Assembly: GCA_000091205.1 (NCBI GenBank)
Contig: AP006501.2
Source of the DNA: Cyanidioschyzon merolae
Taxonomy: Eukaryota
Length of the DNA stretch: 64,000 nt
Strand: one strand, 5' to 3'
The position numbers and the translations under genes are program-made. Of this stretch, positions 1-64,000 are shown piece after piece. Each line of letters begins with the position of its first letter. Position 1 is the stretch's first letter. The notes below the pieces were generated by a model. The model made no database searches and was not told the DNA's origin. It worked only from the letters and a program-made list of their open reading frames with translations.

Positions 1-356
1 AGCAAAGCTGGTCTGTCTTCGTGCTGCGTGCGTACAGGCGCTACTCGTGCACCATTGCGGATGCTCACGACAGGTTCCGCAAGCGATGGATCGTACCAAA
101 TGACCAGTACGTCAGAGGGAAAGTGCAGTTGGCGGAACATGGAGAAGGAGACACGACCGTTCCTTTTCCGATCGTTGATATATCAAAAGCAGAATCGAGG
201 ATCCCTGGTCTGTGTAAACGCTCTGTCAAGCAAAAGAAAAATGACGTCGCTGCTGCACCATCCGTGTCGCGCGCACACGCAGATACATGCCTGCGACGCG
301 CGTTTTCGCAGCACTGGTGGTACCGTTTTTGCCTCTTGCAAGACGTCACGCTGGGT

Positions 357-482
357 AGCGCGTTTTGCAGTATCGGATCCATAGACAATGCACGAGGCAG
401 ATTGGTACTCATCATGCTCGACGTCTCGGTAGCGCGTTTTGCAGTATCCGATCCATAGACAATGCACGAGGCAGATTGGTAC
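357..482. repeat. Tandem duplication of a ~54-bp unit (357-410 and 429-482) separated by 18 bp
   Basis: Direct reading: 'gtagcgcgttttgcagtatc[g/c]gatccatagacaatgcacgaggcagattggtac' occurs twice in tandem with one mismatch. Confidence 0.8.
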
Positions 483-508
483 CGCCAGTTCACAGGTTAT
501 CTTTTCTT

Positions 509-1396
509 TCACAGCGCAGGATCGGGTTGCCGCATATACTCTGAGAAGCTTTTTGCCTCTATTTCTTGCCAGAATACGTTCGCATCGCTGGTTCGCATCT
601 CTTCATGGAGAGCGCTCATCGCCCATACATGGCGCAACATCCGTTCGAGCGCGCTTCCCAGACCGGTCTGGTTGCGCTCACATGCCACAACCAAAGCATT
701 CAGTTCATCCGCGATGTCCTTACGTCGTTCAGTTGCCATGAGTTTTCCGAGAGGACTCTTTTCGGGATTCGTAAACGCCAGTAAGACGAGGTGATCCTCG
801 AGAAGCTCAATCCAGGATCCAGCGTCGGGCTCCGTCTCCGTCGGTAGCAGTTGCTCCCACAGAGCAACGCGCAGGTAATGTCGTGCATATGATATCGCCT
901 GGGCTGCCTTTCCGTCTCGCAGGTATTCAACGTACTGCTGAAGGCATGCTCGGAAAGCAAACCATGGATGCAGAGATTTAATTGCGACAAACGGCTCCCA
1001 AACAGCAGGAAAAGTCACGGGAAAGCCCATCTGTTCACCAGAGAAGCACACAGCGTGACTGGTGTGCTCAGCGAGCCACATACCAGCCTCCAGTACCGTT
1101 TTATGAATGTCTCCGTCCTCCAGAATACTTGCTGTCCAGCGTCTGCGGTCCGCGAGGCTCTTATAACCAACGTTTTTCACCAAATCTACCTTTGGTGCGT
1201 CGCAGCATCGAACAGAGCTGCAGAGAGCCCGCGCCGAGCGTTCATAACCTCTTTCAATGAGGTACGAAAGAACCAGTGCGCCACGGACCGACTCGTTCGG
1301 AAGCGCCGGTCCAAGGTTCTCAGCTGCAGCCGCTTCGTTTGGCTGTTGGTCGCTATGCTGAGCTCCGAATGCTTCCGAGTTCTTGGTACGTTCCAT
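509..1396 (-). CDS. LisH/CTLH/CRA-domain protein, GID8/TWA1-like (CTLH E3 complex subunit)
   Basis: 295-aa ORF with an ATG start at 1396. Shows a LisH-like motif (VRGALVLSYLIERGYERSARAL) followed by CTLH/CRA-like helical regions. Length and domain order match GID8/TWA1-family proteins. Confidence 0.55.
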   Translation of the reverse strand: MERTKNSEAFGAQHSDQQPNEAAAAENLGPALPNESVRGALVLSYLIERGYERSARALCSSVRCCDAPKVDLVKNVGYKSLADRRRWTASILEDGDIHKTVLEAGMWLAEHTSHAVCFSGEQMGFPVTFPAVWEPFVAIKSLHPWFAFRACLQQYVEYLRDGKAAQAISYARHYLRVALWEQLLPTETEPDAGSWIELLEDHLVLLAFTNPEKSPLGKLMATERRKDIADELNALVVACERNQTGLGSALERMLRHVWAMSALHEEMRTSDANVFWQEIEAKSFSEYMRQPDPAL

Positions 1397-3148
1397 GCTT
1401 TGGGCACGGCGTTGCTGCTTTTCGCTGACAAACTTAGACTCCGCTTGGAGAGGAAGGAATGCAGTGTGCAGCGTGCATTCGAGAACGAGTTCTCTAGTTG
1501 CACAGAAGCCGCTCTGTCGTTCCAGCGCTCAGGACGCACCGCCAGCCAGCAAGCGTAAGCCAGATACTCTCAGACGAGTAGCGAGCGACCGCTTTCAGTT
1601 GCGAAGCATCTGGTGCAAGGGCAGGGCGTCTGCAGCGCCTGCAGCCATGGCGCGCGCCCGAGATGCCGACTGCCGGCTACGATACGTCACTGCGGTACGC
1701 TTTCGCTGCGACGCCTCTGTGCAGAAAAGCTCTCCGTGATCGGGGTTTTGGGCACTTTCAAAAGAGTTGTTTCGACCAAGCTTCACGCAAGTGGCGGTTT
1801 GCGGACAGTGGTCTGTGAGAGCTCTTGAAACACAGCGAAACTTGACGAGAACTTCAAAGCGTCGCCGCCTAGGTGACCGCAGAGCTCGTTGCAGCTGGTA
1901 GTGGCGTTGCTGCTGTGGTCCGGTAGCTGCACGGTTATGCGCTGCCGTATGATTCTCGAACGACATTTGGGGGCAGGATTGGCGTCCATAAGGGCCTTAG
2001 ATAGATGCGGAGTTTGTAAATGCAAGCGAATTGTCTGGGAATGGGAAACTTAGGAGCGTCTACCGAGGCGCTTTATTACATGCTCTGGATATGCACTAGA
2101 TCCGCTGCCTCGGAAGAACTTTTCGGACGCATCGCCCAAGTGCCGCGAAGAATTATTCGGTGTGCTTGGAGTATCCGTCGCAGCGTCCCATGAGACAAGT
2201 ACCAGTCTGCTTTATGGCTGTATGCTGAACGAGCGTCTCTCAAGCGGAGCGACATGCAAAAACGTTGCCCCGAGCGCATTCCGCTCAGGACATGGTTTGG
2301 CTTTATGGTTCTATAAATTGCTGCACCCATCGTGGTTTGCATAAGCATCGGCGGATATGCACGGAAAAGCAACCTGTCGCGCCTCTAGCTTAGCTTATTG
2401 CGGTGAATTGTTGGAAGCAACTGTTGGCGCAGAGGCATGGTATTCTCCACCCATTCATTCACGCATGAGGTCGGTGCCAATGCTACTTAGAGTTGCCTTT
2501 CATTGCCGCTGCGATCAGCACAAACAAACCGCAAACAGATCTTACGGGATCATGCGAGGTCGGCCTCCATACTGCAAATTCTTAACGCACGTCCGCACTT
2601 TCTCCGCCTCCACGGGAACGGGATTCCGCGCGATTGTCCATCGCCCGGTGCCAGAGCTGCAGAACCTGTCGTTGCGAGCGAGAACGTACTTGGCGCCTGC
2701 GCGCGCCTGCGCCCAGCCACGGAACCTTGACTCCGGTCGCCGCGCTCCGGTTTAAAGTCCAGACCTAAACACTACCTGCTACAGAGAACCTACAAGTTTC
2801 ACCGGCACGTTTCCCGGAGCCAACCTGATATGCTACTCAGCAGCGCTTCATGCGCCTCCTCCAGTACTGCGATCCGGAGACAGCAGAGCCGAGCGCTTGG
2901 AACTTGCAGCCCCATTACGTAACGATACATGCTTCCCCATATGCTGATATCCATCGAACACCGAGAGATTCTCGATACGATGCAAAGATGCTACATCATT
3001 GAAGAAGTGCAGCGCCCTGCGGTTGCTGGTACTCGGCGCGCCGCAGACGGCGGCATTGCACGGCGTTTCCGGATTCGGCTGCCCCATCGCGGAAGCCGCT
3101 GACGCAATTGCGTTGTTGTCGCATAGAGTTTGGCGTTCACTCTGGCAA

Positions 3149-4054
3149 ATGACACTGTTTTTTGTAACTTGTGTCGGTAGTGCATCCATCTCTGGTCTCC
3201 AGAGATCGTCTACAGCACGTAGCGGTTTGCGAGCTGTTCCGAGGTCTAAAGGAACTGCGTTTCGCATGCGTAAGGGTCGTGCGAAGAACGGGCTCCTCAT
3301 GAGTAACGGGCCTGGTGACGCTGGATCGGGTCCAGTTGGCCCTGAGGGTGGCGCAGACGGCTCGAGCGGCTATGCAGCCGACCAGGACTATCCTTCGGAC
3401 TCGTATCGCAGGACACCAGCGGAGGCGATGCGCTCTGCTGTGTTTGATAAGGCGAAAATCGCCCAAACGAAACTCAAGTTGCTACAGCTCGCTGCGTCGA
3501 CGGGACGAGGCGATCTTGCGAGTACCGCTCAGCGTAACCTCGTAGAAGATCTGGTCACGCAGCTGGAGTCCATGTCACCGACTGTGTCTCCATTAGAGTC
3601 GGCGGATATTAATGGAAAGTGGCAGTTGGTGTACTGCTCGAAACCGTTGTACAAGATCAATCCGTTCTACTTGCCAGCAGCGACACCACTCGGTAACTTG
3701 GGCGTGATCACCCAAACCATCAACATGGACCTTGGAGAGCTCGTCAACGAGGCAGAGGTGCACTCTTTTCCGGCGGTGAACGGCGTCGTTGTTTCAGTCT
3801 CTCGCGTCCTGCCGGTGAGCGAGACACGGATGGAGCTGCTGGTGGAGCGGGTGACGCTGCGCGCTAAGGACGTCGCGGGGCGTTTCGACCTGGGCGGCCT
3901 CAAGCTCGATATCCCCGTAGAGGGATTCTACGACAGGCTCCAGGGTGGACAGCCAGGACGGCCTTTCTTGGATATTATCTTCATGGACGAAGACCTACGT
4001 GTGTGCCGAGGCAAGCAGCGTACGATTTACGCTTTCACAAAGCTGTCCAGATAG
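3149..4054 (+). CDS. Plastid-lipid-associated protein / fibrillin (PAP_fibrillin family)
   Basis: The track ORF 2999..4054 begins with TTG; the first ATG is at 3149. The N-terminus is S/R/G-rich and transit-peptide-like. The core 'INGKWQLVYCS...' and C-terminal 'LDIIFMDEDLRVCRGKQRTIYAFTKL' match the conserved fibrillin motifs ('L.GKW.L.YTS', 'YLDEDLRISRG...FVL'). Confidence 0.7.
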   Translation: MTLFFVTCVGSASISGLQRSSTARSGLRAVPRSKGTAFRMRKGRAKNGLLMSNGPGDAGSGPVGPEGGADGSSGYAADQDYPSDSYRRTPAEAMRSAVFDKAKIAQTKLKLLQLAASTGRGDLASTAQRNLVEDLVTQLESMSPTVSPLESADINGKWQLVYCSKPLYKINPFYLPAATPLGNLGVITQTINMDLGELVNEAEVHSFPAVNGVVVSVSRVLPVSETRMELLVERVTLRAKDVAGRFDLGGLKLDIPVEGFYDRLQGGQPGRPFLDIIFMDEDLRVCRGKQRTIYAFTKLSR

Positions 4055-5302
4055 TGGCATAGATCGAGGTGTGTAAACCGAACATGGGACGACCTGGAAG
4101 ATCTCATGCGTGAACTTTGTATACTGGCTCGCACGCAACCCTTGTGCGTCTTTCGGAACTTGCATAGATGCTGATAAGCATTGCGCGTCCCAGGATGCGG
4201 ATTAGGCTCAGGGCACTGGCACCAGCGAACACCATGCCGCTGCTGGCAACGATGCTGCATATAGAGCACCGTCGATCGGTGCCAGCACCAGTAAATGAGG
4301 GCGTCGCAGCCTCAGGCTCAGCGTAAACCTCGGCGTTTGACGATGCGAGCAACGCCCTGTGCAGATACAAGTGCAGCGCCCGCGCACACTGCATAATAAG
4401 TAAACGAGCCATCTTGCGGGCGATACAACGATGTGGCTCGAGTCGCAAAGGCGTTCTATTGTTTCAGCGGGACAGCAGATATCGTCGCGATGCATGAAAG
4501 GCTAGAGGATTGCAGCCAAGACTCTATGGCGATGACGATGACGATGAGAGATACCGGCGGTTCGGCTGCATCTGCATCGTCCCCCGCCGTGTACAACGCG
4601 AGGCATGCACGCAAAAGCTGCCCATTCAGCATCATCGAAGACTTGGTAAGGACACCTGGAGAACTTTTCTGGCGTTGGCAGGTTTCACCTTGAGTAGGAA
4701 AGGACGCGGCATTTGTCATGGCCTGCATGAGAAGAGTGCTGCTGCCTAGCGCGGCACCTGGTGCGCTCGATCCGTTGCGTTCAGGTACGTAAACATTCAA
4801 GCATGCAAAAACGAAACGTTGGAGTCCTTCGATGCAATCATCGGGCCCGTGAGGTTGTTCACCAAGCGTTCGCGGATGCTCTCTCGGTGTCCGAGATAAA
4901 CTTCAGGTGAGATATGTCCACGCATCATGCCGAACGTTCCTGCTGGTGCAGTCTCTTAAAAAAACGACGACCGGCAGCGCGTGCCTCGTAAACATGTGCC
5001 ACGATCTGGGCGATACTCAGGGTCGGCAGGCTTGATACCGACCGGAGGCCATGGCTATCGTCCTCTCCGACCGGCGCTGACGTTCTCCGTGGGTTGCGAA
5101 TACGCCTTTCGCATTCAAGCGAAAGAGATATACCAATCCCGATAGCTGAACTCTTGCTTGAGCCATCGTTCAACCAGAATAGCTGTACAGGTCATGGCTG
5201 ACATGCCCGCACCTTCAGGGTGCACCTTGAAACGCCTCCGCAATCCCGTGGCATAGGCGCGTTTCAGGATAAAGGTCTGGTGCACCCGGTTGGATGCGCC
5301 CA

Positions 5303-6319
5303 CTAGGGAACGTCCGGCTGCGCAGCATACGTACGAACAGGCGATATCCACAGCTTCTTCATCCACTCATACACGAAGAAGGCGACCCCCGAAGCAGGTG
5401 CCGCTTTAAGCAGACTAGGCACCGCGCCCCGAAACAGGCCGCGTACGCCTTCTGCTCGTGTAATGCGCCACAAGCAGTCCACAGTGTTTCTGTAAACCCG
5501 TGGACCATCGGTGATACTCTGAACCTGCATTCTTTTGCGTGCATTATCCAGCGGTAGCGTGCACCATTTTGCTGTCGTGCCTGTGAGCGCCCCGATCAGG
5601 AAACTTTCCGAGCTCCTGACTGCCTCGTGCTCCGATAGGGCACCTGATCCGGATGAACGCTGCGCTAGATTCTTACGCGCCTGGTAATGTCGCAGATGCT
5701 CATAAATGTAAAACTGGAGCGCAACATATGGCACAATTTCAATGACCGTTGGCCCCAATCCAGCATAGAAGCCGCGCAAGCCCTCCTTCCGCCAAATGGT
5801 CCGAACCGCGTCCACCAGGCCGGTGTAAAGACGCGGCTCACTCTGTACAGCCATTCGCGTTCGCAACAGGTCCAATGGGTATACCGTCACACTCGCAACC
5901 AGCCCGGAAAGCGCTCCGAAGATGACAGAGGGTGTAGCCCCCATGTATCGCTGCAAGCTGCGATTATCGCCTTCGCTGAGCTGGTTCCACCACTGCCGCA
6001 GCTGGTAGAACGTGCCAAACTGAACGGCTGCATAGGGCGCGACCATTGCTAGGGCGGGGACGTTCCCCTTGTAGAGTGCTGTCCAGCCTTCCTCCTTGAT
6101 AATGCGGCCAAAAGCTTGCGAAACACTTGTGTAGCGAGCGTGCACCGCGGGGGCATCCCCGAGACCCCAAGCCTGCAGCACCCGCTGCTCATGCTGGAGC
6201 TGGAAACGTATTTTCAGCACGTCTAAGGGCGCAACAGCAAACCTCGATGCACAGCCTGCGACTGCTCCTGCGAGCAGATCTTTCCACGGCTCGAGTCTCT
6301 CGGCAGGTGCAGACGACAT
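5303..6319 (-). CDS. Mitochondrial carrier family protein (SLC25), thiamine pyrophosphate carrier-like
   Basis: 338 aa with an ATG at 6319. Three Mito_carr signature repeats are present: PLDVLKIRFQLQ, PLDLLRTRMAVQ, LPLDNARKRMQVQ. The 'IRFQLQ' first signature is typical of the TPC/SLC25A19 subfamily. Confidence 0.85.
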   Translation of the reverse strand: MSSAPAERLEPWKDLLAGAVAGCASRFAVAPLDVLKIRFQLQHEQRVLQAWGLGDAPAVHARYTSVSQAFGRIIKEEGWTALYKGNVPALAMVAPYAAVQFGTFYQLRQWWNQLSEGDNRSLQRYMGATPSVIFGALSGLVASVTVYPLDLLRTRMAVQSEPRLYTGLVDAVRTIWRKEGLRGFYAGLGPTVIEIVPYVALQFYIYEHLRHYQARKNLAQRSSGSGALSEHEAVRSSESFLIGALTGTTAKWCTLPLDNARKRMQVQSITDGPRVYRNTVDCLWRITRAEGVRGLFRGAVPSLLKAAPASGVAFFVYEWMKKLWISPVRTYAAQPDVP

Positions 6320-6404
6320 GCATCAAGACCGGCGGCGATCAGGGGAGAGCACGGAGTTTGGCGGCGTTCACAGCAGAAACAGGCCTGATTCGATATAGGA
6401 TTCA

Positions 6405-6660
6405 GTAGATAGGCTACCGTTCCTGATGACTGAAGAGAGCTTTCTTCGATCCAGGAGAAGGAGCTATTGCGGGGCCCTTGGCTTCGCTGTATAGCGCAGG
6501 ATGCGGACACACGTTCCACACGAGACGCCGTTGGAAAGCTACCGTTCCTGGAGACTGGTGAAAAGTGTCTTCGATCACTGAGCAGAACCTATTGCCTCCT
6601 CCTCGGTTTCGCTGACGAGTGCAGGTTCAGAAACCACAAGACTCCAAGCGGTGGCTCTTC
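6405..6660. repeat. Two tandem ~125-bp imperfect repeats directly upstream of the carrier gene
   Basis: 'gctaccgttcctg[a/g]...cttcgatc...attgc...ggtttcgctg...' is repeated head-to-tail at ~75-80% identity. Confidence 0.6.
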
Positions 6661-7211
6661 GAGAACTCGCAGTCGCCGCCCAGAGACGCAACCTACAAGT
6701 TGTAAAGTTCTCTAATGGCGTTTAACGAGGCGAAGCGTTTTTTCATCGATGGACCGTTTGCACTGATGATACGAAATCCCAGAAACCCGATAGGTATCGT
6801 AAAAGGTGAGCGCGTTCATGATGTCGCAGCAGACCTTGAAATTCCAGGTGCTACCTATCATATTTTCTCTGATGGTAGCTGTGAAGCGTCCAGCGTCGAA
6901 GCAAGCGCCGGCAGTAGGTGTGCTCGTTGCTCCGAGAGACATGCGATCGCTCTATCGTCTATTTGTGGGGGAAGTACTGCTCTGAGGGTTGTGATACGCC
7001 GAAGCATACATTGAGGGTCAAGGGTCACCTAGCGGACCTCCATGGATATCTCAACGCATCTACGAGAGACCTGATGCAATCCATCAATCACACTCTATCA
7101 ACGACTTGAGCTTCGCAGTGCTTGCCTGTGGCAGGGCTACGTGTACGGAAGGTTCAGCATCTTGACCGGGCTCCGAGTTCCCAAGGAAGAACTGGTCAAG
7201 GCTCGGTGGAG

Positions 7212-8784
7212 CGTGTCTCTAATCGATGAGCAGCGGTGATCGCAGTCTCGTATGTAGTCAGCGCAGTGGATTCTGGAACAACTGTTCGAGGACGCGCTTT
7301 TGTTTCGATTGCTTTTCTCGCAGGTGTTCAACCAAGCAATTGTGTACTTTAGGTTCGGGGGAAAGTCGCGAAACGTTTTGAGCTTTTTATGGCTTGCTTG
7401 CGCAAACCGCCGTCATTCTTAACTGAAGGCAACGCAATCCGATAAAGTGCATGAATCAGCTGTCTCGTAGTGCCTGTTCCTAGAACTGCGCTCCAAAACG
7501 AGAACGTACCAGACGCCACCTACAAGCCTTGCTCGTTTTCAATCCGTTCCACTCCACAGTTCCGTTCAGAAAAAGCAGAGAAAAAACCACACGATATGAA
7601 GATTCTGTACCGTCGATACCGACGGTAATGAAGAGGCACGGGTGGACGACGCAAAAGCACGTTGCTCCGTGAGACCGTCGTACGTTGAACGAGACGCGCA
7701 CACTCTCATACGCACACCCGCGATCGATTACATCATGAAAAGCGAGCGGTTACTACGGGACGGACGAGTGCTCGTCGCTCTCAATGAGACTTCATTCAGA
7801 GAAGCGTGCAGACCTGGACACGGGCGCCCTAACAGGGATCATCGATGTTCGCACACCAGGAACACGCGAGTATTCCGAAAGGATCAGCAGTAGCAGCAGC
7901 ATGGAAATCGTGTGGTCGCCTACTTTTCGCCAAACGGGCGGGATTGCCCAACAGCTCATTCGCGGTCGAGGCAGTCCCCAGGATGCAGAGCTGAAGTGGA
8001 TGCCCTGCACGCTTGCTCCGGGGTGCGCCTTAGCGACCATGCGGCACATGCGGACGATCTTGGGGCAGGGGCACAGCGAACCGCGCTGGGGCCGCCAACG
8101 GTTTCGGTTGTATAGGCCGAACTGGCGTGCAATCGCCTACGTGGTCAGTCAGTTGGACAAAGCATCGACAGACGTGTCGCATCGTTTGGTGGAGGACGAA
8201 GGCGCTCGACGTATTGCTGCGCGCAAAGCACGTACCCGTGTTCGTTGCGCGAGAGCGCACACCGAGTGCAGGAATCGATGCGGTACGTGCTCCCGTTGAT
8301 GAGTTCAAAACGACGTATACGCATCACAAGAATGTGTGCACGCTGAAACGGGTAGAGAAGATGAATGTGAAACGGAACCTGATGCACGACGTGGTGTGCG
8401 GGAAGCGGAGCATCGTCAGGTAGCGACGAGGGTGCAGGTGAGCGGCTGGCAACGGCGTGATTCCCCGAGCAGCCACGCGTGCAAGCACATTCTGCGCGGA
8501 GACTTGGGCGTCTCAACGAGCACCCGGAAACGTCTCGTGCTTCCGGAGCGTCCATCGGTTTTGCATGAAGCGAGCGCTCGAGGTAGTAATCGGTTCGACC
8601 TTCGCGGCGCCATGGTACTGGAACGCAGAAGGCTTGCGATGAAAAGAATCAGTGGCGGCGAGAGAGGGCTCTGGATTCCCGACTGGAGCTATGCACTGGT
8701 ACGATATGGATCAGCAATCGAGTGAGACTCGTGTACTCTCATATATGCGCTGTGATTTGGATTCCCTGGCAGTTGGAGAAAGAT
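7212..8784 (+). mobile_element. Copy A of a repeated non-autonomous element (Fanzor-tail family); internal-deletion derivative
   Basis: The ~1.5-kb core (7264-8784) is ~98% identical to 39461-41010 and, inverted, to 56635-58190. The left-end motif 'gagcgtgtctctaa' (~7212) matches the left ends of copies B and C. About 580 bp of the Fanzor-derived segment present in B and C is missing here. Confidence 0.7.
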
Positions 8785-9333
8785 CGTGCTGATCCATACT
8801 TCAGAGTTCATAAGTCTGCTGAATCGCATCGCTCAGCTTCGAGCAAATCCTCCTCGATTCGGAGTCCTTTCGGCTGGCGCAGCGTCGCAACTGCACGAAA
8901 CCTCTTCGGCCATCTGTCGTGTTGCGTTGCGCTGCGAGCGCTTCAACGGACGTGGACGAACGAACTCTAGGCCTACAGGTATACGCACCCTATAAGATAG
9001 AATAGGCGAGCACACTGCTAGTCTCTGAGAAAACGCTGCGGGCGTCAGGTTCTCAAAAACTTTTGCCAGGCGCGCAGTCTGTTTTTGCGCGATTTGCTAG
9101 AGGCAACCCACTTGGCGTTGGTATCTGCTACGTTCGACCTTAAACAGTTGGCGCGACAGCTCTCGAACAAGCACTGCAACGCGGAGGCCCTTCACCGAGC
9201 CAAGGTGCTTCCGAACCTGCTGGAGGCGCCAGGAACGGACTGGCGCTCACTGCAGCACTAGGGCGATAGGGAACGTAGCGCGCCTGGCCAAAAGCCCAAA
9301 CGACGGAGACGTTTTAGATCATTTCCAGAGTCT

Positions 9334-10884
9334 ATGAACAGAGCATCCACGAATCTGACGTCTGGTGGCAACTGGTTTCAACCGGGAACCAGTGGCGCTT
9401 CCTCTGCAACTGTCCAAGCGGGACTCGCGGCACAGAACCCCGTTTGGGCGCCACCGCGCACTACTCCATGGTCCACTGGTGGAGCGACTCCGGTTACTCC
9501 CGTTGGGTCAACTGCACTGAATGCTGGCTCGTTCCCTGGAAATGTCGGACAGTCTTCCTGGGATACACAGACGAACAAGTACGCGGATGGCGCTGCCGGA
9601 TTCCCGACATCGCTCTTTAGCTCCGCCAATGGAAGTGGAACTTTGGGAGCTACTCCAAACGCGACTTCTGGGACAGCGTCCGGCGCCTGGCCGTCAACTG
9701 CGGCGTCATCGGCATCGACGTCGACCCTGAAGCCAGCGACCGAGCTCGGCAACACGTCAACGTTCATGTCTTGGCCGAACAGTGCCACGACCGGGACGCA
9801 GTTCATCTCCACGGGTCAGGGGATGAATCTTAACCAGAATCCATTGAACGCTGGTACCGGAGGTGCGTTCCAGTCTGCATTCCGTACCACTGGCGGCGCT
9901 TCTGGTGCTACGACCGCGGCACCAGCACCTACGGAGCAGCGCGTTCCCGACTGGGTGAATTTTGAGGATCTGTCGCCGTTTATGCGTCAGCAGCTGCAAC
10001 AGATGGAACAGCTTTGTCTGGAAATGCAACGTTTTGCAGATCATGGTGTTTCCGAGGAAAACCCACGTGCCACTACTGCGCTGCGCAAGCAACTGGCCGA
10101 TGTAAACGGACAGGCAATGTCGCTACGAACTGCTCTGGCGCTTTCTAGTACACTAGTCGCTGAACTCAAAAGAGCGAAAGATGGAGCGATCCATTTTATG
10201 CAATATGTATGCGACCTGCACGAAGCTTTGCATGCAGCCCTATTCGATAACGGAACCAGAGAAAGTGGCGTCTATGGGAGCCAGCAGCTCGCTCCAGGGA
10301 GCGCAGCGCTTCCGTCGTCATCTTCTTGGTCGTCGTCGATGCCGTTGACTACGGCACGAGCCTGGTATGTTGAAAGGGACACAGCAGTGGCTCCGAGTCG
10401 AACGATCCACCTTCCGTCAAGTTTTATGGAAGCAGTTACGACGGCCTTGGAGCAGCGCGCAGCGCTCTGTGAAGAGAAGCTCACTCAAGTCACACAGCTG
10501 CTGGCAGCGATGGTGGGTTCGTCTTCGCAACCCGGGATACTGCACGCCTTGGGGATCGATGTCTCGGACGCTGCAGCTGCAAACTCGCAGCCAGAGTCTG
10601 GTTCTGGATCGGGGAGCCTGACCACCACCACCACCACCACCAACACCAACACCATTCAACGATTGCATAACACGCTCCGCAATGAGCACCTTTTGCTCAT
10701 GCAACTAGCGGGCGCGGTGGCCATGCTCCACGAGCGCGTTCAAGCGCTCCGGGAATGGTTCACGCTGGTCTACCAGCAGCGTCGTCCCCGGGCACCGGAT
10801 CCGCTACAGAACCCGTCGACGACGATGACGACGACGCAAGCGTCGGGGTTGGGGCAATGGCCCTTCGCCCCGATCCAGCGATGA
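9334..10884 (+). CDS. Hypothetical low-complexity protein (S/T/G/A/N-rich N-terminal half, helical/coiled C-terminal half)
   Basis: 516-aa ORF with an ATG start in a GC-rich context. Contains (ACC)n and (GAC)n codon repeats. I recognise no conserved domain. Confidence 0.4.
   Translation: MNRASTNLTSGGNWFQPGTSGASSATVQAGLAAQNPVWAPPRTTPWSTGGATPVTPVGSTALNAGSFPGNVGQSSWDTQTNKYADGAAGFPTSLFSSANGSGTLGATPNATSGTASGAWPSTAASSASTSTLKPATELGNTSTFMSWPNSATTGTQFISTGQGMNLNQNPLNAGTGGAFQSAFRTTGGASGATTAAPAPTEQRVPDWVNFEDLSPFMRQQLQQMEQLCLEMQRFADHGVSEENPRATTALRKQLADVNGQAMSLRTALALSSTLVAELKRAKDGAIHFMQYVCDLHEALHAALFDNGTRESGVYGSQQLAPGSAALPSSSSWSSSMPLTTARAWYVERDTAVAPSRTIHLPSSFMEAVTTALEQRAALCEEKLTQVTQLLAAMVGSSSQPGILHALGIDVSDAAAANSQPESGSGSGSLTTTTTTTNTNTIQRLHNTLRNEHLLLMQLAGAVAMLHERVQALREWFTLVYQQRRPRAPDPLQNPSTTMTTTQASGLGQWPFAPIQR
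10621..10653. repeat. (ACC)n / Thr-codon microsatellite inside the CDS
   Basis: accaccaccaccaccaccaacaccaacacc. Confidence 0.8.
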
Positions 10885-11177
10885 TATCATGGCTTGTGAC
10901 CGGGAGCCGTTGTGGCTGGTGCGCGTTCAGGAATTGCATGTTGCTTCCAAAGGGAGCACCCACCTGCCAGAGGCGCATGGCCCTCGAAGCTCGCTTCTTG
11001 CCTTGCATCCATTGGATGTCCAGCGCATCGGATGTTGCGTGCTTCTCTTATGCCTTGACCATGGTTGCAGAAGAAAAGCCAGCAAGCGGCATACATCTCA
11101 TACCGACGCGCGTGTAAGTGTGCACAATATGAGAGACGAGCGGAGAGCCTTCGCGGCGTCTACAGCAACATGAACCG

Positions 11178-11195
11178 CACCACTACCACCACCAC

Positions 11196-11234
<39 letters not shown>

Positions 11235-11250
11235 AAGTAGTAGTAGTGTC
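11178..11250. repeat. Compound trinucleotide microsatellite (ACC)n(AGC)n(AGT)n
   Basis: Direct reading of 'accaccaccaccagcagcagcagcagcagcagcagcagcagtagaagtagtagtagt'. Confidence 0.85.
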
Positions 11251-11335
11251 TAGACTGTGAATGCTTCCGGATACCTGTAACAGGTTGACAGCGCTGCGGT
11301 ATCCACGACGGATCCCATTCGCTTTCGAATACCAC

Positions 11336-13744
11336 TTATAAACGTATTTGCGCACCGGCAACCGTGTCAACATCGCGAGCACCAAGCCCTAGCGATTCCA
11401 GTATTTCTTGACGAACGGTAGCGTCCCCGCAGGCGTCCAGGATGCCTCGGAGGCAGTGCCTATCCCGCGCACGTCTGACCGGGTCGAAGCCACTGAGGGA
11501 CTGGACCATAGACCAGGCCTCCTGCCAGTTTCCGTCTTTCACCAGAGCGTTCGCCAGATATACAACAGCAGCTGCACGGGTTCCTAATCCAACACGGCGG
11601 CGTTCGAGATGTGCATAAAGCTGTCGCGCACGAGCCACATCCGCCTGTGCCGCGGCCATCTCCAGGATCGCCAACACCGTCGATTCGTGGAGTGATCGCT
11701 CGGTCTCTGCATATTCGCCACCATCATCAGTACGATCGCATATCCTGTACTCCTGGACGAAATCCCAGACGATGCCTGCCTGGCGGAGCGCACATCGCGC
11801 CTGGATCACGTACTCCACCGGCGGCAAGGCGTCGGGCGATATCGGAATTTCAGGGACCGGCCCGGACGCAGCGGTTCTTTCTGCCTCGCGCCCGTGCACG
11901 CTTCCCCCAGGATGCTCCTCATTCCGAGTCACGTACGCCTGCTGTAATGAATCCACGACAGCAGACCATTCTTGCATCACTGTGTTGGCCTCGCGGCAGC
12001 TGCCTGCTGAGGCAGCCGTCACATCCGCTGCGCGCTGCCGGTGAACACGCAGCGCCGCCTGTCGGATCGCCTGCAGCGCGTACATCGCCAGCTGCGTGCA
12101 CCAGTGCTCGCGTGTCGGCTTCATCGAAGCGTTTCCCGCGTCCTGCGGATCCGTGCGCGATGCACACGTGTCCGCGGGATCCGTGTGTGCTGTCTGCTGC
12201 CATGCGTGCAGCATCTGCAGCAGGGGCGCGATCTGACCTGCGCTGGATAACGCGGCCGCCACCACACGTTGAACGGATAGCGGTGCGAGCCCGACCTGGG
12301 CGTCATGCATCGCAGACTGCTCTGGTGGCGCTCGTTGACGCATGTATGTCGTCGCTTGGGTATACATCGTCCAGGCAGCGTGTACGTCCCGCCGTCGCAG
12401 GCACGCTTCGATTGCGGAGCGCCAGGTGATCCAGTCTGGCTCGCAGCGTGGTGCAGCGCTCGCGGTGGCAATGCGCGTTGCCGGCGCGCGCATCATCGTG
12501 GTGATGAGCTCGAGCACGCGCTCCACTTGACCTAGGCGCGCCATCGCTTGGGCTGCAATATTGTACACAATGATGTCCAACGTCTCTCCTTTGCGTCTGG
12601 TGAGTAAATCGAAAACTACAAGGACTGCCTGATCGCAGCCGGCTCGCAGCAAGCTCGACATGATGATGGTGTATGCACCGAGGCTGTTCAGGTCGGGTCG
12701 GATGAGGCTCTCAGCTTGCTGAACGCTTGGTTTCCGTAAGAATGCCACGTGGGATGCCCAGGAGTCCTCTTTCCAGATCACTGATGCGCTGTAATCATCT
12801 ACGCTTCGAGGAGCACTGAAACTGCGCAAGATGGCTATAGAGACTGCTCGGCGCAGGGTTCGTGCGTCCATCGAGTCCGATACCGCAGCCTGCGCGTACG
12901 GCTCTGTATCAATTCGTAAACTATTCGCGTTTCCTGGACTGTTTTTTCCTGGAAACTGCCCGTTGGTCAAGTGCGTGGTGTTCGCGGTGCCGCTGGAGAC
13001 CACTCGATCTCCAGGATCCAAGTGTTTTCGGGCAGCGCTCGAAGCACATGTCTGAGGGAGCATCGAAACGACACTTCCCATGCCGAGTTCATGCAAGAAA
13101 GCTTCCACACGTCGCCCGTTGTTCACATCGTTGTTCAGGACACGCTGCACGCGCAAAAGGCATCGACCCAGGTGGAGCGCTTTGTTCAACGAAGGCCCTG
13201 CGGCACGCTGCTGCGCCGACGCAATGAAGAGGCGCAGTGCCTCGCGGGCTTCTTCAAGCCTTGATTCCACTGCAGATACATCCAGCAGGGTCGCTGTACA
13301 CTGTTCAGGTCGTTTGTTCACTGCGTCCGCTGTCGAAGCGTTGCCTGTCGGTTCACGCGCCGAGTCAGACGCCTCCGAAGCCGTCGCCGTCATTAGATGC
13401 GTCCTAGCTTCACCTGGGTTGCGACAAGTCCATAGTCGGTAATATAGGGAAGCGTAGCTTTGCAGAGGTGGCAAATTAGGCTCTCTGATTGTACTAGGGC
13501 CGTTCTCAGTTCCGAAACTCGCGAGATACCGGGGCAGCTTCTTTTCGCGTGCGGCCGCTGCAGCGGCGGCTCTTTGTTTGGGGAACCAGTAACGCTCCAA
13601 CCAGTGCTGGCGCTTTTTATCTCGTTCCTTTCGTCGAAGCTTAGAGTTCGATAGGCGCCCGCGGAACCGAACACCGCCGAGACGAGCGAAGAGCGTCGAA
13701 CACAACCCCTCTTGTGAGTGGAAGGTTTGTAGAAGCCTCTGCAT
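11336..13744 (-). CDS. Helical-repeat protein (PPR/TPR-like), probably organellar RNA-binding
   Basis: The track ORF begins with TTG at 13759; the first ATG is at 13744. Roughly 35-aa helical-hairpin-like repeats recur, e.g. 'AYTIIMSSLLRAGCDQAVLVVFDLL..., VYNIAAQAMARLGQVERVLELITTM, ITWRSAIEACLRRRDVHAAWTMY'. Confidence 0.4.
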   Translation of the reverse strand: MQRLLQTFHSQEGLCSTLFARLGGVRFRGRLSNSKLRRKERDKKRQHWLERYWFPKQRAAAAAAAREKKLPRYLASFGTENGPSTIREPNLPPLQSYASLYYRLWTCRNPGEARTHLMTATASEASDSAREPTGNASTADAVNKRPEQCTATLLDVSAVESRLEEAREALRLFIASAQQRAAGPSLNKALHLGRCLLRVQRVLNNDVNNGRRVEAFLHELGMGSVVSMLPQTCASSAARKHLDPGDRVVSSGTANTTHLTNGQFPGKNSPGNANSLRIDTEPYAQAAVSDSMDARTLRRAVSIAILRSFSAPRSVDDYSASVIWKEDSWASHVAFLRKPSVQQAESLIRPDLNSLGAYTIIMSSLLRAGCDQAVLVVFDLLTRRKGETLDIIVYNIAAQAMARLGQVERVLELITTMMRAPATRIATASAAPRCEPDWITWRSAIEACLRRRDVHAAWTMYTQATTYMRQRAPPEQSAMHDAQVGLAPLSVQRVVAAALSSAGQIAPLLQMLHAWQQTAHTDPADTCASRTDPQDAGNASMKPTREHWCTQLAMYALQAIRQAALRVHRQRAADVTAASAGSCREANTVMQEWSAVVDSLQQAYVTRNEEHPGGSVHGREAERTAASGPVPEIPISPDALPPVEYVIQARCALRQAGIVWDFVQEYRICDRTDDGGEYAETERSLHESTVLAILEMAAAQADVARARQLYAHLERRRVGLGTRAAAVVYLANALVKDGNWQEAWSMVQSLSGFDPVRRARDRHCLRGILDACGDATVRQEILESLGLGARDVDTVAGAQIRL

Positions 13745-15943
13745 CCGAGCGTTCTCCAAGGGCGCTCATGCGACTTGAATCGCTGGAAGCTCGCTGCTCT
13801 GATCCACGAACTTGCACCACAAGTCCTCAGATAGCTTTTAACTTTGCTGAAAACGAAGCAAACGTCTCCAGCACGTAGACGACCGGGAGGTGATATCGAC
13901 CGCTTCGAGCTGTGCGACAGCGCCCTGCAATCTCTAAGCGCCGCAACGGGTTCTGCACAGCTGCAACCTGGCAAGTCGATGTGTTTTGATGTGCAGACAC
14001 GTAAAGCCTCGAGGTTTTGGCCATATTTTACGGATTCAGGAGTGATTTTCATTGTTGAACCAAGTCCTCGTACGAACAAGTCGGCAGCAGTAAGTAAATG
14101 CGCACAACAAGCTAGAGGCACCCAGGGCACCCCTTGCCGGGAAAGAACACGTATTGTGCACCGTCTAGGTCGTCTGCCCTGCCGCAGACCGTGTTGCGCT
14201 GGCTTTTCATGCTGTAACGAGGGATGCGTAGGACTAACCTTCGACTGATATCCGGGAGCCAAGTCGAAAAAGTAGGAATCGAAGCAGCGTGAACCAGCGA
14301 GTTGTTCTGGGGTTCCAGGGTCCTGCAACGAGTCGCTGCTCATCATACTGCCCCGCGTTCCCGTAATTAGCGGTCTCCATCCAGGTTCCTCAAGGCCTGA
14401 AACTCGCTGATATTTTCCGAACTCAGATCCCGGATACTTGAGGTTGAACGGTGGCGTCGGTCAGCAGATAGCTTGCGTTGAACATCATAGACGCAACCCG
14501 CGGCACAAGCGTTTGCCAGTGCGGCAGGCAGCACGTAGAGCTCCCCGTGTGCACAGTGTTCCTGGTGTCCGTACTCCTCTACATGGTGTCTGCGAGTCGC
14601 ATGCGTAAGCACGCCGTCCTGAAAAGTCATGGGATGTATCGCATATCGGATGATATCTCCGTCCGGCGTGTGTGCACAGAGGGATCTTCTACGAGCACCT
14701 AACACGTGCAGTTGCAGAGAACGTTGCGTGCACCTTGGAGCGACGTATTGAAGCACGTGTATCGCTCTAGAACGTGCACTTTCTAGAGGAAGCGTGGGCT
14801 GTTTTGGAACCATGAAGCTCTAATTATGATGGTGCTGATCGACTCTGTCGAGCGACTCAGAGGTAGGCCTCGATTTCGTGCTGGAAACCTGAAACGGATG
14901 ACATCCGCACGGCATCGTAATGATCCAGCTGGTCCGTGGAAGGGTACGGCAAAGCCTTTGTTGTGTCTCCGCACGACACTCGTAGCGGCGTGTTTTGTAG
15001 CCAAACCAGCACCCGCGGTGTGCTCGGCTTTCGAAGAGTCACTGGCTCTACCAGGTCTCTATCCCCAGCGTGGAGACTGGTCTAGAACTAGTGTGAATCG
15101 AAACTATCGGTGAAGGAGCTGAGTTTGCTTTCCCGGTTGCCGGCGTTCAGTACTGGAGCATCCAGGAGGACCTGCTTCGATCCAGCGATGTCACACCATT
15201 ACAAACCGTTTCCTGAATATCAGCTTCGAAGCTATGTGCACCTGCCGCGAACGACTTGCGCTGGAGACCATGGTGTGCGTGATCCGCGTCCAGTTCAGCA
15301 CGGAGCACCGACAAAAGCTGCCGCCACTAGCGTATGCGTTCCAGCGTCAATCATCGTCGATGACGTTCTTTTCGGAAGCATTGCAACGATAAAATAGGCT
15401 TGGCGTCGTCTGATTCGGCGCTTCCTGCAAAAGCTCATCGTCGCTTGAGGCGACCAGCATCCCGTGATGCACTGGAATCCTTGTATGCGTCACTGCAAGC
15501 ACTGGACACTTCATAGGAATCCGCTTGAACAGGGTCAGCCGATTCCGCGTTCCACTGAGCTCCTGAGCAAGGTTGCGAGTCGGTTTACAGATCTCTAAAA
15601 GACGAAGCATACCAAGCCGTGGTCACAAGAGCTCTACAATACAGCAAGAATCTCCGTGGCTCCTGTCCTTCTATGCAATGATACCAAACGAAACATCGAA
15701 AAGGCCGTTGCCACGGAGCGAACGCAAAGCTGCGGCGGGCGCTCGCCACGCAAGATCCGCTCAGGTGCCTTGACTCGTTTGGAGGCGCCCTCTGACGCCT
15801 GTTCCAACTAACGGCGCTGTCCAGCCAGCATCGTTCCATCTCCATTTTTGGGTCGATCACAACTGCACGCGAGATCAGCCAGGCCTGAAGGCATGACAAC
15901 CGCGTGTCCACAATAATCGTGCCCGTGTAGCCCATGGGCACGT

Positions 15944-16894
15944 TCAAAGGATTGCCGATTTGCAGACCGGGCACCGCGCTTTTTGCCGAAGCCAGGGATC
16001 AATGCACTGCTGATGATACTGATGAAGGCACGGTAATACTCGAATCCGTTCCTCAGGTAGAAAGAAATCTAAACAAACAACACAAACTGATGTGGTATCA
16101 TCTGGTTCGGTTCGCTCCTCCTCGGACTGCAGTTTGCAACTCGATGAAGCTGGCTTGTTCGCGTCCGAGTCCGCGGTCTCGGCGGGCTTCAGGAGCGATG
16201 CCGTGTCGGTTTGTGTGGCGGCGGGTTCAGCGTGAGCCCCTGCCGTCGTCGGCTCCGTCGGTGACGCCGCTTCCGTCCGTGTTGTCAGGTTCTCATGATT
16301 GTCCATTAGTTTGGAGCGCTTGCTCTCGGATGTGGCACTTCCCCGTTGCATCCATTCCTTATACGTAAAACAAGGAAGTAGGTCTATGGCATCTTGGGGC
16401 GCCCCGTGCAAAAACTCTTGCATAGCCGCTGCACCGGAGTCCAGTTCTAGGAGCAATTCGTAGTCTTGTGGAGTGAAATCACGGTCTACGAGTGACAGGC
16501 GCTGCATGATCTGGATGTACCTTAACTCCTGGGGAGACAAGAGGTGACGCGGCGGCGTCTCCAGGGCGACACGCCAACGCCAGCCGTTCGCTTGTCGCCG
16601 TGCTGTGCGCGCTCGTCGTCGCACCGCGCTGCTGGTGCCCCAACGCCCGCTCCCAGGGCCCCTGTAGCTCGCGTAAAAACGCACAAGCGCGCCGGCCAGA
16701 AAAATGACGAGTCCCAAGAGCGCCGTCAGCTGCACGTCACGGTCTAAGAATATCGGTATAAACGAGAGCGCTGCCAGCACCAGGAAAATACCCGACACCA
16801 GCAAGCGAGCCTTTCTCACCTGATCCACGAGGAGGCTGTACTCATCTACCACGGTGCCGTGTAACGCCAGCAACGTGCAGTGGCTCTGACTCAC
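15944..16894 (-). CDS. Membrane-associated RING-H2 finger E3 ubiquitin ligase
   Basis: The C-terminal 'CVVCLDFFLPEERIRVLPCLHQYHQQCIDPWLRQKARCPVCKSAIL' is a canonical C3H2C3 RING-H2. The N-terminal half has hydrophobic TM-like segments. The track start is GTG, so the true start is uncertain. Confidence 0.75.
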   Translation of the reverse strand: MSQSHCTLLALHGTVVDEYSLLVDQVRKARLLVSGIFLVLAALSFIPIFLDRDVQLTALLGLVIFLAGALVRFYASYRGPGSGRWGTSSAVRRRARTARRQANGWRWRVALETPPRHLLSPQELRYIQIMQRLSLVDRDFTPQDYELLLELDSGAAAMQEFLHGAPQDAIDLLPCFTYKEWMQRGSATSESKRSKLMDNHENLTTRTEAASPTEPTTAGAHAEPAATQTDTASLLKPAETADSDANKPASSSCKLQSEEERTEPDDTTSVCVVCLDFFLPEERIRVLPCLHQYHQQCIDPWLRQKARCPVCKSAIL

Positions 16895-17499
16895 GCCTCG
16901 CCGTCAGCTGGTGTGCGTAGCCGTTGCCGCTTAGGCCCCAACGGTTCGCCCGTGCGTTGTCCACAAAAGGTCCCCAGTCACCGCCGTTTCCAAGCTGGCC
17001 GTTCTGCCAACGATTTCGCTCTGTGCCGACATCATCCATCTTTGACGAAGGTGAAGCGATACTCCACGCTGCGCAATACAACTGCTCGCCCCGTCAGCCG
17101 CAACCTTCGGGAGACACGCACGCACACCCCCCCAACTGACGCCTACACACGCACGCTCGAACGGAATCGAGATCATCATGCGTGCCGGTGTGCGCAGCAG
17201 CAGCCGGCGCGCGATGCCTTGTCCGAATCACCCAGGCGTCAGCGACGCTTCCGCCTTCGCCGCCTGCTGATCAGCGCAAATGGCGCTTGGCAATGTGGCG
17301 AGGGGGCGGCAGCGGCGCTGTTTTTGCGCCCCTGTGCAGTAGCGCGCTCCTGCCTGGGCGCAACCGCTCAACGGATCGCGGTGTACGCCAGCGCGTGCAC
17401 GATGATACGGAGCGCGCTTCTCGCCTTTCAACTCAATGACGTTCCACATCAAGGTACGTGTCGTCAAATGCTTTTCGCAGTTTGCAGCAGGTGTGTTCG

Positions 17500-17950
17500 A
17501 AGTATGTTCAACTAAAGCAATAAAAATTCAAGTGGGGGTTATGGGCATGGTAGTTAGGGGTTTCGGAGAGCTCTCCATGCCACGTCCGATGAAAACAAAT
17601 CAAAAAAATTTTCTTCTTGCTGATCATCGGGCGAACGAAAGCAAGTGATGAAGAAGCAGAAGACGAGGAGATATGGGCGAGAAAAGGAGTTTGCCCGACG
17701 AGACAATGCCGAGGTTGTATTGATACAGAGGGCGTGAGTAAGAGGAATGCTTGCATTGTTGACTTCCGCCAGCGGCAATGTACGCGAGGAGCTTATGAAA
17801 CGAGAGTTCAATGCTGGTATCAGTATAAGATGAATTGTGTTGCTGGAGACGGAACCCGAGGCGCTGACGCGAGCCGCCTTTGTAAGGTAACCTCTCAGCG
17901 TCGAAGTGTGCCTGGATAAACTGTAGCGGATACCAGGCAGTCGGTCAAAA
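17500..17950 (+). pseudogene. Degenerate Fanzor (TnpB-like) 3'-terminal fragment
   Basis: Across frames it reads 'FARRDNAEVV...LLALLTSASGNVREELMKREFNAGISIRRIVLL...FVRQPLSVEV'. This is homologous to the RuvC-III / C-terminal region of the other copies ('EFVNRDVNAAI...VRQPLRLEVY'). The upstream ~120 bp aligns at nucleotide level with 38960-39080. Confidence 0.6.
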
Positions 17951-18696
17951 AAGGCTGGGAGGCGTCGAAAAGTGGGTGAATAGATATACCCCCATGGTCG
18001 TGACACATTGTTCGTTGTGCTCACCACGTATGTAGATGCTGGTGCGAGCACCGTATGCTATGGCAACAGGGTAATGCTTTCCTATGAGAACGGGCCCTGG
18101 GTCCTTTGGCTCCGATGCCGTCTCGTGCATGCCCGTATGCATCGCATCACGCTCGGCAGCGTGATCGACGAGCCCGTTTGGAGCATGTCACACGTGTGTC
18201 TCGGTGCGGTATAATTTCGGAACTCTCGAATCACCGGTAGAGTCTTTATTGTACTAGAGCTCGCTTTAGCGGCACGACAGACTCGAATGCGTGACGCGTT
18301 GGCGGCCGTCAGAGCGCCACTAAGGGCTGTGGTGGCTCGGCTATCTTGCCCCGGCACATGGACATATTATTCCGTTTCCCCATCATAATCACCAGAGCCG
18401 CATGTTCCATGTCCATCCATACTGCCTGCTCAGATTGCTGCTCAACCGACTACGCTTGTATGGCATACGCATTAGGCCATCGAAGCCAATAGGCGCTTGA
18501 GACTAGAACGCAACAGCTGCAGCCATGCATAGTTGCCTCCTCGTGCGGCTGGCGCCCGCTAATGTTTGCGTTTGCGCAGTCTCATACAAGCGCGGCCTTC
18601 GTCACGTCAACAAAATGAGTCTTATTCGGCACCAGGTGGCGTAGTCGAGCGGTCTCCATCTGAGCATGCGATCGCCACGCACACCTGCAACGACCG

Positions 18697-18912
18697 CCGC
18701 TGTATCGATGGCGAGCTTAGTTTTCCTGGTTCAATGCATCCATCCGACACCATCTAAAACAACCAGCACCGCTGTATCGATAGCGAGCTTAGTTTTCCTG
18801 GCTCAATGCATCTATCCTACACCATCTAAAGCGATCAACACCGCTGGATCGATGGCGACTTTGGATTTCCTGGCTCAATGCATCTATCCGACACCATATA
18901 TGGCGAGCAACG
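18697..18912. repeat. Minisatellite, 3 tandem copies of a ~72-bp unit
   Basis: 'caccgc(cg)ctgtatcgatggcgagcttagttttcctggytcaatgcatcyatccgacaccatctaaa...' appears three times in tandem. Confidence 0.85.
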
Positions 18913-19210
18913 CCTCTGCATACCTGGAGTCTCTAGCAGTGTACACGCTTCCCTGAAGCAGGCTCATCGCGTGAGCCGGCCCCGACCAGCACCCAGTCCA
19001 GACAACGCGATCGTCGAAACGGATGATAGCTGCAGCTGTAGCAGTGGCAGTAGCAGCTGTGCGTTCGCGTAACCAGCTGCCCTATCCCGGAGCGGCCGCT
19101 CGTAGACGCGAACACACGCGCTGCCGTCGATGCCCGGCGGCGGGGCTGCGCTGGGCAGCGCGTATCGACAACGACGGACGCTTTTGTCGAGCGTCTTTAG
19201 CTATAGTGCG

Positions 19211-19256
19211 ACTACTACTACTGTTGCTGCTGCTGCTGCCGCTGGTGGTGGTGGTG
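19211..19256. repeat. Compound trinucleotide microsatellite (CTA)n(CTG)n(GTG)n
   Basis: ctactactactgttgctgctgctgctgccgctggtggtggtggtg. Confidence 0.8.
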
Positions 19257-19320
19257 CTATCATACACAGGTTGTTGAGCTACTGGTTGAGCTTGTTGCTA
19301 CGCAACGAACAGCGTTTATC

Positions 19321-20787
19321 ATGAGAGACGCATTGTACCTCGCTTTCGTAGCGCCTTTTCTACAAAAACAGTCGACGCGTAGGTTTACCGGCTTGAAGGT
19401 CAACGGTGCGTCGTCCGCGAATCAAATGTGGACCTGGAGCCGAACCACGGGACTAGAAGGACCTTCCTGCAGAGGCCAGCAAGCCTTGCCGTTTCAAATG
19501 ACAACCGCGCCTGAGACGTCCAAGGTTTCCACGCGCAGTGTTCCGGGTTGGACTGTGAGCGGGTCTACAGACGACGTCATCGAGTTACTCGTTCCTGAGG
19601 CAATGCGCCCTGAACTCGAGGCCGAAGCACGAACGTTGCCGCGCGTTGTGCTGACCGAGGAGACCGACCTGCAGTGGCTTCACGTACTGAGCGAGGGCTG
19701 GGCATCGCCCCTGCGCGGCTATATGCGCGAAGAGGAGTATCTGCAGTGCCTTCATTTCAATTGCTTGCGTTCTACGAGCGGAACTCTATACAACCAGTCT
19801 GTGGCAATTGTGCTCACGGTAGACGATGCCCAGCGACAGGCCATTGAAGCCAGCGGGCGGAACGCTATTTGCATTACATGGCACGAACGGCCTGAGGAGC
19901 CCCTTGCTATTCTCCGGAACCCAGAGTTCTACGTTCACAACAAGGAGGAGCGCTGCGCGCGACAACTCGGGACGACGCACCCCAAACATCCCTATGCAGA
20001 AGTCATCTATCGTTCAGGAAACTGGCTCGTAGGCGGTGACTTGCAAGTCCTCAAGCGCATCAAGTACAACGATGGTCTGGATGCATACCGCTTGACTCCG
20101 AAAGAACTTCGTCGTGAGTTCCACAAACGCGGTGCCGACGCTGTTTTTGTGTTTCAGCTGCGGAACCCGATCCATAATGGACACGCGCTGCTCATGACGA
20201 GCTGCCGTGAAGACCTCCTGCGTCGTGGCTACCGCAACCCGATTCTACTGGTGCACCAGATTGGTGGTCGCGTCAAGGCCGACGACGTACCGCTTCGAGA
20301 ACGCATCCTACAGAACCAGGAAGTGATCGCCGAGGGCATTCTTGATCCAGAATCCACCATGCTCGGGATTTTCCCTAGTCCTATGATGTACGCAGGCCCA
20401 ACCGAGGTGCAATGGCACGCCAAAGCTCGCATGAATGCAGGTTGCCAGTTTTACATCGTTGGTCGGGACCCAGCTGGGGTCAAGCACCCTGATGGCGATC
20501 GCGACCTCTACGATCCATGGCACGGGAAGAAAGTGCTCCTGAGCGCGCTCGGGCTCGAACGACTCGAGATCCTCCCGTTTCGAGTGGCGGCCTACGACAA
20601 AAAGATCGGGAAAATGGCGTTTTTCGATCCATCGAGAGCAGACGACTTTCTGTTCATCTCGGGTACTAAAATGCGGGCGTTTGCCGCACGCGGGGAATCA
20701 CCACCTGACGGATTCATGGGTGTGCGTGCGTGGAAGGTGCTCGAAAACTATTACGCACAAAAACGAGAAGCGCAGGGGTCCTCTTGA
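19321..20787 (+). CDS. ATP sulfurylase (sulfate adenylyltransferase), with an N-terminal extension of ~100 aa
   Basis: 'FQLRNPIHNGHALLM' matches the QTRNPxHxxH active-site motif. 'GRDPAG' and the C-terminal PUA-like region are also present. ATG at 19321; the N-terminal extension could be a targeting peptide. Confidence 0.85.
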   Translation: MRDALYLAFVAPFLQKQSTRRFTGLKVNGASSANQMWTWSRTTGLEGPSCRGQQALPFQMTTAPETSKVSTRSVPGWTVSGSTDDVIELLVPEAMRPELEAEARTLPRVVLTEETDLQWLHVLSEGWASPLRGYMREEEYLQCLHFNCLRSTSGTLYNQSVAIVLTVDDAQRQAIEASGRNAICITWHERPEEPLAILRNPEFYVHNKEERCARQLGTTHPKHPYAEVIYRSGNWLVGGDLQVLKRIKYNDGLDAYRLTPKELRREFHKRGADAVFVFQLRNPIHNGHALLMTSCREDLLRRGYRNPILLVHQIGGRVKADDVPLRERILQNQEVIAEGILDPESTMLGIFPSPMMYAGPTEVQWHAKARMNAGCQFYIVGRDPAGVKHPDGDRDLYDPWHGKKVLLSALGLERLEILPFRVAAYDKKIGKMAFFDPSRADDFLFISGTKMRAFAARGESPPDGFMGVRAWKVLENYYAQKREAQGSS

Positions 20788-20886
20788 CAAATCAAAAGCC
20801 CTTAGAGACCTCTTGTTAGGCACTTGGCAACGCCTTTTCGAACCAACAGTTAGTATCCGCAGCTCGGGGAACGTTCATGCACGCTG

Positions 20887-20960
20887 TGGGTCGGATATGA
20901 GCAACGAAATAGCGCTGCTTCTGCTGCGGGTGCTTCTGCTGCGGGTGCTTCTGCTGCGGG
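20887..20960. repeat. 18-bp tandem repeat (ctgctgcgggtgcttctg) x ~3.5
   Basis: Direct reading; it begins ~100 bp after the ATP sulfurylase stop. Confidence 0.85.
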
Positions 20961-23325
20961 TGCTTCTGCTGCTCCATCGTAGCCTTGCTAAGCGTCTGTG
21001 CATATGCACTCAGGGGAAAAAATTCGGCTGGCAACGTGCTCCCTCAAACGTGAATCTGCCGTCCAGAGCTTTGCTGGTCGCCTAACAGCATTAGGCAAGA
21101 ATGTTGCTTTATTTGAGAGCATATCGATGGTGAGAACCCTCGACTCGACGATAGGCTCTTCAAGATGAGGTCGTCCAGCGCAACATAGCGCCATAGCGCG
21201 CACGCCAGCGTTCGTACCCGATCAGGAGTACCTCGAAAGGCCCTGGCGCTCCCCGAAAAGAATGACCGAATAACGCGTACTAGCGCTGGTTGGCCGTATC
21301 GATCGCACGGGAGTGAACCGTTTGCGTCGTAAGCCCCTGGTGCATCGCAGTCGCGAGCCTGACGGGCACAAGTCCCTTGCGAACACCGGTGGCAGATAGT
21401 CGAGGCACCAGCTCCGTCGACGAAGGCGCTAGCAGCGAAGCAGGACCAGGGGTTTCCTGGTTAAGTTCATCGGTTCTGGACCATGAAAAAGCAAAGCAGC
21501 AGGGTAAACTGGCTATCGCGGAATCCCGCCATACTTTACTCAGTGACGGCTAGGCTACCCAACGCAACATCTTTCGCCAAGACGCGGTCTCACAACGCGG
21601 TGCGCTCTGCAAGCACATCCTGCAGGTCTCGCTCCGAGTCCGTGCTTAGACTGTTATTGCACCCAAACTTTTCAGTGACTCTATCCTTAGGTGCTGAATT
21701 TACGGCAAGCATCCCCGTGACGCAGTGCGTTGCCCCCGACCGCGACACAGGCGCGGTGGCTGGCCAGTGAACAGTCAGCTAGTACCAAAACTTCGCTGAG
21801 TACTCGACATCACCCGCGTTAGAACGAAATGGTTCGGGTCGACTCGGCGAACTCACGTGTAAACAGTAGAATGTGCATTCCTTCCTACTGTCATCAACAC
21901 CAGGCCTTGCGTACGTTTTCTCGTATTGCTTTCTTTTCCTCTCTCTTTCATTCCCGTCTTTAGATACGCCCGTTGGCCCGTCTCTCAAGCTCTGTTGTCA
22001 GGAGTCATAGGATGTTCGTGACAGCTTCCAACTGCCATTTTCATAGCTTGTGGCTGTTGTCGATGCATTGCATGCCATGCTGTACATAGCCATCTATGCT
22101 TCACTTGCAATTTTTACCTTATTGCGGACAGTGTCGGTGCTTCCCTCGATGCGGTTACACTCGACAGCTTTCAGATGCACCGATATATCCACAAAATCAT
22201 CTGTTCTGATTACCGCCCTGTGCCGCATAAGCGTTTGCTTCAGCGCTCTCTTCATAGCCTTGATGGCTGCAGAAGTTTTTTTCAATACCCTCCTCCGTTC
22301 CCGCGCCCAATACCGTAGCGTTATATCACGAAAGCGTTCCGGGCGATCACTCGTCGAGTGTTCTGTTCGCTCTGCAGGCACACGTGCGTTGTTCCATTTG
22401 AGGAAGGATTTGTGGAACGCGATGTTGATCATGATGAAATAAGTACTGTATTGGAAATCCAGAGTGGAGATCAAGGTGAGTAACTTCGATCCGTCTATGC
22501 TCGCTTCTTGTAGAGTGCTGACGAACGCTTCACAGGAGGCAATCGCTCGGATGACTTGAGTCCGAACCCAAGACCATTCGCCATGCAAACATAAAAGACG
22601 TGTGCCTCCAGAGCATATCCGGTAGAAATTATCACGCTTCTGTCAAATAATGCTTCCACAATGGTCACAAGGAGAGGAGGATTTGTGTTTAGACCGGACT
22701 CGATAATTTGATGCGAAAGATTCAGTGCTCTTCCTGTATGACATTAAGAAGAAATCTTCAAGGAACGAGGAGCAGTCTTTTTCGCATCAATCCAGCGGCG
22801 CGAATTCCAGCGCCACGAATTGCCTCAGAAACATCGAGAACATGGCTAGAGTGTGATTTGAGCAAACTCCTCGTAATGAATGATGAAGCTTGGAGGCTTG
22901 TTCGTATCAGTTGGACGATCAAATCGGTTACACTACGAATCCTTGTTCAAATACATCGCGAGTTATTTGGATCCAGGTGGCGTAATGATGTCAACGGCAA
23001 AGAGTCAAAGAAGCGACGCCCAAAAGGTGACCCAGAATCCCCAAGCTACATATAAGTGCTATAGTCCGCATTGCAGCAAGTTGAATCTCGAGACTCTACA
23101 CCTAAAAAGAGTTCGGCAAATGTCGAAATGCAAGAGCAGATCGAGTACTTCAGTGTTCCATTTCGACCCGACACGGGTGTGGAATCCATCACGCACAGCG
23201 AATGCCGCAAACCTACTCCACGCTGCACATGTAGACCGCTACCACCAACCTCAGTACGAGGCCTACGTGCGCCCTCTTTCAACGGCATATCCATAATCCG
23301 CTCAGGACGGTTTCATCCGCGCTTT

Positions 23326-24912
23326 CTACACGGCCTGCTCGTTTATCTCACCAAGATGATCGATGCAACTGATTCGCAGCGTCGACGTTGGTTTCTGGAT
23401 GCGGCAACGTCGGCGTATGTCGTCCAGAGCGATCTGAAAATATTCCACCGGACGAGCGGAATCTAGAAACTCATCGTGATCGGCTACATCTCCGTCAACA
23501 TAGTACCCGATATGACCAATGCCATTTGGTGCAAATATGTGCACGAATCCATTGGCGTCTAGTGTTATGCGCGGTGAACGGCCCACTGCATGTAGTGGAT
23601 GACTCGGGCGTTCACTGGCGGAGGCGCCGTTAGTAACAGGTAGCATACGAGTGACCGAAGCGTGTGGTGCATTCGCAACCTGATAAGGAACACGCGCATC
23701 ATGCTCTAGTCGCTCGGGTGATGGTAGTGGTGATGCGGCTGGTTGCGCAGTGAACGAGGCCCAGTCCGGCTCTATCTGCTCTACAACAGCAAGTGCACCA
23801 ACAAAGTGCCGATGGAAATGCAAGCGGCAAGCAGCACTCCTATCCCAGTGCGGTTCGTGTGCCTCCCGCTCTGGATCTGGGTCTTGCACCGTGAAAAGAC
23901 GGTAGAAATAGTCAAAGCCGCGGGCCATGATACCACCACCGCGGCACGGATGCGGAAGCGACAGACAGTGACCCAGTTCATGCAGCATCGCGCCAATTGT
24001 TGTGGAGGCCAAGGCCCAGCGTTCACCGCGACCGGCGCTATCATCGAAGAAGTTAATTGAGTCTACGCGTCTCCGATCACTAAAGCGCTTTGGCACTTCT
24101 GAGAGCGTCTGTGGCCATGCGTACATACCACTGGAGCCAAAGAGCGCTAACGTGCCTCCACCAAGTGCTGTGTGTCCATACACACGGCCTGTGCTCGCAT
24201 CTTTTGACGTGAAAGACATGACAGCCACGTCGATACACTGCTGGCGGTTAGATATGTTCGAGAGCTCCTCAGCAATCATACCCCAGAGCGCGTCACCCGA
24301 AAGTGCATGCAGCTCGGCTCGTGTCCGCGACAGACGCCTTACATGAACAGGTACATCATAGGCGCAGTGAATCTCTTCGATATTCCCTGGCAACGGAGTC
24401 GCACACGCAGCGCTCATACGTTCAATGCAAAAGCTCAAATGACCGAGGCCTTGCTCATGAAGCAACTCTGCGGCAGCTGTTTGCATGAGTCGTAACGCTA
24501 ACGCGAAACGGCGCACGGCGCTCGCAAGCATACAGTCTTCGTCGGGCGGAGCTTGGAAACGCACCTCCACGGCGTCTCGCGGCACGACGTAGACTGCTCG
24601 GACTACATAGTCCCAGGGGACGTCCAGATAGTGAACGCGAAACTGCAGTTTCGCTGGCCCGCTCAGCGGACCCGCAGCGACAAGGTTTACCCCTGGTTGC
24701 AGCCAGACTAACGCTCGAAACCTACCATCGCAGTTGCGCACAGGCCAAGGCGTTCGTTGCTGTTCAGCAACCAAACTACCTGGTTGAGCATTTGCCAAGT
24801 AAACGACGACGCACGTGAGGTGCTCATTGAGCGGCACCTGACCGCATATCAGAAGCAACGGAAACGTTACAGCTTCGTCTGGTCGGAGGTTCTCAACCCG
24901 CCATCGCACCAT
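23326..24912 (-). CDS. Putative zinc metalloprotease (metzincin-like HExxHxxxxxH motif)
   Basis: 528-aa ORF with an ATG at 24912. 'AMLHELGHCLSLPHP' has the metzincin spacing HExxH-5-H, with Ser in place of the Gly. I cannot assign a closer family. Confidence 0.45.
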   Translation of the reverse strand: MVRWRVENLRPDEAVTFPLLLICGQVPLNEHLTCVVVYLANAQPGSLVAEQQRTPWPVRNCDGRFRALVWLQPGVNLVAAGPLSGPAKLQFRVHYLDVPWDYVVRAVYVVPRDAVEVRFQAPPDEDCMLASAVRRFALALRLMQTAAAELLHEQGLGHLSFCIERMSAACATPLPGNIEEIHCAYDVPVHVRRLSRTRAELHALSGDALWGMIAEELSNISNRQQCIDVAVMSFTSKDASTGRVYGHTALGGGTLALFGSSGMYAWPQTLSEVPKRFSDRRRVDSINFFDDSAGRGERWALASTTIGAMLHELGHCLSLPHPCRGGGIMARGFDYFYRLFTVQDPDPEREAHEPHWDRSAACRLHFHRHFVGALAVVEQIEPDWASFTAQPAASPLPSPERLEHDARVPYQVANAPHASVTRMLPVTNGASASERPSHPLHAVGRSPRITLDANGFVHIFAPNGIGHIGYYVDGDVADHDEFLDSARPVEYFQIALDDIRRRCRIQKPTSTLRISCIDHLGEINEQAV

Positions 24913-24971
24913 TCACGCCGTTCGAAAGTCGAACGACGCGAACGGTGTACAGTAGTGGCGGCAACCGCGCC

Positions 24972-27377
24972 CTAGACGAAACGTATACAACTGACGTTCA
25001 GACGCCTTCCAGCCTTTTTGGACCGGCCACCCACTACTGCTTCCAACTTTTTCGCATATAGTTCGACTTTGAGGGGTTGCCTAACAACATTCTCTCGTGT
25101 CAACTCCGGAGGTCTCTTCTCCAGCACCGCGCATTTCCTTAGATTGATGGCGGCATTAAAATCTCGATTCACGAATTCCATCCGTTTCTTGCCATCACTG
25201 GCTGTATTCACTAATGCGAGTAATCCTCGCACTTTTGCCCTCCTTTCCATTTGCTCCCCCGTCAGCGGCCCATACTTTTTTATATCCTCAGGGCACCTCT
25301 GGCACTTTTCCATCTCGACCCTCTGAAGTGTACACCCCAGTTCAGGGTGTATATAGGACGTCCGGAACTCATCTATAGGTATCGTAACGAAACGCCGTGC
25401 ACACTCCTTGTATATTCTTGTCGTTGGAGCAGGCGTAGTTCCTTTTTGGGTCTTCCAACACCCTGCCCCATACGCTACGAAGAGCCTCTGACCTTCATCC
25501 TCCTTCAAGGCGCTCAACTGATTGGAAAAAATTCGCGAACGCCCGCTGCCTCCCACCGTATACATTCATACGCACTCGAATCCACCGAGGCTTGGTATAC
25601 TCCTCCCACAGCGCATCCCAATGAGCAACACGAACTTCCATCAATTTCAGAAAAGCCTGAAAGTCCGCATTCCGGCTCGTCACCTCACTCATAGCTTCCA
25701 GGCGATCCTTCATTCCTTCGTTCCATGTCTCAATTTTCTTCCTTGCATTCATTATACCGGATTCCCGATAATATCTTGCTCTCGAGAACCCCAAAGTTCG
25801 CATGTCTTTCTGACGTAAGCTACCGTCAATGACATCTTCCGCACGCTTGGGTGCTGCGATGGTAATGATATTCGTATTCCCAGGGTCCGCGCCAACGACA
25901 AAGTCGTTATCCTCTACCTGCTGCGTCGCTGGATCCTCCTTCTCCTTTTCTCCATGCTTCGTCACGGGCTCAGCCGAAGGCAGGACTGGACGATCTGTCT
26001 TGAACCGCCCATAGTGTACACACATGGCTACTCTATCGGATTCCATCATCCTCTTGAATACCTTTTGTTTACTCATTTTGAGACGTTTGAAATCTAAGAT
26101 ATCCTTCCAGTACGTCTCCCGGTTTTCGCCGGTGAAGTCCTCCCTGCTAGCATCAAACTCGGGATTGATATCCCTCATGATGCCGTTATGGACGCCGAAG
26201 TCGATACTCACAAAATGTGACTTGATGTTGCACAACGGAACGCCGTTGAAGCGCTTTCCCGTTAGGAAAGCCTTCCGTCTCTCCCACTCTTCATTTTTTT
26301 CCCCACTCAGCTTCATCTCTGCCTTGCGTTCGAGCTCTCGGTCCAGAAACACAAAATAGCGCAGGATGAGGCCATGATATCTTTCCTTACCGTTTTTCAA
26401 CTCTGATATCTTTTCTGCTAGATTCGCCAGCCCCAAGTCTGCGCGGCGCTCTTGAATAGCCGCACGGATTACAGAAGCTTCATTCGTGCTCTCGTTTGAC
26501 GCCTTCTTGTCGACGAATTCGATCTCATCTTCACGCTTGCGATCTTTCGTGATGCCGTCGATAATCGCCCATTTTCCATTGCGAGACAGACCCGGGTAGA
26601 GTGCAGCCACGCGCGTATCATGAAACGTTCGAGGTTCATGTTCAAATGGTTCTTCAGATTCGTGAGGTACTTCATAGCCCCATAGTCGTAAATATCCCGG
26701 TCACCCTTGTATCGAGTACCCTCGAAGCAGAATTTCGCGAAGTTTTCGTGGAGGACGTGCACCCGCTCATTTTCCCTCCATGTTTCCTCTGTACCAAGCA
26801 TCAGCTGACGAACAAAGGTCTTATCGAAAAACTCGTCCGGAATCTCGACCATTTCCACGTGCGTCACGTCGCGATACATCTCCCTCACCAAATGCATCAG
26901 TCCTGATGACGCCTTGACAATACTCTTGGAGTACGAATCGACACGGTTCCTAATGGCCTCTCGCAACTTTTGTTTGTGAGGATCCTTGTTATGTTTAAGA
27001 AGACAGGTTTTCACCACCATCTCGTCGTACTGTCTTCTTTCTCGCAGCCTTGGACGTGCGGCCTCCTGCCTTTGCTTCTTCTGCCCTTCCTGTTCTTCTT
27101 CGCCCCGCCATGTTTTTCGTGTTTCTCCACCAACCGGCGACACAGGGCCCCAGGATCCTCCGCTTCCACTTCCATAACTTTCCATTTTTAATTTTTTATA
27201 ACGCTCTCTGAACGCTTCTGCTCCAAACAGCGAAAAATCACTTGAATACACTTGCTTGAGTGTTGAAACACAATTGAACTGAATAATATACGTTGCTACG
27301 ACTTTAATGAAAATAAAATTTGCCGGGTAGAACAACACGCTACAGATTAGGATTCCATTCCTCTTCAACGGCGACAT
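24972..27377 (-). CDS. Fanzor-like (eukaryotic TnpB/OMEGA family) RNA-guided nuclease gene, near-intact. It is split over three overlapping ORF segments (26469..27377, 25495..26610, 24972..25565)
   Basis: The N-terminal segment has a K/R/E-rich NLS-like region. The middle segment carries RuvC-I ('[17 protein letters not shown]'). The third segment carries RuvC-II ('[16 protein letters not shown]'), a zinc finger ('[14 protein letters not shown]') and RuvC-III ('[15 protein letters not shown]'). The order RuvC-I, RuvC-II, ZnF, RuvC-III and the 'RDxNAAxN' motif are characteristic of TnpB/Fanzor. The frame changes between segments are consistent with either tiny introns or inactivating frameshifts. 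Confidence 0.8.
25518..25563 (-). other. Candidate 46-nt GT-AG intron joining Fanzor ORF segments 2 and 3
   Basis: On the minus strand the sequence 'gtatacggtgggaggcagcgggcgttcgcgaattttttccaatcag' begins with GT and ends with AG. Removing it joins '...RVRMN' in frame to '[19 protein letters not shown]...'. A length of 46 is not a multiple of 3, which explains the frame switch. Confidence 0.35.
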
Positions 27378-27794
27378 GCGCGTCGTGTCTCGTGACCACC
27401 TGATCCGGAGGTGCGCGTACCGACCGCGCTATACAAACGAAGAGCAAAAATGAATCATTAAATAGCGACGAGGTAACAATGTCTTTCTTCCTCTACGAGA
27501 AACGTAAAAAGGATGAAAGTTTTTCGTATTGTGGAAAAGTTTACCTTACAGGCGGAGGGTCCTGCGAGCTGGACGATTCTGCTAGGCTGGTGCTCGGTGT
27601 GCCTCTAAAGTGGCGGATGCTGTAGCGAGACCTGCGCAGCTCGTCCGCAACGCAGTTTTTTGGGACTAGGGGCAACAAAGCCGCGTCTGGGCGTCGCCCT
27701 GTTGCGGTGGTCTCCTAGTATATCGTTTCGCGCTGCCGCAGAAAGTACGTCCGTCAGCGCAGCTTGCAGACTCTCAGAACTATTATGTACTCCG

Positions 27795-28010
27795 AGACGA
27801 TGCCAGGTGCACCACGCCTCGAGCCGACGCCCTCAGTAGTATGGCAAAGCCGTTCTGTCTCCGTGCAGCATCCGCACCAGCGGTAGGCGCTACATCTGGT
27901 GCTGACGCCAGGCACTTGCTGCACGATAGAATGTACGAGACAACCTGTATATCCTCGAGGAAGTATAAGAAATGAAGCTTGAAGGTAAGTGCATCATAGT
28001 GGACGCTTTC
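27795..28010 (+). repeat. ~200-bp interspersed repeat, copy 1 (family also at 34738-34860 and, inverted, at 46005-46235)
   Basis: Nucleotide alignment by eye: 'cctcgagccgacgccctcagtagtatggcaaagccgttctgtctccgtgcagc...' matches the reverse complement of 46005-46235 and the forward strand of 34745-34860. Confidence 0.7.
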
Positions 28011-28335
28011 CCGAAAGCAAATATCCATCCCGCAATCTGGGATCCATGGTCAATATAAACGTCTTGTCATCGAAATATGCCTCCCGACTGGGGGACGCGT
28101 CAGCGTCGCAGCGCATCGCTGCTGGCGACCCGACGGCTGGACACGTTTCCTCTGCGTATCTGTGCCGCACGGCGCTGCAGTGCCTGGAGACTCCAAGAAG
28201 TGGGGTGTGCGTTTTGTTTGACGGATCGGTAGTGGTTGGGTGTGCTACAGTTCCACGAAGCAAACCGTTCTGCTTAGTTGTGTTCTCTCTAGAGTTCTTT
28301 CCGCGGAGGCCTGAGACTTAGCGAATTTATTTGTT

Positions 28336-28773
28336 ATGAGCAAGAAAGGCGGAGACGTCCCCGAGTACGTGTACGAGCCATACCAAGGTGACGGGTACGC
28401 ACCTCCTCCTCCGGCAGCGAACTCTAGTAGCGTGTATAGGTACCAGACAGGTACGAATGCTGTGCCGCCGCCGCCGCCTCCGACGCAGAACGGCGTCGCT
28501 TATGCTTACAGTCCTGCGGGGGCGCCGCCGCCACCGCCACCCCCAAACTTTTCTTATGCCTACAGCGAGGCCCTGCCGGACGGCACCTCCCGACACTATT
28601 ATTACGCCCAGCGGACCTACTCGAACGCGCATGGGCGGTATCAGAACACGAACTTTGACCAGAACGACCAGCTTGCGCGGGGGTGTCTCTACGCCTGCTG
28701 CGAAGGTATGGCGGCTGGTCTGTGTGCGGCGCTGACCTTCGAGTGTTGCCTCGGTTTGTGCGGTTTCTGGTAA
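28336..28773 (+). CDS. Pro-rich protein with a C-terminal cysteine-rich transmembrane (CYSTM) module
   Basis: ATG at 28336. PPPPP/Y-rich N-terminal region. The C-terminal 'GCLYACCEGMAAGLCAALTFECCLGLCGFW' is typical of the CYSTM tail-anchor. Confidence 0.6.
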   Translation: MSKKGGDVPEYVYEPYQGDGYAPPPPAANSSSVYRYQTGTNAVPPPPPPTQNGVAYAYSPAGAPPPPPPPNFSYAYSEALPDGTSRHYYYAQRTYSNAHGRYQNTNFDQNDQLARGCLYACCEGMAAGLCAALTFECCLGLCGFW

Positions 28774-30307
28774 GCAATTGGTCAGGGGTGTGCCATGCGT
28801 CTCGTGGCTCGATCAATAGACAGCTCACACCATCATGGACGATGTGGCCGAACTTGGAGTATCATATGGTTTGCGCCCCGTAGCGGGCAGCTCTGTGCTG
28901 CGTAGACAGGTCTCTCCGAACCGTTGCATATGTCATCCAGGATTTTGCATGTTATATATGAAGAACCCCTCCTGCAGATCGAGGAAAATCACCGTCTTCG
29001 GAACGCGAGTAGTAACCGGTCTGTTCCAGCTGTATGCGGATTGTCAGCCCGAGGTTTACTGGCAATAAATCTGGTGCTTTTCGGAAAATAGATTGAGCAT
29101 CTCGAAGGGTACATCGTAAATGCTGTATTTTCTGCATAAAGTTACATCAAAAACATGCCAAGTATCAGAGGCATAGCTCACGCCCCGGACCGTCTCAGTC
29201 TTAGCGGGATCTGCACCGGACCCTATCAGAAAGTTACTACGCACACTGGTGTATGCGTTGTCCGAAATTCGCCAACTCTACTTCCATAGTGCCGTACGGT
29301 GTAGAGGCGCGAAGCGTCCAATGAACCTGTGTGCGACAAGTCCAGCTCGGCCAATTTTCTGTGGCGCTGGGTACGTATCCACGCTTGTCGTACGTCGAAG
29401 GGCGGCTTTGCGATGCTTTCATTGATGTCGGCCCGAGGGATCGAGCACTCTGCCCCGTGCGACGTCATACTGAAGAGGGATCGTGTGGCTGGACGCATAG
29501 CGTTTCCGTCTTTGACATCATCACTCGTGTGACAGTTTTCAATAAACTCGAGACAGCTGATCTTCAGCATGCCTGGTTACTAGGACGCACCAAGCAACAC
29601 GTATGCCGTACCATTAAGAGACTGCCTTACAAAGCAGCAAGAAGCAGAAGCAAAACGCAGCCATACAGAAGGGTGGCGCTAGCGCTGGCAGTCCACAACA
29701 AACTTGGATGCTTCCAGCGAACTCAAACGGGTTACGCCTCCATTCTTCTCCGCGCACACAAGCAGCTAGCAGGGACAGTACGAAAGCTCCCGTTCCACGC
29801 GCGAAATAGACTACAAAAGGTTCTGCTTTATGATTATGATACTTGTTCTTGCCTTTATATGGAGCCGGCCGCTGCCGAATAAAAACTATCTACCGACAAG
29901 AGAACAGACTCTGCCAAGCTAATTCCAACTTCGGATGCACGTACTTGCCAACTGCGTTCAAGGGTTTTTCTGAAGACTGCACGTTGCGACTGCGGAGCCC
30001 GGCACCGCATCAGTACGCCAACTAGCGTTTTCATGGTGCAGAATCGATGAATATAGCTAGGCCAATGTCAAACTTCAATGCAACTGGTCCACGTACCGAC
30101 TTTGGGCGAAGAATCTAAAGCCTCGGCCTCATCCAATGTCATCAACGCCAGCATTTACGTATTTTTGCTGCGACTGGTCCCATTTTCTCCTTTTTTCTGG
30201 ATTACGATACGCTGGTCCCTCCTTTTGCTCAAGTTCCATTGTCAGTAGCCGAAAGACCTAGATGACGGCATTATATTTCCTTTTTCACCATTTTTGGAAG
30301 TTGCCCA

Positions 30308-31422
30308 TACAATTCATGCACAGGCGGCGGTTGCGACATGCGCGTCGTTTGCGATAAGGGAATCGTCTTGGCATACGGTCGCGCTGTACCCGCTGCAGGG
30401 GTGACACTTGAGACTGGTCAGGCGTTCCCTCAGATGCACACGAGCTCCCCGTCATCCTCCTCTTCCTCCAAGGGCCGCCCCACGGTACCTGAACGCTCCC
30501 CTCACCACCCGGTACATGCCCATGACGGGTGCAGAGTGCCCCCATGGGTGCCCGACTCCGTTGCGCGCTGTGCGCTACGTTTGCGTGCTTGTTCTGGGCG
30601 ATCCCCTAGGAGCGGACGTCGTACGCTCGACGTGCAAGCGCACCATGTTCCATTCGACAGAGCCTGTATGGAATGCAACGTTGTCCGTGGTGTAACGAGT
30701 GGCCGACGGAAAACCCAGGCTGGAGATTTGTTCGAGAAATTTGGATTTATGTTCACTCATTTCGTGCTAAGCTGCGACGCGTCCTCTACAGGAAGCGATC
30801 GCTACGATCGCTCAAGTTCGAGTCCATAACCGTATTCCGTGCAAAGAGAACAGACAGGAGCCTCTAAGGCATATTCCGTGGGACTTGTGATGCTTCATTC
30901 GAATGGAGCTTCCCTGATGTCCACAATAGGGGACGATTTGTCTTCGGAACGGAACCGATCATCGGACCTGAATCGGGCGGTGGTCTTTCAGCATGAGCTT
31001 GTGGGCACGTCGCCAAGGGACGACGCGGGCTACTACGTGCTCTCGTCGATCCATCGGCGCAAGTCGCTGTGCCCAACGAGCATCCTTGCAACAAAATAAG
31101 CGAAACCCCGGGAAGTCGGTGATTTGAGCACACTCCTGGCTGTCCAATTTGACAAGTAGAGGCTTGAACGTAAGCGTTGGATAATGGCATGTATTGATTT
31201 ACGAAAACTTGCTCTAAAGCGTCCTGAAAATGGCGATTTCGGTAACGTAACAAATTCCGGCGGCAGAGCGTCGTGTTTGCAAGTCCCAGAGGAAAACAAC
31301 GCAACCTTAAGCTACGGTGTAATCCTTACGCCCTCACTGCTTGAATTCGAGTGTGCAGGCTGTACACCTGGGAAGGGTTCGCAAAAAATCGCTAGCCAGG
31401 TACAGGGCGGGCGTTCAGTCTT
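30308..31422 (+). repeat. Inverted repeat arm 1 (~1.1 kb), partner at 33616-34727
   Basis: Identical ORF translations occur on opposite strands (30338..30829(+) = 34207..34746(-); 30864..31304(-) = 33753..34172(+)). Both boundaries were read by nucleotide comparison. The arms are near-identical apart from a few indels and SNPs. Confidence 0.9.
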
Positions 31423-32227
31423 GTACTTTAATCTGATACAGGCGCAGCATCGCAGCCGGGCGTGCTGTCGCCCTGATATGAACGCTCCTATACAGCCATC
31501 TGCTCGCGCTAGTTGCAGATTCCTCATCGTCGGGGAAGGTGCTCTTCTTCCAGGGAGCGGTCGATGCCTGCTGCAAATTCACTACGCCACACAGTTCCTC
31601 AAACGAAGACCAGCCATCCCTTACGCCCTCAATAATCGGGTTACTGACCCTACTCGCCAATGTGACCCTGAGCGGGCGCCATTCTGAGCGAGACCCGAGC
31701 GCTGCGTCTTCCGATCATGCGTGGGACAAACTCTCCCCACAGTTGTCCGTCGAGTGCCTGCCTGGGGCGCCACGATAACAATCGCTCGTGATGGCCCCAC
31801 CTCGGGATCGATGCTGCGCGTCATGGCACGCGTTTTACGTAGTGGCTGCCCCGGCGGCATCCCTGGGCTCACAGGATGACGCATGCACCCGCATGCACAA
31901 AGTCAGGCTCTGCACTAGAGGCTGAGATATCCGTATCCTCGCGTGGCCGGTTCAAAATACACGTATGTGCGCAGCGGTTACATGCGAGTGCCGCTTCGTG
32001 CATGAAGCAGCACCATCGCAAGCCTCCGGTGAGCCGCATTTCAGGACGTTTAAGAATCCGCTCTCGATGATTCCGGCAACCGGCTGGTGTACGAATCCTG
32101 GAGTTATTGCTGGAGAGGTTGCGGATGCTGTGGGCAAAGATGCCATGAACAGCGAAACTGCTGCCAAATTCGCGTACCGCGCATCGATGCTCTAGCGCTT
32201 CCTTAAACGACCACTGTTTTCTGCCGA

Positions 32228-33370
32228 TCAAGCCCGGCAGGAAGCGCGAATCTGTTCCGCGCTTTTGCGGCCGTAGTGGCGGATCCACGGATGCATCGCA
32301 GAGAGAACCACCAAAAGCGCCTCTTCGGTTCGGATGGTGCGACTCCCCTGATGCGGGCAAGCATTTACGTAGGCGTCGAACAACTTTGCGACGTCCGGAC
32401 TGCCATAGCTTGCTTCGAGTCCGTGGATTCCACCAAATGCAACGAGAAGCTTGCGGAAACCCCCTGGAGGAATGAATGACGCCCTCCGAGCACTCGCCCC
32501 ATCGATTTCAGTTTCAGCCGCCGTGCTGTCCGTAGCTCGTTCGGCAGAGCTACCCCAGAGGGTAGCGAAGAGGTCGGTGCCCCGCTCGCTGGTACCTATT
32601 TTCACATCAGCGCCGCTCGTGGACAGAGCCTGTACTAAGTTAGCAGCCAGTCGCACTTTGTAGCCCCAGTAAAGCCCAAGCCTTTCGCGGGGCTCATCGC
32701 GAGCGACCATCACGGCCCGAGTCCAAGTCCAGCAGCCTTGCATATGTAAAGACGGATGCGAATCCCGTTTACGCTTACGGTTCGAGCCTTGTTCCGCAAC
32801 ATAGTGTCCACTCCTCTCTAGTTTCTCGAATCGCACTGTAACGCGCTGTCCGACGGGCAACGGCATGTCAGTGTCGACAGCTACAGGAGCGTCCCAGCCG
32901 ACGTGAACGTATCGACTTCGGTCTGACGTTGCGCCAGTGTCTGGAGCGGGTACCACGACCCCCTCGCGGTACGGAGTTCCCTCGTGCCGCCGCGGATGGT
33001 GCGGTGTATCCAGCGGGTTTAACAGTCCAACGTACTGTAGTTCAGGCGTATGCGGAAAAAGCGCCTGTCGCAGGTACTGAGGGCACTCGGCATACTGCAA
33101 AAGTCTCGCTAGATGGGTATCAAAAGCCGTCGACGACGGCGATGAAACGGTGCCCGCGATAGTTGCACGGACACGCTCAGCGAAGATAATGACCTCATCT
33201 ACCTCAAAGATTGCAAGTGCTCTCGCGATCTGCCCCGCAAGGTACGTCTGTAACGCCGGGGTCTGCGCGTTAGCCAGAACGGATCCAGGCAGCGCTACTG
33301 CAAGTGTCCACGAGCGCCCTTTCTGCTCGCTCTTGGTGCAGTTGGAAGCAAGGGCAGTTTCCTGGTGCAT
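32228..33370 (-). CDS. SPOUT-domain putative RNA methyltransferase, SPOUT1/C9orf114 (DUF171) family
   Basis: The track ORF begins with GTG at 33385; the first ATG is at 33370. 'TLAVALPGSVLANAQTPALQTYLAGQIARALAIFEVDEVIIF' closely matches the conserved N-terminus of C9orf114/SPOUT1. The C-terminal 'LLVAFGGIHGLE...' trefoil-knot region is present. Confidence 0.75.
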   Translation of the reverse strand: MHQETALASNCTKSEQKGRSWTLAVALPGSVLANAQTPALQTYLAGQIARALAIFEVDEVIIFAERVRATIAGTVSSPSSTAFDTHLARLLQYAECPQYLRQALFPHTPELQYVGLLNPLDTPHHPRRHEGTPYREGVVVPAPDTGATSDRSRYVHVGWDAPVAVDTDMPLPVGQRVTVRFEKLERSGHYVAEQGSNRKRKRDSHPSLHMQGCWTWTRAVMVARDEPRERLGLYWGYKVRLAANLVQALSTSGADVKIGTSERGTDLFATLWGSSAERATDSTAAETEIDGASARRASFIPPGGFRKLLVAFGGIHGLEASYGSPDVAKLFDAYVNACPHQGSRTIRTEEALLVVLSAMHPWIRHYGRKSAEQIRASCRA

Positions 33371-33615
33371 GCGTAGAAGGTGCACAGCGCCCTTTGTTTC
33401 GGTTCAGTTATGGGCCAATTAGAAACCGTCTGAGCGCCCTCTGCTCCAGTCGATCTGAGCAACGCTGGGTCAGACAAAAATGTTTCTAAGCGTTGCAAAT
33501 GGCGTCGATGATCCAGTGCGCTGCGCGTCAGCGCGTGCTGAAGTGCTCGTTATTTGAGGACGAAAGCCATTCTGTGACTAGAGACATCTAAAGCCGTGGA
33601 ATAATAGAATAAAAG

Positions 33616-34727
33616 ACTGAACGCCCGCCCTGTACCTGGCTAGCGATTTTTTGCGAACCCTTCCCAGGTGTACAGCCTGCACACTCGAATTCAAGCAGTG
33701 AGGGCGTAAGGATTACACCGTAGCTTAAGGTTGCGTTGTTTTCCTCTGGGACTTGCAAACACGACGCTCTGCCGCCGGAATTTGTTACGTTACCGAAATC
33801 GCCATTTTTCAGGACGCTTTAGAGCAAGTTTTCGTAAATCAATACATGCCATTATCCAACGCTTACGTTCAAGCCTCTACTTGTCAAATTGGACAGCCAG
33901 GAGTGTGCTCAAATCACCGACTTCCCGGGGTTTCGCTTATTTTGTTGCAAGGATGCTCGTTGGGCACAGCGACTTGCGCCGATGGATCGACGAGAACACG
34001 TAGTAGCCCGCGTCGTCCCTTGGCGACGTGCCCACAAGCTCATGCTGAAAGACCACCGCCCGATTCAGGTCCGATGATCGGTTCCGTTCCGAAGACAAAT
34101 CGTCCCCTATTGTGGACATCAGGGAAGCTCCATTCGAATGAAGCATCACAAGTCCCACGGAATATGCCTTAGAGGCTCCTGTCTGTTCTCTTTGCACGGA
34201 ATACGGTTATGGACTCGAACTTGAGCGATCGTAGCGATCGCTTCCTGTAGAGGACGCGTCGCAGCTTAGCACGAAATGAGTGAACATAAATCCAAATTTC
34301 TCGAACAAATCTCCAGCCTGGGTTTTCCGTCGGCCACTCGTTACACCACGGACAACGTTGCATTCCATACAGGCTCTGTCGAATGGAACATGGTGCGCTT
34401 GCACGTCGAGCGTACGACGTCCGCTCCTAGGGGATCGCCCAGAACAAGCTCGCAAACGTAGCGCACAGCGCGCAACGGAGTCGGGCACCCATGGGGGCAC
34501 TCTGCACCCGTCATGGGCATGTACCGGGTGGTGAGGGGAGCGTTCAGGTACCGTGGGGCGGCCCTTGGAGGAAGAGGAGGATGACGAGGAGCTCGTGTGC
34601 ATCTGAGGGAACGCCTGACCAGTCTCAAGTGTCACCCCTGCAGCGGGTACAGCGCGACCGTATGCCAAGACGATTCCCTTATCGCAAACGACGCGCATGT
34701 CGCAACCGCCGCCTGTGCATGAATTGT
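33616..34727 (-). repeat. Inverted repeat arm 2
   Basis: Reverse complement of 30308-31422 (see arm 1). Confidence 0.9.
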
Positions 34728-34737
34728 GTGGACAGCA

Positions 34738-34860
34738 GCCGAACACCTCAAGCTGACGCCCTCAGTGATATGGCAAAGCCGTTCTGTGTCTGTCCTGCGA
34801 TCGCACCGGCGCTTTAGGAGCCATCGCTGACGCTCAAGGCGGGCTCGGCGCACGAAAGAA
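34738..34860 (+). repeat. ~200-bp interspersed repeat, copy 2 (partial), abutting the outer end of IR arm 2
   Basis: 'gacgccctcagtgatatggcaaagccgttctgtgtctgtcctgcgatcgcaccggcgct...' aligns with 27820-27930. Confidence 0.6.
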
Positions 34861-35417
34861 CTGGAAAACTGCACGGTGTCTTCGAAGGAAGCCCCGATGA
34901 GTGCAACTTGGAAGGAGGCGTAGCGATTGATGCTCCATCGTATGCTGGTATCAAGCGCACAATCGGGGATTCCCGGTCTGGGCAAACCCTCGATCAGAAA
35001 ACAGCTGGAGGCGGCGATATCGAGGACTGCAACGCTACGATCAATATCATTCAACTGCGTACAACCGCGTTGGACAGACAGGAGAGACCGGTATATGTAA
35101 AGCTGAAGATATGAAAGAGAAAAATGATCAGTAACAAGAAACTTGCAAAGGATGGTGTTGATGATATTGGAATAGGCCTAAACTTAAGAGTCTTTGCCCA
35201 AGTTCAGTGAGTGAATCCGTAATACTCTCATGTGACATGGGTGCGAAGAAGATCGGCCAACGTGCATCAACTGCCCGATGCGCGCCAAAATACGCGCGCG
35301 GACGCTGCTCGAACGCGCCTCGGTCGGCAATTTCCCGCGGCAAGCTTCTTCCCGCCTGGTACTCTCTGCCCTGCGTTGGCGTGTACCCAATATTCACAGA
35401 AGAGCCTTTGTGAAAAC

Positions 35418-36206
35418 ATGTTCGAGGCCCGCTTTCCGGAAGCGCTGCTTTTAAAGAAAATACTGGAGGCTATCAAGGACCTAGTCCAGGATGCCAACTT
35501 CGAGTGCACTGAGAGTGGCATCACCCTCCAGGCTATGGACAACGCTCACGTATCGCTCGTCACACTGCTTCTGCGTGGCGAGGGTTTCGACCTCTACCGA
35601 GTCGACAAACCTGAATCGCTTGGTATTAACTTGAACTCTATGTCGAAGATCATGCGTTGTGCGGCGAACAATGACACTGTCACTGTGGACAAACTCGAAG
35701 GTGCTGACACGGTGCGCTTTCTCTTCGAATCGCCGAACGCAGATCGCATGAGCGAGTTCCATCTCAAGTTGATGGATATTGACTCGGAAACGCTTGAGAT
35801 CCCCGAATCCATGTATCACGCTGAGATAGAGTTGCCCAGCGCGGAACTGCGTCGGATCGTGAGTGATCTCTCCACAATGGGCGACTCCGTGCGCATTTCT
35901 GTAAGCAAGGAGGGCGTCCGCTTTACGGTTCGTGGTGACGAAGGGAGTGGAAGCGTGATTCTGCGCCAAAGTACCGGTGTGGATAAGCCGGAGGAGGCGA
36001 TTCATATTGTAATGAACGAACCGGTGGAGCAGAGCTTTGCACTAAAGTACTTGAACTTGTTCTGCAAGGCGGCGCCTTTGAGTGCGCGCGCACAGATCAA
36101 ACTGAGTAAGGATGCTCCACTCTTGGTCAACTTCTCCATGAACAATATCGGATATTTGGCTTACTATTTGGCCCCGAAGATAGGAGATGAAGATATTGAA
36201 GAGTGA
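35418..36206 (+). CDS. PCNA: Proliferating cell nuclear antigen (PCNA)
   Basis: 262 aa from the ATG at 35418 (the track ORF starts upstream at a GTG). 'MFEARFPEALLLKKILEAIKDLVQDANFECTESGITLQAMDNAHVSLVTLLLRGEGFDLYR...LAPKIGDEDIEE' is collinear with eukaryotic PCNA end to end. Confidence 0.95.
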   Translation: MFEARFPEALLLKKILEAIKDLVQDANFECTESGITLQAMDNAHVSLVTLLLRGEGFDLYRVDKPESLGINLNSMSKIMRCAANNDTVTVDKLEGADTVRFLFESPNADRMSEFHLKLMDIDSETLEIPESMYHAEIELPSAELRRIVSDLSTMGDSVRISVSKEGVRFTVRGDEGSGSVILRQSTGVDKPEEAIHIVMNEPVEQSFALKYLNLFCKAAPLSARAQIKLSKDAPLLVNFSMNNIGYLAYYLAPKIGDEDIEE

Positions 36207-36830
36207 AACCACAGTCTTTGCTAAGTCCGGAGTCGGAAGAGTTAGGTGGACTTGTTTACTATCTGCAGAACGGATCCTCTGCGATTCTCCCCGGTGGCTT
36301 GCAACTACCTGTGGTTAAAGACTGGACCGCAGGCATCCAATGCGCATGACGCAGGTTACTGCCGATGAGCGTAGGCGCGCTGCGTTTTTAAACTCGAAAT
36401 GAAAACTCGTGCACAGGTTGCCTGATCGAATCTGTCGGCACTCAATACCGCACTCGCAAGCTTTTCTTCTATGTCCAAGTTCAGAACGCCTACTGAAGCT
36501 TGTGAAGCAGCCTCAGGAAGCTGGCAGAAACAACAGCAGTGTCCACATCATCTATTGCAGCTGCAGCGCGCGCGCTGCAACGATCCAGACACATCACCGG
36601 AATGCGCCTGATCCGCAATACTTGAGGCAATGCGTCTCTACCGAAATCCTGGACTCGGAGCATACCATTCATGGATGCGCTCATCGAATTCGAAAGCATA
36701 TACAGGTTTCGCTTCCATGGCATACAATCGGCGACCATGTAGCTGTTGATTTCTCGAACGCTACGTGACTTCCTGGGGCGAAATGAATGGAAGCGTTCTC
36801 CCCGCCGCTAGCGCCATGGCCCAATGCGAT

Positions 36831-38501
36831 TTACTCGACGCGACGCGCCTCTCGTTGACCGGATCGCGAGCTGCCACCCATCGGCGCTGCACCGGTACCG
36901 CTGCCGCTGCCGCCATGTCCACGGCCTGTGCGTCCGTGGCCCCGAAGGCGTCCTGTACCACCCGATGGATGCGTATCTCGGTCAAGAGCGTACCCCAGCG
37001 AGCTTGTTCGGTACGTCAGGGAGCGTGTCGTATCTATGACGTACTCGTAGATGCCAAGTGGTTGGTAACTCATGAGCACCTGATTGCGGCGATCGTCAAT
37101 TTTTGCATCCAGGCGGGCGCTGCGTACGAGACTTGCTACCCAGCGCTCTGCTCGAGCACGATCCATATTCAGTCGATCCGCGAATCCGTGCAAGTCGATG
37201 CAATCATGCGTACGACAATACATCTCAAAGATCAGCTGCAGACCGCTCTCCTGAAAGGCATCAACCGAGTCTCGCAAAAAGTAATCTTGACGCAGTGCGC
37301 TCTCACACTCTCGAAGCATATCTTCTGCTGTGCCCAGATCAAGGTTCCCCCAGAGACTTTCAACAAAACCTACAACAGGGTCTTTGGACAACTTTGCTCC
37401 GTCAAGGTCGATAGAACGCACCACTTCAGCGAACAGGTTCCGTTTCTGCCGTTTGTTGCAGATGGCGAGTGCAGCGACGACGTAGCGATAGAGATGTGCT
37501 GCGTTGGTTTCAATGGCCGTAAAGTAACGTTCGCTGGCGATGTTACCGATCGAGCCGGAAACATTGCGGTCAGTGCCCGCGCCAGACGACGAATGTAGTG
37601 AGAATACCAGGTCGATGAAATAATTCAGTGTGGTTGTGTTTTGGAAAAACACAAAGAGGCCCCAATGCAGCAACCAGGTCCGTTGTTGAAGCTGTTGCAG
37701 TGGGTTCAGCACGGGCGAACTCGATCCTGACAAGGAGGTGATAAATGCACGCAGGTTTTCAATTTCTTGCAACGCTGGTTCCCAACGATTTTCGAGGATC
37801 TCAGAGGCCAGCATTCCCCAGTGCAGCCCCAGGTCACGTTCCCAGTCTAAATCAGGCACGAGCGCGCGATATAGACGCAGCAACTCGCGTGACTCTGCAT
37901 AGTTTCCACAGTCGAACTGAAAGCGAGCATATTCATAAAGGGCATCAAAGAGGTCTTCGGAAAATACGTCCCGTATTTGGCGTACTTTGTCCAAAACGGA
38001 AGCATCCAGTTGTGGCAGTTCCTCTAAGTTGCTCGCCTCAGTTTCACCGTCTATCTTCGCGGTATCGCTTGTCGATGTTGGCGATAAATCCAGGCTCACT
38101 CTCGGCGGTGCTTTATCGTCCACGATGCCAGCCTCATCGGACTTGCTGATTTGCGCCTCTTTTGCCACTTTGCTTACTGCCTGGAGCAGCGGACGCACCT
38201 CAATATGGAGCGTCTTCAGTGCCAAAACTATTGATTCTCGCCTTTCCGCCAGCGCAGCACGCCCTTCCAGACCTCTCTGCTCGTCCTCAGAAAGTGGCTG
38301 GTCCTGCTCAATTTCCTGCCATACTTCCAGTGCATAGTCGATCATGCTTGTGCGCACCAGCGTGTGCAGCAACGCGAGTTGCGCATCCCGTTTTTCCGCG
38401 CGAGTTGGCGCGGTTTCCTCCTGAAACCTAAGCAAGGGTATTATCAAGTGGCGATCGAGGCACGACGTTAATGTCGGGAGTAGATCTTGTGACCACGACA
38501 T
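36831..38501 (-). CDS. EIF3E: Eukaryotic translation initiation factor 3 subunit E (eIF3e/INT6), PCI domain
   Basis: ATG at 38501. Motifs 'LDRHLIIPLLRF', 'QQRTWLLHWGLFVFFQ', 'LRECESAL', 'RLNMDRARAERWVASLVRSARLDAKID' match eIF3e along its length. The G/R-rich C-terminal tail is unusual. Confidence 0.9.
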   Translation of the reverse strand: MSWSQDLLPTLTSCLDRHLIIPLLRFQEETAPTRAEKRDAQLALLHTLVRTSMIDYALEVWQEIEQDQPLSEDEQRGLEGRAALAERRESIVLALKTLHIEVRPLLQAVSKVAKEAQISKSDEAGIVDDKAPPRVSLDLSPTSTSDTAKIDGETEASNLEELPQLDASVLDKVRQIRDVFSEDLFDALYEYARFQFDCGNYAESRELLRLYRALVPDLDWERDLGLHWGMLASEILENRWEPALQEIENLRAFITSLSGSSSPVLNPLQQLQQRTWLLHWGLFVFFQNTTTLNYFIDLVFSLHSSSGAGTDRNVSGSIGNIASERYFTAIETNAAHLYRYVVAALAICNKRQKRNLFAEVVRSIDLDGAKLSKDPVVGFVESLWGNLDLGTAEDMLRECESALRQDYFLRDSVDAFQESGLQLIFEMYCRTHDCIDLHGFADRLNMDRARAERWVASLVRSARLDAKIDDRRNQVLMSYQPLGIYEYVIDTTRSLTYRTSSLGYALDRDTHPSGGTGRLRGHGRTGRGHGGSGSGTGAAPMGGSSRSGQREARRVE

Positions 38502-38826
38502 TGAATCTAGGGTTTAAACTAGCCGCTTTCGTGTTCCTAGGAAAGAGTTTGTAGAAGAGTCCAACCAGCTTGCTCCGATCGTTGCAAGCAACCCGTTGGA
38601 AGCGATCTAGCTGGCGGGTCCAGGCGATTTGGCTTAGCCTGCAGCCTGCCTTTAACAACGATTAAAGGATTTGAGCACAATAAAACCTCAAGTAAAGCAC
38701 GCAAGCCTTTTCACGAAGCCGCTCACGTGGAATAGGAGTTCTGTAACAGTCTTTGCGACGATATGCACTTGCTCGAAGCGGCCGTCGCCGATCGATGGCA
38801 GGCGAGGCCGTCAACCACCCAAACCC

Positions 38827-41010
38827 GAGCGTCTCTAACATAGTCTGCTACCTCTATTATGTTCCACCGCAGGTGCGAGTCCTTTACGGCCTCTTCGCGG
38901 TTTACCGCAGATTCATTCGAAGCGCGTTCATCTTGAAGAAATACAGTATTCAAGGGGAAGGTATGCACGTAAAAGCCGAGGATCCTGGAGGACCGTCATC
39001 CCTGGCTGCCCGAAGAAAACGCAAAAAATCCTCTCATCGCCGATCATCGAGCGAAGACAAGCAAGTTACGAGGAAAAAAACAGAATAGGGGACACAGACG
39101 ATAAAAGGTGTTTGCTAGACGTGACAATGACGAGACTGTTGTGGCGCAGGGGGCGCGAGTACTTGGAATTCTTGCAATGTTGAGCTCCACCAGCGTCAAT
39201 GCACGCAAGGAGTTCGTGAATCGAGACGTGAACGCCGCCATCTATACCAAACGATGTGCGGTGCTGAAGAGGATACCCGAGGCGCTGGCGCGAGCCCGTC
39301 TTGTGAGGCAGCCTCTCAGGCTCGAGGTATACATGCAGAATCTGGAACTGATAGCAGGCGGCCGGTCAGACGAGAGAGTGAGGCGTCTGCGAGTGGGTGT
39401 CTATGTACCTATCATGGTCGTGAACCGCTGCTCGTTGTACCGACTATAAACTTAGAGCAGTGGATTCTGGAACAACTTTTCGAGGGCGCGCTTTTGTTTC
39501 GATTGCTTTTCTCGCAGGTGTTCAACCAAGCAATTGTGTACTTTAGGTTCGGGGGAAAGTCGCGAAACGTTTTGAGCTTTTTATGGCTTGCGTGCGCAAA
39601 CCGCCGTCATTCTGAACTGAAGGCAACGCAATCCGATAAAGTGCATGAATCAGCTGTCTCGTAGTGCCTGTTCCTAGAACTGCGCTCCAAAACGAGAACG
39701 TACCAGACGCCACCTACAAGCCTTGCTCGTTTTCAATCCGTTCCACTCCACAGTTCCGTTCAGAAAAAGCAGAGAAAAAACCACACGATATGAAGATTCT
39801 GTACCGTCGATACCGACGGTAATGAAGAGGCACGGGTGGACGACGCAAAAGCACGTTGCTCCGTGAGACCGTCGTACGTTGAACGAGACGCGCACACTCT
39901 CATACGCACACCCGCGATCGATTACATCATGAAAAGCGAGCGGTTACTACGGGACGGACGAGTGCTCGTCGCTCTCAATGAGACTTCATTCAGAGAAGCG
40001 TGCAGACCTGGACACGGGCGCCCTAACAGGGATCATCGATGTTCGCACACCAGGAACACGCGAGTATTCCGAAAAGATCAGCAGTAGCAGCAGCATGGAA
40101 ATCGTGTGGTCGCCTACTTTTCGCCAAACGGGCGGGATTGCCCAACAGCTCATTCGCGGTCGAGGCAGTCCCCAGGATGCAGAGCTGAAGTGGATGCCCT
40201 GCACGCTTGCTCCGGGGTGCGCCTTAGCGACCATGCGGCACATGCGGACGATATTGGGGCAGGGGCACAGCGAACCGCGCTGGGGCCGCCAACGGTTTCG
40301 GTTGTATAGGCCGAACTGGCGTGCAATCGCCTACGTGGTCAGTCAGTTGGACAAAGCATCGACAGACGTGTCGCATCGTTTGGTGGAGGACGAAGGCGCT
40401 CGACGTATTGCTGCGCGCAAAGCACGTACCCGTGTTCGTTGCGCGAGAGCGCACACCGAGTGCAGGAATCGATGCGGTACGTGCTCCCGTTGATGAGTTC
40501 AAAACGACGTATACGCATCACAAGCATGTGTGCACGCCGAAACGGGTAGAGAAGACGAATGTGAAACGGAACCTGATGCACGACGTGGTGTGCGGGAAGC
40601 GGGGCATCGTCAGGTAGCGACGAGGGTGCAGGTGAGCGGCTGGCAACGGCGTGATTCCCCGAGCAGCCACGCGTGCAAGCACATTCTGCGCGGAGACTTG
40701 GGCGTCTCAACGAGCACCCGGAAGCGTCTCGTGCTTCCGGAGCGTCCATCGGTTTTGCATGAAGCGAGCGCTCGAGGTAGTAATCGGTTCGACCTTCGCG
40801 GCGCCATGGTACTGGAACGCAGAAGGCTTGCGATGAAAAGAATCAGTGGCGGCGAGAGAGGGCTCTGGATTCCCGACTGGAGCTATGCACTGGTACGATA
40901 TGGATCAGCAATCGAGTGAGACTCGTGTACTCTCATATATACGCTGTGATTTGGATTCCCTGGCAGTTGGAGAAAGATCGTGCTGATATACTATCCGATT
41001 TTACTGCGGA
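38827..41010 (+). mobile_element. Copy B of the ~2.2-kb repeated non-autonomous element: a Fanzor 3' fragment (38835-39460) plus the 1.5-kb core (39461-41010)
   Basis: Near-identical to 56635-58824 inverted; the core is identical to 7264-8784. The ends were read from where the three copies diverge: left 'ccgagcgtctctaaca', right '...gatcgtgctgatatactatccgattttactgcggatat'. No target-site duplication is seen. Confidence 0.8.
39108..39449 (+). pseudogene. Fanzor/TnpB C-terminal fragment (RuvC-III) inside copy B
   Basis: 'ARVLGILAMLSSTSVNARKEFVNRDVNAAIYTKRCAVLKR...VRQPLRLEVYMQNLELIAGGRS' aligns with the intact copy's '[41 protein letters not shown]...[22 protein letters not shown]'. Confidence 0.75.
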
Positions 41011-41354
41011 TATGAAGCGAGATGCAACACAGTGTTTTGATATAAATCCGCGCATTCAAACCTATAGACTTTCAGATGAACTTTGACACTCGCAACACAA
41101 ATCTCGCTCGTTGGAGCTGCTCGACTCGCGGCGTCTAGCCTTCTCGAAACTGGAATGCGACTGCCGGACAGTCACAGTTGCAAAACGTTCGCTGCGAAAT
41201 CGGTCATTGGGACAGTATTTCCAACCATCCACGGCTATTTCATGTGCAAAAGCTCTCCAAGCCGTAGAATTTGCAGTGTTTTCTTTTTTATAGGCATGCA
41301 CATGAGCTTTCTTATTTTGACGCTCCAAAGAACTAGTGTCTGATTCGGCGATCG

Positions 41355-42458
41355 TTGCGAGCACCGGAACACGCACGGTGCGTCTGTCGAGCTCAGAACG
41401 CAGCAGGGAGCGGAAGCAGCTGCCACAGGCGAAGACGGCTTGTTTCTCGCCGAGCGAGCGACTTAGAGGACGACCATTTGGCTATCTCGCGTGAAAGTCG
41501 TAGTTGTCGCTTGTTGGGAGCAGTATTCAGGCACAACTACTGCTGTTTGCGTACAAGACTCAATTTTCTGTGCGAGCTCCCGTGGAGCAACGGGGAACGC
41601 TACTACGGACCTACTAGTGTTGCTCTCGAAAGCCGACCGGGACGGCTATCCTGCTCGTCCAGGTCTATGAATGACGACTCACGACGCTATCCCAACTTTA
41701 GTGCGTACTTTCGACCAGTGCAAGACGGCGAACCGCTACCGTCTGCACCGGAGAGTTTGGCGCTGTGGGGTCAGCGCACTGTATGGGGCCTTCTCGGTGG
41801 AGCAGCACTGGGCTTTGGCCAGGGACTTCAACGCGCACGTATGCGAAAAGCGTACCCAATGCCTGCGGGTCTCGTGAACTCGCCATCGAGGCGCCTCGCC
41901 TACTTCGTGACGAGTGGCGTGGTGAGCACCAGTGCTCACCTCGGCCTCTTCGTGGCCCTCTATAGCGCTGTCGACCTCGGTGTTCGGGAATGGTTGCGCT
42001 CGGCGCCTGCTGAGCCTTTAGCAGACGGCTGTATACTCTGTAACTGGACCCGATCGGCGGGCGTTGAACAGTCCAGCGGTCTTGCTGCTGGCTCCATAAC
42101 AGGCTTTCTCTTCCGACTTCCTACCGGTTCTGCCTCGCTAGCTCTTTCTGGAGCTGCATACGGCGCTGGCCTTGGTTTCATAGCAGGCTCCATTGAACGA
42201 TGGCTGCGCAAACTCGAGCACGCTGCTCGTTCAAAGTGGACAGCGCAGCAAGCAGCTGACGAGGTCGACCATAAAGAAGTCGAGCAGGCTGGCACAGCTA
42301 CAGCATCCTCGCCGAAGTCAGGCGCTGTTGATGCCTATATTCTAGCGCTCCAGCAACGGGTTCAGCCAAATACGCATCAGGGATTAGAAGAATGGAGAGC
42401 AAATGGCGAGGTCTCTTCTGAGGAGTCGGAGAAGAATACATCACCCGGTAGCCCTTGA
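41355..42458 (+). CDS. Possible Tim17/Tim22/Tim23/OEP16-family preprotein-translocase-like membrane protein
   Basis: Gly/Ala-rich amphipathic TM segments with the family-like pattern '...NW.RSAG...GLAAGSITG...G...L.GAAYGAGLGFIAG...'. This is a weak, pattern-level call only. Confidence 0.3.
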   Translation: MRAPEHARCVCRAQNAAGSGSSCHRRRRLVSRRASDLEDDHLAISRESRSCRLLGAVFRHNYCCLRTRLNFLCELPWSNGERYYGPTSVALESRPGRLSCSSRSMNDDSRRYPNFSAYFRPVQDGEPLPSAPESLALWGQRTVWGLLGGAALGFGQGLQRARMRKAYPMPAGLVNSPSRRLAYFVTSGVVSTSAHLGLFVALYSAVDLGVREWLRSAPAEPLADGCILCNWTRSAGVEQSSGLAAGSITGFLFRLPTGSASLALSGAAYGAGLGFIAGSIERWLRKLEHAARSKWTAQQAADEVDHKEVEQAGTATASSPKSGAVDAYILALQQRVQPNTHQGLEEWRANGEVSSEESEKNTSPGSP

Positions 42459-44399
42459 AATCTTCGGAAAACTGCGAAGAGCGTACGGAGACTCGCTGGA
42501 TATTGGAGACGCCAGCGCTGTGGCGCGCCGTCTTCGCGCATAGTGGCGCCGTTTCGCGCTGTTGATGACTTTCACATTCGAGCAATGTAGTGCATTACTG
42601 TCTCACACGAGACTGTGCGAGAAAGTTTTCACACAAGCTGCTGATTCGAGAGCTCCCATCACGGATGCGATAGAAGACCGGCTGCATCCTAATGAATCAG
42701 ATCTATGACGAATCTCTTGTTCCTGCTCGTCATTTGAGGAAAACTTCCTCAAGCAGATGTGGTATATACCGGTTTCCGATGGCGCAAGATGAGAATTCTA
42801 TTTTTTCGGTGAAATATTTTCTCGGAGGCAGATGCGGCCTGCCTTCCCAAAAGCACGCAAAACGTTCAAACTAGGAGGAGGATGTACCAAAGCGACATCG
42901 TGTGCGGAGTTTATTGGAGCGTAGCTGTGTCCTCAGCTGCGTCTGCGAGCAGTCCATCTCTCATTGCTGATGGGAAACAGGGCCCTATCCAAAGGTCAAA
43001 AAAGCGTCCTACGAGGTTTCATAGCGCTCTCCCCAATCAATGCAAACCTCTCCGCTTGAAGACGCGACATGGGAAGCTCGCGTTTTGATTGTTATCTGTT
43101 GAGGAAACGTGGAAATTCTTCAGCATTTATTGCTACTCGGGCATTGCTATCTGCAGGGCTAGTAAGCGGAATGTAGTGCATCCCTATCATTCAAGTCGCT
43201 CAACACGGGCGCACAGGCGAAACCGCGGCACCGTGGTTCGCGATCGCCGAAGGCTGCATTTTAGATTTCTTGTCGGTTTACGATCGATGAAACGAGCTTA
43301 TTTACTTTGTATGCGCCGCTGCTGTCTACAGGGAAGGCAGAAGCCACTGCTCGTCAACTGCATTTTTGATTGGAGGAGCCTTGCAATCGGCGTCGGTTTT
43401 TGTAATGACACGGAGGCGTTGCGATGGAGTCCACGGGCGGGCACCAAGCCAAGCAATGTAGGTTCATGTCGGAGACACATGCGGGGTACCAGCGCCCTGG
43501 TCCACGGATTCGGTTGCCGCAGGAAGTTTCGTACGCGACTGTCTTGCGTCGCCCCAAATTTGGTAGCAGTAGAAGCCAACGCCGAGCCAGAGCGTCAAAA
43601 GCGCCAAAAAAGCTGCTGTCTTCGCGCTTTGCTGAGATGAACTGTAGACTAACGCAAGGACCAGTATAGGGCAGACTCCGTTGAAGGCTATGACGCTCCA
43701 GAATAACCCCCAGGGCGACCTTTTGGGTTTCTCCACGGGGTTTCGCTCTGACGCACCCACGCAGAGCGTACAGCCTCCCGCAGAGGTATGCTTCGGCGCC
43801 TTCGACGAAATCGGCTCCACTCCCGCTGTTCCGTACATGTTGGACAGCTTCTCCCAGTCGTGCCAAGTGACTGGAGCTCTTGCCTGCGGTGCTTGCTGTT
43901 TTCCTGGCACCAGCGATGTCTCGGTCGACAGCTGTGGCGTTTCGGGTCGCAACTACGTTATGAGCTGCAACGGAGGGCACGATCTCTGCTCTTCAGCAAT
44001 TGGCGCCCTAGTTTCCAGTTCCTATTTCTGCCAGAGTAACCTGCTCGTATGGGAAAGCTGGCCTCGTGAACGCGACTCGCAGGCCGGTACGCAAGATTGC
44101 TCGAGGTTGCAGGTTTTGCAGCGTGGCACTCGCGTAGGGTGCCAAATTTTTAGCTGCGTTTCGAAGGTTCCAAAGCCGACGACTAAGCGAAGCTCTCCGA
44201 CGCTCTGGCAGTTTCCAAGTACGTCAAAAAACAGCCAGCGGTCGTTCCCGTCAACAAGCATAGCAACTCGAGCACTGCGCGAGCGTTTTCATGAGCGTTT
44301 ACTAGAGCAGTAGAGCACGCTTCCAAGACTCACAGCCAGTTTTACGTAACATCGTGCTATTCAGTTGCCCGCCGCTGTGCTCGAGCCCGGACTCCACAA

Positions 44400-45908
44400 A
44401 ATTATCGCTCTTTACAGATTCCTTGGTTGAAGCAACCAGTCAATAAATAAAAATATATCGTCATTGGAACAAAAAATGTTTGTCGAACAGTGAGAGTAAA
44501 CATATAAACTCAAGCGCAGACGACTTCCAGCCATTTTTGACCGGGCACCTGCTATCGGTTTCAGCTTCTCCTTATACACTTCAAGCCTGAAAGGCAGCTT
44601 CACGAAGTTCTCTGGCGTCAGCTATGCGATTCTCGTCTTCAGCACCGCACATCGTCTGATGTTGATATCGGTTTCGAAGTCTCGGCTCACGATCTCCTTG
44701 CATACATTGCTGCTAGTTAACGTTATTTATGCAAGGGTTCCTTGAACTCGTGCCCTTTGTGCCCCTACAGTCTCGTCATCCTACTGTCGGGCAGACACCT
44801 TGCATCGCACATCTCTCATCGTCATCTTTTCCGTGGTCACTTGCTCCTCATCGCTCGATGGTCGCCAAGGAGAGAATTTTTCGCTTGTTCGTCGAACCCG
44901 CAGGCAAGGGGCCTCCAGGACCCTCCACTTCCATGTCCATAAGTTTCCTTTATACAGTATGGTCTTGAAAATGAATGCACCTCTTTATGAACTCAGGTGA
45001 GAAAATTCCTCAAGCGTGAAGCTCTTGCGTAGGAGAGACGAAATGTGCCCCAGTGTGTCGTCGTGTGCTGAAAGCTTCAGCGATTCGGCCAGCGGAGGGA
45101 TCATTACGTTTCACGATCCAAAACGGTCATTCGAAGACGTTGAATCACGGCAATTACGGAGGGATGAAAAGCTACTGTACCCAGGCAGGATCCGCAAATG
45201 CTCGAAACCAAGTCGAATTGTTAAATACCATGTTGATCAATGGAAGGACGTCGCCAGACGTCAGGAGTAAAGTCTTTAATGATTCCACAAACTTGGTGGC
45301 GCTGTTGTATGAGCCTTCTTCACTTGCGAAACTGAGGCCATCAAATGAATCCATTCCAGCTTGAACTGATGAAGATATCATCGTTCTCTTCGAGTACCTT
45401 CATGCATGCATCGGGCCCCCAGTCAGCGAATACCCATCCATGCCCCGATCGTTTTTCCGAAGAAGGTTTCATCGATTTGAAAAACATACCAATGTCTCTG
45501 TGCTTCATATCGATCGCAGCGTTCCGAGAATTCTGTCGTTGCGATTTCGGTGGAAGCTGACGTTCATTGAACTTTGACTTTCTTGTAAGCGTATCCTAGT
45601 GTTTTCAAGACTACACGAACAAACTGCTGAGTAACCGAGACGCCCGTGGAGACTTTCATCGTCCTTTTTGCTTTCCGTAAGGCGATTAACGGGACGTTTT
45701 CTACCACCGACAGCAGGCAATCTCCGAGAATATTGGTTTTTTGCCTGTAGTGTACATGCTTCTCTCCTTCCAGTGTTCCTGAACCATCTGAAACTGTGGT
45801 ATGACTGACCTGCAGAAGGAATGCAGTATTCCGTGTATTGCTCAGTAAAGAACATATACTGGGCATTTCGTCTACATTCTGTGGGGTATCTTGCCGGGCC
45901 ACTTCGAT
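44400..45908 (-). pseudogene. Degenerate Fanzor-like pseudogene (X1), interrupted at its 5' side by a retrotransposon insertion. Inverted paralogue at 58830-60200
   Basis: The 3' end translates (with frameshifts) to '...RLEVYKEKLKPIAGARSK'. Its nucleotide sequence aligns with 38960-39440 and with 59830-60200. The body, 44990-45910, matches 58900-59820 inverted. The section reading '...VTQQFVRVVLKTLG' recalls '...[10 protein letters not shown]' of the intact copy. Confidence 0.55.
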
Positions 45909-48900
45909 TTTTCTTTAATCACTGACGAAATGTTTACCTAAGCCAGCGTTCTCCGATTATGCGCATTTTTCGTTTCTTAATTTTTTTGTGTTTTTTGTCA
46001 GTGTGAGGTGGGATATCCATCAACCCCCTACCTCCATGTTACATTACCTATACTTCGTCTCGGATATTCTGGTCGTTTCATGCGTCCTATCGGGTGCCGA
46101 GCCTGCCGAAAGCGACAGCAATAGCGCCTATAGCGCCGGTGCAGTCGCTGCACGGAGACAGAACGGCGTTGCCGTACCACAAAGAGCGTCTGCTCGAGGT
46201 GTGCTTCACCCGACGTAGAATCGGGTCTCGTCGTCAGTTTGTGCTCGGATAGTCTGCAAATGCAGGCTTGCCTTCGCTGCAATACACGCTGTAGAAACTT
46301 GGCTGTTAGGATATATCCTGAGAGCCGCCTCTCTCCTTCGTGATCATGCATGGAATGCGTTGTTGTCGGTTGGCAATGCGGGTTTGTGCTTGACACCCAT
46401 CACAGTGGGTAGGCACAAAGAGCACTAAACCCGTGTGCTCATCCGATTCGTTGGACCTGCTGCCTAGAAGGTAGAGTTTGAGTTTATTGGCCACTCATGA
46501 GCGCTGAGGCTCCGTTAGCGCACCATCAGTTGCCAGTGCTACACTCAGAGTGAGTGTCCGGCCTTCGACAATCACGGTGATGTCCAGCTGCTGCTGTCCT
46601 CCAAGGAACTCGCTGCGCTCCTGCTTCGAGCGCGGGCACTGTAAGCTTAAATATGTCAGCGTCTCGGGGATTTCGTCTCGATAGCAGGTACAGTGTGACT
46701 CCCAGTGCGGTTCCAGTGTTCCCGTACGGAGTAGAGCCGGTGCTGGTAGCCAGAAGCCACCAACGCGGATTTTGGCGAGCCACTGGGTACCGCGAGCAAG
46801 TCCCGGGAATTCCAGCGCCTCCCACCAGTACTTGCTTGTGTATGCTAGGTTGTAGTTCCGGTATAGAGTCAAGCCGGCGTTACTGGCGCGACTGGTACCG
46901 TGTCTACCTTCCCATATTGGCGTTCGGACCGTTCGCTAGAGGCGGCGGGAGCCTTGTACATTTCTGGGGAACGATTGGAGCGCATTTTCGCGTAAGAGGC
47001 GCTTTAGCCAAATCTGCGCTGATTTCATCCAAGTTTTCTTGCGGTGCGTTGGGGTCTGCATGAAAATCCGACTCAAAGGGGTGCGCATAGTGGGCCCTTT
47101 GGCCCGTATACATGCCCAGCAGCCTGCTGCTATCGCTTCTATCGAGGCTATTTGGAGTTCAAGTCCGAGTGCCAGCGGGTTGGTTGCTCTGCGCTGCATT
47201 GAGCATCCAACAACAACAACGAGTCGCATTGCCCTGTTGGCAGCTGTCTGCAGACGCGAGGCATTTGTGTGCTTCATGCCGCACCATTCAGCACCCCAGG
47301 TCGAAGGCTGGATGATACACATCCTTAGTGCCCTCGTACGGATTGCTAAGGGGATAGAGGGGTCGGATGGGAATGGGCGTGCGATCGCTGTACGTCTATG
47401 CATCTTGGCGATCATCTCGTCGACGTGAGCCTTTTCGTCGAGCGTCGGCGTGAGACAGACCCCCAGGTAGCGATATTTTTCCACGATCGGAATTTCCTGA
47501 TTCTGCAACCGCCATGAGCGATTGCGAATGCTCTGTGAGTCTCCATGGATGACCATGGCGCCGCACTTCAATGCTCCTATGTTCATAACCCAGCGATCGG
47601 CCCAGGCGCTGACTTGTTGCATGCTAGCCGCAAGCGTTTCCGGGGCGGGTGCCAACAGCACGACGTCGTCGGCAAGTAGAAGGCCTGCGAGGCGGTTTCT
47701 ATGTGAGGGCTCCTCATCGGGCATCTCCACAGTCTATCCACGGCACCTCAAGTCCGTATTGTCTGCGGTTGTTCAGCAGATCGTTGATGAAGATGTTGAA
47801 AAGGCGCGGGGATGCGCGGTCGCCCTGTCGCAGTCCACGGCGGATTCTTATCGAAGGGGTTCTTGAGCAGTCGCCCAGTCGGGTGCACATCCACGAGTCT
47901 GCATAGAGCGCACGGAAGAACGCTAAGCACTTTCCGGAGACTCCGGCACGTTCCATCTTCAGAAATGGAGCCTCGTGCGGGACCGTTTCAAAGGCCTTTT
48001 GAAAGTCGATGAAGCATACGTAAGTTGGTTGTTGGCAGCTAATGGAGCGACGTTGCACCACTTCAATGAAGGTCAGGTCATGGCTCATGTACTCCTCGCG
48101 GCTCCGGAATCCAGCCTGTTCTGGGGCGAGGAATTTGCGTTCCTCGAGGCCCCTCTGAGTCCGGTTCGTGAGGTTGGCGCAAAGTAGCTTCATGATTTAC
48201 GGGATGAGGCGCATAGTCCGGTAGATATTCATGTCTGTGGGGTTCGGAGTCCTTTTTGAGGATCGGTACGACCTCGGCAGTCCTCCATACATCTGGGATG
48301 TACGCTTCTTCGAACATGCGTTGGATGAGCTCCAGAAGGCGCTTGCCTAAGATTGTGTCAGGTTCATCTGGTATCGATAGTGTCCCTGTTGTCTCGTCTT
48401 TTGGGGTCGCCAGTTTCATCCACTCCGTAGGGATACCGTCAAAGCCAGGTGTTTTGCGGTTGCATGACCTTAAGAGGGTCCGGACAGATTCAGGCCAGAA
48501 GATTGGGTCGTTCCATACCGGTACCGGGTCGAGGCGCGGTAGTTCTGCAGCATATTGGTGCCAATAGATTGGGTCTTGGCAGTGCCCAGTTGCGTCTTCA
48601 TGCAGCTCTGTCCCGTGGTCTATCCAGGCCTCATTCACTGAGGCACTCTCCGTCCTCAGCGCTTCCTTATAAACAATTGGTGTGAGCCCCAGGCACTTTC
48701 TTGGTGGGTCCAGTCTCGATCGAATGGAGCGCCATGTCTCATCTTCGTTGGTGCTCTCCAGCATAGATTTCGCCAGGGAGGCGATTCTGCGATTTCGATC
48801 CTCCTGTTTGTCTTCTCTGGAAAGTTTCTTCTTTCTTTTGATAGCTTCCTCATGTTGTGCCTGTAGCGCCGTTAGGACTGCCTTCGCTTCCTTGTCTCCG

Positions 48901-50981
48901 GCGTTGGCGCGTATGGCGGTGCGGTTGACGATCTTGTTGAGTCGGTGGCATCCATCAATCTGTGCTTTTTTACGTCGTTTCAGGTACTGAGGTTTGCAAC
49001 TGTTGCGTTCTGGTGCAAGCAGTCCCAGTTCTCTGGCAATCTTCTGATTCCCATCTACATACTCGCGTGCCAATTGGTCAAAAGATTTGTATGCACGGCT
49101 TTTCGGATCTTCAACGCTGTGAGCAGGTGCCTGGGTTTGGCGACGGCTTTCTTGAGTTCCAGCTGGGGTGCCCTCTCGGGGGATACCTTGTGATGAGCTC
49201 ATTTGGGAGTTCTTTTTTCTATTCTTCTGTTTTTTTCTTGCTGGTCTTTTTCTTCTTCGGGCTCTTTCCTGAGCTGCTTTCTCTGGTTATTCTTCTGGTA
49301 CGTGGATCATGATGCCAGCGTGTCTATCCTTCCGTATCGCCTTGAGTCTCTTTTCCTATTGTAGATCACTCTATTGTTGTCTCTTCTTCGTTAATGTACT
49401 GATAATTCGTTATCTTTTCTCGGAAGGCTGCAAGTGACTTGTTGGTTAGTATCCGGGCTTGGTATGTTGAGGGTGCAATTGCTGGTAACCCTCGCTGTGC
49501 GCTCTGAGTCGTGTCGGCTACTGGTTCAGCATTTTGGTTCCTCGGGCGCGGGTACCATCTGCAGTGGATGGGCCAGTGATCTGAGGCATCCCAAATTCGG
49601 TCAACGGCGGTATGTTGGAGTGCCGGGTCGCATCGGTCGCTTAAGATGTGGTCTATCGATGAGCGAAGCAAACGTTGGTCGGTAATGCGGTGCCACGTCA
49701 GGGGTGAACCTCTACACGGATTCACCGACAGCAATCCGCATCTCATTCGTTGTAGGTGTTGCCTAAGGTGGCCCGCCGACATGTTAAAATCTCCCATAAT
49801 TATCATCGGTTCCTCATTCCGTGTGCGGCGTTTCAATCGCTGGATGTTGGAGGCCAACTCTTTGAGTGCCTGTCGGCGCATCTCACAGGCGTGTGGTATA
49901 TAAATGGAGCCCACAAGCCAAGGTGCAGGCTGACCTGGAATTGTAACACTCACAAAGACCATCCATGGAGACGGGTTGCCGACCGCATAGCAAGTGAGGC
50001 GTCGATCGACAGTGAGCGCAACACCACGTGTGCGTAACGAAGTTGGCTTGTCCGTAGGGTCTACGTACGTTGGTTCAACCGTGTTGTAGCCTGGGATATG
50101 CAGACGATAATACGTCTTTGTGTTCTCTGAGTGTAGTGTCTCCTGCAATGCCAGGATATGGACGTCTCAGCGTTCCAGGAAGTACCTTACGTCGTCTAGA
50201 ATCGAGGCTACCCCCAAAAATTTTCCATGATGCGAAACCTATCGAGTCGTAGCGCGTAAGGGAATAGGAATAGCGCTGCGGTACTCGAGAGATACGTTGT
50301 CGATTGAGATGCACCCTCCACGGCGTGTGAGAACGCACATGCCACCATTGCCTCCTGCATTCCAGTCGTTCAGTGAGTGTCTGCCGCAGCGCTAGCGTAG
50401 AATCAGATGTACATTAGTCAAAGTCGATTCGAATGCGACCTTTATCTTGCCGGACGCGTGAAGCTCCCCTCAATCACTGGGGATACGCTATGAACCACCC
50501 TGTCAGCGGCTTCGTATCCGCTCCCCAAATACATAGGCGGGCAAGTCGCTTATTCCAGCTTCGATCGCGAACATACTGCCAGCCGTCTTCCAAAGTATCC
50601 GCCGAAATTGTTCCCAAAGTTGAGGTAGGTACCCAATGTAGGAGGTAAACCGGAGCCCGAGTTTAAGGATCGATCCAAGATTTGCGCCCGAACCTGCAGC
50701 GTTGATTCGGGAGGGGCGGATAACTGCTCAGAATTTTCGTCAGCTTTTTCTGCTGCTGCTGCCTCCGCCCCTCCGTTCGTTGCGGTCAAGGTCCCTGGCG
50801 TGGGCTTCCTTCGCCGTCGCCCAAGCACCCCGTGTTTACCCACTTTCAGAGCTTCTCCGGAAAAACTAGACCTCTTAAGCAGGCATGGTGTGTGGGTCTT
50901 TAAGATAGTTGTTCTTTAATAAATAGTTTGCGACTAGTTTGTTTTGTTGTTTTTTATGTACGTTACGATTTTTTTTTCATT
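45909..50981 (-). mobile_element. Non-LTR retrotransposon (LINE) with APE-type endonuclease and reverse transcriptase; frameshifted and probably inactive. Flanked by a 15-bp target-site duplication
   Basis: APE/EEP domain 49366..50148(-) with 'MQETLHSEN', 'IIMGDFN', 'SDHWPI'. RT 46936..49202(-) with 'KTPGFDGIPTEWMKL', 'IPDVWRTAEVVPILKK', 'QAGFRS', 'FIDFQKAFETVPH', 'GLRQGDRASPRLFNIFINDL', 'LLADDVVL'. The ORF segments overlap out of frame. The direct repeat 'ccgggccacttcgat' occurs at 45894-45908 and at 50982-50996. Confidence 0.85.
46005..46235 (-). repeat. ~200-bp interspersed repeat, copy 3, embedded near the 3' side of the LINE
   Basis: Its reverse complement aligns with 27795-28010. Confidence 0.65.
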
Positions 50982-51189
50982 CCGGGCCACTTCGATCTCA
51001 AGCTATTCACCGCATCGAGGTTGAAACAAAATTCAGCTGGAAAAATATAATGCTGTAGGTGTTGCAGCCTTTTTGGCGTCCCGTCTTACGCAGCAGACTC
51101 TAGGTTGTCATAGGCTTTCGGAGGCACTCGCAGAACGAGCGTCATCTCGGTAGACAAATCAGTCTCAACTCCTCAATTTCTAGACGTGC

Positions 51190-52041
51190 ATGCTTCTGAC
51201 AAACAGCAGACAGCTGGGCTTCGTGGGGCCCGTCCACGGAAGGGGCTCACCAACGCGCTCGCTTGTCGGGCGTTTCCGGAGAGTAGGACGAACGCGCACT
51301 CCCCTTGAACGACTTGTTGCGACTCGAGAATGGGAGCGAGTGACAAATAGTCGCCAGCACCTTGTAGCTGTAGTTGCATTGGTGGCGCTTTTGTCAGGTT
51401 TTCCCGAGTGGACTGGGGGTGCAGCGTTCACGTCCACTTCGACACTTGCTAGTCAGGAGCGCGTAGAGGGCGGAGTCGTGTCGCCCGAGCGCTGGGAACT
51501 CCTTCCTGCACTAGAAGGCAAAGACTATGGGAAACCCCGTATGCGATACTCGGACTTTGTAACGTTACCTGATGGAGTACAGTATCGAGACGTGCGTATT
51601 GGCGACACGGAGATCACACCCCGCCCAGGTGACCGGGTGGTCCTCAACTGGAGTGGGTACACAATTGGTTACTATGGGCGAATTTTCGAGGCTAAAAATC
51701 GAGTACAGGGTGGCGCTTTTGGTGACGACCGCGAATATTCTCGCTACGTCCTTGGCCGAGGGGAACTCGTACCTGCTCTCGAAGAGACTCTGCTGACAAT
51801 GCATCCGGGAGGTGTTAGACAGGTGATCGTTCCGCCCGAGCGCGGGTATCCTCTAGACGGCTCGGACTGGAACCACGATCGTGTCGGACCAAAACCACGG
51901 ACCTTCAGCGGCATGCGTGCTCTCAATTTTGTGCTTGAGAACAAGGGCCTCGTAGACAAGACGCTACTGTTTAACATAGAGTTGATCCGAATTGATCGAC
52001 CTGGCGAAAACGGCTTCGAAACTGTTGGACGACGGCAATGA
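51190..52041 (+). CDS. FKBP-type peptidyl-prolyl cis-trans isomerase, probably organelle/lumen-targeted
   Basis: ATG at 51190. The FKBP fold motifs are 'GVQYRDVRIGDTEITPRPGDRVVLNWSGYTIGYYGRIFEA...RYVLGRGELVPALEETLLTMHPGGVRQVIVPPERGYP'. A long N-terminal presequence is present. Confidence 0.75.
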   Translation: MLLTNSRQLGFVGPVHGRGSPTRSLVGRFRRVGRTRTPLERLVATREWERVTNSRQHLVAVVALVALLSGFPEWTGGAAFTSTSTLASQERVEGGVVSPERWELLPALEGKDYGKPRMRYSDFVTLPDGVQYRDVRIGDTEITPRPGDRVVLNWSGYTIGYYGRIFEAKNRVQGGAFGDDREYSRYVLGRGELVPALEETLLTMHPGGVRQVIVPPERGYPLDGSDWNHDRVGPKPRTFSGMRALNFVLENKGLVDKTLLFNIELIRIDRPGENGFETVGRRQ

Positions 52042-52908
52042 ATGACGCACTCCACATTGAGAAAGAGACAGCTCATTGTATTCGCCTTCCATGTTCGCCG
52101 CGCCCCTCAGTTGGAAGCGATGAAGCACGGAAGCCTTCAGTGGCATCTACTTTATGGCGATTGTCAGTGAAATTGCTCAGCAGAGTTCGCCCTCGCTGTG
52201 CTGCTGTTCGTACTGGAGGCGTATACACTACCCACGAACCATATCCATGATAGCATCACTGTTTGCGTTGATCGATCATTTAGCGCATTGCAGGACTGGC
52301 ATCTCGTACTGACTAACATGCTACTGGTCCGTCTCGCACAGCGCAGCGTGAGAAAAATTCATGTCATAATGCGGGCACCTTCGGCGCCATTATGCCGCCG
52401 CCTTGTGCATTTTTGAGTACGCGCTGCATAGAATGTGAAGCGGTGCGAGCGACAGCTGGTTGAGGAAATATGCAGGGCTTTGTTCCGATCACTTTAAAGG
52501 CGACTGCAACAAAACAGAGCTCTGCATTATGGCCAAAAAAAGCGATGATCCCCCCGCAAGAAATGTTACATTCGTGAAAATTGTTCACGTTCAGGCAGGA
52601 TTCTGCTGATGGAGCTCATACGCTTTGGCGTTTGAACGAATCGGCCAAAGTGTGAGCAATGCTTGTGGAGGTGGCGCTCTAATGCGACTAAGACTTCCTA
52701 CGATGCACCGGAGGCCAGCTCTTTAACATTCAAAAACATAATCACTCTCACATCTTGACGGTTCTCCGAGAGCGTTGTGCTTTGCGCATGAGGTTTCCTG
52801 CAAGTCGCGATTATTACTACGGAATGGGTGAATCCACGAAACGAACGCTAGAGAAGTTGTGCTGGCAACACCACGAATACACAGTTTCGAAAAATGTTAA
52901 CACCAGTC

Positions 52909-54456
52909 TCACTGGTGTTTCCGAACGTCATCTATGGGCTTCCTTTCGAGCCCAAGCGTACGTAGGATAACCAATAAAATTAGCTCCTTTGCCATGGCGA
53001 ACATGATATACGGCCGGAAGAGTTGGCTCTTAGGCCGCTGGCCAGTCATGATGCGCGCCCATTCCGCCAAGAATTCATCACCTTGCTTCTCAATGCACAG
53101 CGTCGCCGCATCCAGCAGAATTGGGAAGCGATACAGAATTTGGGCGAGCCGCATGCTCGCTTTGAAGTCATAGCCAAAAGCCCGCATCCAGCGACGTTGA
53201 TAGTTGGACAGGAAACGGGCGGACAAGTCCGAATGTTTGAATGCTTCTTTGAGCACCTCTGCAGCCATCACTCCGGAATCCATTGCATGATGGATGCCCT
53301 CGCCAGTCAGGGGATCGATGAAGCCAGCAGCATCACCAACGATCAGCAAATTATCCGCATAGGATCGTGGCACACCACCCAGTCGCAAAGAGCCAGCCTT
53401 CATGGGCTCTAACTCTGCCCTGGGGCCGAGCGCTCGCGATAAATAGAAGTCCTCTTTCACGAACCCGTGATGCAGGCGGCTCAAATCATCGTTACGCACC
53501 CGCGGATTACCAGGGATGATGTAACAGCAATAGTTCAGCTCGTCGTTCACTTCCCGGAAAATAGCCATGTAGCCCGGTAACAGGTTCAGATTGTAGATCA
53601 CCGTTCCATCCGCAGCATAATTGTGTGAGCCGGCCTTCACATACGCGCGAGAGCACGTACCCTGAGGCGCCTCTTTCACAATACCAAGCTGCATTGCCAA
53701 CCTTGATGGCGCTCCATCGGCACAAACCAACACCCGAGCCTGGTAAGAGGCCTCCTCAGGAGCGCTTCCAGTTCGCTCACCGCTAATGCTCCATAAAGCC
53801 TTTCCTGTGTCGAAACGCGCGCTCTCTACACTTACCTCTTCGAGGAGATTCGCGCCAGCGTAAGCGGCTGATCTTGCCAACTTCTCGTCCAGTACGATGC
53901 GCTTTATCGCAATGACTGCAGATCGAGCCAATTTACCGGAATCACCCTCACCGACCGAGTTACCGATATAAGAATAGCCAGCGGGCGAGACGAGTCCCCC
54001 GTTCGATGCCGGGTGGCCCTTGCCTTCGCGTAGAATCTCGTCCAGTACGCTGCCTTTACCGGTCGCACTCTCCATTCTCTCCATTATATCTTGTGCCAGC
54101 GTGCACACGGCATCACCGCAGATTTTCTGGCGGGGAAACTTTTTCTTCTCTAGGAGAAGAACACGTAAGCCCGCCCGCGCACAAAAGTACGCAGTCACTG
54201 AACCGGCCGGTCCAGCGCCTACTATGCAAACATCGTAAGCATCTTTTGGCAAAGGCGGGTACGACTTGGGACTCGGCTTTACAAGAGTTGTTTCCTTTCT
54301 CCAGGTACGCAGCACCCAGAATATAGAGAGCAACGCGACAAGCACACAGCTCAGCGCTAGCAATGGTATAGGTTTTGTTGCCAGTGCCTCTAAAACTGGC
54401 TCTCGTAGTTTTGCGAAACGAGCGCCAACGCCCTGACTGAGCGCAACGAAGTACAT
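52909..54456 (-). CDS. Geranylgeranyl-reductase-family FAD-dependent oxidoreductase with an N-terminal TM/presequence
   Basis: ATG at 54456. Rossmann motif 'YDVCIVGAGPAGSVTAYFCARAGLRVLLLEKKKF...ICGDAV'. C-terminal FAD motif 'GDAAGFIDPLTGEGIHHAMDSG', typical of the GGR/ChlP family. Confidence 0.75.
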   Translation of the reverse strand: MYFVALSQGVGARFAKLREPVLEALATKPIPLLALSCVLVALLSIFWVLRTWRKETTLVKPSPKSYPPLPKDAYDVCIVGAGPAGSVTAYFCARAGLRVLLLEKKKFPRQKICGDAVCTLAQDIMERMESATGKGSVLDEILREGKGHPASNGGLVSPAGYSYIGNSVGEGDSGKLARSAVIAIKRIVLDEKLARSAAYAGANLLEEVSVESARFDTGKALWSISGERTGSAPEEASYQARVLVCADGAPSRLAMQLGIVKEAPQGTCSRAYVKAGSHNYAADGTVIYNLNLLPGYMAIFREVNDELNYCCYIIPGNPRVRNDDLSRLHHGFVKEDFYLSRALGPRAELEPMKAGSLRLGGVPRSYADNLLIVGDAAGFIDPLTGEGIHHAMDSGVMAAEVLKEAFKHSDLSARFLSNYQRRWMRAFGYDFKASMRLAQILYRFPILLDAATLCIEKQGDEFLAEWARIMTGQRPKSQLFRPYIMFAMAKELILLVILRTLGLERKPIDDVRKHQ

Positions 54457-56634
54457 TTATATTCGGTTGTTGTACGAGATCAAAGCTGGGCTCTGTGCGT
54501 TCAGTTAGAGCTGACTGAATAAGTGCCTCTGCTGAGCGAAATATGCCACTGCCGTTGCAGACTCCGCGTGCAGTTCGTCCATTCGCAAATGCGTGTGAGT
54601 GTGCGTACAATGCGTACGTGCGTGTGTGCATCGCCCACAGCGACGAGCGCCAGCCGTACGAGCGCTTTGGGCCTGCGCGCCATTGCTGCGCCATTCGGTG
54701 GCTGGCTCATGATCGCCGCCGTGCGTGCAGACCTTGAGCGCACCCGCGTCGGAATAAATTGGAGAGAGGCCACGCTCCCAACTCTGGCGTAAAGAATAGA
54801 GAGTGAATCTCTTTATCAAAAAGAAGCGCATTTTCAAGCTTTTTTATGAATTCTTGATTTTTTCTCTTTTCTGTCTTGGAAAACACCGGGCTCTTTTTCC
54901 CATCTAGCTCTGTTGTCAGCAGTCGAGGGGTGTTGATGACAGCGTTCGAGTCCCAATTTTAAGGCTTTCTGATGTTGTCGACGCCGTACATTCGCAGACG
55001 GCTGTTGCGATCTAAGAGAGATCGCCATTTCGATTTCTTCGTATACGGCCTCAATGCGCCATCTGCAGCTGTGATTCTTGGTTATTTTGTGGTGTTCACG
55101 TACGTCAACTACACCTTATCTTCCTCGGGCCGCTCTGCGGCGAGATAACGTTTGCGATGTCATTCAGTGTGTGCCCCCGAGGGTAACGGCGGTTCGCCTC
55201 GATGACCTCCTCCGTATCCGCACCCGACGCCGACCTCCAGCATCACAGTCATCTTCCGGGAAATCCCACGATGGCTAAGCTGTCCGCTGGACACGCAAGC
55301 ACGCGCACCTCCATTCTTTGGAGGATTTGTGGAAAACGATTTTCTCTATGATGAAAAGAGAATCGAAAGGGAAACCCGGGTTGAGAAGCAGTCAGGATTT
55401 TTTGACAAAAGTATGCTGCATTCGTGCAAAGCGGTGATGCAATCACCGCTCGAAGCGGTCGATGCGATGAATCAAGTCCGAGCCCAAGACTCTTTCCCCG
55501 ACACACTTTAGAGATGGGAGCAAATGCGAGCATATCCCGTAAGAGGTATGACGCTCCAATGGAATGCAGTTAGGTCGATATCCATAAAATAGTAGGATTT
55601 AGGGTTCGAAAAGAAGCTTTTATTCTTCTCCTGAGATGTTCAGTGAGGTTTCGGCACGAGCATGTGATGATGTCGTCAAGCTTTCCCCTCATCTATCCAG
55701 GGTGCGACTTGTTCCGCGTACGAGCCTTCTTAAAAAAGACAGATCGAAAACATGAAGAATGCGTGATTTGCGCACGCAGAACGCAAGGGATGGTAATGAG
55801 CGGAGACTTGTTCGAATGAATTGGATAAGAATTTCAGTCATTTTACGAACCCTGCTTCGAAGGCGTCGAGAATCATCTTGATTTTCGGTAAGGTTATGAA
55901 TTCCAGCCGAAAAAGGCAAAGAAGCGACGAAGGAATGAGAAGCGAGAATCCTTAAGTTACGCATGAATGAATAGCCCTTCTTGCTGCACTTCGAATATCG
56001 ACACCGTATATCTGAGGAAAAGTTCCAAAGAGAAGTCAAGAGGGAGCAGTTCTGTTCTCCGTTTTGGTCTGATACAATTGTAAGAGCGGTGCTTGGCGAT
56101 TTCTTCGACACGACGTCGCCGAGTCCCGAGCAAGTGCCCGCTCCGCCAGAGGCACTGGTGGTTGTGTGCGCCAAACTCGACTCTTCTCGACGGACAATTC
56201 ACTGATTCTTTGGGCGTTTGCTTCCTTCAATACGCTTTTGAGGAGGCAGTATCAAACGCCCACTCCACCAGATGCATTCTGAGTTGATTGAAGAAACCTC
56301 GACTCGTCTCCAACAGTACTTTTCGGACTGCCGGGCTATCGACACATTTTCCAGAGGCATCCACTCATACTGGCATGACGCCCCAGCCGCATGCTGGCGA
56401 AGGAAATGAATGGATTTTTTCTCTGCATCTTAATCCACTAGCGCCTGTTCCCTGGGGGACCAAGACTGTAGCAGAAGGCGAAAAATTGGCCAGTGTAAAG
56501 ACTCTATTAGGTTTCCGGACAATGATCATGCAGTTAAAAAATTGCCTCGCCTTCCAGAGCACGTCTGTTGTGTACAAATTTTGTAAGCAGTTTTGGAAAC
56601 GGCTAGGGCTCACGGAAACGTTTCAGCTCAACCG

Positions 56635-58824
56635 CTCGTATATCCGCAGCAAAATCGGATAGTATATCAGCACGATCTTTCTCCAACTGCCAGGGAATCC
56701 AAATCACAGCGTATATATGAGGGTGCAAAAGTCTCACTCGATTGCTGATCCATATCGTACCAGTGCATAGCTCCAGTCGGGAATCCAGAGCCCTCTCTCG
56801 CCGCCACTGATTCTTTTCATCGCAAGCCTTCTGCGTTCCAGTACCATGGCGCCGCGAAGGTCGAACCGATTACTACCTCGAGCGCTCGCTTCATGCAAAA
56901 CCGATGGACGCTCCGGAAGCACGAGACGTTTCCGGGTGCTCGTTGAGACGCCCAAGTCTCCGCGCAGAATGTGCTTGCACGCGTGGCTGCTCGGGGAATC
57001 ACGCCGTTGCCAGCCGCTCACCTGCACCCTCGTCGCTACCTGACGATGCCCCGCTTCCCGCACACCACGTCGTGCATCAGGTTCCGTTTCACATTCATCT
57101 TCTCTACCCGTTTCAGCGTGCACACATTCTTGTGATGCGTATACGTCGTTTTGAACTCATCAACGGGAGCACGTACTGCATCGATTCCTGCACTCGGTGT
57201 GCGCTCTCGCGCAACGAACACGGGTACGTGCTTTGCGCGCAGCAATACGTCGAGCGCCTTCGTCCTCCACCAAACGATGCGACACGTCTGTCGATGCTTT
57301 GTCCAACTGACTGACCACGTAGGCGATTGCACGCCAGTTCGACCTATACAACCGAAACCGTTGGCGGCCCCAGCGCGGTTCGCTGTGCCCCTGCCCCAAG
57401 ATCGTCCGCATGTGCCGCATGGTCGCTAAGGCGCACCCCGGAGCAAGCGTGCAGGGCATCCACTTCAGCTCTGCATCCTGGGGACTGCCTCGACCGCGAA
57501 TGAGCTGTTGGGCAATCCCGCCCGTTTGGCGAAAAGTAGGCGACCACACGATTTCCATGCTGCTGCTACTGCTGATCCTTTCGGAATACTCGCGTGTTCC
57601 TGGTGTGCGAACATCGATGATCCCTGTTAGGGCGCCCGTGTCCAGGTCTGCACGCTTCTCTGAATGAAGTCTCATTGAGAGCGACGAGCACTCGTCCGTC
57701 CCGTAGTAACCGCTCGCTTTTCATGATGTAATCGATCGCGGGTGTGCGTATGAGAGTGTGCGCGTCTCGTTCAACGTACGACGGTCTCACGGAGCAACGT
57801 GCTTTTGCGTCGTCCACCCGTGCCTCTTCATTACCGTCGGTATCGACGGTACAGAATCTTCATATCGTGTGGTTTTTTCTCTGCTTTTTCTGAACGGAAC
57901 TGTGGAGTGGAACGGATTGAAAACGAGCAAGGCTTGTAGGTGGCGTCTGGTACGTTCTCGTTTTGGAGCGCAGTTCTAGGAACAGGCACTACGAGACAGC
58001 TGATTCATGCACTTTATCGGATTGCGTTGCCTTCAGTTAAGAATGACGGCGGTTTGCGCAAGCAAGCCATAAAAAGCTCAAAACGTTTCGCGACTTTCCC
58101 CCGAATCTATAGTACACAATTGCTTGGTTGAACACCTGCGAGAAAAGCAATCGAAACAAAAGCGCGCCCTCGAACAGTTGTTCCAGAATCCACTGCTCTA
58201 AGTTTATAGTCGGTACAACGAGCAGCGGTTCACGACCATGATAGGTACATAGACACCCACTCGCAGACGCCTCACTCTCTCGTCTGACCGGCCGCCTGCT
58301 ATCAGTTCCAGATTCTGCATGTATACCTCGAGCCTGAGAGGCTGCCTCACAAGACGGGCTCGCGCCAGCGCCTCGGGTATCCTCTTCAGCACCGCACATC
58401 GTTTGGTATAGATGGCGGCGTTCACGTCTCGATTCACGAACTCCTTGCGTGCATTGACGCTGGTGGAGCTCAACATTGCAAGAATTCCAAGTACTCGCGC
58501 CCCCTGCGCCACAACAGTCTCGTCATTGTCACGTCTAGCAAACACCTTTTATCGTCTGTGTCCCCTATTCTTCTTTTTTTCCTCGTAACTTGCTTGTCTT
58601 CGCTCGATGATCGGCGATGAGAGGATTTTTTGCGTTTTCTTCGGGCAGCCAGGGATGACGGTCCTCCAGGATCCTCGGCTTTTACGTGCATACCTTCCCC
58701 TTGAATACTGTATTTCTTCAAGATGAACGCGCTTCGAATGAATCTGCGGTAAACCGCGAAGAGGCCGTAAAGGACTCGCACCTGCGGTGGAACATAATAG
58801 AGGTAGCAGACTGTTAGAGACACT
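56635..58824 (-). mobile_element. Copy C (inverted) of the ~2.2-kb repeated non-autonomous Fanzor-tail element
   Basis: Reverse complement of 38827-41010 at ~98% identity. The same set of ORF translations appears on opposite strands. Confidence 0.8.
58204..58545 (-). pseudogene. Fanzor/TnpB C-terminal fragment (RuvC-III) inside copy C
   Basis: The translation is identical to 39108..39449. Confidence 0.75.
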
Positions 58825-58829
58825 CGGGA

Positions 58830-60200
58830 CTGTGCCAGATCATATGCTTTCAATCCAATTTCGTTTCAGCCTCTGCTGCAGCGTATAGCAAGATATCGAA
58901 ATCACTATTGAATGAGCCCTGTAGATCGTAGTCGAATTGCCTGTAGGATATATTCTTTACTGAGCAATACACGGAATACTGCATTCCTTCTGCAGGTCAG
59001 TCATACCACAGTTTCAGATGGTTCAGGAACACTGGAAGGAGAGAAGCATGTACACTACAGGCAAAAACCAATATTCTCGGAGATTGCCTGCTGTCGGTGG
59101 TAGAAAACGTCCCGTTAATCGCCTTACGGAAAGCAAAAAGGACGATGAAAGTCTCCACGGGCGTCTCGGTTACTCAGCAGTTTGTTCGTGTAGTCTTGAA
59201 AACACTGGGATACGCTTACAAGAAAGTCAAAGTTCAATGAACGTCAGCTTCCACCGAAATCGCAACGACAGAATTCTCGGAACGCTGCGATCGATATGAA
59301 GCACAGAGACATTGGTATGTTTTTCAAATCGATGAAACCTTCTTCGGAAAAACGATCGGGGCATGGATGGGTATTCGCTGACTGGGGGCCCGATGCATGC
59401 ATGAAGGTACTCGAAGAGAACGATGATATCTTCATCAGTTCAAGCTGGAATGGATTCATTTGATGGCCTCAGTTTCGCAAGTGAAGAAGGCTCATACAAC
59501 AGCGCCACCAAGTTTGTGGAATCATTAAAGACTTTACTCCTGACGTCTGGCGACGTCCTTCCATTGATCAACATGGTATTTAACAATTCGACTTGGTTTC
59601 GAGCATTTGCGGATCCTGCCTGGGTACAGTAGCTTTTCATCCCTCCGTAATTGCCGTGATTCAACGTCTTCGAATGACCGTTTTGGATCGTGAAACGTAA
59701 TGATCCCTCCGCTGGCCGAATCGCTGAAGCTTTCAGCACACGACGACACACTGGGGCACATTTCGTCTCTCCTACGCAAGAGCTTCACGCTTGAGGAATT
59801 TTCTCACCTGAGTTCATAAAGAATTGTGCTCATTTGAAAATATGTAAAACCCAGGAGACGAGCTGGGGGTGTACAGTTTTGAGGTGGAAATGGAAAAAGA
59901 GCCAGCGGAGCGTTTTAGCGATAGCGAAGCATGGGGAGCTGACGGAGCACCGAATGTCACGTAGGGCACGAGTTCGAGGACTACTTTCTCTGGTGATTTC
60001 CTCCAGCGGCAATTTACGCACTGAGTTCGTGAGCCGAAACTTCAACGTCGCTATCAATATCAGGAGATATGCGGTGCTGAAGACGAGCCCCCAAGACCTG
60101 ACGAAATCTACCTTGGTATTGTAGCCTCTCAGGCTCGAAGTCTACATGGAAAAAGTGACACCATTATCAGGAAGCCGATCACGTTAAGGCGGAGAGGTGT
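58830..60200 (+). pseudogene. Degenerate Fanzor-like pseudogene (X2), uninterrupted paralogue of X1. It ends ~250 bp upstream of ORC1
   Basis: 'RGLLSLVISSSGNLRTEFVSRNFNVAINIRRYAVLKTSP', then after a frameshift 'PLRLEVYMEKV...'. The body 58900-59820 is the reverse complement of 44990-45910. It sits head-to-head with the Fanzor fragment of copy C. Confidence 0.55.
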
Positions 60201-60456
60201 TTGTGCATAGGCATTAATTTAACGTAAACGGCGGGAATTTTTTTGTTCCATTGAACGTGTATGCGTGTGCGTTTTTTCAGGATCTGGCTGTGTTTCTTTA
60301 ACCAGCTCAGCATTCAGCGTCTCGGTTAGTATTGGGTGCCTTGTCTTGTTAGCGGTAGCGCACAGGGCTTAAAGTGGACAGAAACAGCCACAAGGCGGAC
60401 TAAGGAATAGAACAACCAGAGAGCGTTCTTGCACAGCTTGTGCTAGGGAGGACTCG

Positions 60457-62820
60457 ATGCGAAACGGAGCGAGTTGTAAAAGAAAAAAACGTGAAGAGGA
60501 TTTGCAGGGTGGTCTCATGCCTAGGCGAACGCAACTGAAGCGTCGTACCGTGCGAAAGACGGGCGCAAGCTCTCGACCAAGTCTCCCTACAGAGGCCGAA
60601 CAACGGCGTTTCAACTGCGGAGACTATGTGCTTCTGAGGGCTCCGAAAAAGGAATCACAAGATACTGCAGCGGGGGGTAGTCTGTCGCGGACAATAGCCG
60701 CCACAACTCCGAGGGGCCGCAGACGGAGCCAAGGACCTGAGGATGTCGCAGAGATCGATCTGACGACGTGTTGGATCGCTCAGATTCTCAAGATATCGAG
60801 AGAGAGTACAGGGAACGACGAGCGTATCCTGGTAAAATGGTTTTATCGTATGAAAGACCTCTATCACTGGCATACCACGGTAGGCCACGAGGAGGTCTTT
60901 GAGAGCGAGCATCTCGACGAAAATGAGTCCGATTGCGTCGTCGGTCGGTGCCACATCGTTTGCGAAATGGAATGGCGAATGCTTCTAGAAAAGCGCACCC
61001 GAAGCAGTTCTGTGTCAAAGCAAGAGGAGCTTCGGGTCTTCTTATGCCGGGAACGTTATGACTTTATCACGGGGAGCTTTGCACCGTCCACAATGACGAT
61101 CCAGTGGATTCAGGAGCACCAACCAGACTCTAATTTCGTTGCCTCGAGCATTCAGAGAGACAGTTTTAGTCATCGATCATTGCTCGCTCTGCTTCGTTAC
61201 ATGGTTGAAAACAGCTTTCCCGTCGATAATGATGGCGACTGCGCCGAGCAGGTCGATCTTCATGATACCGGCGATGAAGACGCCTGGGATCCTGCAGAAG
61301 AGCGAGCCCTTCAGCTGCGTCTCCGCTCGAGGCAACGTGCAGCGGCCGGCAGATCGCGCGGCAACAACTGTAGCCAGGAGTCAGATATGACGCCGCGTCC
61401 AAGAGCTGGAGGTCAGCTATTACTCTGGCCGTCCGATGTGGGTGCCCACGAGCACCGCCAATCGAGGATTTCAAAGAACGCCGTTGAGTTCGCGGAGGTA
61501 TCTGAGCCAACGGGGTCCGTCCCCCGTCTACTCCAAGTTTCCCGCTTCGGGGCCCCCCGCGTCCAGTTAGTGTGCCGTGACGTCGAGACTGAGCGTGTCT
61601 TGAAGTTCCTAACCGACTGTTTGCGCGGCTCTTCAGAGCGTTGTCTTTATATTTCCGGAGTACCTGGCACCGGCAAGACGGCTGTAGTCCGTTGTGCTGT
61701 ACAACAACTCGAGCAGCGACGTCAGCAGGGTCAGGTACCGCACTTTCAGTACATCGAGATCAACGGCATGACTATCCCTGATCCAACAAGAGCATATAAC
61801 ATTCTCTTACAACGACTGGGGCACCGCAGCACAGGTGCCGCCGGTGGACGACGGCCACCGGCGCCTGCAGAGGCGGCACGTCTGCTCGATCAGCGTTTCC
61901 GTCAGCGCAGAGGCGTCCATAACAGAAAGCATCATTCATCTATCCTAGTGCTTTTAGATGAAATGGATGCACTCGTTCTGAACCATTCCGCAGCGGCGCA
62001 GAGGGTGCTGTATGACTTCCTTGACTGGGCCAGCCGGCCTGCATCAGAACTAGTCATCATTGGTATTGCGAACACCCTCGATCTACCGGAGCGTCTGTTA
62101 CCTCGGCTTGCGTCCAGGCTCGGAATGAACCGTCAGGTGTTCAAACCCTATTCTGTGACCCAGTTGCAGCAGATTCTTCGCCACAAATTGGGGCCCCAGC
62201 TTTTGCAACATTTCGATGAAGACGCATTAGAGCTCTGCACGCGCAGAGTTGCGGCAGTATCTGGAGATATTCGACGAGCACTGGCCATCTGTTTGCATGC
62301 GTATGCTCGCTCGCATAGCGAGGATTGTTCTTTGAGGGCTTCAGAAAACGAGCATGATCGCCTGGTATCTGCTGTGGATATCGATGAGGCAATTAGAGAG
62401 CTGACTCCGAGCTCTGTCCAGAGTGCTGTGAAACAGCTAAGCCAGATCGAGCAGCAGGTCCTCATGAGTGCAGCACTTTGTGGTAGACAGGCAGTGCAGC
62501 AGGGCTCCGAAACTTTCCGTTTCCAACAGATATGGCATAGATTTCGGCAGTTTCACGCCTCCACAGAAGGTCATCCTGCATACCCGTTGCCCTTGCAGGA
62601 CCAGATCGAAGAGGTCTGGCATATCCTCATGGGTCTTTGTGCCTGCAACCTGCTTAGTTGTTCAGTGCCGTCTTCTTCTTGTGCTTACGCTGGATTTGCG
62701 AGTACTCGACTCCCAAATCTGCACGAAAGCCAATTCGTGTTGAACCCGCTTTTTGACGATATTGCATTTGCATTTCGCGAGAACCGTTCATTTGCGCAAG
62801 CTGCTGGGGAACTTGTATGA
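60457..62820 (+). CDS. ORC1: Origin recognition complex subunit 1 (ORC1; BAH domain plus AAA+ ATPase)
   Basis: ATG at 60457. The N-terminal BAH-like region reads '...CWIAQILKI...ILVKWFYRMKDL...CHIVCEMEW'. Walker A 'ISGVPGTGKTAVV', Walker B 'ILVLLDEMDALV', a sensor/arginine finger and a C-terminal winged-helix region follow. The architecture is ORC1 rather than CDC6 because of the BAH domain. Confidence 0.8.
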   Translation: MRNGASCKRKKREEDLQGGLMPRRTQLKRRTVRKTGASSRPSLPTEAEQRRFNCGDYVLLRAPKKESQDTAAGGSLSRTIAATTPRGRRRSQGPEDVAEIDLTTCWIAQILKISRESTGNDERILVKWFYRMKDLYHWHTTVGHEEVFESEHLDENESDCVVGRCHIVCEMEWRMLLEKRTRSSSVSKQEELRVFLCRERYDFITGSFAPSTMTIQWIQEHQPDSNFVASSIQRDSFSHRSLLALLRYMVENSFPVDNDGDCAEQVDLHDTGDEDAWDPAEERALQLRLRSRQRAAAGRSRGNNCSQESDMTPRPRAGGQLLLWPSDVGAHEHRQSRISKNAVEFAEVSEPTGSVPRLLQVSRFGAPRVQLVCRDVETERVLKFLTDCLRGSSERCLYISGVPGTGKTAVVRCAVQQLEQRRQQGQVPHFQYIEINGMTIPDPTRAYNILLQRLGHRSTGAAGGRRPPAPAEAARLLDQRFRQRRGVHNRKHHSSILVLLDEMDALVLNHSAAAQRVLYDFLDWASRPASELVIIGIANTLDLPERLLPRLASRLGMNRQVFKPYSVTQLQQILRHKLGPQLLQHFDEDALELCTRRVAAVSGDIRRALAICLHAYARSHSEDCSLRASENEHDRLVSAVDIDEAIRELTPSSVQSAVKQLSQIEQQVLMSAALCGRQAVQQGSETFRFQQIWHRFRQFHASTEGHPAYPLPLQDQIEEVWHILMGLCACNLLSCSVPSSSCAYAGFASTRLPNLHESQFVLNPLFDDIAFAFRENRSFAQAAGELV

Positions 62821-63179
62821 AATTTTGAATAGTTTGTTCCATACGGCGAAATTTGAATGCTCGCGAGGAATGAGTCGATAGACTCGTGTTGCTGATTTCA
62901 TTGCTATCCTGAATAGACAAAGCATGCTAATCGGAGCACCATCCCCTGGTCCTCCATCGCCTAGAGCTCAGTCTGTCGATGATGCAACGAAAAATGCATC
63001 GTCATTTCCATGTGTCAATGTGCTTATCAGGCTTATTAGAAATAGATGCCCACGAACGAGGACATATGCTATTGAAGCTTAGTAGGAGCAGTTCCCATCG
63101 CCCGTGGCAGTGTCCTTGTTAGCCTTGATAAGAGCATATGCTCAAGGCCGGTGCTAGCAGTTCAACGCTGACTCGTTCT

Positions 63180-63836
63180 TCAGCGCAGGAATTTCGAAGC
63201 GAGAGCACCTGCCATGAGCAAGCCGAGCAATGGCTGCACAACTGGTTGCCAAAGTATGTACCAAACATCCAACAACGCGCTGTATCCGCTGGTCAACTGA
63301 AGAATAACTCCAACAACAAGCCACGCCATGAAAAAGAACACTAAAAAAGCGTCTGCAATCAACAGGTTTGTGAGCCAGCTACGAAGCCTACCAGCGACAG
63401 GTTTTGACTCTCCAACCTGTATTTTTTCCGCGTTGCCAGGACTCTGGCGTCGGAAACGTTCGATATCCGACAGGAGGTCCTTATTGGGGCCGAGCTTTCG
63501 ATCTCCGGGTCGCCTAGAGGTCCCCGGCCCGTTGCCGTTAAGGGCGAAAACTTCACGAGTTGCTGTTCGAGGCCCTCGACCTGCTCTGTGGGCCGCGCTT
63601 CTAAAAAACGCCAACGCGGCGTTCCTTTCGACGTTGTGTATTCCTGACGTAAGAAAATCTTGCCAGTCAAAGCCGCATCGCCGAGTGGTCTGCCCCTTCA
63701 GGGCCGACACTGCGATGAACATGGCCTCCGAGAGAGCGAACCGATGCGCTTGTCCAGTTCCTGAACGAAACGCAAGACTTGTGAGACCCGTGACACCATC
63801 TACCAAAATACATTTATAAGGGATTATAACTGTCAA
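63180..63836 (-). CDS. Hypothetical protein with a C-terminal hydrophobic (TM-like) region
   Basis: 218-aa ORF with no recognisable motif; it may not be a real gene. Confidence 0.2.
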   Translation of the reverse strand: MTVIIPYKCILVDGVTGLTSLAFRSGTGQAHRFALSEAMFIAVSALKGQTTRRCGFDWQDFLTSGIHNVERNAALAFFRSAAHRAGRGPRTATREVFALNGNGPGTSRRPGDRKLGPNKDLLSDIERFRRQSPGNAEKIQVGESKPVAGRLRSWLTNLLIADAFLVFFFMAWLVVGVILQLTSGYSALLDVWYILWQPVVQPLLGLLMAGALASKFLR

Positions 63837-64000
63837 TTTACGAACTTATTTGTACACTCAGTTTTCGCATAAGCACGCACGCTGGGCAACACAGAATTCA
63901 GAATGAAATGGAAAGGGTCGACTTTATTAACTCGGTCGTCTACGCCAAAGTTTAGGCTTTAGCCCTCTCGTATGAGCGCCAGCCTTCACAGGATACGTCT

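What the first reader, a model, noticed from the sequence alone, without database searches (positions are those of the whole stretch)
45894..50996. LINE nested in a Fanzor pseudogene with a perfect 15-bp TSD and an in-window empty-site paralogue
The direct repeat 'ccgggccacttcgat' flanks a 5.07-kb minus-strand insertion carrying APE and RT domains. The paralogous X2 copy (reverse complement of ~58840-58900) has the uninterrupted site. That site reads '...tcattcaatagtgatttcgat|atcttgctatacgctgc', to be compared with 'tcattccgggccacttcgat' + insertion + 'ctcaagctattcaccgc'. This gives a textbook target-primed reverse-transcription insertion and a relative dating: the X elements are older than the LINE insertion, which is older than its frameshifts. 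There is no strong poly(A) tail; the 3' end is '...gattaaagaaaa'.
Basis: seen in the sequence. Interest (0 to 1): 0.6.

Follow-up and report, generated by a model that had tools for sequence, protein, structure and literature searches.

The report
Old LINE insertion inside Fanzor-element remnant
A 5.07-kb decayed LINE retrotransposon of the red alga Cyanidioschyzon merolae sits between perfect 15-bp target-site duplications in the non-coding leader of a decayed Fanzor-type repeat, which is an ordinary, already catalogued kind of insertion; the one unexpected by-product is that this LINE's 3' tail also forms the end of the alga's abundant Fanzor repeat family.

Summary
CCGGGCCACTTCGAT occurs exactly twice in the window (45894-45908, 50982-50996). 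It brackets a 5,073-bp minus-strand non-LTR retrotransposon with APE endonuclease, RT (ADD motif), a C-terminal Cys knuckle and a short A-rich tail.

The window is C. merolae 10D chromosome 19, whose 26 non-LTR copies and ~150 Fanzor1 'CMe-1A' repeats are published. With the LINE and one 15-mer removed, the flanks align without a gap to two uninterrupted paralogues (window 58930-58829, metagenome L036).

- The host is an internally deleted Fanzor1-like remnant. The LINE lies in its leader, about 955 bp upstream of the residual ATG.
- The quoted 'tcatt' is the LINE 5' end, not flank.
- At least two of four frameshifts are shared with paralogous copies, so they predate insertion.
- The 97-aa ORF has no support as ORF1.
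- The RT clade stays unresolved.

By-products:
- Most other sampled copies (4 of 4 that span the region) share one in-frame APE deletion.
- The LINE 3' UTR is the reverse complement of CMe-1A/TE-N2_CMe positions 1-540.
- Head-to-head Fanzor-LINE composites recur.

This suggests, but does not prove, LINE-dependent mobilisation of the Fanzor repeats.

The parts
45894..45908 (.). Target-site duplication, copy next to the LINE 3' end (CCGGGCCACTTCGAT on the + strand).
   Evidence: Exact 15-mer, one of only two in the window.
45909..45920 (-). Short A-rich 3' tail of the LINE (sense ATTAAAGAAAAA).
   Evidence: Sequence. Other copies end at the same point with A10, A6 or A5 tails.
45909..46494 (-). 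LINE 3' UTR. Positions 46479-46010 are the reverse complement of CMe-1A consensus 540-61, and it contains the conserved motif CCTCGAGC.GACGC..GGTA.GGCAA.
   Evidence: Local alignment 337/444 identical, score 293 versus null 38.6 +/- 6.4. The homology starts sharply at the ORF stop. The motif is also present in the LINE relatives L137 and L140.
46495..50362 (-). Remnant of one long APE-RT ORF, colinear with aa 129-1266 of an intact 1376-aa relative. It carries four frame changes (2>3>1>2>3) and at least 3 in-frame stops.
   Evidence: tblastn of P0078 and P0080; six-frame translation.
49416..50242 (-). APE endonuclease domain (IGFASW ... HILALQET ... GDFNM ... SDHWPI). The block 49416-50189 is deleted in-frame in all other sampled copies.
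   Evidence: Pfam Exo_endo_phos 5.1e-09; motif coordinates; identical deletion junction in L014, L015, L016 and L006.
46936..48290 (-). Reverse transcriptase domain (FIDFQKAFETV 48013-47981, RQGDRASPRLFNIFINDL 47836-47777, LLLADDVV 47682-47659). Inherited frameshifts lie at 48246-48243 and 47723.
   Evidence: Pfam RVT_1 4.4e-12.
46636..46692 (-). C-terminal Cys knuckle CTCYRDEIPETLTYLSLQC. Relatives have CxxC..ET..H....C; here H is replaced by Y.
50363..50981 (-). LINE 5' region, mostly untranslated. The first ~28 nt (AATGAAAAAAAAATCGTAACGTACATAA) are absent from other copies, whose homology starts near position 29-41.
   Evidence: Alignment of six 5' regions.
50550..50843 (-). 97-aa GTG-initiated ORF proposed as ORF1. 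Not supported.
   Evidence: No Pfam hit; stops or indels in L015, L006 and L014; variable sites by codon position 24/23/34.
50982..50996 (.). Target-site duplication, copy next to the LINE 5' end.
44508..45893 (-). Host repeat X1, left part. It comprises an internally deleted Fanzor1 remnant (aa 645-729 at 44759-44508; aa 1-23 at 44940-44872) and a ~950-bp non-coding leader.
   Evidence: tblastn with the CMe-1 protein, E 1.2e-17; blastn to the CMe-1A consensus.
50997..51045 (-). Host repeat X1, terminal ~45-70 bp beyond the LINE. Homology to X2 and L036 ends here.
58829..60193 (+). Paralogue X2 with an uninterrupted site. The equivalent of the 15-mer is 58909-58895, and the junction point lies between 58895 and 58894. 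Fanzor1 aa 614-723 lie at 59867-60193.
44969..45875 (.). 907-bp block 98.5% identical to the reverse complement of 58928-59835, inside otherwise 65-71% identical X1/X2. It ends 18 bp before the TSD.
   Evidence: Self-BLAST.

Best explanation
A copy of the C. merolae APE-type non-LTR retrotransposon family inserted by target-primed reverse transcription into the non-coding leader of an older, internally deleted Fanzor1-type repeat (X1). This family is annotated in strain 10D as 'retroelement'.

Inferred steps. The endonuclease nicked the bottom strand at 5'-...CTTCGAT/CTCAAG-3'. The LINE RNA was reverse-transcribed from its short A-rich 3' end. A second nick 15 bp away on the other strand produced the 15-bp duplication.

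The inserted RNA already carried at least two frameshifts in the RT region. It was therefore probably copied in trans by protein from an intact element. It has since drifted about 3-4%.

Shown: the element's anatomy, its boundaries, the TSD, the uninterrupted paralogues, and the frameshifts shared with other copies. Inferred: the nick order and mobilisation in trans.
For: - TSD unique in the window.
- APE and RT Pfam domains on the minus strand.
- ORF colinear with the intact 1376-aa relative P0078.
- 3' end coincides with the ends and A-tails of independent copies.
- Two 5'-truncated family fragments in L115 have their own 12-bp and 14-bp TSDs after short A-rich tails, so 12-15-bp TSDs are a family property.
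- The joined flanks align to two uninterrupted paralogues without an indel at the junction.
- Environmental C. merolae-like contigs carry both junctions at 99% identity: right junction in L004 and L006-L011, left junction in L062.
- Frameshifts shared with paralogous copies.
- Copies are star-like, about 92% pairwise identical. The window copy is 4.3% from the consensus, 2.7% of it private.
- Literature: 26 non-LTR copies in this genome (PMC1955436).
Against: - No empty allele of this very locus was found. Every environmental contig at the locus carries the LINE, so the empty site is inferred only from paralogues that are about 65-70% identical near the site.
- The nick site is not T-rich, and only one base (A/T) can pair with the tail.
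- The first ~28 nt at the 5' junction are not shared with other copies. The exact 5' end of the transcript is therefore uncertain; these bases could be filler DNA.
- Full-length copies in metagenome contigs (L016, L132) show no TSD, although such contigs may be chimeric.
Confidence: 0.9

Rival explanations
1. The LINE and the X1 repeat form one composite mobile unit, like the head-to-head Fanzor-LINE composites seen in other contigs. Under this view they moved together and the LINE did not insert into X1.
For: Contigs L014, L015 and L132 each show rc-CMe-1A joined directly to a LINE 5' end. The CMe-1A consensus itself ends in LINE 3' UTR sequence.
Against: Here the TSD brackets the LINE alone. 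X2 and L036 have the same repeat without a LINE at that point. The orientation differs: LINE and Fanzor remnant are co-directional here but head-to-head in the composites. X homology continues for about 45-70 bp on the far side of the LINE.
Confidence: 0.04
2. The insertion was endonuclease-independent: a LINE cDNA was captured at a pre-existing double-strand break, and the 15-mer repeat is coincidental or arose from repair synthesis.
For: The nick site TTCGAT/CTCAAG is not a typical T-rich APE target. Most sampled family members lack the APE domain. About 28 nt of non-family sequence sit at the 5' junction.
Against: The clean 15-bp duplication with no loss of target sequence relative to two paralogues is the signature of staggered nicks. 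Other family fragments have 12-14-bp TSDs. This copy itself carries an APE domain.
Confidence: 0.05
3. The 15-mer pair is a chance repeat, and the LINE reached this position by ectopic recombination or gene conversion between LINE copies.
For: About two exact 15-mer pairs are expected somewhere in 64 kb (my estimate). The region shows recent homogenisation: a 98.5% block ends 18 bp from the TSD.
Against: The two copies sit exactly at the independently defined LINE ends. The flanks align to the paralogues with exactly one copy of the 15-mer.
Confidence: 0.01

Closest known systems
C. merolae 10D class I elements ('retroelement, alive'; 26 non-LTR copies, Nozaki et al. 2007, PMC1955436)
   Same: Same family. 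The annotated 348-aa RT fragments P0050 and P0052 are 85-88% identical to this copy's RT. The window is chromosome 19 of that genome.
   Different: In the papers I read, the nested position, the TSD, the APE-plus state of this copy and its 3' UTR relation to CMe-1A are not described.
APE-type LINEs with a C-terminal Cys knuckle (L1/Tx1-like architecture); TPRT as shown for R2Bm and human L1
   Same: APE, then RT, then a CxxC..H....C knuckle in one long ORF. Variable 12-15-bp TSDs, 5' truncation and an A-rich tail.
   Different: - No recognisable ORF1.
- The nick site is not TTTT/AA.
- The tail is only 5-12 nt in C. merolae, although relative L138 has A27 or longer.
- By phmmer the RT is no closer to human L1 ORF2p (48 bits) than to R2 (52 bits).
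- The nearest relatives are unnamed red-algal or hot-spring sequences.
Fanzor1 element CMe-1A and TE-N2_CMe (Bao and Jurka 2013, PMC3627910)
   Same: The host X1/X2 carry Fanzor1 C-terminal (RuvC-III, NRDxNAAxNI) remnants about 50% identical to CMe-1. A full-length CMe-1A copy lies at 24916-28072.
   Different: The X leader is unrelated to the CMe-1A leader. X1 lacks aa 24-644.
Stringent-type LINE/SINE partners that share a 3' tail (e.g. UnaL2/UnaSINE1; from my own knowledge)
   Same: CMe-1A/TE-N2_CMe positions 1-540 equal the reverse complement of this LINE's whole 3' UTR, down to the terminal GTAAAC..TTT..TC motif and the A-rich run.
   Different: The partner would carry a 2.2-kb protein gene (Fanzor1) antisense to the shared tail. 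No TSDs were seen on the two complete copies examined. No pol III promoter was looked for.

Membership tests
APE-type non-LTR retrotransposon (LINE) | Apurinic/apyrimidinic-like endonuclease domain N-terminal to the RT | tested here: met
   Pfam Exo_endo_phos 5.1e-09 and Exo_endo_phos_2 2.7e-06. Colinear with the APE of P0078.
APE-type non-LTR retrotransposon (LINE) | Non-LTR-type reverse transcriptase with an xADD catalytic motif | tested here: met
   RVT_1 4.4e-12. LLLADDVV at 47682-47659. PDB hits are only R2 and L1 RTs.
APE-type non-LTR retrotransposon (LINE) | Target-site duplication flanking the insertion, A-rich 3' end, no terminal repeats | tested here: met
   15-bp TSD; tail ATTAAAGAAAAA; no LTR or TIR found by the repeat finder.
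APE-type non-LTR retrotransposon (LINE) | Family members that are 5'-truncated but share the 3' end | tested here: met
   135-bp and 281-bp 3' fragments with their own TSDs in L115. Fragments in L023, L070 and L134.
L1 clade specifically | RT phylogeny places the element inside L1 (RTclass1/Repbase references) | not testable with these tools
   No reference LINE library was available. phmmer against PDB does not separate L1 from R2. Database relatives are unnamed.
L1 clade specifically | ORF1 protein upstream of ORF2 | tested here: not met
   The only upstream ORF (97 aa, GTG start) has no domain hit and is broken in several copies. Intact relatives encode a single 1376-1384-aa ORF starting about 230-280 nt from the contig start.
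L1 clade specifically | T-rich nick site (TTTT/AA) and long poly(A) | tested here: not met
   The deduced nick site is TTCGAT/CTCAAG. Tails in C. merolae copies are 5-12 nt.
Fanzor1 element (host X1) | Encodes a TnpB-like protein with RuvC-I D, RuvC-II E, zinc finger and RuvC-III D | tested here: not met
   Only aa 1-23 and aa 645-729 (RuvC-III region) of CMe-1 are detectable. It is a remnant, not a gene. CMe-1 itself gives no Pfam or PDB sequence hit, so its Fanzor status rests on PMC3627910.
Fanzor1 element (host X1) | Belongs to the CMe-1A family (DNA similarity to the consensus along its length) | tested here: not met
   Only consensus 871-937 and 2903-3093 match, at 72-81%. The leader shows no significant similarity. 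X1 belongs to a related but distinct family (X1, X2, L036).
LINE-dependent non-autonomous retroelement (proposed for CMe-1A / TE-N2_CMe) | 3' end shared with the partner LINE | tested here: met
   rc consensus 540-61 equals LINE 3' UTR 4503-4972, 76% identical, score 293 versus null 39. The terminal motif aligns to the last base before the tail.
LINE-dependent non-autonomous retroelement (proposed for CMe-1A / TE-N2_CMe) | A-rich tail after the shared 3' end | tested here: met
   Five of six CMe-1A-type ends are followed by A-rich runs (AAAAGCAAAAAA, AAAAGAAAAA, AAAA, AAATA, GAAGAGAATCAAAACA). One end has none.
LINE-dependent non-autonomous retroelement (proposed for CMe-1A / TE-N2_CMe) | Target-site duplications flanking whole copies | tested here: not met
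   No TSD around the full-length copy 24916-28072, nor around the L085 copy. Bao and Jurka also found none.

The most novel reading that the evidence does not exclude
The abundant Fanzor1 repeats of C. merolae (CMe-1A, about 150 copies) and TE-N2_CMe (about 70 copies) may not be DNA transposons. They may be LINE-dependent retroelements.

What points that way:
- They terminate, antisense to the Fanzor gene, in the complete 3' UTR of this LINE family followed by a short A-rich tail.
- Longer head-to-head 'Fanzor unit + LINE' composites exist: L015 (APE-deleted LINE), L014, and L132 (mini-LINE).
- The tail motif is intrinsic to the LINE lineage, because it is also present in Galdieria-like and other relatives.

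If so, an RNA-guided nuclease gene is being spread by a retrotransposon's machinery. A 2026 review states there is no evidence for this (PMC13565253).

A bolder sub-reading, at about 5% probability, is that Fanzor supplies the nuclease for the APE-deleted LINE subfamily.
Probability: 0.35. Interest if true: 0.75.

Novelty: already known. Interest (0 to 1): 0.35.

Why it matters
The insertion itself is a clean teaching example of TPRT in a genome famous for having almost no transposons. It adds little beyond the published count of 26 non-LTR copies.

Its value is as a reference copy. It is the only sampled family member that keeps the APE domain, has both ends and has a perfect TSD, so it defines the family's true termini. 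That definition exposed two things:
- The 'unclassified' left end of the Fanzor1 repeat CMe-1A and all of TE-N2_CMe are LINE 3' UTR sequence.
- Most other sampled LINE copies (4 of 4 that span the region) share one in-frame endonuclease deletion.

If the Fanzor repeats are indeed mobilised through the LINE tail, this would be the first case of a Fanzor carried by a retroelement. It would also bear on what Fanzor nucleases do for their hosts, since retroelements are never excised.

Tried and rejected
1. **Empty allele of this locus.** Ten environmental contigs around the FKBP gene all carry the LINE. L005 and L006 look rearranged or chimeric.

2. **Metagenome scan.** About 108 of the 120 loci returned were random hits. 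Twelve were useful.

3. **RT clade.**
   - phmmer against PDB gives R2 and L1 equal scores.
   - The APE has no informative PDB hit.
   - Two large protein searches returned only unnamed relatives.
   - Literature searches found no clade assignment.
   - The clade is left unresolved.

4. **ORF1 hypothesis.** Rejected.

5. **'retroelement, alive' proteins.** P0050 and P0052 could not be located on contigs.

6. **TE-N2_CMe as a mini-LINE with a LINE 5' end.** rc consensus 657-536 against LINE 13-140 is colinear but not significant: score 36 versus null 29 +/- 5.

7. **Strand-specific RNA structure in the shared tail.** RNAalifold gave no convincing structure in either orientation.

8. **TSDs on other elements.** None were found for X1, X2, the full-length CMe-1A copy, L085, L016 or L132.

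9. **Fanzor check by Pfam and PDB sequence search.** No hits for CMe-1.
Full report
**Origin of the window**

Four intact genes in the window are exact matches to Cyanidioschyzon merolae 10D proteins BAM82739, BAM82742, BAM82743 and BAM82744. They lie on a 1,282,939-bp record, which is chromosome 19 (table in PMC11050394).

Two published facts about this genome are relevant:
- It holds only 26 non-LTR retrotransposon copies (PMC1955436).
- It holds about 150 copies of a ~3.2-kb Fanzor1 repeat, CMe-1A. That repeat's first 635 bp equal another repeat, TE-N2_CMe. Both are described as lacking TIRs and TSDs and as being of unknown class (PMC3627910).

**The observation**

CCGGGCCACTTCGAT occurs at 45894-45908 and 50982-50996, and nowhere else even with two mismatches.

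The 5,073 bp between the two copies encode the following on the minus strand:
- an APE endonuclease (Pfam Exo_endo_phos, 49366-50148);
- a reverse transcriptase (RVT_1, 47714-48193 and 46936-47730);
- the motifs FIDFQKAFETV, RQGDRASPRLFNIFINDL and LLLADDVV;
- a C-terminal CxC..ET..Y....C knuckle.

Against an intact 1376-aa relative (P0078), the coding region is colinear from aa 129 to aa 1266. It runs through frames 2>3>1>2>3 and has at least three stops. It is therefore one long, broken APE-RT ORF.

The 3' end is ...GTGATTAAAGAAAA(A). Independent copies end at the same base with A10, A6 or A5 tails. The first ~28 nt at the 5' junction are not shared with other copies.

**Is it an insertion?**

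I removed the LINE and one 15-mer, then aligned the joined flanks to the reverse complement of 58930-58829 (X2). The alignment has no gap at the junction. The right flank alone is significant: score 29 against 15.0 +/- 2.1, with 0 of 2000 shuffles reaching it.

A third paralogue, in metagenome contig L036, is also uninterrupted. All three share TTCGAT immediately before the junction. Homology among them stops about 45-70 bp beyond it.

Two 5'-truncated fragments of the same LINE family in L115 have their own 12-bp and 14-bp TSDs after short A-rich tails. Duplications of 12-15 bp are therefore a family trait.

Environmental C. merolae-like contigs carry both junctions at about 99% identity. No empty allele was seen.

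The deduced first nick is TTCGAT/CTCAAG, which is not T-rich.

**The host**

tblastn with the published CMe-1 Fanzor1 protein finds two pieces in X1, both on the minus strand:
- aa 645-729, the RuvC-III region, at 44759-44508 (E 1e-17);
- aa 1-23 at 44940-44872.

The LINE lies about 955 bp upstream of that residual start codon, in a leader that is unrelated to the CMe-1A leader. The host is thus an internally deleted member of a related Fanzor1 family (X1, X2, L036). The coding remnant is not interrupted by the LINE.

X1 and X2 are 65-71% identical, except for a 907-bp block (44969-45875 versus 59835-58928) that is 98.5% identical. That block ends 18 bp before the TSD. It looks like recent gene conversion that stopped near the heterology created by the LINE.

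**Dating**

Five copies of the RT region are star-like, about 92% identical pairwise. The window copy is 4.3% from the majority consensus, of which 2.7% is private. This makes it younger than the X repeats and older than the 98.5% block.

Two of its four frameshifts predate the insertion:
- The 4-nt insertion at LINE position 2736 (window 48246-48243) is shared with L015.
- The +1 at position 3259 (window 47723) is shared with L014, L015 and L016. Only L135 is in frame there.

The inserted RNA was therefore already defective and was presumably mobilised in trans.

**ORF1 and clade**

The 97-aa ORF fails as an ORF1 candidate:
- It starts with GTG.
- It has no domain hit.
- It is broken in several copies.
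- It shows no significant codon periodicity.

The clade could not be assigned. The RT scores equally against R2 and L1 structures. The closest database relatives are unnamed sequences from hot-spring and other samples, plus the red alga Rhodosorus. The intact relatives are single-ORF APE-RT proteins of about 1380 aa, and one of them has an A27-or-longer tail.

**By-products**

1. *APE deletion.* All other sampled copies (L014, L015, L016, L006) share one identical in-frame deletion of the APE domain (window 49416-50189). The window copy is the only APE-plus example seen.

2. *Shared 3' UTR.*
   - Using the CMe-1A consensus from the paper's supplement, the LINE 3' UTR from the base after its stop codon (position 4503) to position 4972 is the reverse complement of consensus 540-61. 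Identity is 76%, and the score is 293 against a null of 39 +/- 6.
   - By eye, the similarity continues past an A-rich block of about 30 nt that only the LINE-type tails carry, as far as the terminal GTAAAC..TTT..TC motif.
   - Five of six CMe-1A-type ends are followed by A-rich runs.

3. *Composites.* Three paralogous contigs show rc-CMe-1A (ending near consensus 650-730) joined head-to-head to a LINE 5' end. The LINE part is an APE-deleted LINE in L015 and L014, and a 5' UTR + 3' UTR mini-LINE in L132.

4. *Conserved tail motif.* GAGCCGACGCC..GGTATGGCA is also present at the ORF end of a Galdieria-like relative (L137), and in similar form in L140. The tail therefore belongs to the LINE lineage, and CMe-1A acquired it.

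Together these results suggest that CMe-1A and TE-N2_CMe are mobilised through the LINE tail. Two points count against this. No TSD was found on the two complete CMe-1A copies examined. The metagenome contigs may also be chimeric.

**Verdict**

The finding is correct in its essentials and ordinary in kind. It is an old, dead-on-arrival LINE copy, with a textbook TSD, in the leader of an older Fanzor-repeat remnant in a fully published genome. The interesting lead is the LINE-tail/Fanzor-repeat relationship, which needs a whole-genome census.

Noticed in passing
window 45909-46494 versus CMe-1A consensus 1-540; full CMe-1A copy at window 24916-28072 (-): The left end of the published Fanzor1 repeat CMe-1A (and hence TE-N2_CMe) is the reverse complement of this LINE's whole 3' UTR, down to the last base before the A-rich tail. 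Five of six such ends are followed by A-rich runs.
   Followed up: partly
L015 1793-7053; L014 391-6299; L132 245-2983: There are recurrent head-to-head composites. rc-CMe-1A, ending near consensus 650-730, is joined directly to a LINE 5' end. The LINE part is an APE-deleted LINE in L015 and L014, and a 1.2-kb mini-LINE (5' UTR 41-683 plus 3' UTR 4501-5058) in L132.
   Followed up: partly
window 49416-50189 (present here); deleted in L014, L015, L016, L006: All other sampled LINE copies share one identical in-frame ~774-bp deletion of the APE endonuclease domain (junction CTAGACGACG|AGATATCGAATTACCAG). This implies an amplified endonuclease-less subfamily.
   Followed up: partly
window 44969-45875 and 58928-59835; contig L062: A 907-bp inverted block is 98.5% identical inside otherwise 65-71% identical repeats, which suggests recent gene conversion. 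L062 joins the LINE/X1 side to the X2/ORC1 side. That is what an inversion between the two blocks would give, or what an assembly chimera would give.
   Followed up: partly
window 38824-41013, 56640-58828 (rc), 7260-8800: There are 99%-identical repeat copies. Each contains an internally deleted Fanzor1 remnant plus a 1.5-kb unit. That unit encodes a second, very divergent Fanzor-like stretch, 27% identical to CMe-1 aa 523-692 (8060-8563, 40254-40757, 56896-57399).
   Followed up: no
window 30302-31425 and 33610-34734 (inverted, 99.4%); 34735-35001: A 1.1-kb inverted repeat flanks the RNA-methyltransferase gene. One copy abuts a 5'-truncated LINE/TE-N2-type tail fragment that ends in AAAA. This could be a template-switch chimera. 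No TSD was found.
   Followed up: partly
L137 4341-4373; L140 2597-3393; L138 4436-4743: The 3' UTR motif GAGCCGACGCC..GGTATGGCA and the terminal GTAAAC..TTT..TC are conserved in LINE relatives from organisms with 43-59% GC. L140 has a second 3'-UTR-only unit directly behind the first. L138 ends in A27 or longer.
   Followed up: partly
L115 3923-4056 and 9867-10147: Two short 5'-truncated LINE tail fragments have clear TSDs: CGATCCCGCACC (12 bp) and CATC(G/C)GGTGCTGAT (14 bp, 1 mismatch).
   Followed up: yes
window 51016-51049; 58856-58829 (rc); L036 ~5140-5175: The outer end of the X-family repeats (GAAAC.AAATT....TG followed by an A-rich run) loosely resembles the LINE 3' terminus. It is too short to test.
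   Followed up: no
L005 2586-3268: One environmental contig at the FKBP locus has an inverted, 88.6%-identical second copy of the LINE 5' region abutting the resident LINE, with a GlmS-like gene upstream. This is either a rearrangement or a misassembly.
   Followed up: no
window 17603-18018 and 1-232: There is a solitary Fanzor1 C-terminal fragment (aa 646-729, 50% identical). At the window start there is a TE-N2/LINE-tail fragment ending in AAAAGAAAAA.
   Followed up: no
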